Part shown: piece after piece, positions 1 through 64,000 of the stretch
How positions within the stretch are numbered: the stretch's first letter is position 1
How the letters are laid out: the number at the start of each line of letters is the position of its first letter
Source: Escherichia coli
Lineage (GTDB): Bacteria; Pseudomonadota; Gammaproteobacteria; Enterobacterales; Enterobacteriaceae
Strand: one strand, 5' to 3'
Assembly: GCF_003018255.1 (NCBI RefSeq)
Contig: NZ_CP027440.1
Length of the DNA stretch: 64,000 nucleotides
Notes under the pieces: model-generated
The model's input: the letters and a program-made list of their open reading frames with translations, nothing else
Told to the model about the DNA's origin: nothing
Databases searched by the model: none
Program-made: the position numbers and the translations under genes

Positions 1-1111
<1,111 letters not shown>

Positions 1112-1189
1112 TTTTTTCATCGCTCAAGGCGGGCCGTGTAACGTATAATGCGGCCTTGTTTAATCATCATCTACCACAGAGGAACATGT

Positions 1190-1459
1190 ATGGGTGGTAT
1201 CAGTATTTGGCAGTTATTGATTATTGCCGTCATCGTTGTACTGCTTTTTGGCACCAAAAAGCTCGGCTCCATCGGTTCCGATCTTGGTGCGTCGATCAAA
1301 GGCTTTAAAAAAGCAATGAGCGATGATGAACCAAAGCAGGATAAAACCAGTCAGGATGCTGATTTTACTGCGAAAACTATCGCCGATAAGCAGGCGGATA
1401 CGAATCAGGAACAGGCTAAAACAGAAGACGCGAAGCGCCACGATAAAGAGCAGGTGTAA
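1190..1459 (+). CDS. tatA: Twin-arginine translocase subunit TatA (89 aa)
   Basis: ORF-track frame 1148..1459; start placed at internal ATG 1190 giving [28 protein letters not shown]-terminal TM helix plus amphipathic helix typical of TatA. Confidence 0.9.
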
Positions 1460-1462
1460 TCC

Positions 1463-1978
1463 GTGTTTGATATCGGTTTTAGCGAACTGCTATTGGTATT
1501 CATCATCGGCCTCGTCGTTCTGGGGCCGCAACGACTGCCTGTGGCGGTAAAAACGGTCGCGGGCTGGATTCGCGCGTTGCGTTCACTGGCGACAACGGTG
1601 CAGAACGAACTGACCCAGGAGTTAAAACTCCAGGAGTTTCAGGACAGTCTGAAAAAGGTTGAAAAGGCGAGCCTCACTAACCTGACGCCCGAACTGAAAG
1701 CGTCGATGGATGAACTACGCCAGGCCGCGGAGTCGATGAAGCGTTCCTACGTTGCAAACGATCCTGAAAAGGCGAGCGATGAAGCGCACACCATCCACAA
1801 CCCGGTGGTGAAAGACAATGAAGCTGCGCATGAAGGCGTAACGCCTGCTGCTGCACAAACGCAAGCCAGTTCGCCGGAACAGAAGCCAGAAACCACGCCA
1901 GAGCCGGTGGTAAAACCTGCTGCGGACGCTGAACCGAAAACCGCTGCACCTTCCCCTTCGTCGAGTGATAAACCGTAA
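1463..1978 (+). CDS. tatB: Twin-arginine translocase subunit TatB (171 aa)
   Basis: ORF 1463..1978, GTG start, [26 protein letters not shown]; directly follows tatA. Confidence 0.9.
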
Positions 1979-1980
1979 AC

Positions 1981-2757
1981 ATGTCTGTAGAAGATACTCA
2001 ACCGCTTATCACGCATCTGATTGAGCTGCGTAAGCGTCTGCTGAACTGCATTATCGCGGTGATCGTGATATTCCTGTGTCTGGTCTATTTCGCCAATGAC
2101 ATCTATCACCTGGTATCCGCGCCATTGATCAAGCAGTTGCCGCAAGGTTCAACGATGATCGCCACCGACGTGGCCTCGCCGTTCTTTACGCCGATCAAGC
2201 TGACCTTTATGGTGTCGCTGATTCTGTCAGCGCCGGTGATTCTCTATCAGGTGTGGGCGTTTATCGCCCCAGCGCTGTATAAGCATGAACGTCGCCTGGT
2301 GGTGCCGCTGCTGGTTTCCAGCTCTCTGTTGTTTTATATCGGCATGGCGTTCGCCTACTTTGTGGTCTTTCCGCTGGCATTTGGCTTCCTTGCCAATACC
2401 GCGCCGGAAGGGGTACAGGTATCCACCGACATCGCCAGCTATTTAAGCTTCGTTATGGCGCTGTTTATGGCGTTTGGTGTCTCCTTTGAAGTGCCGGTGG
2501 CAATAGTGCTGCTGTGCTGGATGGGAATTACCTCGCCAGAAGACTTACGCAAAAAACGTCCGTATGTGCTGGTTGGCGCATTTGTTGTCGGGATGCTGCT
2601 GACGCCGCCGGATGTCTTCTCGCAAACGCTGCTGGCGATCCCGATGTATTGCCTGTTTGAAATCGGTGTCTTCTTCTCACGCTTTTACGTTGGTAAAGGG
2701 CGAAATCGGGAAGAGGAAAACGACGCTGAAGCAGAAAGCGAAAAAACTGAAGAATAA
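1981..2757 (+). CDS. tatC: Twin-arginine translocase subunit TatC (258 aa, polytopic membrane protein)
   Basis: ORF 1981..2757; multiple TM segments; tatABC operon order. Confidence 0.93.
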
Positions 2758-2798
2758 ATTCAACCGCCCGTCAGGGCGGTTGTCATATGGAGTACAGG

Positions 2799-4111
<1,313 letters not shown>

Positions 4112-4232
4112 TTACGCTAAGTTAATTATATTCCCCGGTTTGCGTTATACCGTCAGAGTTCACGCTAATTTAACAAATTTACAGCATCGCAAAGATGAAC
4201 GCCGTATAATGGGCGCAGATTAAGAGGCTACA

Positions 4233-5726
4233 ATGGACGCCATGAAATATAACGATTTACGCGACTTCTTGACGCTGCTTGAACAGCAGGGTGAGCTAAA
4301 ACGTATCACGCTCCCGGTGGATCCGCACCTGGAAATCACTGAAATTGCTGACCGCACTTTGCGTGCCGGTGGGCCTGCGCTGTTGTTCGAAAACCCTAAA
4401 GGCTACTCAATGCCGGTGCTGTGCAACCTGTTCGGTACGCCAAAGCGCGTGGCGATGGGCATGGGGCAGGAAGATGTTTCGGCGCTGCGTGAAGTTGGTA
4501 AATTATTGGCGTTTCTGAAAGAGCCGGAGCCGCCAAAAGGTTTCCGCGACCTGTTTGATAAACTGCCGCAGTTTAAGCAAGTATTGAACATGCCGACAAA
4601 GCGGCTGCGTGGTGCGCCTTGCCAACAAAAAATCGTCTCTGGCGATGACGTCGATCTCAATCGTATTCCCATTATGACCTGCTGGCCGGAAGATGCCGCG
4701 CCGCTGATTACCTGGGGGCTCACCGTAACGCGCGGCCCGCATAAAGAGCGGCAGAATCTGGGCATTTATCGCCAGCAGCTAATTGGTAAAAACAAACTGA
4801 TTATGCGCTGGCTGTCGCATCGCGGCGGCGCGTTGGATTATCAGGAGTGGTGTGCGGCGCATCCGGGCGAACGTTTCCCGGTTTCTGTGGCGCTGGGTGC
4901 CGATCCCGCCACGATTCTCGGTGCAGTCACCCCCGTTCCGGATACGCTTTCAGAGTATGCGTTTGCCGGATTGCTGCGCGGCACCAAGACCGAAGTGGTG
5001 AAGTGTATCTCCAATGACCTTGAAGTGCCCGCCAGTGCGGAGATTGTGCTGGAAGGGTATATCGAACAAGGCGAAACTGCGCCGGAAGGGCCGTATGGCG
5101 ACCACACCGGTTACTATAACGAAGTCGATAGTTTTCCGGTATTTACCGTGACGCATATTACCCAGCGTGAAGATGCGATTTATCATTCCACCTATACCGG
5201 GCGTCCGCCAGATGAACCTGCGGTACTGGGTGTAGCACTGAACGAAGTGTTCGTGCCGATTCTGCAAAAACAGTTCCCGGAAATTGTCGATTTTTATCTG
5301 CCGCCGGAAGGCTGTTCTTATCGTCTGGCGGTAGTGACGATCAAAAAACAGTATGCCGGACACGCGAAGCGCGTCATGATGGGCGTCTGGTCGTTCTTAC
5401 GCCAGTTTATGTACACTAAATTTGTGATCGTTTGCGATGATGACGTCAACGCCCGCGACTGGAACGATGTGATTTGGGCGATTACCACCCGTATGGACCC
5501 GGCGCGGGATACCGTTCTGGTAGAAAATACGCCTATTGATTATCTGGATTTTGCCTCCCCTGTCTCCGGGCTGGGTTCAAAAATGGGGCTGGATGCCACG
5601 AATAAATGGCCGGGGGAAACCCAGCGTGAATGGGGACGTCCCATCAAAAAAGATCCAGATGTTGTCGCGCATATTGACGCCATTTGGGATGAACTGGCTA
5701 TTTTTAACAACGGTAAAAGCGCCTGA
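4233..5726 (+). CDS. ubiD: 3-octaprenyl-4-hydroxybenzoate decarboxylase UbiD (497 aa)
   Basis: ORF 4233..5726; UbiD-family length and motifs; synteny rfaH-ubiD-fre. Confidence 0.93.
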
Positions 5727-5771
5727 TGCGCGTTTGTTTTGCCCTATTTATCGATCCGACAGAGAAAGCGC

Positions 5772-6473
5772 ATGACAACCTTAAGCTGTAAAGTGACCTC
5801 GGTAGAAGCTATCACGGATACCGTATATCGTGTCCGCATCGTGCCAGACGCGGCCTTTTCTTTTCGTGCTGGTCAGTATTTGATGGTAGTGATGGATGAG
5901 CGCGACAAACGTCCGTTCTCAATGGCTTCGACGCCAGATGAAAAAGGGTTTATCGAGCTGCATATTGGCGCTTCTGAAATCAACCTTTACGCGAAAGCAG
6001 TCATGGACCGCATCCTCAAAGATCATCAAATCGTGGTCGATATTCCCCACGGAGAAGCGTGGCTGCGCGATGATGAAGAGCGTCCGATGATTTTGATTGC
6101 GGGCGGCACCGGGTTCTCTTATGCCCGCTCGATTTTGCTGACAGCGTTGGCGCGTAACCCAAACCGTGATATCACCATTTACTGGGGCGGGCGTGAAGAG
6201 CAGCATCTGTATGATCTCTGCGAGCTTGAGGCGCTTTCGTTGAAGCATCCTGGTCTACAAGTGGTGCCGGTGGTTGAACAACCGGAAGCGGGCTGGCGTG
6301 GGCGTACTGGCACCGTGTTAACGGCGGTATTGCAGGATCATGGTACGCTGGCAGAGCATGATATCTATATTGCCGGACGTTTTGAGATGGCGAAAATTGC
6401 CCGTGACCTGTTTTGCAGCGAGCGTAATGCGCGGGAAGATCGCCTGTTTGGCGATGCGTTTGCATTTATCTGA
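5772..6473 (+). CDS. fre: NAD(P)H-flavin reductase Fre (233 aa)
   Basis: ORF-track frame 5739..6473; start placed at [14 protein letters not shown]; ferredoxin-NADP reductase-like fold motifs (RPFSMAS, GGTGFS). Confidence 0.9.
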
Positions 6474-6480
6474 GATATAA

Positions 6481-6512
6481 AAAACCCGCCCCTGACAGGC
6501 GGGAAGAACGGC
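6481..6512. terminator. GC-rich hairpin (cccgcccctgacaggcggg) flanked by an A-run on the plus strand, which is a T-run on the minus strand; likely terminator for the convergent fadBA transcript and/or fre
   Basis: Inverted repeat read directly; U-tract is on the minus-strand side. Confidence 0.4.
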
Positions 6513-6540
6513 AACTAAAACTTTATACAGTGGCATTTAG

Positions 6541-6660
6541 ATCTATGTCGCATCCGGCATTCGGCACACGCTGCCTGATGCGACGCTGGCGCGTCTTATC
6601 AGGCCTACAATTGGTGCAGGATCGGTAGACCGGATAAGGCGTTCACGCCGCATCTGGCAA
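6541..6660. repeat. REP/BIME-type repetitive extragenic palindromes
   Basis: Motifs gatgcgacgctggcgcgtcttatcaggcctac and ccggataaggcgttcacgccgcatc in inverted orientation between fre and fadA. Confidence 0.6.
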
Positions 6661-6664
6661 GTGG

Positions 6665-7837
<1,173 letters not shown>

Positions 7838-10027
7838 TTAAGCCGTTTTCAGGTCGCCAACCGGACGGGCTGGCTCAACCGGGGGATAGTACGGTTCGTT
7901 ATGACGCGCTTTATTACGCAGACCTTCCGGCACTTCATACAGCGGGCCGAGGTGCTGATATTGTTGTGCCATATCGAGGTATTTTGCGCTACCGAGGGTG
8001 TCCAGCCAGCGGAACGCACCACCGTGGAACGGAGGGAAGCCCAGGCCGTAGACCAGCGCCATATCCGCTTCTGCTGGAGTGGCGATAATGCCTTCTTCCA
8101 GACAGCGCACCACTTCGTTGACCATCGGGATCATCATGCGGGCGATAATCTCTTCTTCGCGGAAATCGCGCTTCGGCTGGCTCACTTCTGCCAGCAGGTC
8201 GTCAACAGCGGCGTCTTCTTCTTTCTTCGGCTTACCTTTGCTGTCTTCTTTATAACGCCAGAAACCGAGGCCGTTCTTCTGACCAAAGCGGTTGGCATCA
8301 AACAGCGCGTCGATGGCATCGCGATAATCTTTCTGCATCCGCTGCGGGAAGCCTGCTGCCATGACAGCCTGGGCATGATGCGCGGTGTCAATGCCCACAA
8401 CGTCCAGCAGATATGCCGGACCCATAGGCCAGCCAAACTGTTTTTCCATCACTTTGTCGATCTTGCGGAAATCCGCGCCGTCGCGCAGCAGCTGGCTGAA
8501 ACCGGCGAAATACGGGAACAGCACGCGGTTAACAAAGAAGCCGGGGCAGTCGTTAACCACAATCGGCGTCTTGCCCATCTTGCTCGCCCAGGCGACAACT
8601 TTCGCGATGGTTTCGTCGGAGCTTTTCTCGCCGCGAATAATTTCCACCAACGGCATTCGGTGGACCGGGTTAAAGAAGTGCATCCCGCAGAAGTTTTCCG
8701 GACGCTCCAGCGCGTTGGCCAGTTCGCTGATAGGAATGGTTGAAGTGTTAGACGCCAGCACGGTATCCGGGCGTACTTTTTGTTCGGTTTCTGCCAGTAC
8801 GGCTTTTTTCACTTTCGGGTTTTCAACAACCGCTTCTACCACAATATCCACGCGGTCAAACCCGGCGTAGTCGAGCGTTGGGTGGATTGTAGAGATCACG
8901 CCAGCCAGTTTCAGACCATCGATCTTGCCGCGCTCAAGCTGCTTGTTCAGCAGTTTCGCTGCTTCGGTCATGCCGAGGGTTAACGACTTGTCGTTAATAT
9001 CTTTCATGACAACCGGCACGCCTTTCCACGCAGACTGGTAAGCGATGCCGCCGCCCATAATGCCTGCGCCCAGCACAGCGGCCTGTTTCGGCGTTTCAAC
9101 GTCTTTGGTGAGTTTCTTCGCTTTGCCTTTTACATATTGATCGTTAAGGAATATGCCGACCAGTGCGCGAGCTTCGTTGGTATGCGCCAGCGGGACAAAA
9201 CTTTTGTTTTCCAGGTTTAGGGCTTCTTCACGACCAAAACGGGCCGCAGCTTCAATGGTTTTTACTGCGGTGATGGGGGCCGGATAATGTTTCCCCGCCG
9301 TTTGTGCGACCATCCCTTTAGCGATGGTGAAGCTCATGGTGGCTTCAATCTTGCTCAGTTTTAGCGGTTCCAGCTTCGGCTGACGTTTCGCTTTCCAGTC
9401 GAGGTCGCCGTTAATGGCCTGGCGTAAAATCGCCATCGCCCCTTCAATCAGTTTTTCTGCTTTGACTACGCCATCCACCAGACCGATTTTCAGCGCTTGA
9501 TCCGCGCCGACATCTTTACCGGCGGCAATGATTTCCAGCGCACTGTCAGCGCCCAGCATACGTGGCATACGTACAGAACCGCCAAAGCCCGGCATGATGC
9601 CCAGTTTGGTTTCCGGCAGACCGATGCGCAGATCCGGCGTCGCCAGACGATAATCGGTCGCCAGCACGCATTCGCAGCCACCGCCCAGCGCATAGCCGTT
9701 GACGGCAGCAATGGTCGGCACCGGCAGATCTTCCAGGCGATTAAACACGCTATTGGCAAAATGTAGCCACTGGCTTAACTGTTCTTCAGGAACGAGGAAC
9801 AGGGACAAAAATTCGGTGATATCAGCACCGACGATAAAGGCTGCTTTGTTCGAACGCAGCAGCAGCCCTTTTAGATCTGATTGCTGTTCCAGCACGCCGA
9901 TGGCCTCGCCGAGGCTGGCGACGGTGGCAGTGTCGAGTTTATTAACTGAACCTGGGGCATCAAATACCAGTTCGGCAATGCCATCTTCCAGCCAGTCAAG
10001 GTACAGGGTGTCGCCTTTGTAAAGCAT
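7838..10027 (-). CDS. fadB: Fatty-acid oxidation complex alpha subunit FadB (enoyl-CoA hydratase / 3-hydroxyacyl-CoA dehydrogenase, 729 aa)
   Basis: ORF-track frame 7838..10153 minus; start placed at internal Met ([16 protein letters not shown]) at 10027; crotonase and NAD-binding domains. Confidence 0.93.
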
Positions 10028-10052
10028 GTCAGTCTCCTGAATCCGCAAGGTG

Positions 10053-10069
10053 ATCTGGTCGTACCAGAT
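10053..10069. promoter_or_regulatory. Candidate FadR operator in the fadBA promoter (palindrome atctggtcgtaccagat)
   Basis: Perfect 17-bp palindrome about 25 bp upstream of the fadB start; resembles the FadR consensus AACTGGTC-N-GACCAGTT. Confidence 0.55.
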
Positions 10070-10216
10070 GCATCGAAGTGTGTATTTTGTGTTAAAAATA
10101 TGCAAATAAAAGATTAAAGAAATGCCGATCTGATCACGCTCGGCAGAAATCACGCTCTGGATGAACGATGTGCTAAGATGCGGAGACTTAAGGTCAAAAA
10201 AACAGAAGGGTAAAAA

Positions 10217-11548
10217 ATGGAATCACTGGCCTCGCTCTATAAAAATCATATAGCTACCTTACAGGAACGGACTCGCGATGCGCTGGCGCGCTTCAAGCTG
10301 GATGCGTTACTTATTCACTCCGGCGAACTGTTCAACGTTTTTCTCGACGATCATCCCTATCCGTTTAAAGTGAATCCGCAATTCAAAGCGTGGGTGCCGG
10401 TAACTCAGGTGCCAAACTGCTGGCTGCTGGTGGATGGCGTGAACAAGCCGAAACTGTGGTTTTATCTGCCGGTTGATTACTGGCACAACGTCGAACCGCT
10501 GCCGACCTCCTTCTGGACTGAAGATGTAGAAGTGATCGCGCTGCCGAAAGCCGATGGCATTGGTAGCCTGCTGCCTGCTGCGCGCGGGAATATCGGTTAT
10601 ATCGGTCCGGTGCCGGAGCGTGCGCTGCAACTGGGTATTGAGGCCAGCAATATCAACCCGAAAGGGGTGATCGACTACCTGCATTACTACCGCTCCTTCA
10701 AAACCGAGTACGAACTGGCCTGTATGCGTGAAGCGCAGAAAATGGCGGTCAACGGTCATCGCGCGGCAGAAGAAGCGTTCCGTTCTGGCATGAGCGAGTT
10801 CGATATCAATATTGCCTATCTGACCGCGACCGGTCATCGTGATACCGACGTACCTTACAGCAACATTGTGGCGCTTAACGAACACGCTGCGGTGTTGCAT
10901 TACACCAAACTGGACCACCAGGCACCGGAAGAGATGCGCAGCTTCCTGCTGGATGCCGGGGCCGAATATAACGGCTATGCGGCTGACCTGACCCGTACCT
11001 GGTCGGCAAAAAGCGACAACGACTACGCACAGCTGGTGAAAGACGTAAATGATGAGCAACTGGCGCTGATCGCCACCATGAAAGCAGGCGTCAGCTATGT
11101 GGATTACCATATCCAGTTCCATCAGCGCATCGCCAAACTGCTGCGTAAACATCAAATCATCACCGATATGAGTGAAGAAGCGATGGTCGAAAACGATCTC
11201 ACCGGACCGTTTATGCCGCACGGTATCGGCCATCCGCTGGGCCTGCAGGTGCATGACGTAGCCGGTTTCATGCAGGATGATAGCGGTACGCACCTCGCGG
11301 CACCGGCAAAATATCCGTACCTGCGCTGCACCCGTATTCTCCAGCCGGGCATGGTGTTAACCATCGAGCCGGGTATCTACTTCATCGAATCGCTACTGGC
11401 ACCGTGGCGTGAAGGGCAGTTCAGTAAACACTTTAACTGGCAGAAAATTGAAGTACTGAAACCGTTCGGCGGCATTCGTATCGAAGACAACGTGGTGATC
11501 CACGAAAACAACGTGGAGAACATGACCCGGGATCTGAAACTGGCGTGA
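10217..11548 (+). CDS. pepQ: Xaa-Pro dipeptidase PepQ (prolidase, 443 aa)
   Basis: ORF 10217..11548; M24 metallopeptidase motifs; divergent from fadBA. Confidence 0.93.
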
Positions 11549-12162
11549 TGGAAAGCTGGTTAATTCCTGCGGCACCGGTCACGGTCGTTGAAGAGATTAA
11601 AAAGAGCCGCTTCATTACGCTGTTGGCGCATACCGATGGCGTTGAGGCGGCGAAAGCGTTTGTTGAATCGGTGCGAGCAGAACACCCCGATGCCCGCCAC
11701 CATTGCGTGGCGTGGGTGGCGGGTGCGCCTGACGATTCACAACAGCTGGGTTTCTCTGACGACGGGGAGCCGACGGGAACGGCAGGTAAACCGATGCTCG
11801 CCCAACTAATGGGCAGCGGCGTCGGGGAAATTACCGCTGTGGTGGTGCGCTACTACGGCGGCATATTGCTTGGCACCGGTGGGTTAGTGAAAGCGTATGG
11901 CGGCGGCGTGAATCAGGCGCTGCGCCAGCTAACGACCCAACGCAAGACACCATTAACCGAATATACTTTGCAATGTGAATATAGTCAGTTAACCGGCATT
12001 GAAGCGTTGCTGGGGCAGTGTGACGGCAAAATTATCAACAGTGATTATCAGGCATTCGTTCTGCTGCGGGTGGCGCTTCCGGCGGCGAAAGTGGCTGAAT
12101 TTTCCGCAAAGCTGGCGGATTTTAGCCGTGGTTCATTGCAATTGTTAGCGATTGAAGAATAA
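11545..12162 (+). CDS. yigZ: IMPACT-family protein YigZ
   Basis: ORF 11545..12162, start overlaps the pepQ stop (ATGATGG); conserved position between pepQ and trkH. Confidence 0.8.
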
Positions 12163-12200
12163 TCCCCACTTCGTTTTGCAGAACTAAGGAAGCGGCAGAG

Positions 12201-13652
12201 ATGCATTTTCGCGCCATTACCCGAATCGTTGGACTACTGGTCATCTTATTTTCAGGGACCATGATTATCCCTGGGCTGGTAGCACTCATCTACCGGGATG
12301 GAGCGGGCCGCGCTTTTACCCAGACCTTTTTTGTCGCCCTCGCCATTGGCTCTATGCTGTGGTGGCCGAACCGCAAAGAGAAGGGCGAACTGAAATCCCG
12401 TGAGGGGTTTCTGATAGTGGTGCTGTTCTGGACCGTGCTGGGTAGCGTCGGTGCGCTCCCTTTTATCTTCTCGGAAAGCCCGAACCTCACGATTACCGAT
12501 GCGTTTTTTGAATCTTTCTCTGGCCTGACCACCACGGGGGCCACTACGCTAGTGGGGCTGGATTCGCTCCCTCACGCCATCCTCTTTTATCGCCAGATGC
12601 TGCAATGGTTTGGCGGGATGGGGATCATCGTGTTAGCGGTTGCGATACTGCCTATCCTCGGCGTGGGTGGGATGCAGCTCTATCGCGCAGAAATGCCCGG
12701 CCCGCTGAAAGATAACAAAATGCGCCCGCGAATTGCGGAAACGGCGAAAACCCTGTGGTTGATTTATGTCTTGCTGACCGTCGCCTGTGCGCTGGCGTTG
12801 TGGTTTGCCGGAATGGATGCCTTTGATGCCATCGGCCATAGCTTTGCGACTATCGCTATTGGCGGCTTCTCGACACATGATGCCAGTATCGGTTATTTCG
12901 ACAGCCCGACTATTAACACTATCATTGCTATCTTCCTGCTGATCTCCGGCTGTAACTACGGTCTGCACTTTTCACTGTTAAGTGGGCGTAGTCTGAAGGT
13001 TTATTGGCGCGATCCGGAATTTCGCATGTTTATCGGCGTACAGTTTACGCTGGTGGTTATTTGTACACTCGTACTGTGGTTTCATAATGTCTACAGTTCG
13101 GCGCTGATGACAATTAACCAGGCGTTTTTCCAGGTGGTATCGATGGCGACAACCGCCGGGTTTACGACTGACAGCATTGCCCGCTGGCCGCTCTTTTTGC
13201 CGGTACTGCTCTTATGTTCAGCTTTTATCGGCGGTTGCGCCGGGTCAACGGGCGGTGGCCTGAAAGTGATCCGCATCCTGCTGCTGTTTAAGCAGGGGAA
13301 CCGTGAGCTGAAACGACTGGTGCATCCGAACGCCGTCTATAGCATTAAGCTGGGGAATCGCGCACTGCCGGAACGTATCCTCGAAGCCGTGTGGGGATTT
13401 TTCTCCGCCTATGCATTGGTGTTTATTGTCAGTATGCTGGCGATTATCGCCACGGGCGTGGATGACTTTTCTGCCTTTGCCTCGGTTGTTGCGACATTGA
13501 ATAACCTGGGGCCAGGGCTTGGTGTGGTTGCTGATAACTTTACCAGTATGAACCCGGTGGCTAAATGGATCCTGATTGCCAACATGCTGTTTGGTCGTCT
13601 CGAGGTCTTTACATTGCTGGTGCTCTTTACCCCGACTTTCTGGCGTGAATGA
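12201..13652 (+). CDS. trkH: Potassium uptake protein TrkH (483 aa, polytopic)
   Basis: ORF 12201..13652; many TM helices; synteny. Confidence 0.93.
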   Translation: MHFRAITRIVGLLVILFSGTMIIPGLVALIYRDGAGRAFTQTFFVALAIGSMLWWPNRKEKGELKSREGFLIVVLFWTVLGSVGALPFIFSESPNLTITDAFFESFSGLTTTGATTLVGLDSLPHAILFYRQMLQWFGGMGIIVLAVAILPILGVGGMQLYRAEMPGPLKDNKMRPRIAETAKTLWLIYVLLTVACALALWFAGMDAFDAIGHSFATIAIGGFSTHDASIGYFDSPTINTIIAIFLLISGCNYGLHFSLLSGRSLKVYWRDPEFRMFIGVQFTLVVICTLVLWFHNVYSSALMTINQAFFQVVSMATTAGFTTDSIARWPLFLPVLLLCSAFIGGCAGSTGGGLKVIRILLLFKQGNRELKRLVHPNAVYSIKLGNRALPERILEAVWGFFSAYALVFIVSMLAIIATGVDDFSAFASVVATLNNLGPGLGVVADNFTSMNPVAKWILIANMLFGRLEVFTLLVLFTPTFWRE

Positions 13653-13663
13653 TGGAGTAATAC

Positions 13664-14209
13664 GTGAAAACATTAATTCTTTTCTCAACAAGGGACGGAC
13701 AAACGCGCGAGATTGCCTCCTACCTGGCTTCGGAACTGAAAGAACTGGGGATCCAGGCGGATGTCGCCAATGTGCACCGCATTGAAGAACCACAGTGGGA
13801 AAACTACGACCGTGTGGTCATTGGTGCTTCTATTCGCTATGGTCACTACCACTCTGCGTTCCAGGAGTTTGTCAAAAAGCATGCGACGCGACTGAATTCG
13901 ATGCCGAGCGCCTTTTACTCCGTAAACCTGGTGGCGCGTAAACCGGAGAAGCGTACTCCACAGACCAACAGCTACGCGCGGAAGTTTCTGATGAGTTCAC
14001 AATGGCGTCCCGATCGCTGTGCCGTCATTGCCGGGGCGCTGCGTTACCCACGTTATCGCTGGTACGACCGTTTTATGATCAAGCTGATTATGAAGATGTC
14101 AGGCGGTGAAACGGATACGCGCAAAGAAGTTGTCTATACCGATTGGGAGCAGGTGGCGAATTTCGCCCGAGAAATCGCCCATTTAACCGACAAACCGACG
14201 CTGAAATAA
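13664..14209 (+). CDS. hemG: Protoporphyrinogen IX dehydrogenase (menaquinone-dependent) HemG, flavodoxin-like (181 aa)
   Basis: ORF 13664..14209, GTG start; [22 protein letters not shown] flavodoxin motif; immediately upstream of an rRNA operon as for rrnA. Confidence 0.9.
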
Positions 14210-14220
14210 GCATAAAGAAT

Positions 14221-14460
14221 AAAAAATGTGCGGTCAGAAAATTATTTTAAATTTCCTCTTGTCAGGCCGGAATAACTCCCTATAATGCGCCACCACTGAC
14301 ACGGAACAACGGCAAACACGCCGCCGGGTCAGCGGGGTTCTCCTGAGAATCTCAACAGAGAAAAGCAAAAAAATGCTTGACTCTGTAGCGGGAAGGCGTA
14401 TTATGCACACCCCGCGCCGCTGAGAAAAAGTGAAGCGGCACTGCTCTTTAACAATTTATC
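14221..14460 (+). promoter_or_regulatory. rRNA operon tandem promoters P1 and P2 with upstream AT-rich UP/Fis region and boxA antiterminator
   Basis: P1 -35 ttgtca (14259-14264) and -10 tataat (14281-14286) with GC-rich discriminator; P2 -35 ttgact (14377-14382) and -10 tattat; boxA tgctctttaacaa at 14443-14455. Confidence 0.75.
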
Positions 14461-14585
14461 AGACAATCTGTGTGGGCACTCGAAGATACGGATTCTTAAC
14501 GTCGCAAGACGAAAAATGAATACCAAGTCTCAAGAGTGAACACGTAATTCATTACGAAGTTTAATTCTTTGAGCATCAAACTTTT

Positions 14586-16127
<1,542 letters not shown>

Positions 16128-16195
16128 CCTTAAAGAAGCGTACTTTGCAGTGCTCACACAGATTGTCTGATGAAAATGAGCAGTAAAACCTCTAC

Positions 16196-16272
<77 letters not shown>

Positions 16273-16314
16273 AATTTGCACGGCAAATTTGAAGAGGTTT
16301 TAACTACATGTTAT

Positions 16315-16390
16315 GGGGCTATAGCTCAGCTGGGAGAGCGCCTGCTTTGCACGCAGGAGGTCTGCGGTTCGATCCCGCATAGCTCCACCA
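16315..16390 (+). tRNA. alaT: tRNA-Ala (anticodon TGC) in the 16S-23S spacer
   Basis: ggggctatagctcagctgggagagcgcctgctttgcacgcaggaggtctgcggttcgatcccgcatagctccacca. Confidence 0.97.
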
Positions 16391-16564
16391 TCTCTGTAGT
16401 GATTAAATAAAAAATACTTCAGAGTGTACCTGCAAAGGTTCACTGCGAAGTTTTGCTCTTTAAAAATCTGGATCAAGCTGAAAATTGAAACACTGAACAA
16501 CGAAAGTTGTTCGTGAGTCTCTCAAATTTTCGCAACTCTGAAGTGAAACATCTTCGGGTTGTGA

Positions 16565-19470
<2,906 letters not shown>

Positions 19471-19567
19471 ACAACGCCGAAGATGTTTTGGCGGATGAGA
19501 GAAGATTTTCAGCCTGATACAGATTAAATCGACATGTCATAACGAGACGTGTTGATAAAACAGAATT

Positions 19568-19687
19568 TGCCTGGCGGCCTTAGCGCGGTGGTCCCACCTG
19601 ACCCCATGCCGAACTCAGAAGTGAAACGCCGTAGCGCCGATGGTAGTGTGGGGTCTCCCCATGCGAGAGTAGGGAACTGCCAGGCAT
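19568..19687 (+). rRNA. rrfA: 5S ribosomal RNA
   Basis: tgcctggcggccttagcgcggtggtcccacctgacccc ... gggaactgccaggcat; 120 nt. Confidence 0.97.
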
Positions 19688-19747
19688 CAAATTAAGCAGA
19701 AGGCTATCCGTCAGGATGGCCTTTTTGCGCTGGAGCAGAATAAATAC

Positions 19748-19782
19748 CGGATGCGACGCTGGCGCGTCTTATCCAGCCTACT
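19748..19782. repeat. REP-like palindromic element downstream of the rRNA operon
   Basis: ccggatgcgacgctggcgcgtcttatccagcctac, same family as the elements at 6541-6660. Confidence 0.4.
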
Positions 19783-19787
19783 TTTGC

Positions 19788-20315
19788 TTATCCGTCCTGC
19801 TTTTGCATCCACTCCACCACAAAATCAGCCAGCCCCTCAACATCATTAATATCCATTAACGCGACATCAAGATTAAGCGGCACATCACTGGCTACAGCAA
19901 TAACATGTCTGTCTATCACTAATTCTTCCGGTCGATGTCCGGCTCCATCGCGAAACAGCACAATCTTTGCGATCTCTTCATGCTTAAACCCTTCGACCAG
20001 AATCAAATCCAGCTTTGAGGTATCCATTCGACTTGCGAGAAAATGTAGATCCAGCTCTTCTTCGTCTGGTGTTTCCGTCATCAAGGCCCATCGTTGCTGG
20101 CTGGCAACGATGGTTTGTGCCGCGCCAGCCTTGCGCAACTCATAGCTATCTTTGCCCGGTTTATCAACATCCATATCATGGTGCGTATGCTTAATCAGTC
20201 CCGGACGGATCCCTCTGGCGCATAATACCGGGATCAGTTTTTTCAGCAGTGTAGTTTTTCCAGTACCACTCCACGCGGCAAAGGCGAGTAACGGTATCAT
20301 CGTTTTTCCTGCCAT
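19788..20315 (-). CDS. mobB: Molybdopterin-guanine dinucleotide biosynthesis adapter protein MobB (P-loop GTPase)
   Basis: ORF 19788..20315 minus; Walker [10 protein letters not shown]; overlaps the mobA 3' end. Confidence 0.9.
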
Positions 20316-20881
20316 CGGGCAAGCTCCTCTGGCGTATTCACGTTTATAAATGCCTCTTTACGATCGCTGAAATCAACCGCATGACCGCCAGCCAGACGCA
20401 TAAATGCCATAACCCGGCGTTCTCCTGCTTGCAGATATTCCAGTAATAAAGGCTCAATTGCGCGGTTTACCAGAGCAATAGTCGGGTGATCGCGTTCACC
20501 GTCGTGGATCCACACGACAGGCGCATCTTTGCGCTGATGATTAAGCCGGGCGGCTAAATCATGGGGAATGTAAGGCGTATCGCACGGACAAAACAAAAAC
20601 CACTCACCCGCTTCCTGCTGCATTACTGAAAGCATTCCTGCCAGAGGGCCTGGGTAATCCGCCAGTGAATCTTCAATCACTTTCAGACCGCTTGCCTGAT
20701 AGATTTCCTGATGACGATTAGCATTAACCACGACGTGAGAGAGCTGCGTCATAAGCGCGTCAGCGACATGTTGCCATAATGGTTTGCCGTTTAATTCAAG
20801 CAATCCTTTATCTACGCCGCCCATTCGTCTGGCTTTACCGCCTGCCAGCACAACGCCTGTTATCGTCGTCATCAGATTCAC
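20297..20881 (-). CDS. mobA: Molybdenum cofactor guanylyltransferase MobA (194 aa)
   Basis: ORF 20297..20881 minus; [11 protein letters not shown] nucleotide-binding motif; 19-nt overlap with mobB. Confidence 0.93.
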
Positions 20882-20950
20882 CGATATCGCCTCTTTTATT
20901 GTGGGATTGACCCTGCTAACGTGTCTGTCTCAAGAGTAAGGAGCATTACT

Positions 20951-21220
20951 ATGAAATGTAAACGTCTGAATGAAGTTATTGAACTCCTCCAGCCAGCCTG
21001 GCAAAAAGAGCCAGACCTTAACCTGCTGCAATTTTTGCAGAAACTGGCGAAAGAGTCAGGTTTTGACGGCGAACTGGCGGATTTGACGGATGACATTCTG
21101 ATCTATCACCTGAAAATGCGTGATTCCGCGAAAGATGCGGTGATCCCGGGTTTGCAGAAAGATTATGAAGAAGACTTCAAAACGGCGCTGTTACGCGCTC
21201 GCGGCGTAATTAAAGAGTAA
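20951..21220 (+). CDS. yihD: Small conserved protein YihD (89 aa)
   Basis: ORF-track frame 20921..21220; start placed at internal Met [17 protein letters not shown]; conserved position between mobA and srkA. Confidence 0.8.
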
Positions 21221-21296
21221 AAGCTTGTAAGCGGTGCCACCAAAATCATCGTGAAATGATATCCTTCATCATTCGTAATGTTTTCCGGATGATGGG

Positions 21297-22283
21297 ATGA
21301 ACAACAGCGCTTTTACTTTCCAGACACTACACCCGGATACCATCATGGATGCTCTGTTTGAGCAAGGGATCCGGGTGGATTCCGGTCTTACCCCGCTTAA
21401 CAGCTATGAAAACCGTGTCTATCAATTTCAGGACGAAGATCGTCGACGTTTTGTCGTCAAATTTTATCGTCCTGAACGTTGGACACCCGATCAAATCCTC
21501 GAAGAACATCAATTTGCGTTGCAGTTGGTAAATGATGAAGTTCCGGTCGCAGCACCTGTGGCCTTTAACGGTCAGACTTTATTGAATCATCAGGGATTTT
21601 ATTTCGCTGTTTTTCCAAGCGTCGGTGGTCGCCAGTTCGAAGCTGATAATATCGATCAGATGGAAGCGGTTGGGCGTTATTTAGGGCGTATGCACCAGAC
21701 GGGGCGCAAACAGCTTTTTATCCATCGCCCGACCATCGGTCTGAATGAATATCTCATTGAGCCTCGCAAGCTGTTTGAGGACGCTACACTGATACCTTCC
21801 GGGTTGAAAGCGGCATTTCTGAAAGCGACAGATGAGCTGATCGCCGCCGTTACAGCACACTGGCGGGAAGATTTCACCGTTCTGCGGCTACATGGAGACT
21901 GCCACGCCGGGAATATTCTCTGGCGCGATGGTCCAATGTTTGTTGATCTGGATGATGCACGTAATGGTCCGGCTATTCAGGATTTGTGGATGTTGCTCAA
22001 TGGCGATAAAGCCGAGCAGCGGATGCAACTGGAAACTATTATTGAAGCTTATGAAGAATTTAGCGAGTTCGACACCGCTGAAATCGGACTGATTGAACCT
22101 TTACGCGCCATGCGTTTGGTTTATTATCTTGCCTGGCTAATGCGGCGTTGGGCTGATCCCGCGTTCCCGAAAAATTTCCCGTGGTTAACCGGGGAAGATT
22201 ACTGGCTGCGACAGACGGCGACTTTTATAGAACAGGCAAAAGTTCTACAAGAACCCCCTTTGCAATTAACACCTATGTATTAA
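21297..22283 (+). CDS. srkA: Stress response Ser/Thr kinase SrkA (YihE/RdoA, 328 aa)
   Basis: ORF 21297..22283; aminoglycoside-phosphotransferase-like kinase motifs (HGDCHAGNILW, VDLDD); upstream of dsbA. Confidence 0.9.
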   Translation: MNNSAFTFQTLHPDTIMDALFEQGIRVDSGLTPLNSYENRVYQFQDEDRRRFVVKFYRPERWTPDQILEEHQFALQLVNDEVPVAAPVAFNGQTLLNHQGFYFAVFPSVGGRQFEADNIDQMEAVGRYLGRMHQTGRKQLFIHRPTIGLNEYLIEPRKLFEDATLIPSGLKAAFLKATDELIAAVTAHWREDFTVLRLHGDCHAGNILWRDGPMFVDLDDARNGPAIQDLWMLLNGDKAEQRMQLETIIEAYEEFSEFDTAEIGLIEPLRAMRLVYYLAWLMRRWADPAFPKNFPWLTGEDYWLRQTATFIEQAKVLQEPPLQLTPMY

Positions 22284-22299
22284 TCGGAGAGAGTAGATC

Positions 22300-22926
22300 A
22301 TGAAAAAGATTTGGCTGGCGCTGGCTGGTTTAGTTTTAGCGTTTAGCGCATCGGCGGCGCAGTATGAAGATGGTAAACAGTACACTACCCTGGAAAAACC
22401 AGTTGCTGGCGCGCCGCAAGTGCTGGAGTTTTTCTCTTTCTTCTGCCCGCACTGCTATCAGTTTGAAGAAGTTCTGCATATTTCTGATAACGTGAAGAAA
22501 AAACTGCCGGAAGGCGTGAAGATGACTAAATACCACGTCAACTTCATGGGGGGTGACCTGGGCAAAGATCTGACTCAGGCATGGGCAGTGGCGATGGCAC
22601 TGGGCGTGGAAGACAAAGTCACTGTTCCGCTGTTTGAAGGCGTACAGAAAACCCAGACCATTCGTTCAGCATCTGATATCCGCGATGTATTTATCAACGC
22701 AGGTATTAAAGGTGAAGAGTACGACGCAGCGTGGAACAGCTTCGTGGTGAAATCCCTGGTCGCTCAGCAGGAAAAAGCTGCAGCTGACGTGCAATTGCGT
22801 GGCGTTCCGGCGATGTTTGTTAACGGTAAATATCAGCTGAATCCGCAGGGTATGGATACCAGCAATATGGATGTTTTTGTTCAGCAGTATGCTGATACTG
22901 TGAAATATCTGTCCGAGAAAAAATAA
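22300..22926 (+). CDS. dsbA: Periplasmic thiol:disulfide oxidoreductase DsbA (208 aa)
   Basis: ORF 22300..22926; signal peptide [19 protein letters not shown]; active site FCPHCYQF. Confidence 0.97.
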
Positions 22927-22943
22927 TTCAATGTAAATTACAT

Positions 22944-22975
22944 AAAGCCCGTGAATATTCACGGGCTTTTTTTAT
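22944..22975 (+). terminator. Rho-independent terminator after dsbA
   Basis: Hairpin aaagcccgtgaatattcacgggcttt followed by a T-run. Confidence 0.75.
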
Positions 22976-23080
22976 TATTTAATAAATATAAATACATTCT
23001 GATAATGCGTCCTGCCGCTGGACATTATTTCAGCATAAGTGGATATTCAAAGTTTTGCTGTTTTATCAGGGAATATTTAT

Positions 23081-24511
23081 ATGATACGTAAGTCAGCTAC
23101 AGGTGTTATTGTTGCGTTAGCCGTAATCTGGGGTGGTGGCACATGGTACACAGGTACGCAAATTCAGCCTGGTATCGAAAAGTTTATTAAAGATTTTAAC
23201 GATGCTAAAAAGAAAGGTGAACATGCCTACGATATGACGTTAAGTTATAAAAATTTTGACAAAGGCTTTTTTAATTCTCGTTTTCAAATGCAAATGACAT
23301 TTGATAACGGTGCACCTGATCTCAATATCAAACCTGGCCAGAAAGTTGCGTTTGATGTGGATGTTGAGCACGGTCCGTTACCCATCACAATGTTAATGCG
23401 TGGTAATGTCATCCCCGCACTGGCAGCGGCAAAAGTGAAATTAGTGGATAATGAACTGACACAACCGCTATTTATCGCCGCAAAAAATAAATCTCCTATG
23501 GAAGCGACATTGCGATTCGCGTTTGGTGGCTCATTCTCCACGACATTAGATGTTGCCCCTGCAAAATATGGAAAGTTTTCTTTTGGTGAGGGCCAGTTTA
23601 CTTTTAATGGTGATGGTAGTTCATTGTCTAATCTGGATATTGAAGGCAAAGTCGAAGATCTTGTTCTGGAATTATCGCCATTGAATAAAGTAACGGCGAA
23701 AAGTTTTACCATTGATTCTCTAACGCGATTAGAAGAAAAGAAATTTCCGGTTGGCGAAAGCGAGTCGAAATTCAATCAGATTAACATTATCAATCAGGGA
23801 GAAGACGTTGCCCAAATCGATGCTTTCGTTGCAAAAACCAGGCTGGATCGCGTTAAAGACAAAGATTATATCAATGTCAATCTGACCTACGAACTTGATA
23901 AGTTAACAAAAGGGAATCAGCAACTCGGTAGTGGTGAGTGGTCATTGATTGCTGAATCTATTGATCCCTCAGCGGTGCGCCAATTTGTCATCCAGTATAA
24001 CATTGCGATGCAGAAGCAGCTTGCTGCACACCCTGAGTTAGCAAACGATGAAGTTGCTCTGCAAGAAGTGAATGCTGCATTGTTCAAAGAGTATTTACCG
24101 TTATTACAAAAAAGTGAGCCGACCATTAAACAACCGGTAAGATGGAAGAATGCACTCGGCGAACTAAATGCCAATCTGGATATCAGTATTGCCGACCCAG
24201 CCAAATCCTCATCATCCACAAACAAAGATATTAAATCGCTCATTTTTGATGTGAAGTTACCGCTTAATGTTGTCACAGAAACCGCAAAACAGCTTAATTT
24301 ATCTGAAGGAATGGATGCTGAAAAAGCGCAAAAGCGGGCTGATAAACAAATCAGCGGGATGATGACATTAGGTCAGATGTTTCAGTTAATCACGATTGAC
24401 AACAATACCGCCTCGCTGCAACTGCGTTATACACCGGGTAAAGTTGTTTTTAACGGACAGGAGATGAGCGAAGAAGAATTTATGTCTCGTGCCGGACGTT
24501 TTGTTCATTAA
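23081..24511 (+). CDS. yihF: DUF945-family protein YihF (about 476 aa), N-terminal signal/anchor
   Basis: ORF-track frame 23039..24511; start placed at MIRKSATGVIVALAVIWGGG; conserved position between dsbA and yihG. Confidence 0.8.
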   Translation: MIRKSATGVIVALAVIWGGGTWYTGTQIQPGIEKFIKDFNDAKKKGEHAYDMTLSYKNFDKGFFNSRFQMQMTFDNGAPDLNIKPGQKVAFDVDVEHGPLPITMLMRGNVIPALAAAKVKLVDNELTQPLFIAAKNKSPMEATLRFAFGGSFSTTLDVAPAKYGKFSFGEGQFTFNGDGSSLSNLDIEGKVEDLVLELSPLNKVTAKSFTIDSLTRLEEKKFPVGESESKFNQINIINQGEDVAQIDAFVAKTRLDRVKDKDYINVNLTYELDKLTKGNQQLGSGEWSLIAESIDPSAVRQFVIQYNIAMQKQLAAHPELANDEVALQEVNAALFKEYLPLLQKSEPTIKQPVRWKNALGELNANLDISIADPAKSSSSTNKDIKSLIFDVKLPLNVVTETAKQLNLSEGMDAEKAQKRADKQISGMMTLGQMFQLITIDNNTASLQLRYTPGKVVFNGQEMSEEEFMSRAGRFVH

Positions 24512-24516
24512 AATAC

Positions 24517-24550
24517 TCACTCGCCTCTGCTCATTCAGAGGCGAGCAAAA
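24517..24550. terminator. Bidirectional terminator hairpin between convergent yihF and yihG
   Basis: tcgcctctgctcattcagaggcga stem-loop with flanking A/T runs. Confidence 0.6.
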
Positions 24551-24551
24551 T

Positions 24552-25484
24552 TTACTTGTCCTGCCGCTGTGATGACATCAACGACATCAGAAGCCGGTCT
24601 TTTTCCTGCCACAGTGAGTTCAGCCATTGCTGAAAATGGCGCTTAAAGCTTTTGTCATTGATGTAGTCGCCATGTAACTCATCGGAAATAGGCTGCAAAT
24701 CCACATGTACGACAATTCGCGTCAGTTTACCGCTTAACATATCGAAGAACGGCTGACGGTTATTGTCCGGATAACACAGCGTAACATTAAGCAGTTTATC
24801 GAATTGTTTACCCAGTACATTTAGCGCCATCGCAATGCCTGCCGCCTTTGGTGGCAACAAGTTTTGAAAAGTGGAGTGCGTTTGCTGATGTTTTTCTTGC
24901 GTGAAACGGGAGCCTTCAACGAAATTGACAATGGTGGTGGGGTGCAGGCGAAACTTTTCACAAGAACGCCGGGTGGTTTCAACATCTTTACCACGTCGTT
25001 CCGGATGACGTAATAAATAAGCGCGGGAATAACGCTTCATAAACGGCATATCCAGCGCCCAGCATGCCAGGCCAAGAAATGGCACCCAGGCAAGCTGCTG
25101 CTTGAGGAAATATTTATTCATCGGAATGTGCTTACGAAACAGCACGCACAGTACGACAATATCTGCCCAACTACGGTGGTTACAAATAAGCAGATACCAG
25201 TTCTTCTTACTTAACCCTTCCAGCCCGTGAACTTCCCATTGCAGGTGTGGGTTCAGATGCAGTAATACCGCCAGACTTTCACACCAGCAATACATCATAA
25301 AATCACAAAAACGCGAAACCTTTCGCCAAATGACTGGCACAGGTAGCAATAGTTTTACAATCCCGGCAATGATGATCGGGACGGAGCAAAAAATAGTGAC
25401 CAAAATGGTCAATACGATACTCAGCAAAAGGGTTATCGCAGCGAGTATTCTCGTCATAATGAATTTATTCAAAAGGTTAGCCAT
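24552..25484 (-). CDS. yihG: PlsC-family acyltransferase YihG (about 310 aa)
   Basis: ORF-track frame 24552..25508 minus; start placed at MANLLNKF; acyltransferase HxxxxD-like motif (NHRSWAD). Confidence 0.8.
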
Positions 25485-25715
25485 AGACAGTGCGCTAAAG
25501 AAGCGCAAGGCGCCGATTTTAGCAGAAAACGCCCCAAATAACGGATGATCCTTAAGGAGAAAAATAATTCATATATATCCACATTAGAAAAAATCCCATT
25601 ATCACAATTATTAGGGATGGCTTTATATTTAACTGTATGAAAAGCAAAGACAAATATCATGCTGTAAAAAGCATGATAATAAATTAAAAGCGATGTAAAT
25701 AATTTATGCACAAAG

Positions 25716-25724
25716 TTATCCACA
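25716..25724. promoter_or_regulatory. DnaA box (ttatccaca) in the polA upstream region
   Basis: Exact 9-mer consensus about 125 bp upstream of the polA start within AT-rich promoter DNA. Confidence 0.45.
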
Positions 25725-25847
25725 TGACGATTTGCGAGCGATCCAGAAGATCTACAAAAGATTTTCACGAAAAGCGGTGAAAAACTCATGTTTTCATCCT
25801 GTCTGTGGCATCCTTTACCCATAATCTGATAAACAGGCACGGACATT

Positions 25848-28634
25848 ATGGTTCAGATCCCCCAAAATCCACTTATCCTTGTAGATGGTTCATCTTATCT
25901 TTATCGCGCATATCACGCGTTTCCCCCGCTGACTAACAGCGCAGGCGAGCCGACCGGTGCGATGTATGGTGTCCTCAACATGCTGCGCAGTCTAATCATG
26001 CAATATAAACCGACGCATGCAGCGGTGGTCTTTGACGCCAAGGGAAAAACCTTTCGTGATGAACTGTTTGAACATTACAAATCACATCGCCCGCCAATGC
26101 CGGACGATCTGCGTGCACAAATCGAACCCTTGCACGCGATGGTTAAAGCGATGGGACTGCCGCTGCTGGCGGTTTCTGGCGTAGAAGCGGACGACGTTAT
26201 CGGTACTCTGGCGCGGGAAGCCGAAAAAGCCGGGCGTCCGGTGCTGATAAGCACAGGCGATAAAGATATGGCGCAGCTGGTGACGCCAAATATTACGCTT
26301 ATCAATACCATGACGAATACCATCCTCGGCCCGGAAGAGGTGGTGAATAAGTACGGCGTGCCGCCAGAACTGATCATCGACTTCCTGGCGCTGATGGGTG
26401 ACTCCTCTGATAACATCCCTGGCGTACCGGGCGTTGGTGAAAAAACCGCGCAAGCATTGCTACAAGGTCTTGGCGGACTGGATACGCTGTATGCCGAGCC
26501 AGAAAAAATTGCTGGGTTGAGCTTCCGTGGCGCGAAAACAATGGCGGCGAAGCTCGAGCAAAACAAAGAAGTGGCTTATCTCTCTTACCAGCTGGCGACG
26601 ATTAAAACCGACGTTGAACTGGAGCTGACCTGTGAACAACTGGAAGTGCAGCCACCGGTGGCAGAAGAGTTGTTAGGGCTGTTCAAAAAGTATGAGTTCA
26701 AACGCTGGACTGCTGATGTCGAAGCGGGCAAATGGTTACAGGCCAAAGGGGCAAAACCAGCCGCGAAGCCGCAGGAAACCAGTGTTGTAGACGAAGCGCC
26801 AGAAGTGACGGCAACGGTGATTTCTTATGACAACTACGTCACCATCCTTGATGAAGAAACACTGAAAGCGTGGATTGCGAAGCTGGAAAAAGCGCCGGTA
26901 TTTGCATTTGATACCGAAACCGACAGCCTTGATAACATCTCTGCTAACCTGGTCGGGCTTTCTTTTGCTATCGAGCCAGGCGTAGCGGCATATATTCCGG
27001 TTGCTCATGATTATCTTGATGCGCCCGATCAAATCTCTCGCGAGCGTGCACTCGAGTTGCTAAAACCGCTGCTGGAAGATGAAAAGGCGCTGAAGGTTGG
27101 GCAAAACCTGAAATACGATCGCGGTATTCTGGCGAATTACGGCATTGAGCTGCGTGGGATTGCGTTTGATACCATGCTGGAGTCCTACATTCTCAATAGC
27201 GTTGCCGGGCGTCACGATATGGACAGCCTCGCGGAACGTTGGTTGAAGCACAAAACCATCACTTTTGAAGAGATTGCGGGTAAAGGCAAAAATCAACTGA
27301 CCTTTAACCAGATTGCCCTCGAAGAGGCCGGACGTTACGCCGCCGAAGATGCAGATGTCACCTTGCAGTTGCATCTGAAAATGTGGCCGGATCTGCAAAA
27401 ACACAAAGGGCCGTTGAACGTCTTCGAGAATATCGAAATGCCGCTAGTGCCGGTGCTTTCACGCATTGAACGTAACGGTGTGAAGATCGATCCGAAAGTG
27501 CTGCACAATCATTCTGAAGAGCTCACTCTTCGTCTGGCTGAGCTGGAAAAGAAAGCGCATGAAATTGCAGGTGAAGAATTTAACCTTTCCTCCACCAAGC
27601 AGTTGCAAACCATTCTGTTTGAAAAACAGGGAATTAAACCGCTGAAGAAAACGCCGGGTGGCGCGCCGTCAACGTCGGAAGAGGTACTGGAAGAACTGGC
27701 GCTGGACTATCCGTTGCCAAAAGTGATTCTGGAGTATCGTGGTCTGGCGAAGCTGAAATCGACTTACACCGACAAGCTGCCGCTGATGATCAACCCGAAA
27801 ACCGGGCGTGTGCATACCTCTTATCACCAGGCAGTAACTGCAACGGGACGTTTATCGTCAACCGATCCTAACCTGCAAAACATTCCGGTGCGTAACGAAG
27901 AAGGTCGTCGTATCCGCCAGGCGTTTATTGCGCCAGAGGATTATGTGATTGTCTCGGCGGACTACTCGCAGATTGAACTGCGCATTATGGCGCATCTCTC
28001 GCGTGACAAAGGCTTGCTGACCGCATTCGCGGAAGGAAAAGATATCCACCGGGCTACGGCGGCAGAAGTGTTTGGTTTGCCACTGGAAACCGTAACCAGC
28101 GAGCAACGCCGTAGCGCGAAAGCGATCAACTTTGGTCTGATTTATGGCATGAGTGCTTTCGGTCTGGCGCGGCAATTGAACATTCCACGTAAAGAAGCGC
28201 AGAAGTACATGGACCTTTACTTCGAACGCTACCCTGGCGTGCTGGAGTATATGGAACGCACCCGTGCTCAGGCGAAAGAGCAGGGCTACGTTGAAACGCT
28301 GGACGGACGCCGTCTGTATCTGCCGGATATCAAATCCAGCAATGGGGCTCGTCGTGCAGCGGCTGAACGTGCAGCCATTAACGCGCCAATGCAGGGAACC
28401 GCCGCCGACATTATCAAACGGGCGATGATTGCCGTTGATGCGTGGCTACAGGCTGAGCAACCGCGTGTGCGTATGATCATGCAGGTACACGATGAACTGG
28501 TATTTGAAGTTCATAAAGATGATGTCGATGCCGTCGCGAAGCAGATTCATCAACTGATGGAAAACTGTACCCGTCTGGATGTGCCGCTGCTGGTGGAAGT
28601 GGGGAGTGGCGAAAACTGGGATCAGGCGCACTAA
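25848..28634 (+). CDS. polA: DNA polymerase I (928 aa)
   Basis: ORF 25848..28634; 5' nuclease, 3'-5' exonuclease and polymerase motifs (e.g. [12 protein letters not shown]). Confidence 0.97.
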
Positions 28635-28782
28635 GATTCGCCTGAACATGCCCTTTTTTCGTAAGTAAGCAACATAAGCTGTCACGTTTTGTGATGGCTA
28701 TTAGAAATTCCTATGCAACAACTGAAAAAAAATTACAAAAAATGCTTTCTGAACTGAACAAAAAAGAGTAAAGTTAGTCGCG

Positions 28783-28891
28783 TAGGGTACAGAGGTAAGA
28801 TGTTCTATCTTTCAGACCTTTTACTTCACGTAATCGGATTTGGCTGAATATTTTAGCCGCCCCAGTCAGTAATGACTGGGGCGTTTTTTAT
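28783..28891 (+). ncRNA. spf: Spot 42 small regulatory RNA
   Basis: gtagggtacagaggtaagatgttctatctttcagacc ... cccagtcagtaatgactggggcgtttttta; intrinsic terminator; location just 3' of polA. Confidence 0.9.
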
Positions 28892-28957
28892 TGGGCGAAA
28901 GAAAAGATCCGTAATGCCTGATACGCCACATCCGGCACAAGCATTAAGGCAAGAAAA

Positions 28958-29605
28958 TTATTCGCCGTCCTGCGTTTCTTCTACAGGCTGCATCTCGCTA
29001 AACCAGGTATCCAGTTTCTGCCGCAGCTTGTCCACGCCTTGTTTCTTCAGCGAAGAAAACGTTTCAACCTGCACATCACCGTTAAACGCCAGCACCGCTT
29101 CACGCACCATATTCAATTGCGCTTTACGTGCGCCGCTTGCCAGTTTGTCCGCTTTGGTCAGCAGTACCAGCACGGCGATATTGCTGTCTACCGCCCACTC
29201 AATCATCTGCTGATCCAAATCTTTCAGCGGATGGCGAATATCCATTAGCACCACCAGACCTTGCAGGCTCTGACGTTTTTCGAGGTACTCGCCGAGCGCG
29301 CGCTGCCATTTGCGCTTCATCTCTTCCGGGACTTCCGCATAACCGTACCCAGGCAAGTCAACCAGACGCTTGCCGTCAGCCACTTCAAACAGGTTGATAA
29401 GCTGGGTGCGCCCCGGGGTTTTTGAGGTACGAGCCAGGCTTTTCTGGTTAGTCAGCGTGTTCAGCGCGCTGGATTTACCTGCGTTGGAACGGCCTGCAAA
29501 AGCCACTTCAATTCCGGTATCGGAAGGTAGGTGGCGAATATCAGGCGCACTCATCACAAAATGCGTCTGTTGATAATTCAAATTAGTCAAAGCGGTCGTC
29601 TCCAT
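28958..29605 (-). CDS. engB: Ribosome biogenesis GTPase EngB/YihA
   Basis: ORF 28958..29605 minus; G1 motif GRSNAGKSS; exact start uncertain (possibly a non-ATG start a few codons downstream of the ORF-track Met). Confidence 0.88.
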
Positions 29606-29860
29606 CAGTCAAAGCTTTGCGGCGATTATACCTGAACCATAATAAAAGGCGGATTTTTCGGCGTGAGCGTTGTAAGTAAAAGCCATATGCTTTGTGAGAC
29701 ATTGCCGATAGTCTTTATGCGAAATAGCAGAGAAAATTCTGCGACGTATGTCAAATAAGCTATATAAATCAGTGAATTGCTTTTATATAAAACTCTGAAA
29801 ATGTGCAAATACTGATGGCGGTTGATTGTTTATTTAAAGCAAAGGCGTAAAGTAGCACCC

Positions 29861-30104
29861 ATAGAGCGAGGACGCTAACAGGAACAATGACTCAGGATGA
29901 GGGTCAGGAGCGCCAGGAGGCGAAGACAGAGGATTGTCAGGAAGATAAACGTCCGGAGACGTAATTAAACGGAAATGGAATCAACACGGATTGTTCCGGC
30001 TAATGGAAAAACAGGGTGTGTTGGCGGCCTGCAAGGATTGTAAGACCCGTTAAGGGTTATGAGTCAGGAAAAAAGGCGACAGAGTAATCTGTCGCCTTTT
30101 TTCT
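29861..30104 (+). ncRNA. csrC: CsrC small RNA (CsrA-sequestering)
   Basis: About 245 nt with many GGA motifs in predicted loops (caggaa, caggatga, caggag, caggagg, caggaag, acggattg, caaggattg, tcaggaa), ending in terminator gcgacagagtaatctgtcgccttttttc; position between engB and yihI. Confidence 0.85.
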
Positions 30105-30171
30105 TTGCTTGCTTTCTGTTAGATTCCGCCGCAAATCTATACTGAATAAAACGGCTAAAAGACGAACCATT

Positions 30172-30681
30172 ATGAAACCATCATCTTCAAACTCACGCAG
30201 CAAAGGTCATGCAAAAGCGCGTCGAAAAACACGCGAGGAGCTGGATCAGGAAGCTCGTGACCGTAAGCGTCAGAAAAAACGTCGTGGTCATGCGCCGGGC
30301 AGCCGCGCAGCGGGCGGTAACACCACGTCAGGCAGCAAAGGCCAGAACGCACCGAAAGATCCACGTATTGGCAGTAAAACCCCTATTCCATTGGGCGTGA
30401 CTGAAAAAGTCACCAAACAGCACAAACCGAAGAGTGAGAAACCTATGCTTTCACCGCAGGCGGAGTTGGAGTTACTGGAAACGGATGAGCGTCTGGATGC
30501 GCTGCTGGAACGTCTGGAAGCAGGCGAAACCCTGAGCGCCGAAGAGCAATCCTGGGTGGATGCCAAACTGGATCGTATTGATGAGTTGATGCAGAAACTC
30601 GGCCTCTCTTATGACGATGACGAAGAAGAGGAAGAAGACGAGAAGCAAGAAGACATGATGCGTCTGCTGCGGGGCAACTAA
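30172..30681 (+). CDS. yihI: Der GTPase-activating protein YihI (169 aa), basic N-terminus and acidic C-terminus
   Basis: ORF-track frame 30109..30681; start placed at [19 protein letters not shown]. Confidence 0.88.
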
Positions 30682-30869
30682 CGGATTGCCGCCGTGGGCC
30701 TTCCCGTTCTGCTGATAACCCTTCCGGTTATATGTTATCTGGTGTGGTTATTCGTTAAACTACAGCGGTTGTCGCGGCGACAAAAGTGGCTGCGCAACCG
30801 GCTGATGACTCGAAACGGGCATCCGCCGGTACGCCGTAGCCGCCAGAGACGCCATCGGAAGGAGTGAGC

Positions 30870-32243
30870 ATGTCTGTACAGCAAATCGACTGGGATCTGG
30901 CCCTGATCCAGAAATATAACTATTCCGGGCCACGATACACCTCGTACCCGACCGCGCTGGAGTTTTCAGAAGACTTCGGCGAACAGGCGTTTTTACAAGC
31001 CGTGGCGCGCTATCCTGAGCGTCCATTATCTCTCTACGTACATATTCCGTTCTGCCATAAGCTTTGTTACTTCTGCGGTTGCAATAAGATAGTTACTCGC
31101 CAGCAGCACAAGGCCGATCAGTATCTGGACGCGCTGGAGCAAGAAATCGTCCATCGTGCACCGCTGTTCGCCGGGCGTCACGTCAGCCAATTGCACTGGG
31201 GCGGCGGAACGCCGACGTATCTGAATAAAGCGCAAATCAGCCGTCTGATGAAGCTGCTGCGCGAAAACTTCCAGTTCAATGCCGATGCGGAGATCTCGAT
31301 CGAAGTCGATCCGCGGGAAATCGAACTGGATGTACTCGATCATTTACGCGCCGAAGGCTTTAATCGCCTGAGCATGGGCGTGCAGGACTTCAACAAAGAA
31401 GTGCAACGTCTGGTTAACCGCGAGCAGGATGAAGAGTTCATCTTTGCACTGCTTAACCATGCGCGTGAGATTGGCTTTACCTCCACCAACATCGACCTGA
31501 TTTACGGCCTGCCGAAACAGACGCCGGAGAGTTTCGCCTTTACCCTGAAACGTGTGGCGGAGCTGAACCCCGATCGTCTGAGTGTCTTTAACTACGCGCA
31601 TCTGCCGACCATTTTTGCTGCTCAGCGCAAAATCAAAGATGCTGACCTGCCGAGTCCGCAGCAAAAACTCGATATCCTGCAGGAAACCATCGCCTTCCTG
31701 ACACAATCGGGCTATCAGTTTATCGGTATGGATCACTTTGCCCGTCCGGATGACGAGCTGGCGGTGGCCCAGCGTGAAGGCGTGCTGCATCGTAACTTCC
31801 AGGGCTACACCACTCAGGGCGATACCGATCTGCTGGGGATGGGCGTTTCCGCCATCAGCATGATTGGCGACTGCTACGCGCAGAACCAGAAAGAGTTGAA
31901 GCAGTACTATCAGCAAGTGGATGAACAAGGCAATGCGCTGTGGCGTGGTATTGCGCTAACGCGTGATGACTGTATTCGCCGCGATGTGATTAAGTCGCTC
32001 ATCTGCAACTTCCGTCTGGATTACGCTCCCATTGAGCAACAGTGGGATTTGCTCTTCGCTGATTACTTTGCCGAAGATCTCAAGCTGCTCGCCCCGTTAG
32101 CAAAAGATGGGCTGGTGGATGTGGATGAGAAGGGAATACAGGTGACGGCGAAAGGTCGCTTGCTGATCCGCAACATTTGCATGTGCTTTGATACCTATCT
32201 GCGCCAGAAAGCGCGGATGCAGCAGTTCTCTCGGGTGATTTAA
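30870..32243 (+). CDS. hemN: Oxygen-independent coproporphyrinogen III oxidase HemN (radical SAM, 457 aa)
   Basis: ORF-track frame 30864..32243; radical-SAM cysteine cluster CHKLCYFCGC. Confidence 0.93.
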   Translation: MSVQQIDWDLALIQKYNYSGPRYTSYPTALEFSEDFGEQAFLQAVARYPERPLSLYVHIPFCHKLCYFCGCNKIVTRQQHKADQYLDALEQEIVHRAPLFAGRHVSQLHWGGGTPTYLNKAQISRLMKLLRENFQFNADAEISIEVDPREIELDVLDHLRAEGFNRLSMGVQDFNKEVQRLVNREQDEEFIFALLNHAREIGFTSTNIDLIYGLPKQTPESFAFTLKRVAELNPDRLSVFNYAHLPTIFAAQRKIKDADLPSPQQKLDILQETIAFLTQSGYQFIGMDHFARPDDELAVAQREGVLHRNFQGYTTQGDTDLLGMGVSAISMIGDCYAQNQKELKQYYQQVDEQGNALWRGIALTRDDCIRRDVIKSLICNFRLDYAPIEQQWDLLFADYFAEDLKLLAPLAKDGLVDVDEKGIQVTAKGRLLIRNICMCFDTYLRQKARMQQFSRVI

Positions 32244-32289
32244 ATTGTGAATGGCGCTTCGTTTACAAAGTAGAAAACGAAAGCGCCAT

Positions 32290-32400
32290 CAATGTGCTGA
32301 GAACAAGATTGCCTGATGCGCTACGCTTATCAGGCCTGCAAAATCTGTTGAAAATATTGCTTTTGTAGGCCGGATAAGGCGTTCACGCCGCATCCGGCAT
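32290..32400. repeat. REP/BIME palindromic elements
   Basis: gcctgatgcgctacgcttatcaggcctgc ... gtaggccggataaggcgttcacgccgcatccggca. Confidence 0.6.
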
Positions 32401-32432
32401 GAACAAAGAGCACTTCATCAGCAATCTGAAAC

Positions 32433-32543
32433 TCAACTAAACAGCCCAATCATCGCGGCACACAGCACGGCAGCAACAGCAGTTTGCGGTGTGTGGCTGT
32501 CAACTGCGCCACTCGATACCAGATTAATTATTGATTCCAGCAT
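32433..32543 (-). CDS. yshB: Small hydrophobic protein YshB (36 aa)
   Basis: Minus-strand ORF (below the ORF-track size cutoff) encoding MLESIINLVSSGAVDSHTPQTAVAAVLCAAMIGLFS between hemN and glnG. Confidence 0.6.
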   Translation of the reverse strand: MLESIINLVSSGAVDSHTPQTAVAAVLCAAMIGLFS

Positions 32544-32654
32544 AATGACTCTCCCCGTTTTCCGGGCAAGATCATACTGAACTTATCGGAACAGTAAAGC
32601 GCAAAACACCAGCAATTTGCGCTCAATAATCAATCTTTACACACAAGCCGTGAA

Positions 32655-34064
32655 TCACTCCATCCCCAGCTCTTTTAACTTCCGCGTCAGAGTGTTACGC
32701 CCCCAGCCGAGTAGCCGCGCCGCTTCCTGTTTATGCCCTTGCGTATGTCGCAACGCGGTCGTCAGTAACGTCCGCTCCAGCTCAGGCTGCGCTTCGGAAA
32801 GCAGATTTTGATGACCGGAACGCAGCGCTCTGTCTGCCCACTGCGCTAAAAGTGTCGCCCAACTGTCCGGTTGCATTTGAGAAGTACTCTCCGCAACCGT
32901 TGATTCAAACAGTTCACCGGGCAAATCCTGAATCAACACTTCCTGCCCGGCGGCCATCACCGTTAGCCAGCGACAGGTGTTTTCCAGCTGGCGCACGTTC
33001 CCCGGCCACGCCAGGCGCGTCAGCGCGGCTTCGGTTTCCGGATGCAGCAACTTCGCTTCTACGCCCAGTTCGCGCGCGGCAACCTGTAAAAAATGGCGTG
33101 CCAGACGGGGAATATCTTCCCGACGCTCACGCAGTGGCGGCAGATGAACGCGGATGACGTTCAGGCGGTGGAACAGATCCTCACGGAACTTACCTTCCTG
33201 CACCCGCTGTTCAAGATTCTGGTGAGTGGCAGCGATAATCCGCACATCTACTTTCACCGGCGCATAGCCGCCAACGCGATAAAACTGACCATCTGCCAGT
33301 ACGCGCAGCAAACGCGTCTGCACATCCAGCGGCATATCGCCAATTTCATCGAGGAATAATGTGCCACCATCAGCCTGTTCAAAACGCCCCTGACGAATGG
33401 TATTCGCGCCGGTAAATGCGCCTTTCTCGTGACCAAACAGTTCGGATTCGATCAAATCCTTCGGGATAGCCGCCATATTGAGCGCGATAAACGGCGCTTT
33501 GGCTCGCGGACTGTGGCGATGCAGGGCATGAGCGACCAGTTCTTTACCGGTGCCGGACTCGCCGTTAATCAGCACGCTAATAGAAGAACGCGAAAGCCGA
33601 CCGATAATCCGGAACACGTCCTGCATGGCTGGCGCTTCACCGATGATATCGGTCGTTGGGCCGTTAAGCTGAACATTACGCGGCTGCTGCTGTTCCTGGT
33701 AATGACTGATGGCGCGCTCAACCAGCGCCACGGCTTCGTCGATATCAAACGGTTTGGGCAGATAATCAAATGCCCCTTGTTGATAGGCGCTGACGGCAGC
33801 ATCCAGATCGGAATGTGCGGTCATAATGATGACCGGAAGCATCGGATGGCGCTGTTTAATCTGCTTGAGCAGCGCCAGCCCGTCCATTCCCGGCATACGG
33901 ATATCTGAAAGCAGCACATCCGGCGTTTTGCTCGCCAGCGCCTCCAGTACCTCCGCGCCGTTCTCAAATGTTGTACAGGTTAAACCCGCTCCAGCGAGCG
34001 CACGTTCAAGCACCCAACGGATGGAACTATCGTCATCGACTACCCAGACTATCCCTCGTTGCAT
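32655..34064 (-). CDS. glnG: Nitrogen regulation response regulator NtrC (sigma-54 enhancer-binding protein, 469 aa)
   Basis: ORF-track frame 32655..34124 minus; start placed at [18 protein letters not shown]; receiver domain, AAA+ GAFTGA motif, C-terminal HTH. Confidence 0.95.
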
Positions 34065-34075
34065 AAACGTCACCT

Positions 34076-35125
34076 TTATTTCCTGATAGGCAGGTAAACC
34101 GAGAACTCGGTATGACCTGGCCAACTGGTAAATTCAATTTTGCCTGAATGCTGATCAATCAAATTACGGGCGATGGATAAGCCAAGCCCGGTGCCACCTT
34201 CGCGGCCGCTGACCATCGGGTAAAACAGCGTATCCTGCAAATGAGGCGGAATACCTGGCCCGTTATCTTCCACATCAATTCGCGCCGCCAGCCGATAGCG
34301 CTCGCCGTGTAAGGTCAGTTGAAACGCTGTGCGGGTACGCAGAATGATTTCACCACCCTCCGGCCCCAGCGCCTGTAGCGCATTGCGCACAATATTCAGC
34401 AAGACCTGTTCAATTTGATCCGGGTCGTGCGCCAGTTCCGGCAGGCTGGGGTCGTAATCCCGAATCAACCGCACGTTGTCCGGCAGTTCCATCGACACCA
34501 GCGTCACCACGCGTTCAGCTACTTTATGAATACTTTCGGTAACGCGCGTACCGGGCAGTTGCGGTCCCAACAGACGGTCGACCAGATTTCGCAGCCGGTC
34601 CGCCTGTTCGATAATCACTTTGGTATATTCGAGTAGTGACGGGTCAGGTAATGCTTTGCTGAGCAGCTGCGCCGCGCCACGTAAACCGCCAAGCGGATTT
34701 TTAATCTCATGTGCCAGGCCGCGCACTAAATCACGGGCAGCAACCTGCTGGGCGTGCTGTAGCTGTTCCTGACTTAAGCGGCGCTGGTTATCCATCGGTG
34801 CCATCTCCAGCAGGATCATGCCGTCCGGCATACGCTGGGCCGTCACAGAAAGGATATGCGAGCGCCCGTCGATGACCAGCGTCACTTCGTTATCAGTAAA
34901 ACCTTGCCCCGCCTCCAGACTTTCTTGCATCAGCTCGATATTTAATGAGAAGTAGCTCAACAGTTCCGGTAACGGTGTACCAAACAATTTGCGGGAGCTT
35001 TGGGCGAGCAGTTGTTGCGCGGCGGGGTTGGCGTAATGGATCGCCAGGTTGTCATCGATTAACAAAATACTGTTAATCAGCGAGTTGAGGATCTGCCCAG
35101 CATCGGGCTGCGTGCCTGTTGCCAT
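34076..35125 (-). CDS. glnL: Nitrogen regulation sensor histidine kinase NtrB (349 aa)
   Basis: ORF 34076..35125 minus; H-box LAHEIKNPL; HATPase motifs. Confidence 0.95.
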
Positions 35126-35211
35126 AAAGCAGTCTCCTGAACAGGTTGCACCATTTTAGTGCATTATAGCTTTTTACGGATAAAAAGCGCGAAGCATCAG
35201 AGAATTGACGG

Positions 35212-35238
35212 AGAAAAAAGCCCATGCAGAGATGGGCT
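35212..35238 (-). terminator. Terminator after glnA
   Basis: Minus-strand hairpin cccatctctgcatggg followed by a T-run. Confidence 0.55.
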
Positions 35239-35298
35239 GAAAGTTTCCACGGCAACTAAATCCCGGCGTTGTTGCGCCGGGTAGTACAACTTCAACTA

Positions 35299-36708
35299 TT
35301 AGACGCTGTAGTACAGCTCAAACTCTACCGGGTGCGGAGTCATACGCACGCGGTCATCTTCTTCGCGACGCAGAGCGATGTACGCATCGATCGCTTCATC
35401 AGTGAACACGCCACCGGCTTTCAGGAACTCACGGTCCAGATCCAGTTCGTTCAGTGCTTCTTCCAGAGAACCAGCAACCTGTGGGATCTCTTTCGCTTCT
35501 TCCGGCGGCAGGTCATACAGGTTTTTGTCCATCGCTTCGCCCGGATGGATCTTGTTCTTGATACCGTCAAGACCGGCCATCAGCAGGGCAGCAAAGCACA
35601 GGTACGGGTTAGCCGCCGGGTCCGGGAAACGTACTTCGATACGACGTGCTTTCGGAGAAGAAACCACTGGAATACGGATAGACGCAGAACGGTTACGCGC
35701 AGAGTAAGCCAGCATTACCGGTGCTTCGTAGCCCGGGACCAGACGCTTGTAAGAGTTGGTGGTCGGGTTTGCCAGGGCGTTAATCGCTTTCGCGTGTTTG
35801 ATGACGCCGCCAATGTAGTACAGCGCCTGTTCAGACAGACCTGCATATTTGTCGCCCGCGAACAGGTTAACGCCATTTTTAGCCAGCGACATATGGCAGT
35901 GCATACCGGAGCCGTTATCACCGAACATCGGTTTTGGCATAAAGGTCGCGGTTTTACCGAAGCGGTGCGCTACGTTGTGCACAACATATTTGTAGATCTG
36001 AATTTCGTCAGCTTTTTTGGTCATGGTATTGAAGCGGGTAGCCACTTCGTTCTGACCAGCAGTCGCTACTTCGTGGTGATGGGCTTCAACCACCAGACCC
36101 ATCTGTTCCATCACCAGACACATTTCAGAACGAATATCCTGAGCAGAGTCTACCGGCGGAACCGGGAAGTAACCGCCTTTCACTGCCGGACGGTGACCTT
36201 TGTTACCACCTTCGTATTGGGTGGAGGAGTTCCATGCGCCTTCGATATCGTCGATAGCAACGTGAGAACCGGAGATAGATGATCCGAAACGGATGTCATC
36301 GAACAGGAAGAATTCAGGTTCTGGCCCGAACAGTACGGTGTCGGCAATGCCAGTGGAACGCAGGTAATCTTCGGCGCGCTTCGCAATAGAGCGCGGGTCA
36401 CGGTCATAGCCTTGCAGGGTGCCAGGTTCAAGGATGTCGCAACGGATAATCAGGGTAGAATCGGCGAAGAACGGGTCAATCACTGCGGTGGATGCGTCTG
36501 GCATCAGCACCATGTCGGATTCGTTAATGCCTTTCCAGCCGCCAATCGAGGAGCCGTCAAACATTTTGCCTTCTTCGAAGAATTCAGCATTCACCTGATG
36601 AGCAGGGATAGTGACGTGCTGTTCTTTACCTTTGGTATCGGTGAAGCGCAAATCAACAAACTTCACTTCGTGCTCGTTCAGCATCGTCAGTACGTGTTCA
36701 GCGGACAT
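35299..36708 (-). CDS. glnA: Glutamine synthetase (469 aa)
   Basis: ORF 35299..36708 minus; [31 protein letters not shown]; adenylylation-site region; glnALG operon. Confidence 0.97.
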
Positions 36709-36790
36709 ACTTTAACTCTCCTGGATTGGTCATGGTCGTCGTGGTAACGAAATCTGCAATTATTTTGGCCGTGTCGCCGTAAAAAAGATA

Positions 36791-36930
36791 AAGCGAAAAC
36801 TGTGCCAACTTTTAAATTGCCCCTAAAAGGCGTTATCATGCTTAACATCGTGCAAAAGGGCTGCACCATGATGTGAATGTTGCACCAATATAGTGCTTCA
36901 ATGGAAACATTAAGCACCATATTGGTGCAA
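36791..36930 (-). promoter_or_regulatory. glnA control region: sigma-54 promoter glnAp2 (TGGCAC-N5-TCGCT) and upstream NtrC enhancer sites
   Basis: Minus-strand ttggcacagttttcgct at 36791-36808; NtrC-like palindromes tgcaccaatatagtgct (36881-36897) and gcaccatattggtgca (36914-36929). Confidence 0.75.
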
Positions 36931-37080
36931 TGACCTTTGGATAACCCTTTTTATGCTCCGTGAAAGCGATCACAAAGGGACTCTGCAATACTTGTTTGCG
37001 GAGGATGTTTGTGATCCTGTTTTGTAGTGCGATTAATCCGTGTACAATAACGCGCTATTTCTAATGCCTGAGGCAAAGTT

Positions 37081-38904
37081 GTGATCGAAAAATTGCGTAA
37101 TATCGCCATCATCGCGCACGTAGACCATGGTAAAACCACCCTGGTAGACAAGCTGCTCCAACAATCCGGTACGTTCGACTCTCGTGCCGAAACCCAAGAG
37201 CGCGTGATGGACTCCAACGATTTGGAGAAAGAGCGTGGGATTACCATCCTCGCGAAAAACACCGCTATCAAATGGAATGATTACCGTATCAACATCGTTG
37301 ATACCCCGGGGCACGCCGACTTCGGTGGTGAAGTTGAACGTGTAATGTCCATGGTAGACTCAGTGCTGCTGGTGGTTGACGCATTTGACGGCCCGATGCC
37401 GCAAACGCGCTTCGTAACCAAAAAAGCGTTTGCTTACGGCCTGAAGCCGATTGTTGTTATCAACAAAGTTGACCGCCCTGGCGCGCGTCCTGATTGGGTT
37501 GTGGATCAGGTATTCGATCTGTTCGTTAACCTCGACGCGACCGACGAGCAGCTGGACTTCCCGATCGTTTACGCTTCTGCGCTGAACGGTATCGCGGGTC
37601 TGGACCACGAAGATATGGCGGAAGACATGACCCCGCTGTATCAGGCGATTGTTGACCACGTTCCTGCGCCGGACGTTGACCTTGACGGTCCGTTCCAGAT
37701 GCAGATTTCTCAGCTCGATTACAACAGCTATGTTGGCGTTATCGGCATTGGCCGCATCAAGCGCGGTAAAGTGAAGCCGAACCAGCAGGTTACTATCATC
37801 GATAGCGAAGGCAAAACCCGCAACGCGAAAGTCGGTAAAGTGCTGGGCCACCTCGGTCTGGAACGTATCGAAACCGATCTGGCGGAAGCTGGCGATATCG
37901 TGGCGATCACGGGCCTGGGCGAACTGAACATTTCTGACACCGTTTGCGACACGCAAAACGTTGAAGCGCTGCCGGCACTCTCCGTTGATGAGCCGACCGT
38001 TTCTATGTTCTTCTGCGTTAACACCTCGCCGTTCTGCGGTAAAGAAGGTAAGTTCGTAACGTCTCGTCAGATCCTGGATCGTCTGAACAAAGAACTGGTA
38101 CACAACGTTGCGCTGCGCGTAGAAGAAACCGAAGACGCCGATGCGTTCCGCGTTTCTGGTCGTGGCGAACTGCACCTGTCTGTTCTTATCGAAAACATGC
38201 GTCGTGAAGGTTTCGAACTGGCGGTATCCCGTCCGAAAGTAATCTTCCGTGAAATCGACGGTCGTAAACAAGAGCCGTATGAAAACGTGACGCTGGACGT
38301 TGAAGAACAGCATCAGGGTTCTGTGATGCAGGCGCTGGGCGAACGTAAAGGCGACCTGAAAAACATGAATCCAGACGGTAAAGGCCGCGTACGTCTCGAC
38401 TACGTGATCCCAAGCCGTGGTCTGATTGGCTTCCGTTCTGAGTTCATGACCATGACTTCCGGTACTGGTCTGCTGTACTCCACCTTCAGCCACTACGACG
38501 ACGTACGTCCGGGCGAAGTGGGTCAGCGTCAGAACGGTGTACTGATCTCTAACGGTCAGGGTAAAGCGGTCGCGTTCGCGCTGTTCGGTCTGCAGGATCG
38601 CGGTAAGCTGTTCCTCGGTCACGGTGCAGAAGTTTACGAAGGTCAGATTATCGGTATTCATAGCCGCTCTAACGACCTGACTGTAAACTGCCTGACCGGT
38701 AAGAAACTGACCAACATGCGTGCTTCCGGTACTGACGAAGCCGTTGTTCTGGTTCCGCCTATCCGCATGACTCTGGAACAAGCTCTGGAGTTCATCGATG
38801 ATGACGAACTGGTAGAAGTGACTCCGACCTCTATCCGTATTCGTAAACGTCACCTGACGGAAAACGATCGTCGTCGCGCCAACCGCGCACCGAAAGACGA
38901 TTAA
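37081..38904 (+). CDS. typA: Ribosome-associated translational GTPase TypA/BipA (607 aa)
   Basis: ORF 37081..38904, GTG start; G-domain motifs AHVDHGKTT and DTPGH. Confidence 0.95.
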
Positions 38905-38921
38905 TTTCGCTTTTCAGTCAT

Positions 38922-38953
38922 AAAAAACCTGCCATCGCTGGCAGGTTTTTTTT
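38922..38953 (+). terminator. Rho-independent terminator after typA
   Basis: aaaaaacctgccatcgctggcaggttttttttt. Confidence 0.8.
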
Positions 38954-39120
38954 TACCTGTCGTGAGCGCACACCAATGCGAGTATCTCCCTTATAAGTCT
39001 GTGATTACGTCAATAGAGAGCTTTGTCACAATTATCTGCAAAGTCATACGCCGTTAATTGCTTTCTTTTTTGGCGTAAGCGTAAGATGCCTCATCTGGTT
39101 TAAACCAAAAGGATTAAACA

Positions 39121-39831
39121 ATGGCGGAGAATCAATCCACCGTAGAAAATGCAAAAGAGAAACTGGATCGGTGGTTGAAAGATGGCATCACCACGCCGGG
39201 TGGAAAACTCCCTTCAGAAAGAGAGCTGGGAGAACTGCTGGGCATTAAACGTATGACGCTGCGCCAGGCGTTGTTGAACCTCGAGGCAGAATCCAAAATC
39301 TTCCGTAAGGATCGTAAAGGGTGGTTCGTGACCCAGCCGCGATTTAATTACAGTCCAGAGCTGTCGGCGAGCTTTCAGCGGGCTGCAATTGAGCAAGGGC
39401 GGGAGCCTTCCTGGGGGTTTACCGAGAAAAGCCGTACCAGAGATATTCCCGAGACGCTCGTGCCACTGATTACAGTGACACCATCAACTGAACTCTATCG
39501 CATCACCGGCTGGGGAGCGCTGGAAGGACATAAAGTTTTCTATCACGAAACATATATTAATCCTGAAGTTGCCCCGGGTTTTATTGAACAACTTGAAAAC
39601 CACTCATTTTCTGCAGTCTGGGAAAAGTGCTACCAAAAAGAGACGGTAGTAAAAAAATTGATTTTCAAACCCGTCAGAATGCCGGGCGATATCAGCAAGT
39701 ATCTTGGCGGTTCTGCGGGTATGCCAGCGATCTTAATTGAAAAGCATCGCGCCGACCAGCAAGGCAATATTGTCCAGATAGATATTGAATATTGGCGATT
39801 TGAGGCCGTAGACCTCATCATTAATCTGTAG
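39121..39831 (+). CDS. yihL: GntR/HutC-family transcriptional regulator with UTRA effector domain (236 aa)
   Basis: ORF 39121..39831; N-terminal winged-HTH (LPSERELGELLGIKRMTLRQAL); conserved position after typA. Confidence 0.8.
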   Translation: MAENQSTVENAKEKLDRWLKDGITTPGGKLPSERELGELLGIKRMTLRQALLNLEAESKIFRKDRKGWFVTQPRFNYSPELSASFQRAAIEQGREPSWGFTEKSRTRDIPETLVPLITVTPSTELYRITGWGALEGHKVFYHETYINPEVAPGFIEQLENHSFSAVWEKCYQKETVVKKLIFKPVRMPGDISKYLGGSAGMPAILIEKHRADQQGNIVQIDIEYWRFEAVDLIINL

Positions 39832-39838
39832 GTGTTTT

Positions 39839-40819
39839 ATGGTGACAATAAATAACGCAAGAAAGATTCTACAACGTGTCGACACTCTTCCTCTTTATTT
39901 ACATGCTTATGCCTTTCATTTAAATATGCGGCTGGAAAGAGTGTTGCCTGCTGATTTACTTGATATCGCAAGTGAAAATAATCTACGTGGCGTCAAAATC
40001 CATGTTCTGGATGGCGAGCGTTTTTCTCTTGGTAATATGGACGATAAAGAACTCTCTGCCTTTGGGGATAAAGCCCGCCGTCTGAACCTTGATATTCATA
40101 TTGAAACCAGCGCTTCAGATAAGGCATCTATTGACGAAGCCGTCGCCATTGCGTTGAAAACTGGGGCATCGTCCGTACGTTTTTATCCACGTTATGAAGG
40201 TAATTTGCGCGACGTATTATCGATCATCGCTAACGACATTGCCTATGTACGGGAAACGTATCAGGACAGCGGCCTGACTTTTACGATCGAACAGCATGAA
40301 GATTTAAAAAGCCATGAGCTGGTGTCGCTGGTCAAAGAAAGTGAGATGGAATCTCTTTCCTTACTGTTTGATTTTGCGAACATGATCAATGCAAATGAGC
40401 ATCCCATCGACGCTTTAAAAACGATGGCACCGCATATTACCCAGGTCCATATCAAAGATGCCTTGATCGTTAAAGAAGAGGGTGGCCTGGGTCATAAAGC
40501 CTGTATTTCAGGTCAGGGTGATATGCCGTTCAAAGCGTTATTAACGCACCTTATCTGCCTGGGTGATGATGAGCCGCAGGTGACGGCATATGGCCTGGAA
40601 GAAGAGGTTGATTACTATGCGCCGGCGTTCCGCTTTGAAGACGAAGATGATAATCCGTGGATCCCTTATCGCCAGATGAGTGAAACACCATTGCCAGAAA
40701 ATCATTTACTGGATGCGCGGTTACGTAAAGAAAAAGAAGATGCAATTAATCAGATAAATCATGTGCGTAATGTACTACAACAAATCAAACAAGAGGCAAA
40801 CCATCTTCTGAACAACTAA
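39839..40819 (+). CDS. yihM: Sugar-phosphate isomerase/epimerase-like (xylose-isomerase-type TIM barrel) protein (326 aa)
   Basis: ORF 39839..40819; family assignment by composition and position; function unknown. Confidence 0.7.
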   Translation: MVTINNARKILQRVDTLPLYLHAYAFHLNMRLERVLPADLLDIASENNLRGVKIHVLDGERFSLGNMDDKELSAFGDKARRLNLDIHIETSASDKASIDEAVAIALKTGASSVRFYPRYEGNLRDVLSIIANDIAYVRETYQDSGLTFTIEQHEDLKSHELVSLVKESEMESLSLLFDFANMINANEHPIDALKTMAPHITQVHIKDALIVKEEGGLGHKACISGQGDMPFKALLTHLICLGDDEPQVTAYGLEEEVDYYAPAFRFEDEDDNPWIPYRQMSETPLPENHLLDARLRKEKEDAINQINHVRNVLQQIKQEANHLLNN

Positions 40820-40920
40820 TAAGTTTTAACTCATACGCTGTTAATAAAACCATTCCATATGAATGGTCGGTATCTTATTGCCTTTAAAACAGTGATTTTA
40901 AAAATCGCTTAGGGGATGTT

Positions 40921-42186
40921 ATGCTCACGAAAAAGAAATGGGCGTTATTTAGTCTATTAACATTGTGTGGCGGTACAATTTATAAATTACCGTCTCTGAA
41001 AGATGCGTTTTATATCCCGATGCAGGAATATTTCCATTTGACCAATGGTCAAATTGGTAATGCTATGTCGGTAAACTCATTTGTCACCACAGTGGGCTTT
41101 TTTCTGTCTATTTATTTTGCCGATAAACTACCGCGCAGATACACCATGTCATTCTCACTCATTGCGACAGGATTACTGGGTGTTTATTTGACGACAATGC
41201 CGGGGTATTGGGGCATCCTCTTTGTCTGGGCGCTATTTGGCGTTACTTGCGACATGATGAACTGGCCGGTCTTGCTCAAGTCGGTAAGTCGATTGGGCAA
41301 TAGCGAACAACAAGGTCGGTTGTTTGGCTTCTTCGAAACAGGGCGTGGCATTGTCGATACCGTGGTGGCATTTTCTGCGTTGGCAGTATTTACCTGGTTT
41401 GGCAGTGGCTTATTGGGTTTTAAAGCAGGCATCTGGTTCTATTCCCTTATTGTGATTGCCGTAGGCATTATCATTTTCTTTGTCCTGAATGACAAAGAAG
41501 AGGCACCGTCCGTTGAGGTGAAAAAAGAAGACGGAGCATCGCAAAACACCAGTATGACCTCGGTGCTGAGAGATAAAACCATCTGGCTTATCGCTTTCAA
41601 CGTCTTCTTCGTTTACGCGGTTTACTGTGGCCTAACATTCTTCATTCCATTCCTGAAAAACATCTATCTATTGCCCGTTGCTCTGGTGGGGGCTTACGGC
41701 ATCATTAACCAATACTGTCTGAAAATGATTGGAGGACCGATTGGTGGCATGATTTCAGATAAGATCCTGAAATCGCCGAGTAAATATCTATGCTACACCT
41801 TTATCATAAGTACCGCTGCGCTCGTACTGTTGATTATGCTGCCGCACGAAAGTATGCCGGTCTATTTAGGGATGGCATGTACGCTGGGCTTTGGCGCTAT
41901 AGTCTTCACACAGCGAGCCGTATTTTTTGCACCTATCGGCGAAGCAAAAATTGCTGAAAATAAAACAGGCGCGGCGATGGCGTTGGGTAGCTTTATTGGT
42001 TACGCCCCGGCGATGTTCTGCTTCAGTCTGTATGGCTACATTCTGGATTTAAATCCGGGGATTATTGGCTACAAAATCGTGTTTGGCATTATGGCCTGCT
42101 TCGCATTCTGTGGTGCGGTGGTTTCCGTAATGCTGGTTAAGCGTATTAGCCAACGTAAGAAAGAGATGCTGGCGGCTGAAGCTTAA
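40921..42186 (+). CDS. yihN: MFS-type transporter (421 aa)
   Basis: ORF 40921..42186; about 12 hydrophobic segments; follows yihLM. Confidence 0.75.
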   Translation: MLTKKKWALFSLLTLCGGTIYKLPSLKDAFYIPMQEYFHLTNGQIGNAMSVNSFVTTVGFFLSIYFADKLPRRYTMSFSLIATGLLGVYLTTMPGYWGILFVWALFGVTCDMMNWPVLLKSVSRLGNSEQQGRLFGFFETGRGIVDTVVAFSALAVFTWFGSGLLGFKAGIWFYSLIVIAVGIIIFFVLNDKEEAPSVEVKKEDGASQNTSMTSVLRDKTIWLIAFNVFFVYAVYCGLTFFIPFLKNIYLLPVALVGAYGIINQYCLKMIGGPIGGMISDKILKSPSKYLCYTFIISTAALVLLIMLPHESMPVYLGMACTLGFGAIVFTQRAVFFAPIGEAKIAENKTGAAMALGSFIGYAPAMFCFSLYGYILDLNPGIIGYKIVFGIMACFAFCGAVVSVMLVKRISQRKKEMLAAEA

Positions 42187-42245
42187 TTAGTGGCCGGATG
42201 TGCTTAATCCGGCCAACGAAAACCGTATCAACCGAAGTTTCAATT

Positions 42246-43034
42246 TCAGGATACTTCTTGCTCGGCAACCACCAGTTCAACATTCTCTTCACTTAACAAC
42301 TGGCAGAAAGAATTGGGAGGCGGGGCATCAGTAAAAAAAGCCCTGACATTCCGTGCATTGCCAATTGAAACGGCAGCAGACGCGGTAAACTTCGTATGAT
42401 CGGCCACTAACAATGTATTCCGCGCATGTTTAATCATCGTTCTCGCGACTAACGCTTCATTGACATCAAATTCCAGTAGGGTGCCGTCATGTTCAATGGC
42501 ACCTATACTGGTGATTAAATAATCTGCGCGGAAGCCTTCAATAAAATCCACGGCTCCTGGGCCGATAATCCCACCGTTATGAGCGCGTAAAGTGCCTCCC
42601 GGCACCATCACTTCAATATCCTGATTCTTATAAAGAATCTGTGCCACACGCAGGCTATTAGTGATAATGCGTAAATCACGCCGGTTGAGTAATGCCCTGG
42701 CAACGGCTTCTACGGTTGTACCGATGGTGATAAAGACGGTACAGCGTTCGGGAAGGTAATCGGCGACTGCCTCAGCGATCGCCCGTTTCTCGGCGGTGAG
42801 CGAAAGTTCCCGTTGCTCAAAAGCGGTATTCATGACGCTGGAGACGCGCCCGGCCCCTCCATGATGACGGGTGATCAAGCCCTGCTCACTGAGTTTTCGG
42901 ATATCCCGGCGCACGGTTTGCGTTGAAACATCCAGCAGTTGTGCCAGTTCTTCAATATTCATATAACCGCGTTCTGCGATTAGATGAACGAGTTGGTCAT
43001 GGCGTGGATTACCTGTCACTTCGATGATACTCAT
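42246..43034 (-). CDS. DeoR-family transcriptional regulator, YihW/CsqR-like (262 aa)
   Basis: ORF 42246..43034 minus; N-terminal HTH (MNIEELAQLLDVSTQTVRRDIRKL) plus sugar-phosphate-binding domain; adjacent to kinase/aldolase genes. Confidence 0.8.
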   Translation of the reverse strand: MSIIEVTGNPRHDQLVHLIAERGYMNIEELAQLLDVSTQTVRRDIRKLSEQGLITRHHGGAGRVSSVMNTAFEQRELSLTAEKRAIAEAVADYLPERCTVFITIGTTVEAVARALLNRRDLRIITNSLRVAQILYKNQDIEVMVPGGTLRAHNGGIIGPGAVDFIEGFRADYLITSIGAIEHDGTLLEFDVNEALVARTMIKHARNTLLVADHTKFTASAAVSIGNARNVRAFFTDAPPPNSFCQLLSEENVELVVAEQEVS

Positions 43035-43073
43035 GAATACTCCCTTGCCCCTCCTCGGTAGATGTTTACCATT

Positions 43074-43970
43074 TTACGCATAAAGTGACAAAAATGATTC
43101 GGTTTGCTCACGATTAGGAATGCCGGCCCGACCGCCAGGCTGGGTACATTTCATCGCGGCAACCGCACTGGCAAAACGAATAGCCTCTTTTGTTGGCATT
43201 TTTTCTGCCAACGCTACCGCGAGTGCGCCGTGAAAAACATCGCCTGCTCCAGTGGTATCAACCACATTGACAGAAAATGCCTCCTGTTGACACAAATGAC
43301 CATCTTCAATCCACAACGATCCTTCAGAACCCAGCGTAACATACACTTTACCTGCTGTTTGTGTCGTTGCCTGGAACAAACCTTCTTCAGGTGACTGCAG
43401 GCCAGTCATGCGTTTCAGCCCAGGTGTTGAGAACACGGCGTGATCGGCAAGCGCGACAAGTGGAGAAATATCCTGCGGTGTCATATCGGCGTCTAAAAGC
43501 GTTGTCACACCCGCAAGGCGCGCTAGCGAGAATGCTTTTTCAGTACCGCTATGCCAGCGAACATCGGCCAGAATCAGATCATAACGAGAGAAATCGATCG
43601 CTTCTAACCATTCGGCATCAGTACCGAGATCAGGACTTGGATAATTAACGATAATCCGTTCGCCATGCTGATCAACGAGGATCGCTGATTGCGACGAACG
43701 GGCGTTAGGATATCGGCGGCAAAATGCGGTATTGACGCCCCAACCCTCAAGTTCTGCAAGTAAGGTATTTCCACAACTGTCATCGCCGACGCGACCGATG
43801 AAATCAACCTCCACGCCAAGCTTTGCGATTGCAACAGCGGCTGTTGCTGCCGGGCCGCCACCAATCTCAAGATAATGATTTGCCTGATATTTCCCGCCGC
43901 CCTCCGGCAGAGTGGGCAAAGAATAAATCCTGTCCTGAACTGTGATACCCACGCATGCAATTCTGGTCAT
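43074..43970 (-). CDS. PfkB-family sugar kinase, YihV (sulfofructose kinase)-like
   Basis: ORF-track frame 43074..44021 minus; start probably at [13 protein letters not shown] (43970); PfkB signature [14 protein letters not shown]. Confidence 0.8.
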
Positions 43971-44142
43971 ATTTGTCTTGTCCTGTTTAATTTTGTCGTC
44001 TTTGGTCAATTTAAATGACACAAATGATCAAATTAGTGATGCGTGTCGTGTTTTTGAACATAAATTACAAATATGCTCAAAAACAGACGAAAACGAATTT
44101 TCAATTGTCATTATTTTGTCAATGTCAGACAGGAGAGTATTC
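43971..44142. promoter_or_regulatory. Divergent promoter/operator region between the kinase gene and the reductase-aldolase operon
   Basis: AT-rich intergenic DNA with reiterated tttgtc-containing motifs (ttttgtcgtcttt, ttttgtcaatgtc, atttgtcttgtcc), a pattern expected for DeoR-type operators; RBS aggagag before 44143. Confidence 0.4.
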
Positions 44143-45021
44143 ATGGCAACCATTGCATTTCTCGGGCTGGGGCAGATGGGTAGCCCAATGGCTAACAATC
44201 TATTGCAAAAAGGGCATTCATTGCAGGTATTTGATGTCAATGCACAGGCCGTCGATGTGCTAGTTACGCAGGGGGCCACTGCGGCACAAACCCCAGCGGA
44301 AGCAGCAGCAGGCGCTGAATTTATCATCACTATGCTTCCCAATGGTGACATTGTTCGACAGGTTCTGTTGGGGGAAAAAGGCGTCTGTGAGGCTGTTTCA
44401 TCTGACGCGTTATTGATTGATATGTCGACTATTCATCCCTTACAGACCGATGCATTAATACGGGAGTTACAAGAAAAAGGCATCAGTATGATGGACGCTC
44501 CCGTGGGCAGAACGTCCGTGAATGCGATTGATGGCACATTGCTGATTTTAGCGGGTGGCACTGATGAGCAGATTGCACGTGCACGCCCGATTCTCATGTG
44601 CATGGGTAATGAACTGGTCGAGGCTGGCGGCCCAGGAATGGGGATCCGCGTGAAGCTAATTAACAACTATATGAGCATTGCGCTTAATGCGCTGTCCTCC
44701 GAGGCCGCTGTGTTATGTGAGTCACTGGGATTAAATCTTGATGTCGCAATTAAGGTGATGAGTGGTACGGCAGCAGGGAAAGGACATTTTACGACCACCT
44801 GGCCTGGCAAAGTGCTGAAAGGCGATCTTTCACCCGCCTTCATGGTGGATCTGGCGTTGAAAGATCTGCGTATTGCAGTTGACGTCGCTCGGGAGACGGG
44901 GGCACCGCTCAATATGGGGATTGCAGCAGAAAGTTATTACGCCGCAGCAAGTCAAGACGGCAAAGGGCGGCAGGATTGGAGTGCCCTGCTAAATCAGGTT
45001 CGCCAGCAGGCTGGTCTTTAA
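44143..45021 (+). CDS. NAD(P)-dependent beta-hydroxyacid dehydrogenase family reductase, YihU (sulfolactaldehyde reductase)-like (292 aa)
   Basis: ORF-track frame 43942..45021; start placed at ATG 44143 after RBS; Rossmann motif [13 protein letters not shown]. Confidence 0.8.
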
Positions 45022-45045
45022 TTTTATCTATTAACAGGAGTTTCT

Positions 45046-45933
45046 ATGTCATCCCACTTCACCCCATTTACGCTGAAAGATATCTCCCGCCCAGGTGGTG
45101 GATTCGCCATGTTAGCTGTCGATCAGCGTGAGGCCATGCGCCTGATGTTTGCGGCAGCAGGGCAGCCAAAACCCATCGCCGACAGTGTACTCACCGATTT
45201 TAAAGTTGCCGCGACCCGAATCCTTTCTCCTTATGCTTCTGCCGTTCTGGCGGATAAACAATTTTGTCTTGAACAAATAGTCGAGCAGGGCGCTGTGGCT
45301 AATTCTTGCGGCCTGATTGTCGCTGCCGATCTTTTTATCCCAGGTAATGGCATCCCGGTTGATAGCGTTGAAATAGATATGTCCGTCGACCCGCATAAAG
45401 CCCGTGAAATGGGGGCTAAGGCAATGAAATTACTTGTACTCTGGCGTGAAGATGAACCCGCAGAGGAACGTCTGGCAATGGTTGATAAATTTGTTCGTCG
45501 CTGCCGTAGTGCCGGGCTGGTTAGCATTATTGAACCTGTGGTGCGTCCACCTCGTCGCGGTTGGGACTTTGATCGTGAAAGCGCCATTGTTGCCGCCGCC
45601 GCAGAGCTTGGTGGAACAGAGGCTGATCTTTACAAAGCCGAGATGCCATTAGGGGGCAAAGGCGATGAAAAAACCTTACTTGCCGCCTGTCAGCAACTTA
45701 ACGATCAGATGAAGATGCCGTGGGTAATTCTTTCTTCTGGCGTTGATGCCGATATTTTTGGCCGTGCAGTAAGTATTGCCATGAAAGGTGGTGCGTCGGG
45801 CTTCCTGGCTGGACGAGCGGTATGGGCGTCGGTTGTTGGTGCACAAGATCCACAAACCATGCTGCGCGATGTCTCCGTTCCACGCTTGCAACGGCTGGCT
45901 GAAATTGTCGATGAAGGTATCGCGCAACGCTAA
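45046..45933 (+). CDS. Class I aldolase of the LacD/YihT (sulfofructose-phosphate aldolase) family (295 aa)
   Basis: ORF 45046..45933; [13 protein letters not shown] motif region characteristic of YihT/LacD-like aldolases. Confidence 0.8.
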
Positions 45934-45965
45934 TCCCCTATGGATATCGATTCTGGAGAATAACA

Positions 45966-46976
45966 ATGGATAAAATTACCCAGGTTTTATTTTCAGATAT
46001 TGGGAAAGTCACCACTCAATATGTTGAAGTACCACACCAGCAACTTAAACCGCACGAAGTACGGATTGCGCCCGTGTTCTACGGGATATGCGGTTCGGAT
46101 CTGCATGTTCTGAAAGGCGGTCATCCGTTTGCCAAGCCGCCTGTCGTCCCCGGTCATGAAATTGCAGCGCGCGTTACGGAAGTGGGCAGCGACGTTAAAA
46201 ATGTACAGCCGGGCGATCATGTTGTGGTCGATCCCATCATGGCTTGCATGGAATGCCGAGCCTGCAAAGCAGGACGTTTTAATCTTTGTGAACCACCGCA
46301 GGTTGCTGGTTTTCGCGCACCGGGCTTTGCTCGCTCACAACACATTGTTCCTGCGCGTAATTGCCATGTCGCACCAGCCTCTTTACCGCTAAAAGTGTTG
46401 GCCTTTGCCGAACCGGCGGCTTGTGCTCGTCACTGCGTTAACCGAATGCCGAAAGCTTCTCTGGAAAGCGTACTGGTGATTGGTGCCGGAACGATAGGCT
46501 TATCCATCGTGCAGGCACTGCGCATTATGGGGGCAGGTAAGATTACCGTGATTGAACCTGACGCTGCCAAACGCGCGCTGGCGTTAAAGCTGGGCGCAGC
46601 AGAAGTTTGGGCACCAGGTGAGCTGGCCGCAGATGTGAGATTTACGGGGGCGATTGATGTCGTTGCAGCGCAGGCCACGCTTAACGATGCATGTACCCGT
46701 GTATATGCCGGAGGCACCGTCGTGTGCATGGGCGTACCAAGTGGGCCGCGTGAAATACCATTACCGATGATGCAACGTTTCGAGCGTGACTTGCTCAACT
46801 CTGGCATGTACATCCCTGAAGATTTCGATGCTGTTATCGAATGGCTGGCGGATGGGCGGTTTGATACCAGTGAACTGGTTACCGATTTATTTGCCATTGA
46901 GGATGCAGCGGCGGCATTCGAACGCGCGCAGCAAAATGACTCCATAAAGGTCATGCTGCAATTTGCGCCGGAATGA
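45966..46976 (+). CDS. Zinc-dependent medium-chain alcohol/polyol dehydrogenase (sorbitol/threonine dehydrogenase-like, 336 aa)
   Basis: ORF 45966..46976; catalytic Zn ligands (GICGSDLH, GHE) and structural Zn cysteines (CMECRACKAGRFNLC); Rossmann motif GAGTIG. Confidence 0.8.
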   Translation: MDKITQVLFSDIGKVTTQYVEVPHQQLKPHEVRIAPVFYGICGSDLHVLKGGHPFAKPPVVPGHEIAARVTEVGSDVKNVQPGDHVVVDPIMACMECRACKAGRFNLCEPPQVAGFRAPGFARSQHIVPARNCHVAPASLPLKVLAFAEPAACARHCVNRMPKASLESVLVIGAGTIGLSIVQALRIMGAGKITVIEPDAAKRALALKLGAAEVWAPGELAADVRFTGAIDVVAAQATLNDACTRVYAGGTVVCMGVPSGPREIPLPMMQRFERDLLNSGMYIPEDFDAVIEWLADGRFDTSELVTDLFAIEDAAAAFERAQQNDSIKVMLQFAPE

Positions 46977-47045
46977 TTTTCTAAATCTCTGTCTGGCGCT
47001 GCGTCACGTCAGCGCCACCCTACAACAATTAAAAAGGACACTGCG

Positions 47046-48479
47046 ATGAGTCAAATCACCAGTCCTGCAACTTATTCAATTAGTCGGCCACAGGACGTAA
47101 TTGATATTGTTAATAAGAACTCTGCAATCAACACCAGTATCGGCGTTATTTTTATTGCTTTGGGCGGCATATTGATTGATGCCTACCAGGTGGCGATGGT
47201 GGGGTTTGGTAATAAATACATTGCCGCTCAATTCGGCATTTCTCCGGGTCTTGCTGCGACCGTCAATGCGTCAGTATTAATCGCCGCGTTAATTGGCGGT
47301 TTATTAGCGAACCGAGTAATAAACCGCTTTGGGCAAAAGCGGGCATTTATTATTGGCATGGGGCTGTGCACCATCGGTGCTGCAGCGGTAGCTATTGCTC
47401 CCAGTATCTGGTGGGTGCTGGTGTGCCGCGTCATCATGGGCTTTGGTTTAGGCATCGACTTCCCTTTGGCAACTAATGCCGTGGCAGAGCTTCGTGGTTC
47501 AACGTCGAAGAAAACCGGAACGTCGGTCAACCTCTGGCAAATGGCCTGGTATGTTTCGACAACCGTTGTTTATTTGGTGCTTTTGCCGCTGCTTCTGTCG
47601 GGTATCGCTGAAGAACAATTGTGGCGTTACGGAATATTCATCGGAGCTATTTTTGCAGTCATCTTCATGATTTTGCGTTACTTCTTTATTGGTGAATCCG
47701 CAATGTGGGCCGCACGCGTTGGGCGTTACCAGGAAGCGTGCGACATTCTGGGAAAACGTTATGGTGTTCAGGCTCGCGTTGCGGCATCGGGTACAACAGA
47801 AGCGAAATTCTCGGAAAAAGCAGAGAATAAATACAGTGGTGGATATGGCATCTTATTTAATGATCGTTACCGCAAACGCACCATTCTTGGCTGTGTCGTG
47901 GCAACCATGCAGGCGTGGCAATATAACGCCGTAGGTGTTTATCTTCCTCTTACGTTGGCGGGAATAATAAGTGGCGGGCTTACTGGCGCGTTGACCGGTT
48001 CTGCCGTCGTGAATGCCCTTTGTGGGGTGACAGGTGGGATGATCGGCTCGTTTATTCTCCAACGACTGGGTACTCGCCGACAGTCGATGTATGGATTTGC
48101 TGTTGTGACCTTAGCATTGCTGTCGTTAGGCGCACTGGCAACGACTAATCCTTGGCTGTCTTTAGGGTTATTGGGATCAATTATTTTCTTCCATTCAGCG
48201 GGTCCTGGTGGGCTGGGCATGACCATTGCCACACTCTCTTATCCTCCCGCTATTCGCCCTACTGGGGTCGGATTTGCCCGCGCTATTATGCGCACAGGGG
48301 CAATTGCAGGACTCATTTTCTGGCCGATGCTGTGGGGTGCGTTGAAAACTGAAGCGTTTTACTGGTTGGCAATCGTGCCATTCCTGGGATTCCTAACCTG
48401 TGTATTGATTAATTGGGAACCACTGGGTGCAAATGTTGATGCTGAGGACGCAGAGGTTCTGGCTGAATTGAAGAAATAA
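47046..48479 (+). CDS. MFS transporter (477 aa)
   Basis: ORF 47046..48479; about 12 TM helices; RBS aaggac. Confidence 0.75.
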   Translation: MSQITSPATYSISRPQDVIDIVNKNSAINTSIGVIFIALGGILIDAYQVAMVGFGNKYIAAQFGISPGLAATVNASVLIAALIGGLLANRVINRFGQKRAFIIGMGLCTIGAAAVAIAPSIWWVLVCRVIMGFGLGIDFPLATNAVAELRGSTSKKTGTSVNLWQMAWYVSTTVVYLVLLPLLLSGIAEEQLWRYGIFIGAIFAVIFMILRYFFIGESAMWAARVGRYQEACDILGKRYGVQARVAASGTTEAKFSEKAENKYSGGYGILFNDRYRKRTILGCVVATMQAWQYNAVGVYLPLTLAGIISGGLTGALTGSAVVNALCGVTGGMIGSFILQRLGTRRQSMYGFAVVTLALLSLGALATTNPWLSLGLLGSIIFFHSAGPGGLGMTIATLSYPPAIRPTGVGFARAIMRTGAIAGLIFWPMLWGALKTEAFYWLAIVPFLGFLTCVLINWEPLGANVDAEDAEVLAELKK

Positions 48480-48480
48480 T

Positions 48481-48514
48481 TTAATGCGCATCGGCTTAAG
48501 CCGATGCGCATTAA
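48481..48514. repeat. Perfect 34-bp palindrome between the two transporter genes
   Basis: ttaatgcgcatcggcttaagccgatgcgcattaa read directly; no downstream T-tract. Confidence 0.6.
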
Positions 48515-48577
48515 TTCAAACTGCCCACGTTTAGTGGTTCGTATCCCAGATTTCTCGCCTACCAGGAGAGGAAAATT

Positions 48578-49927
48578 ATGTCTGAAAAGTTACCCGCACC
48601 GCGTGAAGGGCTTTCCGGTAAAGCCATGAGACGTGTCGTTATGGGCAGTTTCGCAGGCGCGTTAATGGAATGGTATGACTTCTTTATTTTTGGCACGGCA
48701 GCAGGACTGGTATTTGCACCGCTGTTTTATCCAGACAGCGATCCTTTTATAGGTCTTATAGCTTCCTTTGCGACCTTTGGTGTCGGTTTTCTGACTCGTC
48801 CTTTAGGGGGCATCGTCTTTGGTCATTTTGGCGATAAAATCGGGCGAAAAATAACACTTATCTGGACGCTGGCTATTGTCGGTTGCTCCACATTTTTGAT
48901 TGGTTTTATTCCGACGTATCAGGAAATTGGCATTTGGGCACCGCTTGTATTAATGGTGCTGCGTTTGATTCAGGGCTTTGGTCTTGGTGGCGAGTACGGT
49001 GGAGCGGCATTGATGACCATAGAATCAGCGCCCGAATCCCGACGCGGATTTTTAGGTTCACTCCCGCAAACGGCTGCGTCTGTGGGTATTATGCTGGCAA
49101 CCGGTATTTTTGCTCTCTGTAACCATTTTCTTACTTCGGAGCAGTTTCTCTCCTGGGGATGGCGCATTCCGTTTTGGCTTTCTGCGGTGATGTTGATCGT
49201 TGGGCTGTTTATCCGCCTACATACCGAAGAAACGCTGGATTTTCAAAAGCAAAAAACGACGAATAATAAAGAAAAGTCCGTTCCTCCGTTGATTGAATTA
49301 TTCAAAAAACATCCACGAAATATTTTATTGGCACTGGGTGCGAGGCTGGCGGAAAGTGTCTCCTCTAATATTATTAATGCCTTTGGTATTGTCTATATTT
49401 CCAGCCAATTAGCATTGTCGCGAGATATTCCCCTGACGGGTATGTTGATTGCCTCGGCGATCGGTATTTTCAGTTGTCCATTGGTTGGATGGTTATCAGA
49501 TCGTATAGGTCAAAAAAGTCTGTATTTGTCGGGAGCAGGATTTTGTGTCCTGTTCGCGTTTCCTTTCTTCTTATTATTGGATAGCAAAAGTACGCTCATC
49601 ATCTGGTGCAGTATGATCCTCGGCTACAACTTAGGTCCGACGATGATGTTTGCCGTGCAGCCAACACTTTTCACCCGCATGTTCGGTACCAAAGTACGAT
49701 ATACCGGCCTTTCTTTTGCTTATCAATTTTCCGCGATTCTTGGCGGACTAAGCCCCCTTATCGCCTCAAGTTTGCTGGCGCTAGGGGGAGGAAAACCGTG
49801 GTATGTCGCTCTGTTTTTATTTGCTGTCTCAGTTCTTTCCTTTGTTTGCGTCTGGCTGATTGAGCCGACCGATGAACAAGAAACCGCTTCTTACCGCTAC
49901 ATCAGGGAACAATCTCATGAAAACTGA
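48578..49927 (+). CDS. MFS transporter of the metabolite:H+ symporter (MHS, ProP/KgtP-like) type (449 aa)
   Basis: ORF 48578..49927; MHS-like N-terminal motifs (GALMEWYDFFIFG, GHFGDKIGRK). Confidence 0.75.
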   Translation: MSEKLPAPREGLSGKAMRRVVMGSFAGALMEWYDFFIFGTAAGLVFAPLFYPDSDPFIGLIASFATFGVGFLTRPLGGIVFGHFGDKIGRKITLIWTLAIVGCSTFLIGFIPTYQEIGIWAPLVLMVLRLIQGFGLGGEYGGAALMTIESAPESRRGFLGSLPQTAASVGIMLATGIFALCNHFLTSEQFLSWGWRIPFWLSAVMLIVGLFIRLHTEETLDFQKQKTTNNKEKSVPPLIELFKKHPRNILLALGARLAESVSSNIINAFGIVYISSQLALSRDIPLTGMLIASAIGIFSCPLVGWLSDRIGQKSLYLSGAGFCVLFAFPFFLLLDSKSTLIIWCSMILGYNLGPTMMFAVQPTLFTRMFGTKVRYTGLSFAYQFSAILGGLSPLIASSLLALGGGKPWYVALFLFAVSVLSFVCVWLIEPTDEQETASYRYIREQSHEN

Positions 49928-50804
49928 ACGAAAAAACGAGCATTACCTGGCGCTACAACAGGCGTTTGACGCGCCATGGCCTGGGCCTGTAGGAGAGTTA
50001 GTGATGCTGGAAAAAGGCAATATTCACCTGCAGATTTATCCGCATGATGGTGCCAGGATAACCTCGTTAAAGGCATTTGGTTCTGAAGTATTACGCCAAT
50101 GGCAGCCGCAGCGCAGAGCTTTTCAGTATGGCTGTTTCCCAATGGTGCCGTGGGCAGGGCGACTGGGGAATGCGACGCTGAATGCTGGTGGGCAATGTTA
50201 TTCTTTACCCGCCAATAAACCACCACATGCGTTGCATGGTATGGCTTGTTACTCAACGTGGGAAATCATCGACAAAACAGCAGATTCCCTGACTTTACGT
50301 ATGCCCCTGGCTTCACCGTGGCCCTGGCAAGGGGAAGTGATTCAGACTTTTTTGCTGGAGAACGATGCGCTGGTTTTGCAACTGGAAGTCCATTCATATG
50401 CCGATACATTCCCGGCCTCCGCAGGCTGGCATCCGTGGTTTGCGAAAAAGCTGACTCCGCAAAATACAGAATCGTTGCAGGTGCTTTTTGATGCGGACTG
50501 GCAAGAAGAAGCGGGTAGTGATGAACTGCCAACTGGAAATCGTATCTCTCCTCAAGTCGGTCCCTGGGATGACTGTTTTGGTTTTTATGACGGGGTGAAG
50601 GTTAAGTTACTGTGGCCTGGTAAACTCGCGATGACCATGACCTCTTCTGCAAACAGTCTGGTGGTATTTGATAAACAGCCCGATGCCACCTGTATTAACC
50701 CGCTGACTCAGGCACCTAACGCAATAAATCTAACGCCGGAATTTGTGACACCAGATAAGCCGCTGGTCATCGAAACTCGTTGGCAATTTACACCTGAATC
50801 TTAA
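49917..50804 (+). CDS. Aldose 1-epimerase (mutarotase)-family protein, YihR-like
   Basis: ORF-track frame 49860..50804; start placed at ATG 49917 (MKTERKNE) after an RBS, overlapping the upstream stop by 11 nt. Confidence 0.7.
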   Translation: MKTERKNEHYLALQQAFDAPWPGPVGELVMLEKGNIHLQIYPHDGARITSLKAFGSEVLRQWQPQRRAFQYGCFPMVPWAGRLGNATLNAGGQCYSLPANKPPHALHGMACYSTWEIIDKTADSLTLRMPLASPWPWQGEVIQTFLLENDALVLQLEVHSYADTFPASAGWHPWFAKKLTPQNTESLQVLFDADWQEEAGSDELPTGNRISPQVGPWDDCFGFYDGVKVKLLWPGKLAMTMTSSANSLVVFDKQPDATCINPLTQAPNAINLTPEFVTPDKPLVIETRWQFTPES

Positions 50805-50811
50805 CCATTCA

Positions 50812-50850
50812 TCTATTGCGAAAAAGACAGTGAAATTACTCTGCTTTTTC
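50812..50850 (+). terminator. Terminator hairpin after the cassette operon
   Basis: ttgcgaaaaagacagtgaaattactctgctttttcgcaa inverted repeat. Confidence 0.6.
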
Positions 50851-50944
50851 GCAATCAGCATCACAAGATTACCCTTATTGCCACATAGCCAAACCCATCC
50901 TTTCCCGCTACAGTTAATTTCTTGTGGCGCGAAAGGAGGCAAAA

Positions 50945-51544
50945 ATGCTCTATATCTTTGATTTAGGTAATGTGATTGTCGATATCGACTTTAACCGTGT
51001 GCTGGGGGCCTGGAGCGATTTAACGCGTGTTCCACTGGCTACGCTTAAGAAGAGTTTCCACATGGGCGAGGCGTTTCATCAGCATGAGCGTGGGGAAATT
51101 AGCGACGAAGCGTTCGCAGAGGCGCTGTGTCATGAGATGGCCCTGCCGCTAAGCTACGAGCAGTTCTCTCACGGCTGGCAGGCGGTGTTTGTCGCGCTGC
51201 GCCCGGAAGTGATCGCCATCATGCATAAACTGCGTGAGCAGGGGCATCGCGTGGTGGTGCTTTCCAATACCAACCGCCTGCATACCACCTTCTGGCCGGA
51301 AGAATATCCGGAAATTCGTGATGCTGCTGACCATATCTATCTGTCGCAAGATCTGGGGATGCGCAAACCCGAAGCACGAATTTACCAGCATGTTTTGCAG
51401 GCGGAAGGTTTTTCACCAGACGATACGGTCTTTTTCGACGATAACGCCGATAATATAGAAGGAGCTAATCGGCTAGGCATTACTAGTATTCTGGTGAAAG
51501 ATAAAACCACCATCCCGGACTATTTCGCGAAGGTGTTATGCTAA
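50945..51544 (+). CDS. yihX: HAD-family alpha-D-glucose-1-phosphate phosphatase YihX (199 aa)
   Basis: ORF-track frame 50924..51544; start placed at [16 protein letters not shown] (HAD motif I). Confidence 0.88.
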
Positions 51545-52410
51545 AAACCATTCAGGACAAAGCCAGGCATCGTACCCGTCCACTATGGGCCTGGCTAAAA
51601 CTACTCTGGCAACGCATTGATGAGGACAACATGACAACCCTGGCAGGTAACCTTGCCTATGTGTCGTTGCTCTCATTAGTGCCGCTGGTTGCCGTTGTTT
51701 TTGCGCTTTTCGCCGCTTTTCCCATGTTTTCCGACGTCAGCATTCAGTTGCGTCACTTTATTTTTGCCAACTTTCTGCCTGCTACTGGCGATGTTATTCA
51801 GCGGTATATCGAACAATTTGTTGCCAATTCCAACAAGATGACCGCCGTTGGGGCGTGTGGGCTGATCGTCACAGCATTATTGCTGATGTACTCCATCGAT
51901 AGCGCGTTGAATACCATCTGGCGCAGCAAACGAGCGCGACCAAAAATTTACTCGTTTGCCGTGTACTGGATGATTTTAACGCTGGGGCCGCTGCTGGCAG
52001 GGGCCAGTCTGGCGATCAGTTCCTATCTGCTCTCCCTGCGCTGGGCGAGCGATCTCAATACTGTCATCGACAACGTGCTGCGTATTTTTCCGCTGCTGTT
52101 GTCGTGGATCTCCTTCTGGTTGCTGTACAGCATTGTTCCTACCATCCGCGTACCTAACCGCGACGCGATTGTCGGCGCGTTTGTCGCCGCACTCCTGTTC
52201 GAAGCAGGAAAGAAAGGTTTCGCGCTTTATATCACCATGTTCCCGTCATATCAGCTCATTTACGGCGTGCTGGCGGTGATCCCCATTCTCTTTGTCTGGG
52301 TCTACTGGACATGGTGTATCGTCTTGCTTGGCGCGGAAATTACTGTCACTCTCGGGGAATACCGCAAATTAAAACAAGCTGCTGAACAAGAAGAAGACGA
52401 CGAACCATGA
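51538..52410 (+). CDS. yihY: YihY/virulence-factor BrkB-family inner membrane protein (290 aa)
   Basis: ORF 51538..52410; multiple TM helices; overlaps the yihX stop. Confidence 0.88.
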
Positions 52411-52844
52411 TTGCATTAATTCAACGCGTAACCCGTGCCAGCGTCACCGTGGAGGGAGAAGTGACGGGCGAAATTGGCGCGGGACTTTTGGTGTTATTGG
52501 GTGTCGAAAAGGATGACGACGAACAGAAAGCAAACCGTCTGTGCGAGCGTGTGCTCGGCTACCGCATCTTTAGCGATGCCGAAGGCAAGATGAATCTCAA
52601 CGTGCAACAGGCGGGCGGCAGTGTACTGGTGGTTTCCCAGTTTACCCTTGCCGCAGATACCGAACGGGGGATGCGTCCAAGTTTCTCCAAAGGTGCATCA
52701 CCGGATCGCGCAGAGGCGTTATATGACTATTTCGTCGAACGCTGCCGTCAGCAAGAGATGAACACGCAAACAGGACGCTTCGCTGCGGATATGCAGGTAT
52801 CGCTGGTCAATGATGGCCCCGTGACATTCTGGTTGCAGGTATGA
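52407..52844 (+). CDS. dtd: D-aminoacyl-tRNA deacylase (145 aa)
   Basis: ORF 52407..52844; [17 protein letters not shown] and SQFTL motifs; 4-nt overlap with yihY. Confidence 0.95.
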
Positions 52845-53830
52845 GCCAGCTTCCAGGGTTGTCACGGGAAACAAGAGAGAGTATCGCTATGTATCACCTT
52901 CGGGTTCCACAAACAGAAGAAGAATTAGAGCGTTACTATCAGTTTCGCTGGGAAATGTTGCGTAAGCCCCTGCATCAACCGAAAGGTTCGGAACGCGACG
53001 CGTGGGATGCGATGGCGCATCACCAGATGGTCGTCGACGAGCAGGGTAATCTGGTGGCGGTAGGCCGACTGTATATTAATGCCGACAATGAAGCGTCCAT
53101 TCGCTTTATGGCCGTTCATCCCGACGTGCAGGACAAAGGGTTAGGAACGCTGATGGCGATGACCCTCGAATCTGTGGCGCGTCAGGAAGGTGTTAAGCGC
53201 GTGACCTGTAGCGCCCGCGAAGACGCGGTGGAGTTTTTCGCCAAGCTGGGGTTTGTTAATCAGGGAGAAATCACCACGCCAACCACCACGCCGATTCGCC
53301 ATTTTTTGATGATTAAACCCGTTGCCACTCTGGATGATATTTTGCATCGCGGCGACTGGTGCGCGCAGCTGCAACAGGCGTGGTATGAACACATCCCGCT
53401 GAGTGAAAAAATGGGCGTGCGCATTCAGCAATATACCGGGCAAAAATTTATCACCACCATGCCGGAAACAGGCAATCAGAATCCGCATCACACGCTGTTT
53501 GCCGGGAGTTTATTCTCGCTGGCAACGCTCACCGGTTGGGGGCTTATCTGGCTGATGCTGCGCGAACGCCACCTCGGCGGAACGATTATTCTGGCGGATG
53601 CGCATATCCGCTACAGCAAGCCGATTAGCGGCAAACCTCATGCGGTAGCCGACCTTGGTGCCTTAAGCGGCGATCTCGACCGTCTGGCGCGCGGACGAAA
53701 AGCACGGGTGCAGATGCAAGTAGAAATCTTTGGCGACGAGACGCCGGGTGCAGTGTTTGAAGGCACGTATATCGTTCTGCCCGCGAAGCCATTTGGCCCG
53801 TATGAAGAGGGCGGGAACGAAGAAGAGTAG
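52841..53830 (+). CDS. yiiD: GNAT acetyltransferase / thioesterase-fold fusion protein YiiD (FabY, 329 aa)
   Basis: ORF 52841..53830; 4-nt overlap with dtd. Confidence 0.85.
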
Positions 53831-53893
53831 GGGCGTTTTACTTGACTGAAAAGGTTTTCAATCTGAAAACCTTTTCTGGGCCCTGGTCCGGAG

Positions 53894-64000: not shown

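Follow-up and report, generated by a model that had tools for sequence, protein, structure and literature searches.

The stretch of DNA analyzed here (the window) comprises 64,000 nucleotides of an Escherichia coli genome (contig NZ_CP027440.1, assembly GCF_003018255.1), and its gene order is of the E. coli type, running ubiD-fre-fadA-fadB-pepQ-trkH through to an rrn operon, Spot 42, and CsrC. The genes named fadB and pepQ in the RefSeq annotation diverge, on the minus and plus strands, respectively, from a 189-bp spacer bounded by a minus-strand ORF with its ATG at 10027 and a plus-strand ORF starting at 10217; the G+C content of the spacer is 41%, versus 51% for the window, and the gene layout around it is the same as in K-12 MG1655. 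At 10053-10069, inside this spacer and 25 nt upstream of the fadB ATG, lies the single exact occurrence in the window of ATCTGGTCGTACCAGAT, which reads ATCTGGTACGACCAGAT on the fadB strand. The exact string thus falls within the interval 10040-10075, where the first-pass annotation had placed a FadR-type operator. The same annotation spoke of a perfect 17-bp palindrome, a description that is accurate for the 7-bp arms (ATCTGGT and ACCAGAT), which are perfectly complementary, but not for the 3-bp center that they flank, as the central CGT is not self-complementary and positions 8-10 differ from the reverse complement. The operon and its operator are laid out as follows:

6665-7828, minus strand: fadA coding sequence, 387 aa, second gene of the operon
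7838-10027, minus strand: fadB coding sequence, 729 aa, first gene of the operon
10053-10069, minus strand: site read as the FadR operator OB of fadBA, ATCTGGTACGACCAGAT; exact string, identical to the K-12 site, to the EMSA probe sequence, and to the crystal oligonucleotide; transcript +1 to +17 by the inferred start
10053-10059, minus strand: promoter-distal half-site arm ACCAGAT (reverse complement ATCTGGT), from the string and PMC3592433
10063-10069, minus strand: promoter-proximal half-site arm ATCTGGT, with the TGG to which one FadR monomer makes contact (TGG motif per PMC3592433)

Comparison of the fadB-strand site with the K-12 fadB operator, one of the checks proposed at the outset, yielded identity at 17 of 17 positions, and the match extends to 19 of 19 positions of the oligonucleotide used for crystallography: the DNA of the FadR-DNA crystal complex is the 19-mer CATCTGGTACGACCAGATC (PMC3592433), which is found exactly at 10052-10070. 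In that complex, the TGG of each half-site receives most of the base-specific contacts of FadR (PMC3592433); a FadR-DNA structure is also available as PDB 1H9T (cited in PMC9329746). Moreover, ATCTGGTACGACCAGAT lies inside the EMSA probe made with the primer pair fadBA-F/R (ACTTCGACTCATCTGGTACGACCAGATCACCTTGCGG), which is shifted by wild-type FadR and not by the W60G mutant, and deletion of fadR raises expression of a fadBA-lacZ fusion more than 3-fold (PMC4259882). FadR itself is a GntR-family dimer whose repression is lifted by acyl-CoA of at least 14 carbons, and its site at fadBA overlaps the transcription start (PMC9329746); the K-12 fadB operator OB for FadR is that of DiRusso et al. (1992), cited in PMC10703908. 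Taken with its position and its conservation (below), this base-for-base identity to the operator of both the EMSA and the crystal structure leads us to read 10053-10069 as the FadR operator of the fadBA operon, with a probability of about 0.95; the identification follows from these three lines of evidence and not from a motif score. The feature is a known, textbook, and ordinary one, and its recovery amounts to re-finding one of the best-characterized bacterial operators, which also serves as the sensing element of acyl-CoA biosensors. That FadR functions here as it does in K-12 would follow, with very little doubt, from the identical sequence.

The setting of the site likewise corresponds to that of the K-12 operator, which controls the same gene from the same 25-nt distance to the fadB ATG and with the same leader. 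A 271-bp alignment against K-12 MG1655 contains three substitutions, all in the spacer (10071-10072 and 10107), leaving the 17-mer, the leader, and the first codons unchanged. The first two, directly upstream of the operator, place TG rather than CT on the fadB strand at -3/-2 (CA on the plus strand) and also distinguish the window from the published K-12 EMSA probe, while the third places T rather than C at -38. Relative to the FadR boxes of fadL, fadD, fadE, fabA, and fabB, the fadB site has the same 17-bp length, the same CTGGT left half, and the same GntR-type GT-N-AC core, but it alone has fully symmetric 7-bp arms; its bases at positions 2 and 16 are T/A, and that at position 8 is A. The arrangement differs as well: fadB has a single site at +1 to +17, whereas fadL and fadD have two sites each, and the FadR sites of fabA and fabB, unlike that of fadB, lie upstream of the -35 element and are activating.

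Within the species, the operator is almost invariant. A megablast search with 9500-10700 returned matches in 5425 of 5426 complete E. coli genomes, and a 35-mer that takes in the operator and leader (10036-10070) is present exactly in 5414 of the 5426. By comparison, a 61-mer extended into the upstream flank is exact in its window version in 2736 of 5422 E. coli genomes, the other sampled genomes having two mismatches to it, as K-12 does; the 2 bp just upstream of the operator are accordingly dimorphic in E. coli, at roughly 50:50, and an invariant operator abuts a common polymorphism. The gene for the repressor, fadR, is located outside the window; of the 5426 complete E. coli genomes, 5422 contain the K-12 gene.

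Beyond E. coli, a scan for the exact 17-mer, with one genome per species, gave at least 120 loci. Because these loci were picked by exact match, conservation of the operator among them holds by construction, and it is the constancy of position and the divergence of the flanks that are informative. In at least 83 Enterobacterales loci from about 35 genera, the 17-mer lies 23-28 nt upstream of the fadB N-terminus, with pepQ usually divergent; the genera include Escherichia, Salmonella, Citrobacter, Klebsiella, Raoultella, Enterobacter, Kosakonia, Kluyvera, Buttiauxella, and Cedecea, as well as Erwinia, Pantoea, Mixta, Tatumella, Dickeya, Brenneria, Serratia, Providencia, Moellerella, and others. 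In two further loci, from Providencia (L039) and Cedecea (L095), pepQ adjoins the 17-mer and the sequence ends before fadB is reached. Comparison of 81 distinct sequences upstream of fadB with the window gave 72% identity over the 40 nt adjoining the operator on its upstream side and 54% further out, such that the operator keeps a fixed distance from fadB across Enterobacterales while its surroundings diverge. Among the matches listed (at least 120), approximately 35 loci fall in unrelated taxa, a number that agrees with chance in the 298 Gb searched (298e9 x 2 / 4^17 = about 35). Six of these, in Negativicutes (Phascolarctobacterium, Acidaminococcaceae, and other Negativicutes genomes; L010, L011, L042, L056, L060, and L073), were considered as operators and rejected as a coding coincidence, since the 17-mer there lies inside the conserved coding sequence ...SQLNTIWYDQID... 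(NTIWYDQID).

A variation internal to the site is also seen among these loci. In at least 15 of them (L012, L020, L022, L033, L040, L048, L050, L051, L062, L069, L075, L089, L102, L106, and L116), the arms are identical and the central triplet is inverted relative to fadB, giving CGT rather than ACG, that is, ATCTGGTCGTACCAGAT on the fadB strand; the genera concerned are Dickeya, Brenneria, Moellerella, Providencia, Serratia, Symbiopectobacterium, and Samsonia (Pectobacteriaceae, Morganellaceae, and Yersiniaceae), and the flipped-triplet sites are also 23-28 nt from the fadB ATG. A triplet that flips while the arms stay unchanged fits a symmetric dimer that reads the arms.

Measures based on the motif are of more variable force. 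The first-pass annotation held that the site closely resembles the FadR consensus, aaCTGGTCnGACC(T/A)Gtt (PMC9329746), and the resemblance stands, in that CTGGT-N3-ACCAG is present exactly and 14 of 17 positions agree (the departures being at positions 2, 8, and 16); the wording is nonetheless an understatement, for the site is itself one of the curated FadR sites. Three matches with at most three mismatches to this consensus occur in the window, against 0.46 expected, and they consist of the operator on both strands together with 35140-35156. The latter reads AAATGGTGCAACCTGTT on the minus strand; no further place in the window comes this close to the FadR consensus.

The proposed scan with a FadR matrix, on the other hand, failed to single out the fadB site. 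Leave-one-out PWMs were built from six to seven other K-12 sites (two of fadL, two of fadD, fabA, fabB, and fadE) in four variants, plain or palindromized, and with these matrices the site scored 9-10.5 bits, ranked 6th to 14th among approximately 64,000 positions, and fell below the maxima of shuffled windows. The low score is attributable to positions 2 and 16 (T/A) and 8 (A), at which the fadB site differs from the others, and the failure of the scan to a training set that is tiny and asymmetric; exact identity to a validated site therefore weighs more, and the FadR matrix is evidently too weak to recover its own best-known site when that site is left out of training.

These statistics bear on the idea that the palindrome is a chance inverted repeat devoid of function. 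Perfect 7+3+7 inverted repeats of any sequence are indeed common here, with 12 in the window versus 4.25 +/- 1.9 in Markov resamples, and the PWM score of the site does not exceed the null. The specific sequence, however, is another matter: the 14-base specification of the site is expected 2.4e-4 times per 64 kb, has its sole exact match in the window at this position, and coincides with a validated operator, which stays invariant in E. coli beside a dimorphic dinucleotide and keeps its distance from fadB across genera. A functionless repeat is accordingly given almost no credence, and chance is excluded as the origin of the fadB operator.

A second alternative is that the site is mainly a target of another GntR regulator of the FadR subfamily, either PdhR (box AATTGGTnnnACCAATT) or LldR. 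The PdhR and LldR boxes share with the fadB operator the inverted repeat TGGT-N3-ACCA at the same spacing, the site agrees with the PdhR box at 10 of 14 specified positions, and genomic SELEX has placed PdhR and LldR on the fadE, fadIJ, and fadL promoters at or beside FadR boxes (PMC7660256; PMC10272880). The outer arm differs, however, being AATTGGT in the PdhR and LldR boxes and ATCTGGT in the fadB operator, and the same two papers make no mention of a peak in the fadB/pepQ spacer, with pepQ absent and fadB appearing only in text on the pathway. Direct binding of FadR and a co-crystal, by contrast, exist for the operator sequence (PMC4259882; PMC3592433). PdhR and LldR were thus set aside as alternative ligands, since their binding at this spacer is not reported in either genomic SELEX paper (PMC7660256; PMC10272880), and a principal role for either protein is judged exceedingly improbable.

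The position of the operator relative to the promoter can be derived from a published coordinate. The 19-mer TTGCATATTTTTAACACAA, a putative FIS site, is given as "-36 to 18" of the fadBA promoter (PMC3460868), which we take as -36 to -18, and it is found at 10105-10087 on the minus strand; the start of transcription, anchored indirectly through these FIS-site coordinates, would then be the A at 10069, and the operator would occupy +1 to +17. Conservation, together with the published coordinate, served to place the -10 and -35 hexamers, the two candidates being the most conserved blocks upstream of the operator:

10069, minus strand: inferred fadB transcription start, +1 A (coordinate of PMC3460868; statement of overlap in PMC9329746)
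10077-10082, minus strand: candidate -10 hexamer CACACT (-13 to -8), from geometry and near invariance in 81 Enterobacterales upstream regions
10100-10105, minus strand: candidate -35 hexamer TTGCAT (-36 to -31) with a 17-bp spacer to the -10, from geometry and the invariance of TTGCA
10028-10069, minus strand: fadB 5' leader, 42 nt by the inferred start, with the Shine-Dalgarno sequence AGGAG at 10034-10038

The location expected of a fad-promoter operator, overlapping +1, is borne out by this anchor, that is, by the inferred start. As for the earlier statement that the palindrome overlaps the likely fadB promoter, it is correct with respect to the start site, in that the operator covers +1 to +17, and incorrect with respect to the -10 and -35 hexamers, which lie outside it. 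A scan of 9950-10300 for the sigma-70 consensus found no promoter; the hexamers are too far from consensus for such a scan, which would suit a weak, activator-dependent promoter. Inside TTGCATATTTTTAACACAA, the sequence TTAACA at approximately 10090-10095 (reverse complement TGTTAA, similar to an ArcA half-site) is nearly invariant across genera.

A further conserved block upstream of the promoter elements looks like a class I CRP site, an argument drawn from conservation and position:

10123-10138, minus strand: candidate class I CRP site cGTGATCAGATCGGCA, centered at -61.5

The block follows the pattern TGTGA-N6-nnGCA. In the 81 fadB upstream regions, no variation is seen in GTGA, in the C after it, or in the right-half CA, while the central four bases vary freely, and the first base is T (giving TGTGA) in 50 of the 81; the E. 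coli sequence agrees with the core at six of 10 positions, a match that by itself lacks significance. Expression of fadBA requires CRP and is subject to synergistic anaerobic repression by ArcA (PMC9329746; PMC3460868), and both papers describe fadBA as having no identified CRP site and suggest that the effect of CRP is indirect. No usable CRP ChIP-exo data for fadB emerged from a literature search. Whether CRP activates fadBA directly is a question that the CRP-like box at -61.5 could decide. On the plus strand, the left half of this block falls within a 9-bp direct repeat, ATCACGCTC, whose copies are at 10133-10141 and 10149-10157.

On the basis of the literature on K-12, from which binding, release by effector, and repression are carried over to the strain of the window, regulation of fadBA would proceed as follows. 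A FadR dimer would bind the operator with the winged helix-turn-helix of each monomer on one arm, reading the TGG of CTGGT and ACCAG, and, with the site extending from +1 to +17 of the transcript, the bound repressor would block RNA polymerase at the promoter. Long-chain acyl-CoA (C14 or longer) would bind the C-terminal domain of FadR and shift the DNA-binding domains, such that FadR leaves the DNA, and its release would allow transcription of fadB-fadA together with FadZ, a 3'UTR-derived sRNA made from the fadBA transcript (PMC10703908). ArcA, through anaerobic repression, and cAMP-CRP, through activation that may be direct or indirect, would act at the same promoter.

Given that the operator would form the very beginning of the transcript, it may also be asked whether the palindrome matters mainly as RNA, that is, as a stem-loop at the 5' terminus that protects the fadBA-FadZ mRNA against 5'-end-dependent decay, with the DNA site being secondary. 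5'-Terminal hairpins stabilize E. coli mRNAs, for example that of ompA. As RNA, the 17-mer folds into a hairpin of 7 bp with a 3-nt loop (-6.8 kcal/mol; z = -4.4 versus shuffles), which starts at or beside the inferred +1 and is kept in both the MFE and centroid folds of the 70-nt 5' end, and the loci in which the central triplet is flipped and the arms are kept (at least 15, in distant Enterobacterales) preserve the stem. Transcribed DNA palindromes all fold likewise, however, and the arms are equally needed for contacts with FadR, so conservation cannot separate an RNA role from a DNA role; the 70-nt 5' end taken in full shows no unusual degree of structure (z = -1.15), and no effect on mRNA stability is reported in the literature consulted. 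FadR binding and fadR-dependent repression, by contrast, were shown experimentally for the identical sequence (PMC4259882), and a mainly RNA-level role is deemed very unlikely. Somewhat less remote, though still improbable, is a second role for the FadR operator, whereby its 5'-terminal hairpin would also set the stability of the fadBA-FadZ mRNA and the sequence would be under dual selection as DNA and RNA. If true, such dual selection could account both for arms whose symmetry exceeds that of every other FadR site and for the restriction of flips between lineages to the loop triplet.

Several observations concern the remainder of the window. The 3'UTR of fadA spans approximately 188 nt (about 6477-6664, minus strand) and ends in a strong intrinsic terminator, with a stem at 6503-6485 followed by a T-run; its last 40 nt or so match the position of the Hfq-bound sRNA FadZ/STnc790 of Salmonella and E. 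coli (PMC10703908), and REP-like palindromic units are present at about 6545-6650. An Rfam scan of the whole window at gathering thresholds gave nothing in the fadB-pepQ spacer or the fadA 3'UTR and returned the following elsewhere:

14586-16127: 16S rRNA of the rrn operon
16196-16387: two tRNAs of the rrn operon
16565-19470: 23S rRNA of the rrn operon
19570-19685: 5S rRNA of the rrn operon
28772-28890: Spot 42
29861-30114: CsrC
36892-36999: ES222
61554-61612, minus strand: SECIS_3

Lastly, when positions 1-14000 of the window were compared with the 5426 complete E. coli genomes, the best identity was 99.4%, in two JNE strains, followed by 98.9% for the next genomes listed; a top identity of 99.4%, reached in two genomes, indicates that the source belongs to a less-sampled Escherichia lineage.

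What the first reader, a model, noticed from the sequence alone, without database searches (positions are those of the whole stretch)
28783..28891. Spot 42 sRNA downstream of polA
The sequence matches the spf RNA as I remember it, including its terminator; its promoter region (about 28700-28780) should carry the CRP site.
Basis: partly seen in the sequence, partly recalled or inferred. Interest (0 to 1): 0.2.

Follow-up and report, generated by a model that had tools for sequence, protein, structure and literature searches.

The report
Spot 42 small RNA gene (spf)
This is the ordinary, already well-studied E. coli gene for Spot 42, a 109-base regulatory RNA (which also encodes the 15-residue peptide SpfP) that helps cells prefer glucose; it sits in its usual place after polA and is letter-for-letter identical to the laboratory strain K-12.

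Summary
Confirmed and ordinary. The Rfam Spot_42 model (RF00021) matches window 28772-28890 (+) over its full length at 122.8 bits, against a gathering score of 80 (E 3.6e-24). Window 28782-28892 is 100% identical to spf (b3864) of E. coli K-12 MG1655.

The gene lies in the canonical polA - spf - yihA - csrC context.

It has the expected parts:
- a 5' stem-loop, a single-stranded linker, a small hairpin and a GC-rich terminator hairpin followed by six T;
- the 15-codon spfP reading frame (MFYLSDLLLHVIGFG, 28800-28847).

The published E. coli spf CRP site (TTTTGTGATGGCTATTAGAAAT) is present exactly at 28687-28708, centred at -84.5.

The RNA is at least 99% identical in 5423 of the 5424 complete E. 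coli genomes that carry it. Its first 41 nt are almost unchanged in Enterobacterales, Vibrionales and Aeromonadales.

The differences from K-12 found in the 351 bp compared all lie outside the RNA: one extra C after polA, G to A at -40, and a 58-bp deletion between two REP elements downstream. Nothing new: already known, low interest.

The parts
25848..28634 (+). polA (DNA polymerase I), the upstream neighbour; context only
   Evidence: A 928-aa ORF, annotated polA in the identical record JNE23-011 and in K-12. No terminator-like site was found between its stop codon and spf.
28687..28708 (.). CRP-cAMP binding site of the spf promoter (TTTTGTGATGGCTATTAGAAAT), centred at -84.5 from +1
   Evidence: Exact match to the E. 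coli spf CRP site quoted in PMC3295665. The core 28690-28705 has 2 mismatches to TGTGAN6TCACA. TGTGA starts at -92 in 43 and at -91 in 6 of 74 Enterobacterales loci, while its flanks vary. Binding and repression were not tested here.
28723..28742 (+). A-rich block TGAAAAAAAATTACAAAAAA (-59 to -40), read here as UP-element-like; it contains the G-to-A difference from K-12 at 28742 (-40)
   Evidence: The consensus tgaAAa.aaactacaAAAAat.cTTT is conserved at the same distance from +1 in Enterobacterales, Vibrionales and Aeromonadales. The UP-element role is an inference from position and composition only.
28745..28751 (+). Weak -35 region (CTTTCTG; CTTT conserved)
   Evidence: Conserved cTTT at -37..-34. 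TTTCTG lies 17 bp upstream of the -10 hexamer and matches TTGACA at only 2 of 6 positions; the sigma-70 consensus scan reports no promoter. Inferred.
28769..28774 (+). -10 hexamer TAAAGT (-13 to -8)
   Evidence: GTA.AGTT is conserved at -14..-7 in Enterobacterales, with TACAtT / TACAGT at the same place in Vibrionales and Aeromonadales. Its position relative to the annotated K-12 +1 fits. Inferred.
28782..28890 (+). spf transcript, Spot 42 RNA (109 nt; RefSeq K-12 annotates to 28892)
   Evidence: RF00021 at 122.8 bits; 100% identical to K-12 b3864; at least 99% identical in 5423 of 5424 E. coli genomes.
28782..28829 (+). Stem-loop 1 (nt 1-48), which holds the Shine-Dalgarno GAGG (28792-28795) and the spfP AUG
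   Evidence: MFE fold and the same consensus structure over 24 sequences. Its pairs are invariant or change on one side only (G-U/G-C, U-A/U-G).
28800..28847 (+). spfP ORF: 15 codons plus UGA, MFYLSDLLLHVIGFG
   Evidence: Translation. Same position as K-12 spfP b4837. The ORF is kept at 15 codons in 118 of 121 sequences from three orders. Synthesis of the protein and its binding to CRP are reported in PMC8916003.
28830..28841 (+). Single-stranded linker AAUCGGAUUUGG (nt 49-60), one of the target-pairing / Hfq-accessible regions
   Evidence: Unpaired in the MFE, the centroid and the consensus fold. The functional assignment comes from the literature summarised in PMC8916003 and from my own knowledge of Beisel & Storz 2011, which I could not read here.
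28842..28858 (+). Stem-loop 2 (nt 61-77), which contains the spfP stop codon UGA
   Evidence: Folds. Loop length varies between taxa while the GGCU/AGCC stem is kept.
28859..28889 (+). Rho-independent terminator: hairpin 28859-28882, G28883, T6 28884-28889
   Evidence: Terminator scan and fold. Seven of its pairs show compensatory two-sided changes across taxa.
28916..28936 (.). Single chimeric REP element (GCCTGATACGCCACATCCGGC) left by a 58-bp deletion relative to K-12; not part of the RNA
   Evidence: Alignment with K-12 and FDAARGOS_536. In FDAARGOS_536 both REPs carry GATACGCCA, so the deletion lies between 9-bp direct repeats. The 44-bp inter-REP spacer is found in 5193 genomes, against 5424 that carry spf.
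28958..29590 (-). yihA (engB) GTPase gene, the convergent downstream neighbour; context only
   Evidence: Annotated in the identical record and in K-12; ORF found.

Best explanation
Window 28782-28890 (+) is the spf gene of an Escherichia coli chromosome. It is transcribed from its own promoter, 147 bp after the polA stop codon, into the 109-nt Hfq-dependent small RNA Spot 42. When glucose is present and cAMP is low, CRP does not repress the promoter and the RNA accumulates. Its single-stranded regions pair with the ribosome-binding regions of mRNAs for uptake and use of non-preferred carbon sources (galK, srlA and others) and repress them, which closes a coherent feed-forward loop with CRP. 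The same transcript is a very short mRNA: GAGG and AUG, partly hidden in stem-loop 1, direct synthesis of the 15-aa SpfP. SpfP binds CRP and blocks activation of some CRP-dependent promoters, more so at high temperature. Shown here: identity, structure, synteny, an intact ORF, presence of the published CRP site and evolutionary conservation. Taken from the literature and not tested here: Hfq dependence, targets, CRP repression and SpfP activity. How a CRP site centred at -84.5 represses is not settled by my data. My inference is interference with RNA-polymerase alpha-CTD contacts at the conserved A-rich block (-59 to -40).
For: RF00021 full-length hit at 122.8 bits against a gathering score of 80. 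100% identity to K-12 spf and spfP. Canonical yihG-polA-spf-yihA-csrC-yihI-hemN order. Stable fold, z -5.1, and a terminator. At least 99% identity in 5423 of 5424 E. coli genomes. In 120 loci from Enterobacterales, Vibrionales and Aeromonadales, nt 1-41 are unchanged apart from one substitution in one locus and one divergent 5' end. Only 6 of those 41 positions were fixed by my search pattern. Where enough flanking DNA was retrieved, polA lies upstream in nearly all Enterobacterales and Vibrionales loci, and yihA lies downstream in those and in most Aeromonas loci. The terminator stem has compensatory changes at 7 pairs. The published CRP site is present exactly, and its TGTGA half-site sits at a fixed position in 49 of 74 Enterobacterales loci. 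The function of Spot 42 and SpfP is as described in PMC8916003 and PMC10187061.
Against: Nothing in the sequence argues against it. Limits: expression, Hfq binding, target pairing and CRP repression cannot be tested from DNA. The simple sigma-70 scan finds no promoter at this site. The CRP core motif at 2 mismatches is no more frequent in the window than chance (17 found, 26 expected), so the site is supported by identity to the published site and by conservation, not by motif strength. Conservation at the 19 bases fixed in my search pattern is there by construction.
Confidence: 0.97

Rival explanations
1. The stretch is essentially the 3' end of the polA transcript: polA read-through ends at the spf terminator, and the 109-nt species is a processing product, not an independently transcribed gene.
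For: No terminator-like site was found between the polA stop (28634) and spf; the only one in 28500-29100 is the spf terminator. The sigma-70 consensus scan finds no promoter in the gap. polA sits immediately upstream in nearly all Enterobacterales and Vibrionales loci.
Against: Conserved promoter-like blocks lie at fixed distances from +1: GTA.AGTT at -14..-7, an A-rich block at -59..-40 and a CRP half-site at -92. Aeromonas loci keep the RNA and these blocks, yet polA was not found in the up to ~6.8 kb of upstream DNA retrieved for them. K-12 annotates +1 at the equivalent base. CRP-dependent repression of spf transcription is reported in the literature. Read-through may add to the primary transcript but does not replace it.
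Confidence: 0.02
2. The locus acts only as a tiny protein-coding gene (spfP), and the RNA has no regulatory role of its own.
For: An intact SD-AUG-15 codons-UGA. The ORF length is kept in 118 of 121 sequences. Some PGAP records annotate only a CDS here.
Against: The nucleotide sequence is invariant at synonymous positions and outside the ORF (nt 1-18) across three orders, which coding constraint alone does not explain. The stop codon is lost in 3 loci while the RNA is otherwise kept. The RNA matches a structured-RNA covariance model and carries compensatory changes. Base-pairing activity was separated experimentally from the protein's activity (PMC8916003).
Confidence: 0.01

Closest known systems
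E. coli K-12 MG1655 spf (b3864, Spot 42) with spfP (b4837)
   Same: Every base of the RNA, 28782-28892, is the same. So are the ORF, the terminator, the CRP site sequence, the -10 region and the flanking genes.
   Different: All differences found in the 351 bp compared lie outside the RNA: one extra C at about 28651 after the polA stop, G to A at 28742 (-40), and a 58-bp deletion that fuses two REP elements about 30 bp past the terminator. Both A and G occur at -40 in other Enterobacteriaceae.
Spot 42 of Vibrionaceae and Aeromonadaceae (Rfam RF00021 members; Aliivibrio salmonicida spf, PMC3295665)
   Same: nt 1-41 are identical. They share the three-hairpin layout and a 15-codon ORF (MFYLSDLLFHVIGLG...GFG or ...ECG). 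yihA lies downstream, and in Vibrionales polA lies upstream.
   Different: A few substitutions in nt 42-60, a shorter hairpin-2 loop and different terminator stems. No TGTGA half-site is conserved near -84.5 in these orders, in line with the 'weak' CRP-site resemblance reported for vibrios.
Other dual-function sRNAs (e.g. SgrS/SgrT, AzuCR, VcdRP)
   Same: One short transcript both base-pairs with mRNAs and encodes a small protein acting in the same carbon-metabolism pathway (PMC8916003, PMC8672173).
   Different: No sequence relationship. In Spot 42 the ORF overlaps the base-pairing regions, and the protein targets the RNA's own transcriptional repressor, CRP.

Membership tests
Spot 42 RNA (Rfam RF00021; spf) | Sequence-plus-structure match to the family covariance model at or above the curated gathering score | tested here: met
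   122.8 bits against a gathering score of 80, E 3.6e-24, model 1-115 of 115, window 28772-28890 (+).
Spot 42 RNA (Rfam RF00021; spf) | A ~109-nt RNA with a long 5' stem-loop, a single-stranded linker, a small hairpin and a Rho-independent terminator | tested here: met
   MFE and centroid folds, terminator scan, and the consensus fold of 24 sequences with 7 compensatory pairs in the terminator. These are computational predictions only.
Spot 42 RNA (Rfam RF00021; spf) | Genomic position between polA and yihA (engB) | tested here: met
   polA 25848-28634 (+) and yihA 28958-29590 (-). The same order is seen in nearly all Enterobacterales and Vibrionales loci that had enough flanking DNA.
Spot 42 RNA (Rfam RF00021; spf) | Identity of the target-pairing single-stranded regions with the characterised K-12 RNA | tested here: met
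   0 differences over 111 nt.
Spot 42 RNA (Rfam RF00021; spf) | Hfq binding and repression of galK, srlA and other mRNAs by base pairing | not testable with these tools
   Needs an experiment. Inferred from identity to the K-12 RNA, for which it is reported (PMC8916003).
CRP-cAMP-repressed promoter of spf | Presence of the described CRP binding site upstream of +1 | tested here: met
   TTTTGTGATGGCTATTAGAAAT (PMC3295665) is found exactly at 28687-28708. TGTGA is fixed at -92/-91 in 49 of 74 Enterobacterales loci.
CRP-cAMP-repressed promoter of spf | CRP binds the site and lowers transcription | not testable with these tools
   Literature only. The primary paper, Polayes 1988, could not be read.
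SpfP small protein (dual-function RNA) | SD + AUG + 15 codons + stop inside Spot 42, encoding MFYLSDLLLHVIGFG | tested here: met
   Translation of 28800-28847. Same coordinates as K-12 b4837. GAGG lies 4 nt before the AUG.
SpfP small protein (dual-function RNA) | The peptide is synthesised and binds CRP | not testable with these tools
   Reported for K-12 in PMC8916003; not tested for this strain.

The most novel reading that the evidence does not exclude
The most novel reading not excluded concerns mechanism, not identity. CRP may repress spf from a phase-fixed distal site (-84.5, conserved in Enterobacteriaceae and relatives) by disturbing alpha-CTD contacts with an A-rich UP-like block (-59 to -40). 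That block is conserved from Aeromonas and Vibrio to E. coli, whereas the CRP half-site is not obvious in the first two. If so, the UP-driven promoter would be ancestral and CRP control a later, enterobacterial addition. A lesser variant: the -40 G-to-A change or the REP deletion of this lineage alters Spot 42 levels.
Probability: 0.2. Interest if true: 0.25.

Novelty: already known. Interest (0 to 1): 0.05.

Why it matters
It matters little beyond correct annotation. Spot 42 has been known since the 1970s, and its target regulon, CRP feed-forward loop and SpfP peptide are published. The practical point is that many RefSeq E. coli records list nothing at this position, only a CDS ('spfP', or the odd product name 'spot 42 RNA, inhibition of DNA synthesis'), or only neighbouring polA. 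The RNA should be annotated here as an ncRNA at 28782-28890 with spfP at 28800-28847. The cross-species promoter comparison gives a small, testable hint about how CRP represses this promoter.

Tried and rejected
1. The sigma-70 consensus scan of 28500-29100 found no promoter. The spf promoter has a poor -35, so its elements were placed by distance from the annotated +1 and by conservation.

2. A search for TGTGAN6TCACA with up to 2 mismatches found 17 sites in the window against 26 expected by chance. Motif strength alone is therefore no evidence for the CRP site.

3. A permissive Rfam scan of 28500-30200 on both strands found nothing further at spf except a sub-threshold NsiR1 hit on the terminator (20.9 bits against a gathering score of 39), which I dismissed as a generic hairpin match.

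4. Polayes et al. 1988 (PMC211256) and Beisel & Storz 2011 (PMC3072601) are not held in the library. The footprint position of CRP and the exact limits of pairing regions I-III therefore rest on secondary sources and my own knowledge.

5. A full-text search for 'Spot 42' together with 'UP element' returned no paper.

6. I considered and rejected three readings: a chance match, a polA 3'-UTR fragment only, and a coding-only gene (see the rival explanations).

7. Automatic trimming of homologues at the first T5 run cut seven sequences inside T-rich terminator loops. Only full-length sequences were used for the consensus fold.

Full report
**1. Observation**

Reading 28400-29300 shows GTAGGGTACAGAGGTAAGATGTTC...GACTGGGGCGTTTTTTA beginning at G28782 and ending at A28890.

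- A scan of the whole window against Rfam 15 at gathering thresholds reports RF00021 Spot_42 at 28772-28890 on the + strand. The score is 122.8 bits against a gathering score of 80, E 3.6e-24, covering model positions 1-115 of 115. The model includes about 10 nt upstream of the RNA.
- A more permissive scan of 28500-30200 on both strands adds nothing at this locus except a sub-threshold hairpin match to the terminator.
- The 109-nt stretch folds at -40.6 kcal/mol, against -23.1 +/- 3.4 for 200 dinucleotide-preserving shuffles (z -5.1; none folds as well).
- The only intrinsic-terminator-like site in 28500-29100 is its 3' hairpin, 28858-28883, followed by TTTTTT.

The stated coordinates (28783-28891) are one base to the right of the true 109-nt RNA (28782-28890).

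**2. Identity and context**

A 351-bp query around the locus matches 5424 of 5426 complete E. coli genomes. Aligned to K-12 MG1655, window 28782-28892 is identical at every position to spf (b3864, 4049899-4050009), and 28800-28847 corresponds to spfP (b4837). Translation of that stretch gives MFYLSDLLLHVIGFG*.

The neighbours are those of K-12:
- yihG;
- polA (25848-28634, 928 codons);
- spf;
- yihA on the opposite strand (28958-29590);
- csrC (Rfam 276 bits, 29861-30114);
- yihI and hemN.

A megablast map shows that window 15055-62272 is collinear with K-12 4036000-4085900 at about 97-98.7% identity, with a few indels and one replaced gene cluster. The window is thus the rrnA-polA-glnA-fdoG region of a non-K-12 E. 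coli chromosome.

**3. Anatomy (window coordinates)**

- Stem-loop 1 is nt 1-48 (28782-28829). It contains the Shine-Dalgarno GAGG (28792-28795) and the spfP AUG (28800).
- A single-stranded linker, AAUCGGAUUUGG, is nt 49-60 (28830-28841).
- Stem-loop 2 is nt 61-77 (28842-28858) and includes the UGA stop of spfP (28845-28847).
- The terminator hairpin is nt 78-101 (28859-28882), followed by G and U6 (28884-28889).
- Upstream, TAAAGT at 28769-28774 lies at -13 to -8. An A-rich block, TGAAAAAAAATTACAAAAAA, occupies 28723-28742 (-59 to -40). The best -35 candidate is poor (TTTCTG, 17-bp spacer), which is why the consensus scan finds no promoter.
- The CRP site that the literature gives for E. coli spf, 5'-TTTTGTGATGGCTATTAGAAAT-3' (PMC3295665), is present exactly at 28687-28708 and is centred at -84.5.

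**4. Evidence from elsewhere**

Within E. coli, the 111-nt RNA is at least 99% identical in 5423 of the 5424 genomes that carry it.

One scan of the species-representative genome collection used a degenerate pattern with 19 fixed bases. In these loci:

- nt 1-41 of the RNA are unchanged apart from one substitution in one locus and one divergent 5' end. Only 6 of those 41 positions were fixed by the pattern. The three orders differ by only a few substitutions in nt 42-60.
- The 15-codon ORF is kept in 118 of 121 sequences. Two Yersinia and one Vibrio have lost the stop codon.
- Where enough flanking DNA was retrieved, polA lies 146-277 bp upstream on the same strand in nearly all Enterobacterales and Vibrionales loci, and yihA lies convergently downstream. 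Aeromonas keeps yihA, but polA was not found in the upstream DNA retrieved.
- In a consensus fold of 24 diverse sequences, the three hairpins are recovered. Seven terminator pairs show two-sided compensatory changes. Stem 1 changes only by wobble-compatible one-sided substitutions.
- Invariance at synonymous positions and outside the ORF shows constraint at the RNA level in addition to any coding constraint.

For the promoter:
- TGTGA starts at -92 in 43 and at -91 in 6 of 74 Enterobacterales loci, although the flanking bases differ. That supports a functional CRP half-site at a fixed phase.
- No such conservation is seen in Vibrionales or Aeromonadales.
- The A-rich block, the CTTT and the -10 region are conserved in all three orders.

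**5. Mechanism**

Shown here:
- This is an intact, canonical spf gene with its promoter elements, CRP site, ORF and terminator.

Taken from the literature (PMC8916003, PMC10187061, PMC7591399):
- Transcription is repressed by CRP-cAMP.
- The Hfq-dependent RNA base-pairs with and represses mRNAs for non-preferred carbon sources, which forms a feed-forward loop with CRP.
- The RNA is also translated into SpfP, which binds CRP and blocks activation of some CRP-dependent promoters, more so at 42 C, when stem-loop 1 is thought to open.
- In Salmonella, Spot 42 also raises CsrC, whose gene lies about 1 kb downstream in this window.

Inferred by me, not shown:
- The core promoter has a weak -35 and a deeply conserved A-rich block at the UP-element position. 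The CRP site is distal, at -84.5. CRP may therefore repress by disturbing alpha-CTD-DNA contacts, not by occluding the core promoter.
- I could not read the primary promoter paper, and a text search for 'Spot 42' plus 'UP element' found nothing.

**6. Differences from K-12**

The differences found in the 351 bp compared all lie outside the RNA:
- One extra C at about 28651.
- G to A at 28742 (-40). Both bases occur among other Enterobacteriaceae.
- A 58-bp deletion after 28919 that fuses two REP elements into one chimeric REP (28916-28936).
  - In FDAARGOS_536 both REPs carry GATACGCCA, so the deletion lies between 9-bp direct repeats.
  - The spacer removed by the deletion is detectable in 5193 genomes, against 5424 that carry spf. 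About 4% of E. coli genomes therefore lack it.

None of these touches the transcript.

**7. Verdict**

This is the already known Spot 42 / SpfP gene in its ordinary place and ordinary form. Novelty: already known. Interest: very low (0.05). The only mildly useful by-products are an annotation point and the promoter-conservation pattern. On annotation, many RefSeq records list nothing, or only a CDS, at this position.

Noticed in passing
window 28916-28936 (junction within 28920-28928): A 58-bp deletion relative to K-12 lies between two REP elements just downstream of the spf terminator and leaves one chimeric REP. It sits between 9-bp direct repeats (GATACGCCA). The deleted spacer is undetectable in about 231 of the 5424 E. 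coli genomes that carry spf.
   Followed up: partly
window 28723-28742 and 28745-28748; loci L004-L123: An A-rich block (tgaAAa.aaactacaAAAAat) plus CTTT upstream of spf is conserved at a fixed distance from +1 in Enterobacterales, Vibrionales and Aeromonadales. The CRP TGTGA half-site (-92) is conserved only in Enterobacterales.
   Followed up: partly
window 28635-28781: No intrinsic terminator is predicted between the polA stop codon and spf, so polA transcripts may run into spf and end at its terminator.
   Followed up: no
window 29861-30114 (+); L001 5288-5454: The CsrC sRNA gene is intact (Rfam 276 bits). In RefSeq records JNE23-011 and FDAARGOS_536, PGAP places a 'frameshifted hypothetical protein' pseudo-CDS in the same yihA-yihI gap. 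In JNE23-011 it lies inside the csrC span. The spfP CDS there is labelled 'spot 42 RNA, inhibition of DNA synthesis'.
   Followed up: partly
window 42234-50878: The K-12 ompL-yihO...yihW (sulfoquinovose) cluster, 11.9 kb, is replaced by an 8.6-kb cluster that megablast does not match. It encodes a DeoR regulator, a pfkB-type sugar kinase, a YihU-equivalog sulfolactaldehyde reductase (579 bits), a tagatose-bisphosphate-type aldolase, a Zn-dependent dehydrogenase and two MFS transporters. A further 314-aa ORF (49860-50804) matched no NCBIfam family.
   Followed up: partly
window 35238-35287: The glnA 3' region holding the GlnZ sRNA is about 110 bp shorter than in K-12 (K-12 4056452-4056613 has no megablast counterpart).
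   Followed up: no
window 53830-55841: About 2 kb stands where K-12 has about 0.5 kb, after fabY. It includes an ORF (53894-54877, - strand) that resembles hormone-sensitive-lipase / acetyl-esterase family enzymes.
   Followed up: partly
window 36892-36999 (+): An Rfam ES222 sRNA hit (133 bits) lies in the glnA-bipA intergenic region. It contains a near-consensus CRP core, CGTGAAAGCGATCACA, at 36959-36974.
   Followed up: no
window 62420-62435: A perfect CRP core palindrome, TGTGACAAATATCACA, lies just beyond the stretch mapped to K-12 (which ends at 62272, near the fdoG start). What is annotated there was not checked.
   Followed up: no
window 14586-19685; 16458-16557; 61554-61612 (-): The rrnA operon is present: 16S, two tRNAs (ileT and alaT in K-12), 23S and 5S. 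There is a StyR-44 hit just upstream of the 23S gene, and the fdoG selenocysteine insertion element (SECIS_3, 84 bits).
   Followed up: no
E. coli genome collection: Two of the spf matches lie on records labelled as plasmids, and 2 of 5426 complete genomes have no spf match at all.
   Followed up: no
loci L042, L078 (Yersinia thracica, Y. artesiana) and L063 (Vibrio ruber): The spfP stop codon is lost, which extends the ORF to 24 or more codons, while the rest of Spot 42 is unchanged.
   Followed up: no

Follow-up and report, generated by a model that had tools for sequence, protein, structure and literature searches.

The csrC locus between yihA and yihI in a 64-kb stretch of Escherichia coli DNA

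The csrC gene of Escherichia coli, reportedly first described by Weilbacher et al. in 2003, encodes a small RNA that serves as a decoy for CsrA, a global post-transcriptional regulator. GGA motifs in such RNAs are bound by CsrA dimers, best when they lie in hairpin loops, and one dimer can bridge two sites (PMC7652899). CsrB (RF00018), the second such decoy RNA of E. coli and a member of the same Rfam clan (CL00106), shares this decoy mode with its repeated GGA hairpins. The promoters of both genes are activated by UvrY and have an inverted repeat far upstream, and both RNAs end at an intrinsic terminator and are turned over by way of RNase E. CsrB is the longer RNA (about 366-369 nt, with 18-22 sites) and its gene adjoins syd. 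Its UvrY site is a near-perfect palindrome and IHF is needed, whereas csrC has a weaker repeat and no need of IHF. The same decoy principle, directed at CsrA/RsmA-family proteins, is used by RsmX, RsmY and RsmZ of Pseudomonas and CsrB1-3 of Vibrio. These RNAs are driven by GacS-GacA or VarS-VarA, the orthologues of BarA-UvrY, but have no detectable sequence homology to csrC, and they differ from it in genomic position and upstream sites.

For CsrC itself, a length of 242 nt with 14 putative sites and about nine CsrA dimers has been described (PMC3856055), against a count of nine GGA motifs in another study, in which CsrA-CsrC complexes were resolved in vivo by SEC-seq (PMC9808575). Activation of csrC by BarA-UvrY does not need IHF, and there is positive feedback from CsrA to UvrY (PMC4682653). 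Decay is initiated by RNase E (PMC7652899, PMC3856055). CsrD, triggered by EIIA-Glc under a preferred carbon source, has been described as required for CsrB/C turnover (PMC7652899); in a contrasting view, CsrC decay is independent of both CsrD and PNPase (PMC3856055).

Here we analyzed a locus within a 64-kb stretch of E. coli DNA, hereafter the window, whose positions are used throughout. Compared with csrC of E. coli K-12 (b4457; RF00084), it has the same 5' end, terminator, neighbors, 14 GGA triplets and UvrY 18-mer. It differs by two substitutions in the RNA and three upstream.

Match of the locus to K-12 csrC

The whole window was scanned against the covariance models of Rfam 15 at the gathering threshold. 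The CsrC model RF00084 matched 29861-30114 on the plus strand with 276.1 bits (gathering score 61; E = 4.5e-87), covering model positions 1-255 of 255, and outscored the other overlapping members of its clan at the locus. Alignment to csrC of MG1655 (b4457, 4051036-4051281) gave 244 identical positions out of 246 over 29861-30106 (99.2%; two substitutions). The annotated K-12 5' end falls on 29861 (A, +1) and the 3' end maps to 30106. In the curated K-12 annotation the gene is entered as 'ncRNA csrC, b4457, small regulatory RNA CsrC', between yihA and yihI, with a length of 246 nt compared to the 242 nt given in the literature. Judged on sequence, the plus-strand segment 29861-30106 is almost certainly csrC of E. 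coli, a CsrA-sequestering decoy sRNA (Table 1), and no sequence feature speaks against this identification.

The original prediction, a CsrC-like sRNA in the engB-yihI intergenic region, had been staked on a match to the Rfam CsrC model. The match was found at full length, and the identification now goes further than proposed: with its K-12 identity and its yihA-yihI position, the locus is the csrC orthologue itself, engB being another name for yihA. Of the proposed span, 29861-30104, the start coincides exactly with the K-12 5' end, while the end falls 2 nt short of the K-12 3' end. The Rfam match and the K-12 identity also support the description of the motifs as the signature of a CsrA-titrating RNA and as known biology. 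Indeed, the copy in the window is an ordinary core-genome csrC allele, and its biology has been characterized since 2003.

Table 1. Features of the csrC locus (window coordinates)
Feature	Position	Strand	Basis
yihA (engB), divergent upstream neighbor	28958..29590	-	RefSeq annotation of matching strain and K-12
TGTAAG half-site	29671..29676	+	16 bp upstream of the inverted repeat
UvrY site, imperfect inverted repeat TGTGAGACATTGCCGATA	29693..29710 (-168..-151)	+	exact match to published 18-mer
Probable -35 hexamer TTGTTT	29826..29831	+	inferred; 16-nt spacer to TAAAGT
Probable -10 hexamer TAAAGT	29848..29853	+	inferred; 7 nt upstream of annotated +1
csrC gene, CsrA-sequestering small RNA	29861..30106	+	Rfam RF00084 and alignment to MG1655 b4457
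GGA-rich body, 14 GGA triplets (candidate CsrA-binding sites)	29870..30069	+	counting and chance test
Rho-independent terminator of csrC	30066..30105	+	18-pair stem (7 G-C), 4-nt loop, U tract
yihI, co-directional downstream neighbor	30172..30681	+	RefSeq annotation of matching strain and K-12

The two substitutions relative to K-12 leave every GGA triplet untouched, and all 14 are shared with K-12. One (29946, T for C) lies in a single-stranded linker. The other (30004, T for A) directly precedes a GGA; at this position K-12 is the exception, as the remaining Escherichia sequences of our alignment carry T. Three more substitutions separate the window from K-12 between yihA and the csrC +1, and the yihA-yihI intergenic region as a whole is 98% identical to K-12. 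No functional consequence is implied by any of the five. On a larger scale, the window is collinear with K-12 4020756-4088038 except for a few strain-specific blocks.

The locus is present in nearly all complete E. coli genomes. The intergenic region 29606-30172 was found in 5425 of 5426 genomes, in two of them at 100% identity. The csrC RNA alone was found in 5424 of the 5426, with an identity of 99% or more in 5317.

GGA motifs, RNA structure and conservation

On the RNA strand, a stretch rich in purines gives way to a long GC-rich hairpin and then to a T run. This strand contains 14 GGA triplets, nine of them AGGA and six CAGGA, compared to two on the minus strand of csrC. The 'at least nine' motifs of the original prediction were therefore an undercount, if a correct one, and nine is the number of AGGA. 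Consecutive triplets are spaced 6-32 nt apart, with about 12 nt between neighbors across the first eight. When a 254-nt frame was slid over the 64 kb, it contained on average 3.5 +/- 1.9 GGA. csrC is the maximum of the window on either strand, and the runner-up stretch has 11. Such a high concentration of AGGA/ARGGA in an intergenic region is one of the features by which CsrA-sequestering sRNAs have been recognized (Kulkarni et al. 2006, PMC1488887).

Two further readings of this enrichment were weighed: a GGA-rich intergenic stretch that arose by chance, and a CsrB-type paralogue in place of CsrC. The region is purine-rich, such that dinucleotide-preserving shuffles of the 254 nt alone yield 8.7 +/- 2.0 GGA, and CsrB and CsrC belong to a common clan. 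However, 14 or more GGA were reached in only 46 of 5000 shuffles, the strands differ 14 to 2, and CsrC is the top overlapping clan member with 276 bits. The position between yihA and yihI also differs from that of csrB, which sits at yqcC-syd (PMC1488887), and the upstream UvrY repeat is the csrC version and not the csrB palindrome TGTGAGAGATCTCTTACA. None of the marks of CsrB (CsrB as best clan match, syd as neighbor, the palindrome) was found at the locus. Chance enrichment and a CsrB paralogue were both rejected on the Rfam score, the shuffles, the K-12 alignment and the UvrY site, and the probability left to them is vanishingly small.

The triplets were placed on the Rfam consensus structure. 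Six lie in hairpin loops (GGA starting at 29870, 29895, 29916, 29931, 29955 and 30035), five in single-stranded linkers (29881, 29907, 29940, 29971 and 29977), and three in or at helices (29988, 30005 and 30067). Loops or linkers thus hold 11 of the 14, in keeping with the unpaired GGA expected of CsrA-sequestering sRNAs (PMC1488887). In the partition function, five GGA sites are fully unpaired with a probability above 0.8 and two further sites with a probability of at least 0.6.

The intrinsic terminator of the original prediction is real (Table 1), and a Rho-independent terminator is likewise a feature of this group of sRNAs (PMC1488887). The folding energy of the full csrC RNA is -86.4 kcal/mol (z = -7.3). 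With the terminator removed, the body folds at -57.4 kcal/mol (z = -2.97) on the plus strand, and the minus strand gives z = -3.80. Folding energy cannot choose the strand, because both strands beat their shuffles once the terminator is left out. The plus strand was instead assigned from the unequal GGA counts of the two strands, from the terminator and from the covariance model.

Related loci were recruited from species-representative genomes by the pattern AGCGCCAGGAGGCGAA ... CCGTTAAGG, whose two segments are conserved parts of CsrC and are invariant among the recruited loci by construction. The 34 loci came from Enterobacter, Citrobacter, Salmonella, Klebsiella, Pluralibacter, Lelliottia, Silvania, Huaxiibacter, Pseudocitrobacter, Escherichia and unclassified Enterobacteriaceae. 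The homologues carry 13-17 GGA apiece on the RNA strand, compared to 0-2 on the opposite strand. In an alignment of 35 sequences (mean column identity 80%), 13 of the 14 GGA sites are kept within +/-4 columns in 34-35 sequences. The remaining one, at the base of the terminator (30067), is kept in only 22 of 35. The cross-genus comparison in this way brings out the GGA sites and promoter elements that are under constraint.

The same alignment was used to examine the RNA structure. Positions paired in the Rfam structure can pair in 85.3% of cases over the 35 sequences, compared to 39-50% after a shift of the 3' partners by 1-3 columns, and on this ground the Rfam structure was relied upon. The terminator helix (16 pairs in the Rfam structure) is 98.9% paired. 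Compensatory pairs were found in hairpin 1 (columns 6-17; GC 21, AU 13), hairpin 5 (columns 101-109; UA 19, CG 14) and the long central helix (columns 139-171; CG 14, AU 13). Two of the five shuffle-control measures (pairs changed on both sides, and further pair types) were not above shuffles. For helix 2 and the central helix, the paired fractions are lowered to 61% and 64% because Escherichia/Citrobacter and Enterobacter are misaligned there by MAFFT. A structure computed with RNAalifold on the MAFFT alignment differed in part, joining the GGA-loop region to the 3' tail in a dubious long-range helix, and was set aside in favor of the Rfam structure.

The upstream region and the junction with yihI

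The probable promoter hexamers were placed using the K-12 5' end and cross-species conservation. TAAAGT is nearly invariant in the upstream alignment (33 of 35 sequences), and the TTGT of the -35 hexamer is invariant or nearly so. A generic sigma-70 scan of both strands over 29550-30250 called no promoter. A miss of the csrC hexamers is expected of such a scan, because the promoter would be weak and activator-dependent.

The imperfect inverted repeat TGTGAGACATTGCCGATA occurs once in the window. In E. coli, this UvrY site of csrC was established by ChIP-exo and footprinting (Zere et al. 2015, PMC4682653), and the TGTAAG half-site has been reported for csrC of both E. coli and Salmonella (PMC4682653). 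Across genera, the left half of the repeat is kept as TGT(G/A)(A/G)GA, and the half-site is kept as TGTAAG/TGTAGG in most of 34 sequences of the upstream alignment. Together, the two elements provide the conserved UvrY/SirA/GacA upstream site that accompanies CsrA-sequestering sRNAs (PMC1488887).

Three further upstream blocks are conserved: TCTGAAAAT at 29794-29802 (about -67..-59), AATCA at 29767-29771 (about -94..-90), and TATGCGAAAT near 29725-29734, just 3' of the UvrY repeat. These blocks may be sites of other regulators.

Taken with published K-12 work, these elements suggest how the locus would operate. By its sequence, csrC is an independent non-coding transcription unit in the yihA-yihI region, with a weak conserved promoter and the UvrY site about 160 bp upstream, at which BarA-UvrY, as in K-12, would activate transcription. 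The RNA of about 245 nt has its GGA motifs mostly exposed in short hairpin loops and linkers, and a strong intrinsic terminator closes it. A discrete RNA of this length is expected here, as shown for K-12 (PMC3856055, PMC9808575). By analogy with K-12, CsrC would sequester CsrA dimers and lower the amount of free CsrA, relieving the control of mRNA targets in glycogen synthesis, biofilm polysaccharide, motility and other processes, until RNase E degrades the RNA. That the allele in the window binds and antagonizes CsrA is likely from its 99.2% identity to K-12 and its retention of every GGA.

The neighborhood is conserved as well. Homologues of csrC have been described as always adjoining yihI and yihA (PMC1488887), and csrC lies between the same two genes in the window. 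All 34 related loci have a co-directional yihI downstream, and a divergent yihA precedes in 32, which are all those whose stored sequence reaches that far. The distance from the csrC 3' end to the start of yihI is 57-69 nt, mostly 65, in the 26 related loci measured.

The spacer between csrC and yihI (30107-30171, 65 nt) is itself strongly conserved in the 35 sequences, with a block TTTCTG(C/T)TAGATT and an invariant TATACT at 30138-30143. This spacer is probably the yihI promoter, with TATACT as its -10 element, set directly against the csrC terminator.

Such close packing could be read differently, with the locus acting mainly as a cis leader or attenuator of yihI, through read-through of the terminator from the csrC promoter, and CsrA sequestration coming second. 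The two genes are co-directional and 65 nt apart, and this distance is kept across the loci measured. A very strong and nearly invariant terminator (18 pairs and a U tract) separates them, however, and the invariant TATACT within the conserved spacer fits a separate -10 of yihI. In published work, moreover, CsrC is a discrete RNA, about 242 nt long and complexed with CsrA (PMC3856055, PMC9808575). A principal role as yihI leader is highly improbable on these grounds, and we retain csrC as a decoy RNA gene in its own right.

A weaker form of the idea keeps CsrA sequestration and adds a coupling in cis, whereby csrC transcription or termination would affect yihI expression. The route could be terminator read-through or occlusion of the putative TATACT promoter. 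We raise this because the junction of 57-69 nt is maintained in 26 loci and the spacer is conserved, but we consider the coupling very unlikely. YihI is a GTPase-activating protein of Der. If true, the coupling would tie csrC to ribosome assembly.

The other side of yihA carries a second small RNA gene. spf, for Spot 42 (Rfam, 122.8 bits), lies at 28772-28890 (+), about 1 kb upstream of csrC, and yihA is thus flanked by two global carbon-status sRNAs, Spot 42 and CsrC. In K-12, spf also encodes the small protein SpfP. About 48 bp of K-12 sequence just 3' of spf (4050043-4050091) are absent from the window.

Annotation of csrC and other features of the window

Neither matching E. coli strains nor Salmonella have a csrC RNA feature in their RefSeq/PGAP records, and a 'hypothetical protein' is annotated on csrC. 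The matching E. coli record, whose intergenic region is 100% identical, has over csrC only a pseudo-CDS, 'hypothetical protein; frameshifted; internal stop', at window positions 29887-30053 (+) (record-segment 2782-2948). This agrees with the expectation of the original prediction that protein-centric annotation misses such a gene. In the Salmonella record (NZ_CP019203.1, segment 2966-3190), an intact CDS of 74 codons, WP_001541209.1, spans csrC. Every E. coli hit listed has a 'hypothetical protein' under the match.

Read literally, these records would make the locus a decayed protein-coding gene, with the pseudo-CDS as its remnant and the 74-codon CDS on the Salmonella homologue as an intact counterpart. 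The sequence itself argues against coding. The longest plus-strand ORF inside the RNA has 28 codons, the ORFs are spread over the frames, and the RefSeq/PGAP CDS itself requires a frameshift and an internal stop. What is conserved across genera are GGA triplets and compensatory helices, with small indels that need not be multiples of three. The RNA covariance model matches at 276 bits, and the curated K-12 annotation is an ncRNA. Coding potential was rejected on ORF content, conservation pattern and RNA-model score, and a protein-coding origin is extremely improbable.

With csrC as an RNA gene, CDSs of the WP_001541209.1 type appear to form a spurious protein family that originated from an sRNA gene. 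Pipelines that consider proteins only would both miss a global regulator and propagate such a family.

Several 'plasmid' records (PLSDB) contain csrC, and carriage on mobile plasmids was considered and rejected. The records, including NZ_CP019203.1, are whole chromosomes (4.8-4.9 Mb) or pieces of 148-425 kb that carry the chromosomal core genes polA-yihA-csrC-yihI-hemN-glnG. Mislabelling or misassembly of these replicons is likely.

One block that differs from K-12 is an 8.6-kb segment (42234-50878) in place of the K-12 sulfoquinovose cluster ompL-yihOPQRSTUV-csqR (K-12 4063560-4075486). Its genes are those of a DeoR regulator, a sugar kinase, a YihU-like reductase, an aldolase, a Zn-dependent alcohol dehydrogenase, two MFS transporters and an aldose 1-epimerase, whereas a sulfoquinovosidase, an isomerase and a porin are absent. 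Of 5426 complete E. coli genomes, 1325 contain the full-length block.

A second block of about 2 kb unlike K-12 (53830-55841) lies between fabY and yiiE. According to the annotation of the matching strain, it encodes an alpha/beta hydrolase (-) and a pair formed by a small 'hypothetical protein' and a 'NadS family protein', which is possibly toxin-antitoxin-like.

In the glnA 3' UTR (35238-35287, -), a stretch of about 49 nt stands in place of about 161 nt of K-12 (4056452-4056613). This UTR encodes the sRNA GlnZ in K-12, and a shorter GlnZ variant is expected in this strain given the replacement. About 125 nt 3' of hemN (32305-32429) match K-12 only elsewhere and inverted (4080123-4079989; 83% identity), and are probably a dispersed intergenic repeat, of the REP type or another.

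The remaining Rfam matches include the ES222 sRNA (133 bits) at 36892-36999 (+) in the glnA-typA/bipA intergenic region and a SECIS_3 selenocysteine insertion element at 61554-61612 (-) inside fdoG. The rrnA operon occupies 14586-19685 (+), with 16S, tRNA-Ile, tRNA-Ala, 23S and 5S genes, and a StyR-44 match lies just upstream of the 23S gene (16458-16557).

What the first reader, a model, noticed from the sequence alone, without database searches (positions are those of the whole stretch)
32433..32543. Unlisted 36-codon ORF (yshB-like) between hemN and glnG
The minus-strand ORF MLESIINLVSSGAVDSHTPQTAVAAVLCAAMIGLFS is below the ORF-track cutoff. It encodes a small hydrophobic peptide typical of membrane microproteins and sits next to REP elements.
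Basis: partly seen in the sequence, partly recalled or inferred. Interest (0 to 1): 0.25.

Follow-up and report, generated by a model that had tools for sequence, protein, structure and literature searches.

The report
Known small membrane protein gene yshB
The 36-codon reading frame is real, but it is the known and annotated E. coli gene yshB, a small conserved membrane peptide downstream of the nitrogen regulator gene glnG, so the finding is correct and ordinary.

Summary
It is not merely yshB-like. It is identical to E. coli K-12 YshB (b4686, UniProt YSHB_ECOLI). RefSeq annotates it as "YshB family small membrane protein", and it scores 72 bits against NCBIfam NF033841 (cut-off 34). The locus is present in 5425 of 5426 complete E. 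coli genomes.

In 62 species-representative Enterobacterales genomes the frame is kept:
- ATG start, 35-41 codons in the 60 uncut loci, and only in-frame indels
- the same position, glnG then about 112 nt then yshB, convergent with hemN
- dN/dS of 0.00-0.26, with variation concentrated at third codon positions

It has its own conserved sigma-70-type promoter (invariant CTTTAC, then GTATGAT) and a strong G-rich ribosome-binding site. Downstream are two REP elements and the hemN hairpin.

Published work has detected the native peptide by top-down mass spectrometry, shown cleavage by the intramembrane protease RseP, and linked the Salmonella ortholog to intracellular replication. Its molecular partner is unknown. 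I infer that it is a partner-binding inner-membrane peptide.

Novelty: already known. Interest is low.

The parts
32433..32543 (-). yshB coding sequence, 36 codons plus a TGA stop. Encodes MLESIINLVSSGAVDSHTPQTAVAAVLCAAMIGLFS.
   Evidence: The ORF is listed. It is identical to YSHB_ECOLI. RefSeq annotates it as a CDS. NCBIfam NF033841 scores 72.1 bits against a cut-off of 34. The frame is conserved in 62 genomes with dN/dS of 0.00-0.26.
32549..32556 (-). Shine-Dalgarno sequence GGGGAGAG, 5 nt upstream of the ATG.
   Evidence: Read directly from the sequence. A G-rich run (GGGGG or GGAG) sits at the same distance in all 60 loci that include the region upstream of the ATG.
32571..32598 (-). yshB's own sigma-70-type promoter: -35 TTTACT (32598-32593), a 16-nt spacer, and -10 TATGAT (32576-32571). 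The predicted transcription start is near 32564, giving a 5' UTR of about 21 nt.
   Evidence: It is the only promoter-like site in 32200-32800. CTTTAC is invariant and GTATGAT nearly invariant across 26-59 genomes, while the spacer sequence varies. PMC9731577 states that Salmonella yshB has its own promoter. The transcription start position is inferred, not measured here.
32612..32641 (-). Conserved upstream DNA block TGTAAAGATTGATTATTGAGCGCAAATTGC, about -48 to -77 from the predicted start. A candidate regulator-binding or UP-like region. Its role is unknown.
   Evidence: TGTAAAG and GCGCAAA are conserved in Enterobacteriaceae. The hairpin that overlaps its 3' part and the -35 element shows no supporting RNA covariation: consensus -1.4 kcal/mol and 0 compensatory pairs.
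32365..32398 (-). REP element (GCCGGATGCGGCGTGAACGCCTTATCCGGCCTAC) in the yshB 3' region, 35 nt after the stop codon.
   Evidence: Inverted repeat I2. A second copy in the window lies at 6625-6658 with 2 mismatches, where 0 are expected by chance. Partial Rfam naRNA4 (REP-derived) match, E = 2.5e-5, below the gathering score.
32311..32335 (-). Core of the second REP element (GCCTGATAAGCGTAGCGCATCAGGC). Together with the first it forms a BIME-like pair.
   Evidence: REP core motif search. The whole 3' region folds at -78.7 kcal/mol, z = -7.2.
32251..32289 (.). GC-rich hairpin next to the hemN stop codon (ATGGCGCTTCGTTT...AAACGAAAGCGCCAT). A likely two-way transcript end for the convergent genes hemN and yshB.
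   Evidence: Fold. Other genera carry either REPs or a classic two-way terminator hairpin in the same spacer. The simple terminator scan did not call it, because there is no T-run.
32655..34064 (-). glnG (ntrC), the upstream neighbour on the same strand. Its stop codon is 111 nt before the yshB ATG.
   Evidence: RefSeq annotation. tblastn finds glnG upstream of yshB in every locus that extends that far.

Best explanation
The ORF is the established E. coli gene yshB (b4686).

Shown here:
- It is a separate small gene lying 111 nt downstream of glnG and convergent with hemN.
- It has its own conserved sigma-70-type promoter, a 5' UTR of about 21 nt, and a strong Shine-Dalgarno sequence.
- The 36-codon frame is under purifying selection throughout Enterobacterales.
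- Its transcript region ends in REP and terminator hairpins.

Taken from the literature:
- The native peptide is made; it has been detected by top-down mass spectrometry.
- It is reported as abundant in stationary phase.
- The intramembrane protease RseP cleaves it in vivo and in vitro.
- It is not induced by nitrogen limitation, despite its position next to glnALG.
- The Salmonella ortholog (92% identical) promotes intracellular replication.

Inferred mechanism:
- The peptide forms an N-terminal amphipathic helix (residues 2-13) lying on the membrane surface, and a C-terminal helix (17-35) that spans or is buried in the inner membrane.
- The nearly invariant block S16-H-T-P-Q-T-A22, together with A24, A25, C28 and A29 (small and polar residues), is a helix-packing surface.
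- Through that surface YshB binds and modulates a larger inner-membrane protein, as other small membrane proteins do (MgrB with PhoQ, AcrZ with AcrB, MgtS with MgtA).
- RseP turnover limits its level.

My confidence that this is the real, translated, known yshB gene is about 0.98. That it is membrane-integral, about 0.8. That it works by binding a larger membrane protein, about 0.4.
For: Identity and annotation:
- Exact sequence match to YSHB_ECOLI, and to proteins named YshB in E. coli and Shigella.
- RefSeq CDS yshB in K-12 and in other strains.
- NF033841 equivalog match, 72.1 bits against a cut-off of 34.

Coding constraint:
- 62 loci, all with an ATG start; the 60 that are not cut by a contig end are 35-41 aa, with in-frame indels only.
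- 61 distinct DNA sequences encode only 37 distinct proteins. Entropy at codon positions 1/2/3 is 0.49/0.24/1.16, and dN/dS is 0.00-0.26.
- Invariant residues are M1, H17, P19, Q20, T21, A22, A25, C28 and A29.

Genomic context and expression signals:
- glnG-yshB-hemN order is conserved.
- The promoter and Shine-Dalgarno sequence are conserved.

Peptide shape:
- AlphaFold2 predicts helices at 2-13 and 17-35, mean pLDDT 76.
- The N-terminal 11-mer has a hydrophobic moment of 0.50, and residues 21-36 have a Kyte-Doolittle mean of 2.2.
- The least conserved positions in helix 2 (V23, V26, A30) lie on one stripe.

Literature:
- RseP cleavage in four assays (PMC10470546).
- Own promoter, and not induced by nitrogen limitation (PMC9731577).
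- Native protein detected by top-down MS (PMC12529367).
- Predicted at more than 11,000 copies per stationary-phase cell (PMC7549839).
Against: No partner is known, and none can be derived from these data.
- The family profile matches no chain in the PDB, so YshB has not been seen as a subunit of any solved complex.
- The one-sidedness of conservation on helix 2 is only suggestive (permutation p = 0.06).

The peptide is atypical for a single-pass membrane protein.
- Only 1 of 40 family members has any Lys or Arg.
- The best 19-residue Kyte-Doolittle window scores 1.53, just below the usual value of about 1.6.
- Topology therefore cannot be predicted from the positive-inside rule.

[quoted passage not shown] The RseP assays used N-terminally tagged constructs, which the authors say may alter topology. 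I could not read the primary Salmonella virulence paper (Bomjan et al. 2019) or the discovery paper (Hemm et al. 2008), as neither is held. Their content is cited second-hand.
Confidence: 0.85

Rival explanations
1. YshB is a real, translated peptide but not an integral membrane protein. On this reading it is a peripheral or soluble two-helix amphipathic peptide that acts at the membrane surface or in the cytoplasm.
For: The strongly hydrophobic stretch is only 15-16 residues long. The best 19-residue Kyte-Doolittle window scores 1.53. There are no basic flanking residues. K-12 RefSeq calls it only "uncharacterized protein YshB". [quoted passage not shown]
Against: RseP cleaves within membrane-spanning segments, and it cut YshB in three in vivo assays and with purified enzyme. 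TMHMM or TOPCONS predicted a single span for every protein in that screen. The AlphaFold2 helix at 17-35 is 19 residues, long enough to span the hydrophobic core. NCBIfam names the family a small membrane protein.
Confidence: 0.12
2. The conserved unit is an RNA, either a small RNA or a 3' UTR element of the glnALG operon, and the ORF is incidental.
For: The locus lies directly downstream of glnG. In Pseudomonas a small RNA (NrsZ) occupies the position downstream of ntrBC (PMC9731577). There is a 14-nt complementarity between the glnG-proximal spacer and codons 4-8.
Against: Substitutions follow a codon pattern, with entropy at position 3 far above positions 1 and 2, and dN/dS of 0.00-0.26. 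Indels are all multiples of 3. The ATG and Shine-Dalgarno sequence are conserved. No Rfam family matches apart from the REP-derived hit. No covariation supports a structure. The peptide itself has been detected.
Confidence: 0.02
3. YshB is a Hok-like type I toxin: a small hydrophobic peptide that damages the membrane when it is made.
For: It is small and hydrophobic. It falls in the same class I group of RseP substrates as HokB and HokE.
Against: It has a strong conserved promoter and Shine-Dalgarno sequence and a short 5' UTR. No antisense promoter-like site or small RNA was found in 32200-32800. It is a single-copy core gene in a fixed position in 5425 of 5426 E. coli genomes. It is reported at more than 11,000 copies per stationary-phase cell without toxicity. 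Loss of the gene reduces Salmonella fitness in host cells rather than improving it (citing Bomjan 2019).
Confidence: 0.02
4. The ORF is a chance open frame in an intergenic region.
For: Short ORFs are very common. There are 88 of at least 20 aa in the surrounding 5.5 kb.
Against: All of the conservation, annotation and proteomic evidence above.
Confidence: 0.01

Closest known systems
E. coli K-12 YshB (b4686, YP_002791260.1, UniProt YSHB_ECOLI)
   Same: The 36-aa sequence is identical, and so is the position between hemN and glnG.
   Different: Only the flanks differ. The hemN-yshB spacer is 189 nt with 2 REPs here, against 228 nt with 3 REPs in K-12, and the first nucleotides after the stop codon differ.
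Salmonella enterica YshB (reported as required for intracellular replication and virulence; Bomjan et al. 2019, cited in PMC10470546 and PMC9731577)
   Same: 92% identical (33 of 36; V23L, M31L, I32V). Same length, same synteny, and the same promoter and Shine-Dalgarno layout.
   Different: The virulence phenotype is defined only in Salmonella. No phenotype for E. coli yshB turned up in the papers I searched.
Small inner-membrane regulatory peptides of E. coli (MgrB-PhoQ, AcrZ-AcrB, MgtS-MgtA, CydX in cytochrome bd)
   Same: It is under 50 aa, has one hydrophobic helix, and is a separately transcribed small gene. It was found by the same comparative-genomics and ribosome-binding-site approach, and it is an RseP substrate like MgrB and CydX. 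This is a functional analogy drawn from established knowledge of those systems.
   Different: There is no sequence similarity to any of them, no Pfam family, no known partner, and no basic residues to fix its orientation. The hydrophobic helix sits at the extreme C-terminus.
REP/BIME elements of E. coli
   Same: The two palindromic units after yshB match the REP consensus and recur elsewhere in the window.
   Different: They are flanking elements and not part of the gene. Their number varies between strains.

Membership tests
NCBIfam NF033841 small_YshB (equivalog) | HMM score at or above the curated cut-off over the full length | tested here: met
   72.1 bits against a cut-off of 34, E = 2.4e-20, residues 1-36 on profile positions 1-40.
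NCBIfam NF033841 small_YshB (equivalog) | Sequence identity to the named reference protein YshB of E. coli K-12 | tested here: met
   Exact-sequence look-up returns YSHB_ECOLI and "YshB family small membrane protein". K-12 b4686 sits at the same locus.
NCBIfam NF033841 small_YshB (equivalog) | Conserved core motif and size (35-41 aa; S-H-T-P-Q-T-A ... C-A) | tested here: met
   H17, P19, Q20, T21, A22, A25, C28 and A29 are invariant in 40 distinct members, and the window peptide has all of them.
NCBIfam NF033841 small_YshB (equivalog) | Orthologous genomic position (downstream of glnG, convergent with hemN) | tested here: met
   tblastn finds glnG upstream in every locus that extends that far, and hemN downstream in all but one, Brenneria.
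Single-pass small inner-membrane proteins (class of Hemm et al. 2008) | 50 aa or fewer, encoded by an independently translated small ORF with its own ribosome-binding site | tested here: met
   36 aa, with a conserved GGGGAGAG-type Shine-Dalgarno sequence 5 nt from the ATG.
Single-pass small inner-membrane proteins (class of Hemm et al. 2008) | One hydrophobic helix long enough to span the bilayer | tested here: inconclusive
   The AlphaFold2 helix at 17-35 is 19 residues. However, the strongly hydrophobic part is only residues 21-36, and the best 19-residue Kyte-Doolittle window scores 1.53.
Single-pass small inner-membrane proteins (class of Hemm et al. 2008) | Basic residues flanking the helix that set its orientation (positive-inside rule) | tested here: not met
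   The window peptide has no Lys or Arg, and only 1 of 40 family members has any. Most members have 1-2 acidic residues.
Single-pass small inner-membrane proteins (class of Hemm et al. 2008) | Experimental membrane localisation | not testable with these tools
   There is only indirect literature evidence: cleavage by the intramembrane protease RseP in vivo and in vitro (PMC10470546).
Type I toxin (Hok-like) | Overlapping or adjacent antisense RNA and translationally repressed mRNA | tested here: not met
   No antisense promoter-like site and no small-RNA family in 32200-32800. The 5' UTR is short and the Shine-Dalgarno sequence is strong and exposed. These are simple scans and are not exhaustive.
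REP (repetitive extragenic palindrome) elements | Imperfect palindrome of about 35 nt matching the REP consensus and repeated in the genome | tested here: met
   32365-32398 is an inverted repeat. It recurs at 6625-6658 with 2 mismatches, where 0 are expected by chance.

The most novel reading that the evidence does not exclude
Besides encoding YshB, the locus may carry a device that insulates yshB from upstream read-through. The segment just 3' of the glnG stop codon (32623-32636) is present only in glnALG read-through transcripts. It can pair with yshB codons 4-8 (32521-32534) and could block yshB translation from those transcripts. That would explain why YshB is not induced under nitrogen limitation even though no clear terminator follows glnG. 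mRNA from yshB's own promoter starts downstream of this segment and would escape.
Probability: 0.06. Interest if true: 0.35.

Novelty: already known. Interest (0 to 1): 0.08.

Why it matters
For the scan, the result shows that the first stage can pick a real, functional micro-gene out of raw sequence below the ORF-track cut-off. It adds nothing new to biology, because yshB is named, annotated, detected as a protein, and partly characterised.

The open question is what YshB does at the molecular level, and it cannot be settled from sequence. This analysis gives experimenters concrete targets:
- an invariant S-H-T-P-Q-T-A...C-A core
- a family with almost no basic residues
- a conserved promoter with an unexplained conserved block upstream of it

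Tried and rejected
I used the exhaustive representative search instead. It found only 15 clusters, all YshB or read-through and frameshift variants of it.

2. Pfam has no family for it. A family-profile search of PDB sequences found no match even at E <= 10.

3. glnG terminator idea. The hairpin GAGCGCAAA...UUUGCGCUU overlapping the -35 element folds in E. coli. The consensus structure is only -1.4 kcal/mol with no compensatory pairs. The conservation is therefore better read as DNA-level (promoter or binding site). I do not claim a terminator.

4. Long-range pairing between the spacer and codons 4-8.
   - In a fixed register, 69.6% of cells are paired against 66.8% in shuffles, and double changes are not above shuffles (221 of 500).
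   - At the one position that looked compensatory, 45 of 59 sequences are unpaired. Citrobacter species with the same upstream base carry T, C or G at the ORF partner position.
   - Native duplexes are 1.4 kcal/mol better than cross-species ones, but that test is not corrected for phylogeny, and several genera have no pairing at all.
   - I rejected it as a supported feature and kept it as a low-probability novel case.

5. One-sided conservation on helix 2 is only suggestive (p = 0.06).

6. I did not run a fold search on the 36-aa model, because matches to a two-helix peptide would be meaningless.

7. The primary papers were not held: Hemm 2008, Hemm 2010, Fontaine 2011 and Bomjan 2019. A search for the locus tag b4686 returned only unrelated catalogue numbers.

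Full report
**Observation.** The window carries the ORF exactly as described: 32433..32543 on the minus strand, ATG start, 36 codons, TGA stop, translating to MLESIINLVSSGAVDSHTPQTAVAAVLCAAMIGLFS. It lies between hemN (30870..32243, +) and glnG (32655..34064, -). At 36 aa it falls below the 60-aa default of an ORF listing, which is why it was "unlisted". An ORF of this size means nothing on its own, since 88 ORFs of at least 20 aa overlap the surrounding 5.5 kb. The question was whether anything sets this one apart.

**Identity.** The window is E. coli chromosome.
- A 261-nt query over the locus matches 5425 of 5426 complete E. coli genomes at 95-100% identity. The feature under the match is annotated "yshB: YshB family small membrane protein".
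- 25 records sampled evenly down the ranking all carry the annotation.
- In K-12 MG1655 the gene is b4686, "uncharacterized protein YshB", in the same place.
- The exact 36-aa sequence is in the protein collection under the names YSHB_ECOLI and YshB family small membrane protein.
- It hits the NCBIfam equivalog model NF033841 small_YshB at 72.1 bits against a cut-off of 34.
- Pfam has no model for it.

The ORF is therefore not yshB-like. It is yshB.

**Independent test of coding.** An exhaustive HMMER search of 1.84 billion cluster representatives found only 15 hits. All were YshB or frameshift and read-through versions of it, so the family is narrow. A scan of one genome per GTDB species returned 62 loci, all in Enterobacterales:
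- Escherichia, Salmonella, Citrobacter, Enterobacter, Kosakonia, Trabulsiella, Pluralibacter, Franconibacter and Mangrovibacter
- a few Erwinia, Izhakiella and Pantoea, and one Brenneria

Every locus has an ATG start. The 60 loci that are not cut by a contig end have a 35-41-codon frame, length differences only in multiples of three, and a G-rich Shine-Dalgarno sequence at a fixed distance. glnG lies about 112 nt upstream on the same strand in every locus that extends that far. hemN is convergent downstream in all but Brenneria.

The 61 sequences compared (60 loci plus the window) are all distinct at the DNA level but encode only 37 distinct proteins. Entropy at codon positions 1, 2 and 3 is 0.49, 0.24 and 1.16. 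Pairwise dN/dS against the window is 0.00-0.26, even where dS is near saturation.

**Anatomy of the gene.**
- *Promoter.* The only sigma-70-like site in 32200-32800 is on the minus strand: TTTACT, 16 nt, TATGAT at 32598..32571. In alignments of 26 and 59 genomes, CTTTAC is invariant and GTATGAT almost invariant, while the spacer between them drifts. This is the signature of a working promoter. [quoted passage not shown] The predicted start near 32564 gives a leader of about 21 nt ending in GGGGAGAG-TCATT-ATG.
- *Upstream block.* Upstream of the -35 element there is a T-rich stretch and a further conserved block, TGTAAAGATTnATnATTGAGCGCAAAnTGC (32612-32641). Its role I could not establish. A hairpin overlapping the -35 folds in E. 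coli but has no covariation support.
- *3' region.* Downstream of the stop codon lie a perfect REP at 32365-32398, which recurs at 6625-6658, a second REP at 32311-32335, and a GC-rich hairpin next to hemN at 32251-32289. The whole 3' region folds at -78.7 kcal/mol, z = -7.2. Other genera have REPs or a textbook two-way terminator in this spacer. The claim that the ORF sits next to REP elements is correct.

**The peptide.**
- GRAVY is 1.12. There is no Lys or Arg, and there are two acidic residues.
- AlphaFold2, run with the family alignment, predicts two helices at 2-13 and 17-35, broken at V14-S16, with mean pLDDT 76.
- The N-terminal helix is amphipathic (hydrophobic moment 0.50). The strongly hydrophobic part is residues 21-36, and the best 19-residue Kyte-Doolittle window scores 1.53, which is borderline.
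- Across 40 distinct members, M1, H17, P19, Q20, T21, A22, A25, C28 and A29 are invariant. L2, E3, G12, S16, T18, A24, L27, A30 and F35 are nearly so. Only one member has any basic residue.
- The least conserved positions of helix 2 (V23, V26, A30) fall on one stripe, consistent with a lipid-facing side. The asymmetry is only suggestive (p = 0.06).
- No PDB chain resembles the family.

**What the literature adds.**
- YshB is one of six class I substrates of the intramembrane protease RseP. It tested positive in three in vivo assays and with purified enzyme, and it is also clipped by unidentified periplasmic proteases (PMC10470546). The authors caution that tags may alter topology.
- Native YshB was detected intact by top-down proteomics. 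It has no tryptic sites (PMC12529367).
- It was predicted to reach more than 11,000 copies per stationary-phase cell, yet a C-terminally His-tagged form was undetectable (PMC7549839; PMC10502375).
- The Salmonella ortholog promotes intracellular replication and virulence (Bomjan et al. 2019, cited). The paper itself was not available.
- A SNP in the yshB-glnG spacer arose in an E. coli evolution experiment but was not among the three mutations that improved phloroglucinol tolerance (PMC10874397).

**Mechanism.**
- *Shown:* a separately transcribed, efficiently translated, strongly constrained 36-aa peptide gene.
- *From the literature:* membrane association sufficient for RseP cleavage, high abundance in stationary phase, independence from nitrogen control, and a role in Salmonella intracellular growth.
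- *Inferred:* an amphipathic N-helix on the membrane surface and a C-terminal helix in the bilayer, whose invariant small and polar residues (HTPQTA, AA, CA) pack against a larger inner-membrane protein. This is the way MgrB, AcrZ, MgtS and CydX work. RseP would set the peptide's lifetime. I put this last step at about 0.4.
- *Rivals:* a peripheral, non-integral peptide (0.12), an RNA element with an incidental ORF (0.02), a Hok-like toxin (0.02), and a chance ORF (0.01).

**A side lead that did not hold up.** A 14-nt segment just after the glnG stop codon (32623-32636) is complementary to yshB codons 4-8 (32521-32534). Because the 5' arm lies upstream of the yshB promoter, the pairing could occur only in glnALG read-through RNA and might silence yshB there.
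- One apparent compensatory change (Ile ATA to ATT, matched by T to A upstream) and an alternative complement in Enterobacter hormaechei looked encouraging.
- On 59 sequences the fixed-register helix is paired in 69.6% of cells against 66.8% in shuffles. Double changes are not above shuffles. At the "compensatory" position 45 of 59 sequences are unpaired.
- Several genera have no pairing at all.

I keep this only as a low-probability novel case.

**Verdict.** The feature is the already known and already annotated gene yshB. Interest is low (0.08). The only open biology is YshB's molecular partner, which sequence analysis cannot supply.

Noticed in passing
window 32612-32641 (-): A conserved DNA block, TGTAAAGATTnATnATTGAGCGCAAAnTGC, lies between the glnG stop codon and the yshB -35 element, about -48 to -77 from the predicted start. 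It is conserved across Enterobacteriaceae with no RNA covariation. It may be an unidentified regulator-binding site.
   Followed up: partly
window 32521-32534 and 32623-32636: A 14-nt inverted repeat (13 Watson-Crick pairs plus 1 G-U) joins the spacer next to glnG to yshB codons 4-8. Covariation tests were weak or negative.
   Followed up: yes
window 29861-30114 (+): The CsrC small RNA lies here (Rfam, 276 bits). RefSeq record NZ_AP045067.1 annotates a "hypothetical protein, frameshifted; internal stop" pseudo-CDS inside it (about window 29887-30053). That annotation is probably spurious.
   Followed up: partly
window 32244-32432, compared with L064 (K-12), L003 and L005: The hemN-yshB spacer varies in REP content between Escherichia genomes. 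It is 189 nt with 2 REPs here, 228 nt with 3 in K-12, and 139 nt in E. whittamii. In Escherichia sp. MOD1-EC7003 it is 607 nt and includes a duplicated fragment of the hemN 3' end.
   Followed up: partly
window 35126-35298 (-), the glnA-glnL spacer: The GlnZ small-RNA region is 173 nt here and 285 nt in K-12. K-12 carries a REP-containing segment of about 145 nt that is absent here, and the first 34 nt or so after glnA differ. No Rfam family reached its gathering score in this spacer. PMC9731577 discusses variation in this 3' UTR.
   Followed up: partly
window 14586-19685, 28772-28890, 36892-36999 and 61554-61612: An rRNA operon with tRNA-Ile(GAT) and tRNA-Ala(TGC) in the spacer, Spot 42 small RNA, ES222 small RNA upstream of glnA, and a SECIS element on the minus strand. 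All are ordinary known features.
   Followed up: no
E. coli genome collection: One of 5426 complete E. coli genomes has no match to the yshB locus. Two matches lie on records labelled as plasmids. I did not examine either case.
   Followed up: no

What the first reader, a model, noticed from the sequence alone, without database searches (positions are those of the whole stretch)
36780..36935. Intact glnA enhancer/sigma-54 promoter architecture
A sigma-54 -24/-12 element (TGGCAC-N5-TCGCT) sits with tandem NtrC palindromes about 80-140 bp upstream, matching the classical glnAp2 layout.
Basis: partly seen in the sequence, partly recalled or inferred. Interest (0 to 1): 0.2.

Follow-up and report, generated by a model that had tools for sequence, protein, structure and literature searches.

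The report
Textbook E. coli glnAp2 promoter, confirmed
This is the classic nitrogen-regulated promoter and enhancer of the E. coli glutamine synthetase gene, present and working-looking, so it is ordinary; its only twist is a common natural variant in one weak regulator-binding site.

Summary
The window is E. coli chromosome. The finding is the glnA-typA intergenic region, read on the minus strand.

- **Sigma-54 element:** TTGGCACAGTTTTCGCT lies at 36792-36808 (-). It puts the start site at 36781, 73 nt before the glnA ATG.
- **NtrC dyads:** the two strong sites are centred at exactly -140 and -108. Weaker sites lie near -89, -66 and -45.
- **Motif scores:** the sigma-54 site is the second-best PWM hit of 127,968 positions. 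The NtrC dyads and the glnL operator are the only three near-consensus NtrC sites in 64 kb.
- **Chance:** a single motif hit alone is near chance level. The combination never appeared in 300 shuffles.
- **Conservation:** the layout is kept in 32 Enterobacterales genomes.
- **Identity to K-12:** the region differs from K-12 glnAp2 at 6 of 372 intergenic bases. NtrB and NtrC proteins are identical to K-12.

The only nuance concerns low-affinity "governor" site IV. It carries a derived 3-base change (GGTGCGC to GTTAAGC), shared by about 40% of complete E. coli genomes including O157:H7.

Verdict: already known, low interest.

The parts
36792..36808 (-). Sigma-54 (-24/-12) promoter element of glnAp2, TTGGCACAGTTTTCGCT. 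GG is at 36806-36805 (-25/-24) and GC at 36794-36793 (-13/-12).
   Evidence: Consensus match. It scores 15.8 bits on a PWM built from 134 ChIP-seq sigma-54 sites with glnA left out. That is rank 2 of 127,968 positions and the 78th percentile of real sites. It differs from K-12 glnAp2 (TTGGCACAGATTTCGCT, PMC4591121 OS37) at one spacer base. It is conserved upstream of glnA in 78 of 79 gammaproteobacterial loci.
36781..36781 (-). Inferred glnAp2 transcription start, giving a 73-nt 5' UTR (36709-36781).
   Evidence: Placed 19 bp downstream of the motif centre, following the convention of PMC4591121, which lists a distance of 73 for glnA. This placement puts the NtrC dyads at exactly -140 and -108, as published. 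Inferred, not measured.
36913..36929 (-). NtrC enhancer site I, TGCACCAATATGGTGCT, centred at -140.
   Evidence: 1 of 14 mismatches to TGCACCAnnnTGGTGCA. The position matches the literature. The only difference from K-12 is the central spacer base. It is conserved at -139 to -143 in 32 Enterobacterales loci.
36881..36897 (-). NtrC enhancer site II, AGCACTATATTGGTGCA, centred at -108, 32 bp from site I.
   Evidence: 2 of 14 mismatches. Identical to K-12. Conserved at -107 to -110. It overlaps the published glnAp1 start region, 115 bp upstream of glnAp2.
36862..36878 (-). Low-affinity NtrC site III, ATTCACATCATGGTGCA, centred at about -89.
   Evidence: 5 of 14 mismatches with an intact TGGTGCA half-site. 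The literature position is -89. One spacer base differs from K-12. The GGTGCA half is conserved in Enterobacteriaceae.
36839..36854 (-). Low-affinity NtrC 'governor' site IV, centred at about -66. The window reads TGCACGATGTTAAGCA; K-12 reads TGCACGATGGTGCGCA.
   Evidence: Literature position -66. Three substitutions at 36842, 36843 and 36845 relative to K-12. The K-12 form is the one shared with Citrobacter, Kluyvera, Enterobacter and Cedecea, so the window form is derived. The window form is in 2196 complete E. coli genomes; 3202 fall in the identity band of the K-12 form. The exact site boundaries are my inference.
36818..36834 (-). Low-affinity NtrC site V region, centred at about -45.
   Evidence: Literature position -45. 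Only a 6 of 14 mismatch match. Identical to K-12.
36959..36974 (-). CRP site TGTGATCGCTTTCACG upstream of the sigma-70 promoter glnAp1, about 70 bp upstream of the published glnAp1 start near 36896.
Evidence: 1 mismatch to TGTGA-N6-TCACA. The literature states that a classical CRP site lies upstream of glnAp1. It is invariant in 17 enteric orthologs.
35299..36708 (-). glnA coding sequence, the gene driven by the promoter.
   Evidence: 469-aa ORF. Annotated as glnA in matching genomes. One amino-acid difference from K-12, S276A.
32655..35125 (-). glnL (34076-35125, NtrB) and glnG (32655-34064, NtrC), the sensor kinase and the activator that binds the enhancer.
   Evidence: Both proteins are identical to K-12. 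Gene order matches K-12.
35147..35163 (-). NtrC operator at glnLp, TGCACTAAAATGGTGCA, between glnA and glnL.
   Evidence: 1 of 14 mismatches; one of only three near-consensus sites in the window. An NtrC ChIP-seq peak at glnLG and direct binding are cited in PMC4066584.

Best explanation
This is glnAp2, the sigma-54-dependent, NtrC-activated promoter of the E. coli glnALG operon, together with its upstream enhancer. It lies on the minus strand.

How it works, from the published K-12 studies:
1. RNA polymerase carrying sigma-54 binds the -24/-12 element (36792-36808) as a closed complex that cannot open on its own.
2. Under nitrogen limitation NtrB phosphorylates NtrC.
3. NtrC dimers bind the two strong dyads centred at -140 and -108 and assemble into an ATPase oligomer.
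4. The DNA in between loops, so the oligomer contacts the polymerase and drives open-complex formation. Transcription starts near 36781, 73 nt before the glnA ATG.
5. The same two dyads overlap the weak sigma-70/CRP promoter glnAp1, so NtrC also represses it.
6. Weaker NtrC sites at about -89, -66 and -45 fill only at high NtrC levels. They cap output, acting as a 'governor'.

What is shown here: the sequence features, their positions, their statistical non-randomness, their conservation, and their near-identity to the studied K-12 promoter.

What is inferred: the mechanism itself, which is carried over from K-12 experiments.

In this strain site IV carries a derived, common E. coli allele. 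It probably weakens that site.
For: Identity and context:
- The window is E. coli; 5425 of 5426 complete genomes match, with glnA and typA annotated on either side.
- Only 6 substitutions separate it from K-12 across the intergenic region. None falls in the GG/GC dinucleotides or in the half-sites of sites I-III.

Motif strength:
- The sigma-54 PWM built from 134 ChIP-seq sites scores 15.8 bits. That is rank 2 of 127,968 positions; rank 1 is another published sigma-54 site in fdoI.
- The only three NtrC matches with at most 2 mismatches in 64 kb are site I, site II and the glnL operator.
- The composite occurred 0 times in 300 shuffles.

Agreement with the literature:
- Geometry of -140, -108, -89, -66, -45 and a 73-nt leader equals the published values.
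- The strongest NtrC ChIP-seq peak in E. coli is at glnALG.

Conservation:
- A sigma-54 motif of at least 9.3 bits lies upstream of glnA in 78 of 79 loci.
- NtrC dyads lie at about -140 and -108 in 32 Enterobacterales loci.

Regulators: NtrB and NtrC proteins are identical to K-12.
Against: - Nothing contradicts the reading.
- No expression or binding data exist for this particular strain.
- The start site is inferred from motif geometry, not measured.
- rpoN is not in the window.
- A sigma-54 PWM hit of this strength is expected about once per 64 kb by chance. The sigma-54 motif alone would therefore prove nothing.
- Site IV differs from the studied K-12 sequence at three bases. The quantitative behaviour at high NtrC may therefore differ.
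Confidence: 0.97

Rival explanations
1. The architecture is present but not functionally equivalent to K-12. The derived site IV allele (GTTAAGC for GGTGCGC) weakens the governor, so this lineage reaches a higher glnAp2 ceiling at high NtrC-P. The sigma-54 spacer change (A to T) may also contribute.
For: - The three clustered substitutions fall in a block otherwise conserved across Enterobacteriaceae.
- They remove the GGTGC pentamer and lower the match of the promoter-proximal half-site.
- Published work, summarised in PMC5159524, reports that mutating sites III and/or IV raises output only at high NtrC.
- The allele is a stable dimorphism, 2196 against 3202 genomes.
Against: - By consensus mismatch count, site IV is weak in both alleles: 6 against 7 of 14.
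- The sigma-54 PWM score changes by only 0.1 bit. The T spacer variant also occurs in Serratia, Rahnella and a Vibrio.
- Swapping other parts of the O157-type glnALG locus into K-12 gave negligible changes in GlnA and NtrC (PMC9731577). That experiment did not swap the promoter.
- There is no direct test.
Confidence: 0.3
2. The palindromes are conserved mainly because they form the secondary structure of the ES222 small RNA, transcribed on the plus strand towards typA. On this view they are not conserved as protein-binding sites.
For: - Rfam ES222 matches 36892-36999 (+) at 133 bits. It also matches in E. albertii, Citrobacter, Pseudocitrobacter and Enterobacter.
- Helix 1 of the model pairs the half-sites of sites II and I. 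Three of its pairs show changes on both sides.
Against: - On 17 orthologs the Rfam structure is barely better than shuffled columns: 75.6% paired against 74.2%. Pairs with a change on both sides number 4 against a shuffled mean of 4.4. Helix 3 is only 63% paired.
- The invariant columns are exactly the NtrC half-sites and the CRP site.
- NtrC dyads persist at similar distances in Vibrio, Aeromonas and Alteromonas, where there is no ES222.
- NtrC binding here is experimentally established.
Confidence: 0.02
3. Chance co-occurrence of a sigma-54-like motif and palindromes, with no regulatory role.
For: Single-motif scans are at chance level.
Against: - The composite never occurred in 300 shuffles.
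- Positions are conserved across 32 Enterobacterales loci.
- The region is near-identical to an experimentally defined promoter.
Confidence: 0.01

Closest known systems
E. coli K-12 glnAp2 promoter and enhancer (Reitzer and Magasanik; Ninfa; Atkinson et al. 2002 'governor')
   Same: - Same locus and same strand relative to glnA.
- Same sigma-54 core except one spacer base.
- Same NtrC sites I and II at -140 and -108.
- Same 73-nt leader and the same CRP site upstream of glnAp1.
- 366 of 372 intergenic bases identical.
   Different: Six substitutions:
- the central spacer base of site I;
- a spacer base of site III;
- three bases in low-affinity site IV;
- one base in the sigma-54 spacer.

The allele set goes with the O157-type short glnA 3' UTR.
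Other NtrC-dependent sigma-54 promoters of E. coli (glnK, glnHp2, nac, astC)
   Same: A sigma-54 -24/-12 element with upstream NtrC dyads (motifs listed).
   Different: Per the glnAp2 literature read here, glnAp2 combines two very strong dyads, three low-affinity sites and an overlapping sigma-70/CRP promoter. Its -12 region reads TCGCT rather than TTGCW. That C is rare among the 135 ChIP sites yet conserved in Enterobacterales glnAp2.
Rfam RF02755, ES222 sRNA
   Same: It overlaps sites I and II and the CRP site on the opposite strand, scoring 133 bits.
   Different: Its proposed structure has little covariation support here.

Membership tests
Sigma-54 (RpoN)-dependent promoter | GG and GC dinucleotides exactly 10 bp apart within a TGGCAC-N5-TTGCW-like element | tested here: met
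   TGGCACAGTTTTCGCT at 36792-36807 (-), with 1 mismatch to the consensus.
Sigma-54 (RpoN)-dependent promoter | PWM similarity to experimentally bound sigma-54 sites | tested here: met
   15.8 bits on a leave-glnA-out PWM from 134 ChIP-seq sites. This is the 78th percentile of real sites and rank 2 of 127,968 window positions. About 1.1 hits of at least 15 bits are expected by chance per window.
Sigma-54 (RpoN)-dependent promoter | Correct orientation and a short distance to a downstream gene | tested here: met
   Same strand as glnA. The predicted start is 73 nt before the ATG, equal to the published value.
Sigma-54 (RpoN)-dependent promoter | Transcription depends on rpoN | not testable with these tools
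   This needs expression data from an rpoN mutant of this strain. It is established for the K-12 ortholog in the literature.
glnAp2 NtrC enhancer architecture | Two high-affinity 17-bp NtrC dyads centred at -140 and -108 | tested here: met
   36913-36929 has 1 of 14 mismatches and 36881-36897 has 2 of 14. Centres are -140 and -108, 32 bp apart. With the glnL operator, these are the only such matches in 64 kb.
glnAp2 NtrC enhancer architecture | Low-affinity NtrC sites at about -89, -66 and -45 | tested here: inconclusive
   Sites III and V keep the K-12 half-sites. Site IV has three substitutions that remove GGTGC. Binding strength cannot be judged from sequence alone.
glnAp2 NtrC enhancer architecture | Orthology with the characterised K-12 promoter | tested here: met
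   6 differences in the 372-bp intergenic region, with identical flanking genes.
glnAp2 NtrC enhancer architecture | Cognate NtrB and NtrC are encoded and intact | tested here: met
   The glnL and glnG products are identical to K-12.
glnAp2 NtrC enhancer architecture | Evolutionary conservation of the layout | tested here: met
   32 Enterobacterales loci have dyads at -139 to -143 and -107 to -110. A sigma-54 motif is present in 78 of 79 loci.
glnAp2 NtrC enhancer architecture | NtrC-P-dependent activation through DNA looping | not testable with these tools
   This requires in vitro transcription or in vivo reporters.
glnAp1 (sigma-70, CRP-activated, NtrC-repressed) | A CRP site upstream, and NtrC sites overlapping the promoter | tested here: met
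   TGTGATCGCTTTCACG at 36959-36974 lies about 70 bp upstream of the published glnAp1 start, which is 115 bp upstream of glnAp2. It is invariant in orthologs.
glnAp1 (sigma-70, CRP-activated, NtrC-repressed) | Recognisable -35 and -10 hexamers | tested here: not met
   The consensus scan found no minus-strand sigma-70 match in this region. This fits a weak, activator-dependent promoter but was not verified.
Rfam ES222 sRNA | Covariance-model score above the gathering threshold | tested here: met
   133 bits against a threshold of 62.
Rfam ES222 sRNA | Structure supported by compensatory changes | tested here: inconclusive
   75.6% of cells paired against 74.2% in shuffles. Four pairs have changes on both sides against a shuffled mean of 4.4.

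The most novel reading that the evidence does not exclude
The textbook glnAp2 'governor' is naturally dimorphic in E. coli. About 40% of complete genomes, including O157:H7 and this window, carry a derived three-base replacement in low-affinity NtrC site IV. That block is otherwise conserved across Enterobacteriaceae. The allele would weaken the governor and raise the ceiling of glutamine synthetase and NtrBC expression under severe nitrogen starvation. It would be a lineage-specific cis-regulatory difference in a model promoter, linked to the O157-type short GlnZ 3' UTR.
Probability: 0.3. Interest if true: 0.3.

Novelty: already known. Interest (0 to 1): 0.08.

Why it matters
It matters little as a discovery. 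glnAp2 is the founding example of bacterial enhancer-dependent transcription, and finding it upstream of glnA in E. coli is expected. The only item that could merit a bench test is the common site IV allele. It offers a natural experiment on the published 'governor' model of low-affinity activator sites.

Tried and rejected
- **Simple consensus scans.** Scans for sigma-54 and for the NtrC dyad were individually at chance level. I replaced them with a data-derived PWM, a 14-position mismatch scan and a composite shuffle test.
- **NtrC PWM.** I tried to build one from the gSELEX paper's supplement. The NtrC site sequences could not be retrieved from the text held, so NtrC was scored by consensus mismatches only.
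- **Literature search for site IV sequences.** Searching for the two site IV sequence strings found nothing.
- **Literature search for ES222.** This returned only unrelated papers.
- **ES222 structure as the reason for the palindromes.** Tested and rejected as the main explanation.
- **glnA leader structure.** I looked for a conserved RNA structure in the 73-nt leader and found none; the consensus energy was -0.28 kcal/mol.
- **Weak microRNA-family hits** reflect the palindromes and fall far below their thresholds.

Full report
**Where the window comes from.** A 601-base stretch around the finding matches 5425 of 5426 complete E. coli genomes. Each has one copy, lying between genes annotated glnA and typA. 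The ORF map shows glnA at 35299-36708 (-), glnL at 34076-35125 (-), glnG at 32655-34064 (-) and typA/bipA at 37081-38904 (+). This is the K-12 gene order.

**Checking the observation.**
- On the minus strand the sequence TGGCAC-AGTTT-TCGCT is at 36792-36807.
- Two 17-bp dyads lie upstream: TGCACCAATATGGTGCT at 36913-36929 and AGCACTATATTGGTGCA at 36881-36897.
- I placed the start site 19 bp downstream of the sigma-54 motif centre, the convention of Bonocora et al. (PMC4591121). This gives +1 = 36781 and a 73-nt leader, the same distance that paper lists for glnA.
- With that origin the dyads are centred at exactly -140 and -108. These are the published positions of NtrC enhancer sites I and II (PMC5159524; PMC1865078).
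- A weaker dyad with an intact TGGTGCA half-site lies at about -89. Poor matches lie near -66 and -45. These are the published positions of low-affinity sites III to V.

- I built a sigma-54 PWM from the 134 ChIP-seq-defined E. coli binding sites in Tables 1 and 2 of PMC4591121, leaving glnA out.
- The window's site scores 15.8 bits, at the 78th percentile of real sites. It is the second-best of 127,968 positions in the window.
- The best position, 58063-58079 (-), is itself a published intragenic sigma-54 site in fdoI.
- However, dinucleotide-preserving shuffles give about 1.1 hits of at least 15 bits per 64 kb. The simple consensus scans were also at chance level. The sigma-54 motif alone is therefore not evidence.
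- The NtrC sites are more telling. Against the published consensus TGCACCAnnnTGGTGCA (PMC8743547), only three positions in 64 kb have at most 2 of 14 mismatches. They are site I, site II and 35147-35163, the NtrC operator of glnLp between glnA and glnL.
- Shuffles give 0.28 such sites on average, and three or more appeared in 1 of 300 shuffles.
- A deliberately relaxed composite never occurred in 300 shuffles. It required sigma-54 of at least 13 bits plus two or more NtrC sites with at most 3 mismatches within 250 bp.

**Orthology with the characterised promoter.** Aligned with K-12 MG1655, the region differs at six positions:
- the central spacer base of site I (36921);
- a spacer base of site III (36869);
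- three bases in site IV (36842, 36843, 36845);
- one base in the sigma-54 spacer (36799).

None touches the GG or GC dinucleotides or the half-sites of sites I to III. The spacer change costs 0.1 bit on the PWM. The NtrB and NtrC proteins encoded downstream are identical to K-12, and GlnA differs by S276A. NtrC ChIP-seq in E. coli gives its strongest peak at glnALG and a second peak at glnLG (PMC4066584).

**Conservation.** I fetched 80 glnA loci from representative genomes and scanned 500 bp upstream of each.
- A sigma-54 motif of at least 9.3 bits lies upstream of glnA in 78 of the 79 loci analysed.
- 32 Enterobacterales loci have NtrC dyads at -139 to -143 and -107 to -110.
- Vibrio species have them near -147, -118 and -97, and Aeromonas near -130 and -109.
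- The unusual C in the -12 region (TCGCT rather than TTGCW) is rare among the ChIP sites. It is nevertheless retained through Enterobacterales glnAp2.
- The CRP site TGTGATCGCTTTCACG (36959-36974) is invariant among 17 enteric orthologs. It lies about 70 bp upstream of the published glnAp1 start, which is 115 bp upstream of glnAp2.

**Mechanism.** The sequence evidence places this region as glnAp2. The mechanism is taken from the K-12 literature.
1. Sigma-54 holoenzyme forms a closed complex at -24/-12.
2. NtrC phosphorylated by NtrB binds sites I and II and oligomerises.
3. Through a DNA loop it uses ATP hydrolysis to open the promoter.
4. The same sites overlap glnAp1 and repress it.
5. The low-affinity sites limit output at high NtrC-P, acting as the 'governor'.

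Shown here: the parts, the geometry, non-randomness, conservation, and identity of the regulators. Inferred: binding and activation in this strain.

**The one nuance: site IV.**
- K-12 reads TGCACGATGGTGCGCA around -66; the window reads TGCACGATGTTAAGCA.
- In other Enterobacteriaceae this block is conserved in the K-12-like form: ACTATGGTGCGCATG in Kluyvera, Enterobacter, Cedecea and Superficieibacter, and ACGATAGTGCGCATG in Citrobacter. The window allele is therefore derived.
- E. albertii has yet another form.
- Among complete E. coli genomes, 2196 carry exactly the window allele, including O157:H7. Another 3202 are in the identity band of the K-12 form.
- 1331 genomes also share the T in the sigma-54 spacer.
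- The change removes a GGTGC pentamer and lowers the proximal half-site match. By consensus mismatch count, though, the site is weak in both alleles, 6 against 7 of 14.
- Published experiments, as summarised in PMC5159524, report that mutating sites III and/or IV raises output only at high NtrC. A modestly higher ceiling is a reasonable but untested prediction.
- The window also has the O157-type short glnA 3' UTR. It is about 112 nt shorter than K-12, matching the 85-nt against 197-nt types described in PMC9731577.

**Opposite strand.** Rfam's ES222 sRNA model matches 36892-36999 (+) at 133 bits. It also matches several Enterobacteriaceae. It overlaps site I, part of site II and the CRP site. 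On 17 orthologs the Rfam structure is barely better than column shuffles, 75.6% against 74.2% paired, and pairs with changes on both sides are no more frequent than in shuffles. The invariant columns are the protein-binding half-sites. I conclude that the palindromes are explained by NtrC and CRP binding. Whether a plus-strand transcript also exists cannot be judged here.

**Verdict.** The feature is the already known glnAp2 promoter and enhancer. Interest is low. The only mildly new point is the widespread derived allele at governor site IV.

Noticed in passing
window 36892-36999 (+): Rfam ES222 sRNA hit (133 bits) on the strand opposite to glnAp2. It overlaps NtrC sites I and II and the CRP site. 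A terminator-like hairpin lies at its 3' end (36981-37003). The model's structure has little covariation support in 17 enteric orthologs, and its helix 1 arms are the NtrC half-sites.
   Followed up: partly
window 35238-35287 (glnA-glnL intergenic, minus strand): The glnA 3' UTR (GlnZ sRNA region) is about 112 nt shorter than in K-12. This matches the 'O157-type' 85-nt GlnZ form described in PMC9731577.
   Followed up: partly
window 35147-35163: TGCACTAAAATGGTGCA is a near-perfect NtrC dyad between glnA and glnL. It is the glnLp operator and one of only three near-consensus NtrC sites in the window.
   Followed up: partly
window 58063-58079 (-): CTGGCGCGAATTCTGCA is the best sigma-54 PWM hit in the window (17.7 bits). 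It equals the published intragenic sigma-54 ChIP-seq site IS47 inside fdoI.
   Followed up: partly
window about 36728-36743 (-), glnA 5' UTR: The box TCGTTACCACGACGAC just upstream of the Shine-Dalgarno sequence is conserved from Escherichia to Serratia, Yersinia and Pectobacterium. The rest of the leader varies. No conserved RNA structure was found, and I know of no function for it.
   Followed up: partly
window 36842-36847 (+): The derived site IV allele creates TTAACA, a 5-of-6 match to a sigma-70 -35 hexamer, on the typA-facing strand. CATGAT follows 19 bp downstream. The spacing is poor and it may mean nothing.
   Followed up: no
L040 (Pantoea sp. Nvir, stinkbug symbiont), upstream of glnA: This is the only one of 79 glnA loci with no recognisable sigma-54 motif (best 1.3 bits) or NtrC dyad upstream. 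It suggests loss of nitrogen-regulated glnA transcription in a reduced symbiont genome.
   Followed up: no
window 14586-19685; 28772-28890; 29861-30114; 61554-61612: Rfam also finds an rRNA operon with two tRNAs, Spot 42, CsrC, and a SECIS element on the minus strand. Together with the K-12 gene order and coordinates seen around glnA, I judge the window to be the K-12 4.02-4.09 Mb neighbourhood.
   Followed up: no

What the first reader, a model, noticed from the sequence alone, without database searches (positions are those of the whole stretch)
39121..42186. yihL-yihM-yihN: regulator, TIM-barrel sugar-phosphate isomerase-like enzyme and MFS transporter of unknown substrate
This three-gene unit has the architecture of a small substrate-inducible catabolic module and sits directly next to the variant cassette. 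A perfect inverted repeat ccattc-catatg-gaatgg (40850-40866) between yihM and yihN could be an operator or internal processing element. Its function is, to my knowledge, uncharacterised.
Basis: partly seen in the sequence, partly recalled or inferred. Interest (0 to 1): 0.4.

Follow-up and report, generated by a model that had tools for sequence, protein, structure and literature searches.

The report
Self-repressed yihLMN operon, substrate unknown
The three genes are a real, portable "regulator, enzyme, transporter" unit of E. coli whose substrate is still unknown. Its on/off switch is a different palindrome in front of yihL, and the flagged palindrome is more likely a conserved hairpin in the messenger RNA.

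Summary
ORFs at 39121-39831, 39839-40819 and 40921-42186 are yihL (GntR/HutC regulator), yihM (xylose-isomerase-like TIM barrel) and yihN (MFS transporter). The inverted repeat exists but was mis-typed: it is ACCATTC-catat-GAATGGT, 40849-40867.

Alone the repeat is not significant, since 8.5% of shuffled spacers hold one as good. It is not the YihL operator. Published ChIP-exo places the only strong YihL site (S/N 60) at -34..-11 of yihL, over the palindrome TGGTTTAAACCA (39096-39107). That 12-mer lies upstream of yihL in all 59 loci with yihL (57 related loci, the window and its identical genome), never in a yihM-yihN spacer, and is absent where yihL is absent.

The flagged repeat (HP1) and a second hairpin next to the yihN ribosome-binding site (HP2) keep their pairing across Escherichia, Citrobacter, Pseudocitrobacter, Pluralibacter, Yokenella and Raoultella. 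Compensatory and G·U changes point to sense-strand RNA structure.

The triad travels as one unit with unrelated flanks, independently of the sulfoquinovose cassette. I found no functional assignment in the literature. Partner genes elsewhere (RidA, two unrelated histidinol-phosphatase-like enzymes, 2-aminoethylphosphonate-type ABC transporters) suggest an amino-bearing, probably phosphorylated substrate. This is an ordinary kind of operon with an open substrate question.

The parts
38917..38956 (+). Intrinsic terminator of typA (left boundary of the unit): 13-bp G+C-rich stem followed by a T run.
   Evidence: Inverted repeat I1 and the hairpin AAAAAACCTGCCATCGCTGGCAGGTTTTTT. Sub-threshold Rfam STnc370 match. 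yihL therefore needs its own promoter.
39015..39030 (+). CRP-like site AGAGA-gctttg-TCACA (inferred class I activator site, centre about -71.5 from the inferred start of transcription).
   Evidence: A site with at most 2 mismatches to TGTGA-N6-TCACA lies 72-76 nt (66 in three Serratia loci) upstream of the operator in 40 of the 56 loci scanned, including Escherichia, Citrobacter, Serratia, Buttiauxella, Pragia, Edwardsiella, Aeromonas, Morganella and Photobacterium. Position. yihLM is listed as newly Crp-activated in PMC8085971. Function inferred, not shown.
39058..39087 (+). Inferred sigma-70 promoter: -35 TTGCTT (39058-39063), 18-nt spacer, -10 TAAGAT (39082-39087).
   Evidence: Positions. 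A TTGnnn / TAnnnT pair is kept at this distance from the operator in other genera. RpoD-holoenzyme SELEX found a promoter in the typA-yihL spacer (PMC3946193). The exact hexamers are my inference. The consensus scan did not list them because the match is weak.
39096..39107 (.). YihL operator: perfect 12-bp palindrome TGGTTTAAACCA, about +2..+13 of the inferred transcript, 14 nt before the yihL ATG.
   Evidence: ChIP-exo site, S/N 60.46, at NC_000913.2 4058436-4058459, which is -34..-11 of yihL. Unique in the window. Present upstream of yihL in 59 of 59 loci, 52 exact and 7 with one mismatch. Tandem copies occur in four marine loci. Absent from loci without yihL.
39121..39831 (+). yihL: GntR/HutC-subfamily regulator (winged helix-turn-helix plus UTRA effector domain), autorepressor.
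   Evidence: PF00392 and PF07702. Closest NCBIfam model is PhnR at 183 bits, below the cut-off of 297. Nearest solved structures are NagR/YvoA and DasR. ChIP-exo.
39839..40819 (+). yihM: metal-dependent xylose-isomerase-like TIM-barrel enzyme with a conserved C-terminal extension and long terminal helix. Reaction unknown.
40849..40867 (+). HP1: the flagged inverted repeat ACCATTC-catat-GAATGGT. The conserved core is CCATTC-N5-GAATGG at 40850-40866.
   Evidence: Sequence. Stem kept and loop free in 15 sequences from 6 genera. 98.9% of cells paired, 2 pairs with compensatory change, 1 U·G. An independent Pseudocitrobacter genome has CCATCC/GGATGG. Unique in the window. No YihL ChIP-exo site here. 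Not terminator-like.
40891..40909 (+). HP2: hairpin AGUGAUUUU-A-AAAAUCGCU ending 1 nt before the yihN Shine-Dalgarno sequence AGGGGA (40911-40916).
   Evidence: Stem sequence differs between genera but stays complementary: GATTTT/AAAATC, AAATGATT/AATCATTT, AATGGCG/CGCCATT, GTGGCA/TGCCAT. In MAFFT register 5 of 7 pairs have changes on both sides. 0 of 500 shuffles reach the covariation score. Hairpins next to the Shine-Dalgarno sequence also occur in Morganella and Acinetobacter.
40921..42186 (+). yihN: 12-TM-type MFS transporter, substrate unknown.
   Evidence: PF07690. Only weak similarity to the PgtP/OPA model, 70 bits against a cut-off of 408. No solved relative by sequence. The knockout lowers uptake of many dyes (PMC8131027).
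42191..42215 (.). G+C-rich hairpin TGGCCGGAT-gtgctta-ATCCGGCCA 4 nt after the yihN stop. Probable 3' end or stabiliser of the unit and its right boundary.
   Evidence: Shared with K-12 although the downstream cassettes differ. Homology ends near 42235. No T run, so not a canonical intrinsic terminator.

Best explanation
yihL-yihM-yihN is one self-contained uptake/catabolic operon of a familiar kind.

Promoter and operator. Transcription starts from a weak sigma-70 promoter in the typA-yihL spacer. A class-I-positioned CRP site probably helps it (inferred). YihL, a HutC-type dimeric repressor, shuts it off by sitting on the 12-bp palindrome TGGTTTAAACCA, which overlaps the transcription start. 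Binding is shown by published ChIP-exo. Repression and induction by a ligand are inferred from the family.

Enzyme and transporter. YihN imports the inducer or substrate. YihM, a divalent-metal TIM-barrel enzyme of the xylose-isomerase-like superfamily, converts it in one step by isomerisation, epimerisation or beta-elimination. Partner genes in other bacteria are a canonical RidA imine deaminase inside the operon, two unrelated histidinol-phosphatase-like phosphatases, a Na/Pi-cotransporter-PhoU protein, 2-aminoethylphosphonate-type ABC transporters, and PhnR-like or MocR-like regulators. They make an amino-bearing, anionic and probably phosphorylated small molecule the most likely substrate class. 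They also suggest the YihM reaction leads to an enamine or imine. All of this is inferred.

The flagged palindrome. It is not an operator. It is the first of two conserved stem-loops in the yihM-yihN intercistronic mRNA. HP1 lies about 30 nt after the yihM stop. HP2 abuts the yihN ribosome-binding site. An A/U-rich stretch separates them. The likeliest role is to set the yihN:yihLM expression ratio. HP1 could protect the 3' end of the upstream segment and HP2 the 5' end of the downstream segment after endonucleolytic cleavage, or HP2 could damp translation initiation of the membrane protein. This role is inferred.
For: Operator:
- ChIP-exo of YihL-8myc in MG1655 gave three sites. One dominates, with S/N 60.46 against about 5 for the others, at NC_000913.2 4058436-4058459, and it is not marked as RNAP-bound.
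- yihL starts at 4060447 in NC_000913.3. With the 1,977-bp version offset the site is -34..-11 and contains TGGTTTAAACCA.
- The 12-mer is found about 25 nt upstream of yihL in 59 of 59 loci from Enterobacterales, Aeromonas, Photobacterium, Neisseriaceae, Acinetobacter, Marinobacterium and Rhodobacterales. All 60 exact copies in 1.1 Mb of loci lie there.
- The nearest solved relatives are NagR and DasR.

Single unit:
- L-M-N order is kept in about 55 loci with unrelated flanks.
- No operator, no + strand promoter-like site and no terminator-like site lies in the M-N spacer.

CRP:
- A conserved site lies at a fixed distance.
- Literature: PMC8085971. YihL co-clusters in expression with CRP-dependent sugar regulators (PMC6055005).

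Hairpins:
-.
- G·U cells occur on the sense strand only.

Enzyme:
-.

Substrate class:
- RidA sits between the regulator and yihN-yihM in Proteus and Providencia, and between yihM and yihN in Photobacterium.
- A HisN/IMPase-type phosphatase is present in 10 loci and a HAD-IB histidinol-phosphatase-like gene in Pseudogulbenkiania.
- Na/Pi-PhoU protein.
- PhnT2/PhnS-like ABC transporter, 432 bits against a cut-off of 458.
- PhnR is the best model for YihL.
Against: - No direct evidence here for co-transcription of yihN. Databases list the transcription unit as 'yihLM' (seen).
- The transcription start, the -10/-35 hexamers and the CRP role are inferred. The E. coli CRP half-site AGAGA is poor, 3 of 5.
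- The hairpins are short (6-9 bp) and not significant in a single sequence.
- HP1's stem is conserved in sequence rather than freely covarying, which would also fit a protein-binding site.
- The element is confined to one clade. Aeromonas has a 43-46-nt spacer with no hairpin.
- The shuffle control does not account for relatedness of the sequences, and the structure was derived from them.
- YihN lacks a convincing organophosphate:phosphate antiporter signature.
- The enteric operon carries no phosphatase or RidA.
- The fold search cannot tell an isomerase from an eliminase or a hydrolase.
Confidence: 0.6

Rival explanations
1. The 40849-40867 palindrome is a DNA operator. A dimeric transcription factor (YihL at a secondary site, or another regulator) binds CCATTC-N5-GAATGG and controls an internal promoter for yihN. 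yihN would then be a separate transcription unit.
For: The two half-sites are conserved in sequence while the 5-bp spacer is free, as expected for a dimer-binding site. Databases treat yihLM and yihN as separate units. A weak TTGCCT-16-AAAAAT promoter-like pair lies downstream in the spacer (sequence).
Against: No YihL ChIP-exo peak there. The motif bears no resemblance to the HutC-type operator, and the flanking A/T that would make YihL half-sites is not conserved. Pseudocitrobacter and Raoultella change both arms so as to keep pairing, including a U·G that is a mismatch on the other strand. Other genera have a hairpin of unrelated sequence at the same place. The promoter scan lists no + strand site in the spacer. 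HP2's covariation is unexplained by this model.
Confidence: 0.12
2. The hairpins have no function. They are short A/T-rich inverted repeats kept by shared ancestry in a closely related clade.
For: 8.5% of shuffled spacers contain an equally good repeat. Fold z = -1.49. The element is detectable only in one clade. Aeromonas lacks it. ERIC insertions are tolerated in the spacer, and in Enterobacter JUb54 one replaces HP1.
Against: The rest of the spacer has diverged beyond easy alignment, while the 12 stem positions are about 96% conserved and the loop is not. There are double changes that keep pairing in 7 of 13 pairs, 87% pairing against 26-48% when the partner is slid, and 0 of 500 shuffles reaching the covariation score.
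Confidence: 0.18
3. YihM is what RefSeq calls it, a sugar-phosphate isomerase/epimerase. YihN is an organophosphate:phosphate antiporter that imports a rare sugar phosphate, which YihM converts directly into a glycolytic or pentose-phosphate intermediate. No nitrogen chemistry is involved.
For: Closest folds are ketose 3-epimerases, IolI and other sugar isomerases. The only named similarity of YihN is to the PgtP family. A one-enzyme pathway needs a substrate one step from central metabolism. CRP control and co-expression with sugar regulators fit. Phosphatases are neighbours in other lineages.
Against: The YihN score is far below the family cut-off, 70 against 408. The regulators (PhnR-like, MocR-like), the ABC transporters (2-aminoethylphosphonate/polyamine type, peptide/opine type), RidA and an agmatinase-like gene all point to amines. 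There is no kinase, aldolase or dehydrogenase partner in any of 80 loci.
Confidence: 0.2
4. yihLMN is an accessory part of the adjacent sulfoquinovose-type (yih) cassette and works on a sulfosugar-derived metabolite.
For: Physical adjacency in Escherichia and some Citrobacter. Both are CRP-linked in PMC8085971.
Against: Adjacency is lost everywhere else. The triad has unrelated flanks in each genus. In close relatives the same yihN end abuts the K-12 cassette, the variant cassette or yihX directly. The cassette has its own DeoR regulator. The YihL operator does not occur in the cassette.
Confidence: 0.04

Closest known systems
NagR (YvoA) of Bacillus subtilis and DasR of Streptomyces: HutC-subfamily GntR repressors with 'dre' operators
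   Same: Same domain pair, GntR winged helix plus UTRA. They are the best solved-structure matches. The operator is a short perfect palindrome of the TGGT-N4-ACCA / GT-N-TA-N-AC type. From my own knowledge the dre core is TGGTCTAGACCA, against TGGTTTAAACCA here. Both are autoregulatory and control a transporter plus catabolic enzyme.
   Different: About 25-30% identity only. The central four bases differ. The effector is unknown, whereas NagR and DasR bind GlcNAc-6-P or GlcN-6-P. The regulon appears to be a single operon.
PhnR of Salmonella (2-aminoethylphosphonate utilisation regulator, TIGR03337)
   Same: Best-scoring named family for YihL, aligned end to end, 183 bits. In alphaproteobacterial relatives the YihM gene sits beside PhnT2/PhnS-like ABC transporter genes.
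   Different: The score is well below the equivalog cut-off of 296.75. There are no phnSTUV, phnW or phnX genes in the enteric unit. No evidence of C-P bond chemistry.
frl operon of E. coli (FrlR HutC-type repressor, FrlA transporter, FrlC xylose-isomerase-like epimerase, FrlB, FrlD)
   Same: From my own knowledge it has the same three ingredient types: HutC/UTRA repressor, secondary transporter, and a PF01261 TIM-barrel enzyme acting on an amino-sugar-type (Amadori) compound.
   Different: frl has a kinase and a deglycase that yihLMN lacks. YihM is not close to FrlC: no NCBIfam model matches it. The transporter families differ.
Xylose-isomerase-like TIM-barrel enzymes: Art22 isomerase (8z1i), D-tagatose/allulose 3-epimerases, IolI, IolE, AsbF, 3-keto-glycoside lyases/hydratases, endonuclease IV
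   Different: 11-20% identity. YihM has extra invariant His, Arg and Tyr residues, plus a conserved 80-residue C-terminal extension with a 38-residue terminal helix. The reaction cannot be transferred from any of these.
Intercistronic stem-loops that set differential expression within operons (e.g. the malE-malF REP hairpins, pap operon processing)
   Same: From my own knowledge these are hairpins between cistrons flanking an A/U-rich segment. The upstream hairpin can block 3' exonucleases, and a hairpin at the new 5' end can protect the downstream segment.
   Different: HP1 and HP2 are much shorter and weaker than REP elements. No processing site or transcript end has been mapped here. This is an analogy only.

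Membership tests
GntR family, HutC subfamily (YihL) | N-terminal GntR winged helix-turn-helix domain | tested here: met
   PF00392, 70.2 bits against a cut-off of 27, residues 8-70.
GntR family, HutC subfamily (YihL) | C-terminal UTRA (chorismate-lyase-like) effector domain | tested here: met
   PF07702, 75.1 bits against a cut-off of 23.8, residues 91-230, full length of the model.
GntR family, HutC subfamily (YihL) | Binds a short palindromic operator with a GT-N-TA-N-AC core | tested here: met
   TGGTTTAAACCA contains GTTTAAAC. It lies inside the S/N 60 ChIP-exo site and co-occurs with yihL in 59 of 59 loci.
GntR family, HutC subfamily (YihL) | DNA binding relieved by a small-molecule effector | not testable with these tools
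   No ligand data. Needs thermal-shift or EMSA screening.
PhnR (2-aminoethylphosphonate regulator) equivalog TIGR03337 | Score at or above the curated cut-off | tested here: not met
   183.1 bits against a cut-off of 296.75.
PhnR (2-aminoethylphosphonate regulator) equivalog TIGR03337 | Adjacent phnSTUV transporter and phnWX catabolic genes | tested here: not met
   The neighbours are yihM and yihN only.
Xylose isomerase-like TIM barrel, PF01261 (YihM) | Pfam gathering score | tested here: met
   35.9 bits against a cut-off of 31.1.
Xylose isomerase-like TIM barrel, PF01261 (YihM) | Beta/alpha-barrel fold matching solved members | tested here: met
Xylose isomerase-like TIM barrel, PF01261 (YihM) | Conserved Glu-Asp-His-Glu metal-ligand set at strand ends | tested here: inconclusive
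   E151, D178, H204 and E254-256 are invariant in 41 sequences and fall at predicted strand ends. Their assignment as ligands was not checked on coordinates.
Organophosphate:phosphate antiporter family (PgtP/GlpT/UhpT) (YihN) | Family model score at the cut-off | tested here: not met
   TIGR00881, 70.5 bits against a cut-off of 407.75. Only general MFS_1 membership is met, 93.9 against 33.4.
Intrinsic (rho-independent) terminator (HP1, and the hairpin after yihN) | G+C-rich stem followed within 2 nt by a T run | tested here: not met
   Neither site is listed by the terminator scan. HP1 is A/T-rich and followed by TCGGTATC. The 42191-42215 stem is followed by ACGAAAAC.
Known RNA families (Rfam 15) | Covariance-model match in the yihM-yihN spacer | tested here: not met
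   No match at E<=1 between 39000 and 44000.
Class I CRP-dependent promoter | Match to TGTGA-N6-TCACA centred near -61.5, -71.5 or -82.5 | tested here: inconclusive
   AGAGAgctttgTCACA (8 of 10) at 39015-39030. Orthologous sites match 9 of 10 at a fixed distance from the operator. The -71.5 position depends on an inferred transcription start.
Sulfoquinovose (sulfo-EMP, yih) gene cluster | Conserved co-location with the cassette genes | tested here: not met
   Co-location only in Escherichia and some Citrobacter. Three alternative right flanks occur in close relatives and unrelated flanks elsewhere.

The most novel reading that the evidence does not exclude
The YihM family is a small, sharply delimited branch of the xylose-isomerase-like TIM barrels. 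It may catalyse a reaction not yet described for this fold: a metal-dependent, PLP-independent deaminating isomerisation or beta-elimination, or a phosphodiester cleavage, of an amino-organophosphate common in animal tissue. Candidates are an ethanolamine-, choline-, serine- or histidinol-type phosphate ester or diester. The enamine or imine product would be finished by RidA, and the phosphate removed by histidinol-phosphatase-like enzymes in lineages that import the ester through ABC systems. yihLMN would then be a new nutrient-acquisition pathway of gut and fish-associated Enterobacterales, Aeromonas and Photobacterium.
Probability: 0.15. Interest if true: 0.6.

Novelty: new member of a known kind. 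Interest (0 to 1): 0.33.

Why it matters
yihL, yihM and yihN belong to the still-unassigned part of the E. coli K-12 genome. This work does not name the substrate, but it makes the question directly testable.
- It fixes the operator, TGGTTTAAACCA, so a yihL deletion or an operator-reporter fusion can serve as a biosensor for inducer screening.
- It shows that the unit is autonomous and unrelated to the sulfoquinovose cassette beside it.
- It narrows the candidate substrates to amino-bearing, probably phosphorylated compounds, using partner genes in other phyla.
- It redirects the proposed EMSA away from the yihM-yihN palindrome, which is better tested as an RNA element.

If the YihM reaction proves new for its fold, that would be of moderate interest to enzymologists and gut-microbe physiologists. 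The regulatory architecture itself is textbook.

Tried and rejected
- YihL half-sites in HP1. In E. coli the left arm reads AAACCA and the right TGGT, but the flanking bases are not conserved (TCCA in Citrobacter and others) and there is no ChIP-exo signal. Rejected.
- A 17-codon upstream ORF, 40859-40912: ATG in the HP1 loop, stop overlapping the yihN Shine-Dalgarno sequence. The start codon is missing in E. whittamii and other genera. Rejected as chance.
- HP1 as a terminator. There is no T run and the scan does not list it. Rejected.
- Rfam search of the region. Nothing in the spacer.
- Covariance model of HP1+HP2 searched over the window and 33 loci. It found only the same clade and no second copy.
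- Domain fusions of YihM relatives. Ten long proteins scanned, with no informative extra domain.
- Contexts of distant family members through the look-up of encoding contigs. Contigs were short or the genes non-operonic, so this was uninformative.
- Sequence search of solved structures with YihN. No hit.
- Literature searches for the gene names, b-numbers, operon names and the operator string. No functional assignment and no description of the operator. The paper describing Art22 is not in the library.
- A recollection that a transporter database files YihN with glycerophosphodiester uptake proteins could not be checked. I use it only as a lead.

Full report
WHAT IS THERE

The window is E. coli chromosome, 100% identical over this stretch to strain JNE23-011 and 95-99% identical to most other E. 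coli. RefSeq annotates them as follows:
- yihL, 39121-39831, 236 aa
- yihM, 39839-40819, 326 aa
- yihN, 40921-42186, 421 aa

Domain and family assignments:
- YihL has a GntR winged helix and a UTRA effector domain, so it belongs to the HutC subfamily. Its best named family is the 2-aminoethylphosphonate regulator PhnR, but at 183 bits against a cut-off of 297. Its nearest solved relatives are NagR/YvoA and DasR.
- YihM just passes the Pfam threshold for the xylose-isomerase-like TIM barrel and matches no NCBIfam model.
- YihN is a general MFS protein with only a faint resemblance to PgtP-type organophosphate antiporters. It has no solved relative by sequence.

A strong intrinsic terminator of typA lies at 38917-38956, so yihL needs its own promoter. 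A G+C-rich hairpin at 42191-42215 follows yihN. Homology with K-12 continues through it and stops near 42235, where this strain carries a different cassette from K-12.

THE PALINDROME AS AN OBSERVATION

The sequence is CCATTC-CATAT-GAATGG at 40850-40866, and one more pair extends it to 40849-40867. It is unique in the window. A repeat of this size is not remarkable on its own: 8.5% of shuffles of the 101-bp spacer contain one with arms of at least 7 nt. The spacer as a whole folds no better than shuffles, z = -1.49. Whether it means anything therefore depends on comparative evidence.

THE REAL OPERATOR

Gao et al. 2021 (PMC8464067) ran ChIP-exo on epitope-tagged YihL in MG1655 grown in glucose minimal medium. 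Their supplementary list gives three sites. Two are weak, with S/N about 5. The third has S/N 60.46, lies at 4058436-4058459, has yihL as nearest gene, and is the only one of the three not flagged as RNAP-bound. Reads were mapped to NC_000913.2.

In NC_000913.3 yihL starts at 4060447. The two versions differ by 1,977 bp in total length. That figure and the placement of the insertions upstream of this locus are my own knowledge, with an uncertainty of 1-2 bp. The site is therefore -34..-11 of the yihL ATG, with sequence tgcttcatcTGGTTTAAACCAaaa. It corresponds to window 39087-39110, and the perfect palindrome TGGTTTAAACCA lies at 39096-39107.

I fetched 80 loci encoding YihM relatives from a species-level genome collection. 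Counting the window and its identical genome JNE23-011, 59 loci encode a YihL orthologue, and every one carries this 12-mer immediately upstream of yihL. It is exact in 52 and has one mismatch in 7. Six of those seven are a paralogous triad with TGGTTTATACCA. All 60 exact copies in 1.1 Mb of locus sequence are at this position. Marinobacterium and Oceanospirillaceae have 3-4 tandem copies, and a Rhodobacterales genome has 2. Loci where the regulator is instead MocR-like or YheO-like have none. No locus has a copy between yihM and yihN.

The motif has the GT-N-TA-N-AC core typical of HutC-type operators. It resembles the dre site of NagR and DasR, whose core is TGGTCTAGACCA (my own knowledge). 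I found no paper describing this operator.

PROMOTER MODEL (INFERRED)

Upstream of the operator, a TTGCTT / 18 nt / TAAGAT pair at 39058-39087 would start transcription near 39094. That puts the operator at about +2..+13. A CRP-like site, AGAGAgctttgTCACA, lies at 39015-39030 and would be centred at -71.5.

Sites matching TGTGA-N6-TCACA at 8-9 of the 10 specified positions lie 72-76 nt (66 in three Serratia loci) upstream of the operator in 40 of the 56 loci scanned, including Serratia, Buttiauxella, Pragia, Edwardsiella, Aeromonas, Morganella and Photobacterium.

Independent literature agrees in outline:
- An RpoD-holoenzyme SELEX promoter was found in the typA-yihL spacer (PMC3946193).
- yihLM is listed as newly Crp-activated (PMC8085971).
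- YihL co-clusters in expression with AraC, MelR, GalS, RhaR and similar regulators (PMC6055005).

THE UNIT IS AUTONOMOUS

Clustering all ORFs of the 80 loci shows that only YihL, YihM and YihN recur together, in 59, 75 and 60 loci. The order L-M-N is kept in Enterobacterales, Aeromonas, Photobacterium, Neisseriaceae and Acinetobacter, while the flanking genes differ in every genus.

Next to yihN, close relatives show three states:
- the K-12 arrangement, ompL-yihO-yihP-yihQ
- the variant cassette of this window
- yihX directly, with no cassette

The sulfoquinovose-type cassette is therefore an independent insertion site neighbour, not a partner. The yihM-yihN junction is present in 4,294 of 5,426 complete E. 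coli genomes, so the unit is accessory even within the species.

THE FLAGGED REPEAT IN COMPARISON

In an alignment of the yihM-yihN spacers of 15 genomes from six genera, most of the spacer has diverged, but CCATTC...GAATGG is kept while its 5-nt loop varies freely (catat, cataa, tataa, ttcga, ctgga, caggg, caggt, actgt, ctgat, attaa). RNAalifold predicts exactly this hairpin and nothing else.

Changes in other genera preserve pairing:
- Pseudocitrobacter vendiensis has CCATCT/GGATGG: one compensatory pair and one U·G.
- Raoultella changes another pair on both sides.
- An independent Pseudocitrobacter genome, not used to define the structure, has CCATCC/GGATGG.

A second hairpin, HP2 at 40891-40909, ends one base before the yihN Shine-Dalgarno sequence AGGGGA. 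Its stem sequence differs between genera and stays complementary:
- AGTGATTTT/AAAATCGCT
- GCGATTT/AAATCGC
- AAATGATT/AATCATTT
- AATGGCG/CGCCATT
- GTGGCA/TGCCAT
- AATGATT/AATCATT

Counting pairs on the unedited MAFFT alignment gives the following:
- HP1: 98.9% of cells paired.
- HP2: 77% of cells paired. Three sequences are out of register, which lowers the figure.
- 7 of 13 pairs have changes on both sides.
- Overall pairing is 87%, against 26-48% when the partner column is slid.
- No shuffle of 500 reaches the covariation score.

The caveats printed with that tool apply. The sequences are related and the structure came from them.

The G·U cells are on the sense strand, where they are legitimate in RNA. 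On the opposite strand they would be A·C mismatches. Buttiauxella, Serratia, Morganella and Acinetobacter have hairpins of unrelated sequence at comparable places. Aeromonas has a short spacer with none. ERIC-like elements are inserted in three species.

The covariance model finds the element only in the Escherichia-Citrobacter-Raoultella clade and nowhere else in the window. Neither hairpin looks like an intrinsic terminator, and no + strand promoter-like site is listed in the spacer.

My reading is that these are mRNA stem-loops in a polycistronic transcript. They most likely tune yihN relative to yihLM through processing, stability or translation initiation. This part is inference. The operator reading is not excluded, but it is disfavoured by the ChIP-exo result, the wobble pairs and HP2.

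WHAT THE ENZYME AND TRANSPORTER MIGHT DO

Identity is never above 20%, so the reaction cannot be transferred. E151, D178, H204 and E254-256 are invariant, as are several Arg, His and Tyr residues and an unusual C-terminal extension. The family is small, with 60 clusters at E<=1e-30 among 1.84 billion representatives.

The most useful hints come from partner genes in other lineages:
- In Proteus and Providencia the unit is a YheO-like regulator, RidA, yihN and yihM, tightly spaced. Beyond the unit the called genes fall into different clusters in Providencia and Proteus.
- In Photobacterium, RidA sits between yihM and yihN. This RidA passes the curated cut-off of the canonical subfamily.
- In rhizobia, the YihM gene follows a MocR-like regulator and an ABC transporter whose ATPase scores 432 against a cut-off of 458 for the putative 2-aminoethylphosphonate type. 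An IMPase-family protein closest to histidinol-phosphatase HisN follows it, at 256 against 275.
- In Pseudogulbenkiania, an unrelated HAD-type protein occupies the equivalent place. It is again closest to histidinol-phosphatases and is followed by a Na/Pi-cotransporter-PhoU protein.
- In Marinobacterium, a peptide/opine-type ABC system plus the HisN-like gene is divergently transcribed from yihL-yihM across the tandem operators.
- An agmatinase-like gene follows YihM in two marine genomes. A true choline dehydrogenase lies nearby in rhizobia and a Rhodobacterales genome.

Taken together these favour an amino-bearing, anionic and probably phosphorylated substrate, and chemistry that yields an enamine or imine. 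They do not identify the compound.

Against over-reading:
- The enteric operon has neither RidA nor a phosphatase.
- YihN shows no convincing organophosphate-antiporter signature.

Published phenotypes are only indirect:
- Lower dye uptake in a yihN knockout (PMC8131027).
- yihL lower in EHEC grown in ground beef with background microbiota (PMC5543532).
- yihM on a list from an overexpression screen for oxidant resistance (PMC8228696).

COMPARISON AND VERDICT

In architecture this is a textbook HutC-repressed and probably CRP-activated operon, closest in logic to the NagR/DasR and frl systems. The genes, and in a supplementary table the YihL binding site, are already public. The substrate and the reaction are not.

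New from this analysis:
- identification of the operator sequence and its strict co-evolution with yihL across three proteobacterial classes
- the demonstration that the unit is mobile and unrelated to the neighbouring cassette
- a pair of conserved intercistronic hairpins, one of which is the flagged palindrome
- a narrowed substrate class

I rate it a new member of a known kind, of modest interest. It has a small chance of hiding a new reaction for this fold.

Noticed in passing
window 42246-about 50800: Variant of the yih (sulfoquinovose-type) cassette: DeoR regulator (-), PfkB kinase (-), sulfolactaldehyde-reductase YihU (+), DeoC/LacD-type aldolase (+), a Zn-dependent alcohol dehydrogenase not in the K-12 cluster (+), two MFS transporters (+), aldose 1-epimerase (+). 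No ompL, yihQ glycosidase or yihS isomerase. Homology with K-12 breaks near 42235. The same cassette is found in Escherichia sp. MOD1 and two Citrobacter genomes.
   Followed up: partly
window 36892-36999 (+): Strong Rfam match to the ES222 sRNA family (133 bits, gathering score 62) in the glnA-typA spacer, upstream of typA.
   Followed up: no
window 40859-40912 (+): A 17-codon ORF (MNGRYLIAFKTVILKIA) starts at the ATG in the HP1 loop. Its TAG stop overlaps the yihN Shine-Dalgarno sequence. The start codon is absent in E. whittamii and other genera, so it is probably chance.
   Followed up: yes
L013:1543-1775, L014:7961-8185, L019:7973-8189 (yihM-yihN spacers): ERIC-like repeat elements are inserted in the yihM-yihN spacer of Enterobacter sp. 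JUb54, Serratia silvae and Morganella psychrotolerans. In Enterobacter the insertion replaces HP1 but leaves HP2.
   Followed up: partly
L045, L049, L050, L051, L053, L054 (and L039-L041, L055, L058, L061): Some Citrobacter and Buttiauxella genomes carry a second, paralogous yihL-yihM-yihN triad (about 60% YihM identity, about 51% YihN identity) elsewhere in the chromosome. One paralogue group has the operator variant TGGTTTATACCA, which might limit cross-talk between the two repressors.
   Followed up: partly
L060:6125-6210, L063:6116-6198, L072:6128-6213, L078:635-672: Three to four tandem copies of the YihL operator lie between yihL-yihM and a divergent ABC-transporter/phosphatase operon in Marinobacterium and Oceanospirillaceae. 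A Rhodobacterales genome has two copies upstream of yihL.
   Followed up: partly
E. coli population: The yihM-yihN junction is found in 4,294 of 5,426 complete E. coli genomes. About a fifth of strains lack it, so the unit is accessory within the species.
   Followed up: no
L036:4620-6972; L066:7948-8736 and nine other loci: Two non-homologous phosphatase families, both closest to histidinol-phosphate phosphatases (HAD-IB type and IMPase/HisN type), sit beside the YihM gene in different lineages. This looks like non-orthologous replacement of the same step.
   Followed up: partly
window 42191-42215: A 9-bp G+C-rich, REP-like hairpin lies between the convergent yihN and DeoR genes, without a T run on either strand. 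It is conserved in K-12 although the downstream gene differs.
   Followed up: partly

Follow-up and report, generated by a model that had tools for sequence, protein, structure and literature searches.

A short yih cassette of Escherichia coli as a putative sulfoglycolysis variant with a Zn-dependent dehydrogenase and new transporters

The sulfoglycolytic core occurs in several gene arrangements. In Y. aldovae, a csqR-yihV/yihU-sqiA core is followed by an isomerase, YihQ, YihP/O and OmpL. In E. coli, a 2025 study described a variant, present in Nissle 1917 and others, under the name "truncated short yihTUVW cassette" (PMC12608037), so the arrangement itself is not new. According to that study, sulfoquinovose (SQ) raised the yih genes of K-12 by log2FC >= 5 and did not induce the cassette genes of Nissle 1917 in RNA-seq or qRT-PCR. 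In EMSA, the Nissle YihW (CsqR orthologue) bound the yihU/V region and was partly released by SQ; its binding to DNA was weaker, and weak at 37 C. The OD of Nissle in SQ medium resembled that of K-12, but this medium contained 5% LB and at the transcript level Nissle displayed fatty-acid, propionate, glyoxylate and gluconeogenic programmes, so growth on SQ was not demonstrated. Four extra genes of the cassette go unmentioned. The initial annotation of our sequence had raised the case of an already characterised arrangement: the arrangement is indeed published, but its function is not characterised there.

We analyzed a stretch of 64 kb (here called the window), in which the interval between yihN and yihX contains eight intact genes. 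Two lie on the minus strand (repressor and kinase) and six on the plus strand (reductase, aldolase, Zn-dependent alcohol dehydrogenase or Zn-ADH, two MFS transporters and an aldose-epimerase-like protein). The RefSeq annotation of ATCC 25922 gives an identical set of eight CDS, and all eight were found where the initial annotation had placed them. The features are as follows.

42191-42215, plus strand: hairpin directly past the yihN stop (fold dG -17.1 kcal/mol, z -3.6)
42246-43034, minus strand: DeoR-family repressor, CsqR/YihW orthologue (72% identity to K-12 CsqR)
43074-43970, minus strand: PfkB kinase, YihV-type sulfofructose kinase (67% identity to K-12 YihV)
43971-44142, no strand: divergent promoter/operator region, holding a 29-nt element (44060-44088) common to the K-12 yihV/yihU intergenic region
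44143-45021, plus strand: beta-hydroxyacid dehydrogenase, YihU-type sulfolactaldehyde reductase (NF012005; 73% to YihU)
45046-45933, plus strand: class I (LacD/DeoC-fold) aldolase, YihT-type sulfofructose-1-phosphate aldolase (67% to YihT)
45966-46976, plus strand: Zn-dependent medium-chain dehydrogenase of the polyol-dehydrogenase branch (Pfam ADH_N and ADH_zinc_N)
47046-48479, plus strand: MFS transporter 1 (MFS1), sugar-porter-like (Pfam Sugar_tr/MFS_1 on orthologues)
48481-48514, no strand: perfect palindrome with a 15-bp stem (dG -25.9 kcal/mol, z -8.4)
48578-49927, plus strand: MFS transporter 2 (MFS2), MHS family, ShiA-like (NCBIfam matches)
49917-50804 (RefSeq start), plus strand: aldose-1-epimerase-fold protein (Pfam PF01263), whose gene shares 11 nt with that of MFS2
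50813-50858, plus strand: hairpin past the last gene (fold dG -17.7 kcal/mol, z -4.7)

The flanks, yihL-yihM-yihN and yihX-yihY-dtd-fabY, are 98-99% identical to those of K-12. The match to cassette-less E. coli genomes stops at about 42237 and restarts at about 50878, which gives an exchanged segment of about 8.6 kb. When all K-12 yih proteins were searched against the whole 64-kb window by tblastn, YihQ, YihS, YihO, YihP and OmpL gave no match and YihR matched the epimerase-like gene weakly (27%); the longest ORF of the yihN-yihX interval has 477 aa. The same lack of a YihQ-size ORF, a YihS isomerase and a porin had been noted initially, as had a tight operon with good ribosome-binding sites, which agrees with the plus-strand gaps of 24, 32, 69, 98 and -11 nt and with AGGAG-like sites in the majority of these gaps. 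Full-length cassettes were present in 1325 of the 5426 complete E. coli genomes, all intact and 98.8-99.9% identical, and the long cassette in 3878 genomes of the same survey. The short form is thus found in roughly one in four E. coli strains, Nissle 1917-type strains and many extraintestinal pathogens among them.

Both boundary hairpins reported by the initial annotation are present, although the terminator scan called neither of them because no T-run follows. The first sits in the conserved yihN flank, which K-12-type genomes share, and probably terminates yihN, perhaps in both directions; the second is a candidate operon terminator lacking a T-run. The palindrome at 48481-48514, which the initial annotation did not mention, lies inside the 98-nt gap of the two MFS genes, is much stronger than the boundary hairpins and was listed on the minus strand by the terminator scan. 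It is a candidate attenuator, RNA stabiliser or protein site. The 29-nt element in the divergent promoter, found by alignment with K-12, Citrobacter, Budvicia and Vibrio, occurs once within the window.

The core proteins were compared with their K-12 counterparts. CsqR, YihV, YihU and YihT are 72, 67, 73 and 67% identical, and in the alignments all published, structurally defined residues of the sulfonate and phosphate pockets (taken from PMC8006165) are kept. The repressor retains Met25 of CsqR; the kinase, the sulfonate triad K27-N109-R138, the catalytic D244 and also D13, S95 and D162; the reductase, R123, K171, N174 and S178 of YihU; and the aldolase, K193, S226, S227, R253 and A26 of YihT. 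Moreover, the reductase scores 580 bits against the NCBIfam sulfolactaldehyde-reductase equivalog NF012005 (cutoff 348), and the aldolase is 73-74% identical to the aldolases of the corresponding gene sets in R. palustris and Propionivibrio. Judged from these alignments, the core proteins are true YihV, YihT, YihU and CsqR relatives with intact sulfonate pockets, which bears out the retained kinase/aldolase/reductase/DeoR core of the initial annotation. Its "6-deoxy" substrate is unlikely, since the sulfonate-binding residues are conserved.

The four extra genes (Zn-ADH, both MFS genes and the epimerase-like gene) co-occur with the core in at least 15 loci of four bacterial classes, namely Gamma-, Beta- and Alphaproteobacteria and Actinobacteria. 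Beside the Zn-ADH orthologues we found a DeoR regulator, a PfkB kinase, an aldolase, MFS1, a beta-hydroxyacid dehydrogenase-type reductase, MFS2 and usually the epimerase-like gene. The hosts of this module include Citrobacter, Klebsiella, Budvicia, Vibrio, Sutterella, Propionivibrio, R. palustris, Pleomorphomonas, an alphaproteobacterial MAG, Streptomyces and a Propionibacteriaceae MAG, and none of their module loci contains a homologue of YihS, YihQ, YihO, YihP or OmpL. Module flanks are unrelated among hosts, with integrases adjoining in two cases; in Citrobacter the module occupies the same site as in E. coli and has diverged to a degree like that of the flanks. Because they are linked to the core as one module in so many loci, the extra genes are not chance neighbours. 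Together with the eight intact genes, this linkage across phyla upholds the initial view of an alternative catabolic cassette, which we regard as complete and not as a remnant.

In Budvicia and Vibrio, a class II aldolase replaces the class I enzyme. It is 78% and 56% identical, respectively, to YaSqiA, an SFP aldolase validated by crystallography and kinetics, and keeps Q51, D82, H83 and A257. The Y. aldovae cluster has the same csqR-yihV/yihU-sqiA core as these loci, which indicates that one core can take either of two upper modules, the Zn-ADH block or the isomerase/glycosidase block. In the alpha, beta and actinobacterial versions, the identity of kinase and reductase to YihV and YihU is as low as 27-34%, and the K-N-R triad and N174/S178 are missing, so that the sulfonate assignment there rests on the common aldolase, Zn-ADH and transporters. 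A more distant Streptomyces variant carries TauE.

Zn-ADH (WP_000357981-type) has catalytic Zn ligands (C42/H64/E65/E149), structural Zn ligands (C94/C97/C100/C108) and a Rossmann motif GAGTIG with E197 of the NAD type, all invariant in the family. Its orthologues, 55-94% identical, always lie within the same module. Its closest structures are polyol or anionic-polyol dehydrogenases, and its neighbours in the polyol-dehydrogenase branch are IdnD, RspB, GatD, sorbitol DH, ketose reductase, YdjJ and the (S)-DHPS dehydrogenase HpsP; with only 24-28% identity to any characterised enzyme, the substrate is not readable from homology. The literature searched does not mention a Zn-ADH in sulfoglycolysis. 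MFS1 is missing from all three module variants without reductase, and its sole solved relatives, a weak match, are fungal phosphate transporters; we propose it as exporter of 2,3-dihydroxypropanesulfonate (DHPS). MFS2, the sole transporter kept by those variants, matches metabolite/H+ symporters (407 bits) and ShiA (410 bits) in NCBIfam. Its orthologues, 56-61% identical, are importer candidates in sulfo-ED clusters whose SDR scores 304 bits against the P. putida SQ dehydrogenase, which ties this transporter family to sulfosugars, and MFS2 is proposed to import an anionic sulfosugar. The directions of both carriers are inferred. The epimerase-like protein, matched by PF01263 over residues 29-212 only, is 27% identical to YihR and 50-55% to its module partners in other phyla.

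On balance, we read the cassette as an intact, self-contained sulfo-EMP variant entered by NAD-dependent oxidation of a free reduced sulfosugar. MFS2 would bring in a free, non-glycosidic sulfonated sugar derivative, which the Zn-ADH would convert to 6-deoxy-6-sulfofructose (SF). The YihV-type kinase would then form SF-1-phosphate (SFP), the YihT-type aldolase would split this into DHAP, a source of carbon and energy, and sulfolactaldehyde (SLA), the YihU-type reductase would yield DHPS and MFS1 would carry it out, while the CsqR-like repressor would act on an operator that came along with the core and so control the two divergent operons. We hold the lower pathway from SF through SFP to DHAP and SLA and on to DHPS with good confidence; that Zn-ADH, not an isomerase, supplies SF is probable. 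The initial proposal of a free, possibly sulfonated ketose or polyol in place of a sulfoquinovoside is supported.

The likeliest import would be a sugar alcohol, 6-deoxy-6-sulfo-D-glucitol or its mannitol epimer, with oxidation at C2. L-gulonate 5-dehydrogenase, galactitol-1-phosphate dehydrogenase and HpsP, whose substrates are anionic polyols, offer a parallel. In that case the upper pathway would have no net redox cost, the reductase spending the NADH made by Zn-ADH. A sulfo-hexitol is nevertheless a tentative choice. No natural source of one is known, and the literature searched does not mention such compounds; in sulfo-ED clusters, the relatives of MFS2 presumably transport the aldose SQ, and the presence of a conserved mutarotase-fold gene is a hint that the substrate is cyclic, a hemiacetal or hemiketal, and not an open-chain alditol. 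The latter hint is tempered: Asn replaces the canonical catalytic Glu in E. coli and several other versions, and the Streptomyces module lacks the gene.

Among the alternatives, it is rather unlikely that free SQ is still the substrate, with Zn-ADH, perhaps helped by a ring-opening epimerase-like protein, standing in for YihS. SQ would reach SF by a redox shuttle without net NAD use (either the aldehyde is reduced to the alditol, which is then oxidised at C2, or oxidation at C2 precedes reduction at C1), and the cassette would be more or less constitutive. The conserved mutarotase fold, the MFS2 orthologues in SQ sulfo-ED clusters and the apparent one-for-one swap relative to K-12 (Zn-ADH in place of the isomerase, the epimerase-like protein in place of YihR, two MFS in place of YihO/P) fit this reading, as do the partial release of Nissle YihW by SQ, its weak binding at 37 C and the K-12-like OD (PMC12608037). 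However, aldose-ketose isomerase activity is known for no medium-chain Zn-ADH, the Nissle genes are not induced by SQ, the OD comes from a medium with 5% LB, the Nissle transcriptome has the programmes named above, and none of the several SQ isomerase families spread by HGT ever occurs in the module.

Improbable, too, is a module for carboxylated sugars, in which, as has been proposed for the ydj cluster of E. coli, a hexonate would become a keto-uronate, be phosphorylated and yield DHAP and tartronate semialdehyde, then glycerate. YdjJ, RspB and L-idonate 5-dehydrogenase are among the best NCBIfam or structural matches of Zn-ADH, and ShiA, which MFS2 resembles, is a carboxylate carrier. In the alpha and actinobacterial versions, kinase and reductase are of a generic kind, without the YihV/YihU sulfonate residues, and these reductases score equally as tartronate semialdehyde reductase; a distant Prauserella cluster adjoins fructuronate-reductase- and idonate-dehydrogenase-like genes. 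However, the kinases and reductases of E. coli, Citrobacter, Klebsiella, Budvicia and Vibrio are orthologous to YihV and YihU and retain all of the sulfonate contacts. The class II aldolases are closely orthologous to SqiA, the family is tied to sulfonate clusters by TauE and by the orthologues of MFS2, and the regulator is a CsqR orthologue responsive to SQ in vitro (PMC12608037).

We give an equally small chance to a Zn-ADH acting reductively on an oxidised sulfosugar (6-deoxy-6-sulfo-glucosone, or 5-keto/3-keto sulfohexose) to give SF, or to a pathway for a stereoisomer (sulfotagatose or sulfosorbose from another sulfohexitol). The gene content requires a single redox step to a ketose, a mutarotase-fold ring-opening helper would suit a cyclic keto-aldose, and YihT is related to LacD/tagatose-bisphosphate aldolase; but such natural compounds are not known, and the kinase residues contacting SF hydroxyls (D13, S95, D244) are those of YihV, which argues for SF itself. 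Least credible is a decaying, silent yih remnant ("truncated short form yihTUVW") beside four functionally unrelated genes: it would account for the missing upper-pathway genes and, in Nissle, for the lack of a transcript response to SQ and the weaker repressor-DNA binding (PMC12608037), but 1325 complete genomes carry all eight ORFs intact and with hardly any divergence, the extra genes are co-oriented, close-set and partly overlapping, four bacterial classes link the same gene set, and Citrobacter has the module at the same site, diverged about like its flanks.

The favoured reading is thus that of a sulfo-EMP variant entered by oxidation. By exchanging the K-12 glycosidase and isomerase for Zn-ADH and new transporters, strains carrying this cassette probably use a different sulfonated sugar.

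The yihN stop lies at 42186 of the window and the yihX start at 50945; eight intact genes occupy the interval, as the initial annotation had proposed, and an identical set of eight CDS is found in the RefSeq annotation of ATCC 25922. The gene order is typA-yihL-yihM-yihN, the cassette and then yihX-yihY-dtd-fabY, and the flanking proteins are 98–99% identical to those of K-12.

Genes and DNA elements of the cassette
42246-43034, minus strand, DeoR regulator (CsqR-like)
43074-43970, minus strand, PfkB kinase (YihV-like)
44060-44088, 29-nt element ATAAATTACAAATATGCTCAAAAACAGAC in the divergent promoter region of the cassette
44143-45021, plus strand, beta-hydroxyacid-dehydrogenase-type (beta-HAD) reductase (YihU-like)
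45046-45933, plus strand, DeoC/LacD-fold aldolase (YihT-like)
45966-46976, plus strand, Zn-dependent alcohol dehydrogenase (Zn-ADH)
47046-48479, plus strand, MFS transporter 1 (MFS1, sugar-porter-like)
48481-48514, palindrome with a perfect 15-bp stem, TTAATGCGCATCGGC TTAA GCCGATGCGCATTAA, dG -25.9 kcal/mol, z -8.4
48578-49927, plus strand, MFS transporter 2 (MFS2, MHS/ShiA-like)
49917-50804, plus strand, aldose-epimerase-fold protein

The intergenic gaps of the plus-strand operon are 24, 32, 69, 98 and -11 nt. Two hairpins named in the initial annotation proved real on folding, and the palindrome at 48481-48514, in the 98-nt gap between MFS1 and MFS2, is stronger than both; it could stabilise mRNA, bind a protein, or uncouple expression of the candidate importer from that of the candidate exporter. 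Nearly the same 29 nt recur in Citrobacter and between yihV and yihU of K-12. A CsqR operator, or else a core promoter, that came along with the kinase and reductase genes is the probable explanation, and the sharing of the element by the window and K-12 fits the cross-binding of the two repressors demonstrated by published EMSA (PMC12608037). The G+C content is 49.5% in the cassette and 50.8% in the window; among the cassette genes MFS2 is lowest (46.3%) and Zn-ADH highest (53.2%), which is consistent with a mosaic origin. A second variable spot lies a few kb from the cassette, where an alpha/beta-hydrolase gene (53894-54877, minus strand) follows fabY, as it does in ATCC 25922, while K-12 has yiiE/yiiF downstream of fabY.

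The homology of the kinase, aldolase, reductase and DeoR regulator to the K-12 sulfoquinovose (SQ) proteins, suggested in the initial annotation, was borne out. Identities to K-12 are 72% for the regulator (CsqR), 67% for the kinase (YihV), 73% for the reductase (YihU) and 67% for the aldolase (YihT). The sulfonate- and phosphate-binding residues of these enzymes have been defined by crystal structures (PMC8006165), and in alignments the kinase keeps the K27-N109-R138 sulfonate triad, catalytic D244, D13 and S95; the aldolase keeps Schiff-base K193, S226, S227, R253 and A26; and the reductase keeps R123, K171, N174 and S178. Moreover, the reductase scores 580 bits against NCBIfam NF012005 'sulfolactaldehyde 3-reductase' (cutoff 348). 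The window proteins qualify as a 6-deoxy-6-sulfofructose (SF) kinase, an SF-1-phosphate (SFP) aldolase and an NF012005-type sulfolactaldehyde (SLA) reductase, and a CsqR regulon is recognisable from the 72% identical DeoR orthologue together with the shared 29-nt element. Judged by these sequences, the window core is a genuine sulfoglycolytic core, and the lower half of the cassette very probably works like the canonical sulfo-EMP lower half.

The cassette thus shares with the K-12 sulfo-EMP cluster (ompL-yihOPQRSTUV-csqR) the yihN-yihX site, an orthologous repressor, SF kinase, SFP aldolase and SLA reductase, the operator-like element, and the layout, in which a regulator/kinase unit diverges from an operon of reductase, aldolase and upper-pathway genes. 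Unlike K-12, it has no sulfoquinovosidase, SQ isomerase, YihR, GPH-type YihO/YihP or porin; it has instead Zn-ADH, an MHS-type and a sugar-porter-type MFS transporter and a divergent epimerase-fold protein, and its orientation is inverted. In fact, tblastn with every K-12 yih protein found no match to YihQ, YihS, YihO, YihP or OmpL in the whole 64-kb window, which agrees with the absence of YihQ, YihS and a porin noted at first, and the longest ORF in the yihN-yihX interval has 477 aa. An SQ-SF isomerase, whether of the YihS (PF07221) or the SqvD (PF02952) type, is absent from the 64-kb window and from 12 orthologous loci, and the sulfoquinovosidase YihQ (GH31) is absent from the window interval and the orthologous loci.

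Taking at least 80% coverage as presence, we found the 8.76-kb interval in 1325 of 5426 complete E. coli genomes, at 98.8–99.9% identity, and the K-12 ompL-yihU block in 3878, so the two forms act as alternative alleles at one site. The remaining complete genomes match only the first ~51 nt and the last ~67 nt of the interval, which places the swap boundaries near 42237 and 50878.

The module is conserved across four bacterial classes. Homologues of Zn-ADH at 55–94% identity are present in many bacteria; a sequence scan for Zn-ADH loci gave, among the matches listed, 9 orthologues in 79, the matches being mostly generic Zn-ADHs of ~30% identity. At every inspected locus Zn-ADH was accompanied by a DeoR regulator, a PfkB kinase, an aldolase, MFS1, a beta-HAD reductase and MFS2, and usually, though not always, by the epimerase-like gene. 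These loci come from Citrobacter (the same yihN-yihX site), Klebsiella oxytoca (another site), Budvicia and Vibrio rhodolitus; from Sutterella, Propionivibrio, Rhodopseudomonas palustris BisB18, Pleomorphomonas and an alphaproteobacterial MAG; and from Streptomyces and a Propionibacteriaceae MAG. All of these loci lack homologues of YihS, YihQ, YihO, YihP and OmpL. Identity of the module backbone to the window is 66–74% for the aldolase (the Pleomorphomonas aldolase being left out of aldolase comparisons), 64–76% for Zn-ADH, 64–78% for MFS1, 65–72% for MFS2 and 45–55% for the epimerase-like protein. The kinase, reductase and regulator are of the YihV, YihU and CsqR types only in the gammaproteobacterial versions. 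With the core pockets kept and the additional genes linked across four classes, the initial reading of an alternative catabolic cassette is supported.

The genes flanking the module are unrelated, and integrase or tyrosine-recombinase genes directly adjoin it in Budvicia (4482-5744 of locus L009) and Propionivibrio (16961-18790 of locus L014). Unrelated flanks and adjoining integrases indicate that the module is self-contained and mobile, and the integrases suggest that it moves as a genomic islet. No extra pathway enzymes were found in the module flanks of Citrobacter, Sutterella, Propionivibrio and Budvicia, which hold only an autotransporter, efflux pumps, integrases and housekeeping genes. 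The autotransporter gene, of the MisL/AIDA adhesin type, lies between the epimerase-like gene and yihX in Citrobacter sp. R56 (15360-18098 of its locus); this insertion is absent in E. coli and Citrobacter MGH106.

The Budvicia and Vibrio modules have a class II aldolase in place of the class I enzyme. That of Vibrio scores 352–366 bits to PDB 8Q58/8Q57 versus 246 bits to AgaY; the two entries represent HpSqiA and YaSqiA, whose role as class II SFP aldolases has been confirmed by kinetics and by a complex with SFP (PMC10665668). Identity to YaSqiA is 78% in Budvicia and 56% in Vibrio, with Q51, D82, H83 and A257 kept, and such SqiA-type aldolases provide independent support for the module handling sulfofructose phosphate. 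They also reflect the same mix-and-match evolution as the hybrid sulfo-EMP1/2 clusters with SqiA in Yersinia aldovae and Hafnia paralvei (PMC10665668), which have the same csqR-yihV/yihU core but keep an SqvD-type isomerase, YihQ, YihO/P and a porin, none of which the Zn-ADH module has. In Y. aldovae a csqR-yihV / yihU-sqiA core is followed by an epimerase, the SqvD-type isomerase, YihQ, YihP, YihO and a porin. Comparison with the Zn-ADH versions shows that Enterobacterales have one core and two alternative upper modules, either isomerase, glycosidase, GPH transporters and porin, or Zn-ADH, MFS1, MFS2 and the epimerase-like protein.

Three variants lack the reductase, namely those of Jejubacter, of a Streptomyces with a 43%-identical Zn-ADH, and of Prauserella, and all three have an MFS2-type transporter only, MFS1 being absent. 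Two of the three also encode an aldehyde dehydrogenase and an enolase-superfamily protein, and the Streptomyces one TauE as well. The aldehyde dehydrogenase gene adjoins that of the enolase-superfamily (MR_MLE) protein in Jejubacter calystegiae (11571-14329 of locus L088) and in Streptomyces (2658-9004 of locus L090). Speculatively, SLA might be oxidised there to sulfolactate, from which the enolase-superfamily enzyme would release sulfite by beta-elimination; if true, this would be a new type of sulfolactate sulfo-lyase. MFS2 orthologues (56–61% identical) are moreover the sole importer candidates in two other clusters:

Deefgea piscis (locus L092), 3017-11371, sulfo-ED-type cluster
Azospirillum thermophilum (locus L093), 2946-11443, sulfo-ED-type cluster

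Both clusters are compact and encode an IlvD/Edd dehydratase, an HpcH aldolase, a mutarotase, an SGL lactonase, an SDR, TauE and a LacI regulator, with a beta-HAD reductase in place of SLA dehydrogenase and without a sulfoquinovosidase. The Deefgea SDR scores 304 bits against the P. putida SQ 1-dehydrogenase (PDB 9GWU), which identifies the two as sulfo-ED clusters. Having no sulfoquinovosidase, these clusters of the P. putida SQ1 type likewise take a free sulfosugar, and they share with the module the MFS2-type MHS transporter and the beta-HAD reductase, but their chemistry is entirely different, with an SDR SQ dehydrogenase, a lactonase, an IlvD/Edd dehydratase and an HpcH aldolase. From the reductase-less variants and the MFS2 relatives in sulfo-ED clusters we infer that MFS2 would be the sulfosugar importer and MFS1 the exporter of 2,3-dihydroxypropanesulfonate (DHPS). 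MFS2 as the DHPS exporter was rejected, since it is kept where the reductase and MFS1 are lost and is the importer candidate in sulfo-ED clusters. Its scores lie near, but below, the curated cutoffs of the MHS model TIGR00883 (407 bits, cutoff 443) and of ShiA (410 bits, cutoff 538), and some of its orthologues are named 'MHS family MFS transporter' in RefSeq.

Zn-ADH has the Pfam domains ADH_N and ADH_zinc_N and belongs to the polyol branch of the Zn-dependent medium-chain dehydrogenases (MDR). The catalytic Zn ligands C42/H64/E65/E149, the structural Zn ligands C94/C97/C100/C108 and the NAD-type Rossmann motif G173-G178 with E197 show little or no variation among 15 orthologues. The protein reached none of the characterised equivalogs (such as YdjJ, IolM, Tdh, IdnD, GatD and HpsP), its best NCBIfam score being 165 bits for YdjJ against a cutoff of 376. 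The AlphaFold model (pLDDT 85) gave Foldseek top matches with TM 0.84–0.90 at 24–28% identity, 28% being the highest value for any solved structure; its structural neighbours are a Sinorhizobium putative dehydrogenase, E. coli ECK1772 (which we take to be YdjJ), IdnD, ketose reductase, RspB, L-arabinitol dehydrogenase, the (S)-DHPS dehydrogenase HpsP, sorbitol dehydrogenase and GatD, several of which act on anionic polyols and oxidise a secondary alcohol. The model places the protein in the polyol-dehydrogenase branch and does not discriminate the substrate. Its loop with invariant R117 is of low confidence.

In sequence and structure the nearest neighbours of Zn-ADH are the galactitol-1-phosphate dehydrogenase GatD, the L-idonate/L-gulonate 5-dehydrogenases (IdnD, RspB-type) and the ydj cluster (YdjJ/YdjL). 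In these systems the polyol bears a charge, and a Zn-dependent MDR turns it into a ketose by oxidising a secondary alcohol; the ketose passes to a PfkB kinase and a DHAP-forming aldolase. In the ydj cluster YdjJ/YdjL are joined by the YdjH kinase and the YdjI aldolase. The cassette differs from these systems in that identity is only 24–28%, that a sulfonate would take the place of the carboxylate or phosphate as the charged group, and that its kinase, aldolase and reductase belong to sulfoglycolysis. HpsP of Dinoroseobacter shibae (PDB 8WWD; TM 0.83–0.85 to Zn-ADH) is likewise a Zn-dependent MDR acting on the secondary alcohol of a sulfonated polyol, but it is ~26% identical, has a C3 substrate and serves DHPS racemisation and mineralisation, not sulfoglycolysis.

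Aldose and ketose are isomers, so a lone dehydrogenase could not substitute for the isomerase on SQ without a two-step shuttle. Our preferred hypothesis is the simplest one-step route to sulfofructose, oxidation at C2 of 6-deoxy-6-sulfo-D-glucitol or its mannitol epimer. MFS2 would import the free sulfosugar derivative, Zn-ADH would convert it to sulfofructose, SLA reductase would consume the NADH so formed, and MFS1 would export DHPS; such an NADH balance would explain why the reductase is found in every full module. Downstream the predicted pathway would follow sulfo-EMP chemistry, while upstream it would have a dehydrogenase as gateway and transporters of other kinds, a combination undescribed in the literature searched. 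That literature, including a January 2026 review of sulfoglycolysis, contained no description of a module with a Zn-ADH gateway and no mention of sulfo-alditols, an SF/SQ reductase, Zn-ADH in sulfoglycolysis or the RefSeq protein accessions of the cassette. We found in it no natural source of 6-deoxy-6-sulfo-glucitol or -mannitol, and the 2023–2026 sulfolactaldehyde papers yielded nothing beyond the sulfofucose ED pathway, whose enzymes are different. We tentatively suggest, as one possibility, that the Zn-ADH block is an unrecognised sulfoglycolysis gateway for an undescribed natural organosulfonate, for example 6-deoxy-6-sulfo-D-glucitol ([M-H]- ~245.03).

It is rather unlikely that free SQ is the substrate and that Zn-ADH performs a redox isomerisation. 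The MFS2 relatives in sulfo-ED clusters are presumably SQ carriers, which leaves free SQ some weight, and a mutarotase-fold gene conserved in most module versions suggests a cyclic sugar. This hint is weakened by the protein itself, in which PF01263 covers only residues 29–212 (the N-terminal two-thirds) and the catalytic Glu ('VEP' in YihR) is replaced by Asn near residues 262–266 ('CINPL'), and by the absence of the gene from the Streptomyces module. The Asn recurs in the orthologues of Citrobacter, Vibrio, Sutterella, the alphaproteobacterial MAG and Propionivibrio, while the Glu is kept in those of R. palustris, Budvicia and Pleomorphomonas. The protein is 27% identical to YihR (NCBIfam YihR model 34 bits, cutoff 251) and keeps the HG and GWHPWF motifs; though otherwise well conserved, it may not be a classical mutarotase. 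We also think it improbable that the versions outside gammaproteobacteria, whose kinase, reductase and regulator are 24–34% identical and lack the YihV triad and YihU N174/S178, handle a carboxylated sugar as in the proposed ydj scheme, and we give equally little weight to other oxidation states or stereoisomers of the sulfosugar as the substrate.

The locus variant itself is already known, which lowers the novelty of the cassette. In October 2025 Kaznadzey et al. described a yih polymorphism with a 'long' and a reversed 'short (yihTUVW)' cassette, the latter present in Nissle 1917 and enriched in pathogens (PMC12608037). The short form has the same locus, orientation and distribution as the window cassette, and 72% identity of its YihW to K-12 was reported (PMC12608037). 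With SQ, K-12 yih genes rose by a log2FC of at least 5, while RNA-seq and qRT-PCR detected no induction of the four short-cassette genes in Nissle 1917; the published survey found no SQ isomerase elsewhere in short-cassette genomes, and the authors concluded that this cassette is no longer used for SQ catabolism (PMC12608037). The medium for Nissle 'growth on SQ' was M9 plus 5% LB (PMC12608037), so this growth says little about SQ use, and we discounted it. With no isomerase, no sulfoquinovosidase and, by the published data, no induction by SQ, the cassette ought not to be classed as 'the SQ pathway'. To the authors it is a truncated form of four genes whose SQ function is probably lost, and neither the main text of the paper nor its supplement mentions Zn-ADH, the MFS genes or the epimerase-like gene (PMC12608037); here, in contrast, all eight genes make up one module conserved across phyla. 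This conservation contradicts the 'truncated' reading, and a silent remnant of the yih cassette is very improbable.

A major share of organic sulfur turnover runs through sulfoglycolysis, whose DHPS feeds H2S producers in the gut; its known routes use an isomerase, a dehydrogenase, a transaldolase, a transketolase or an oxygenase. If the proposal is true, they would be joined by a Zn-ADH-dependent entry reaction in redox balance with the reduction of SLA. E. coli with the 'short' yih cassette are currently seen as having merely lost the pathway; there would instead be an unrecognised nutrient niche and DHPS output in about a quarter of E. coli, a fraction in which pathogens are enriched and to which a marketed probiotic belongs. 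The conserved module would then predict an as yet unsought natural sulfonated metabolite, and the candidate substrate can be obtained by borohydride reduction of SQ. If a reduced sulfosugar is the substrate, its consumers would be roughly one in four E. coli (B2/ExPEC, Nissle 1917), Citrobacter, Klebsiella and scattered soil, gut and marine bacteria, which would point to a producer yet to be recognised and add a new link to the organosulfur cycle.
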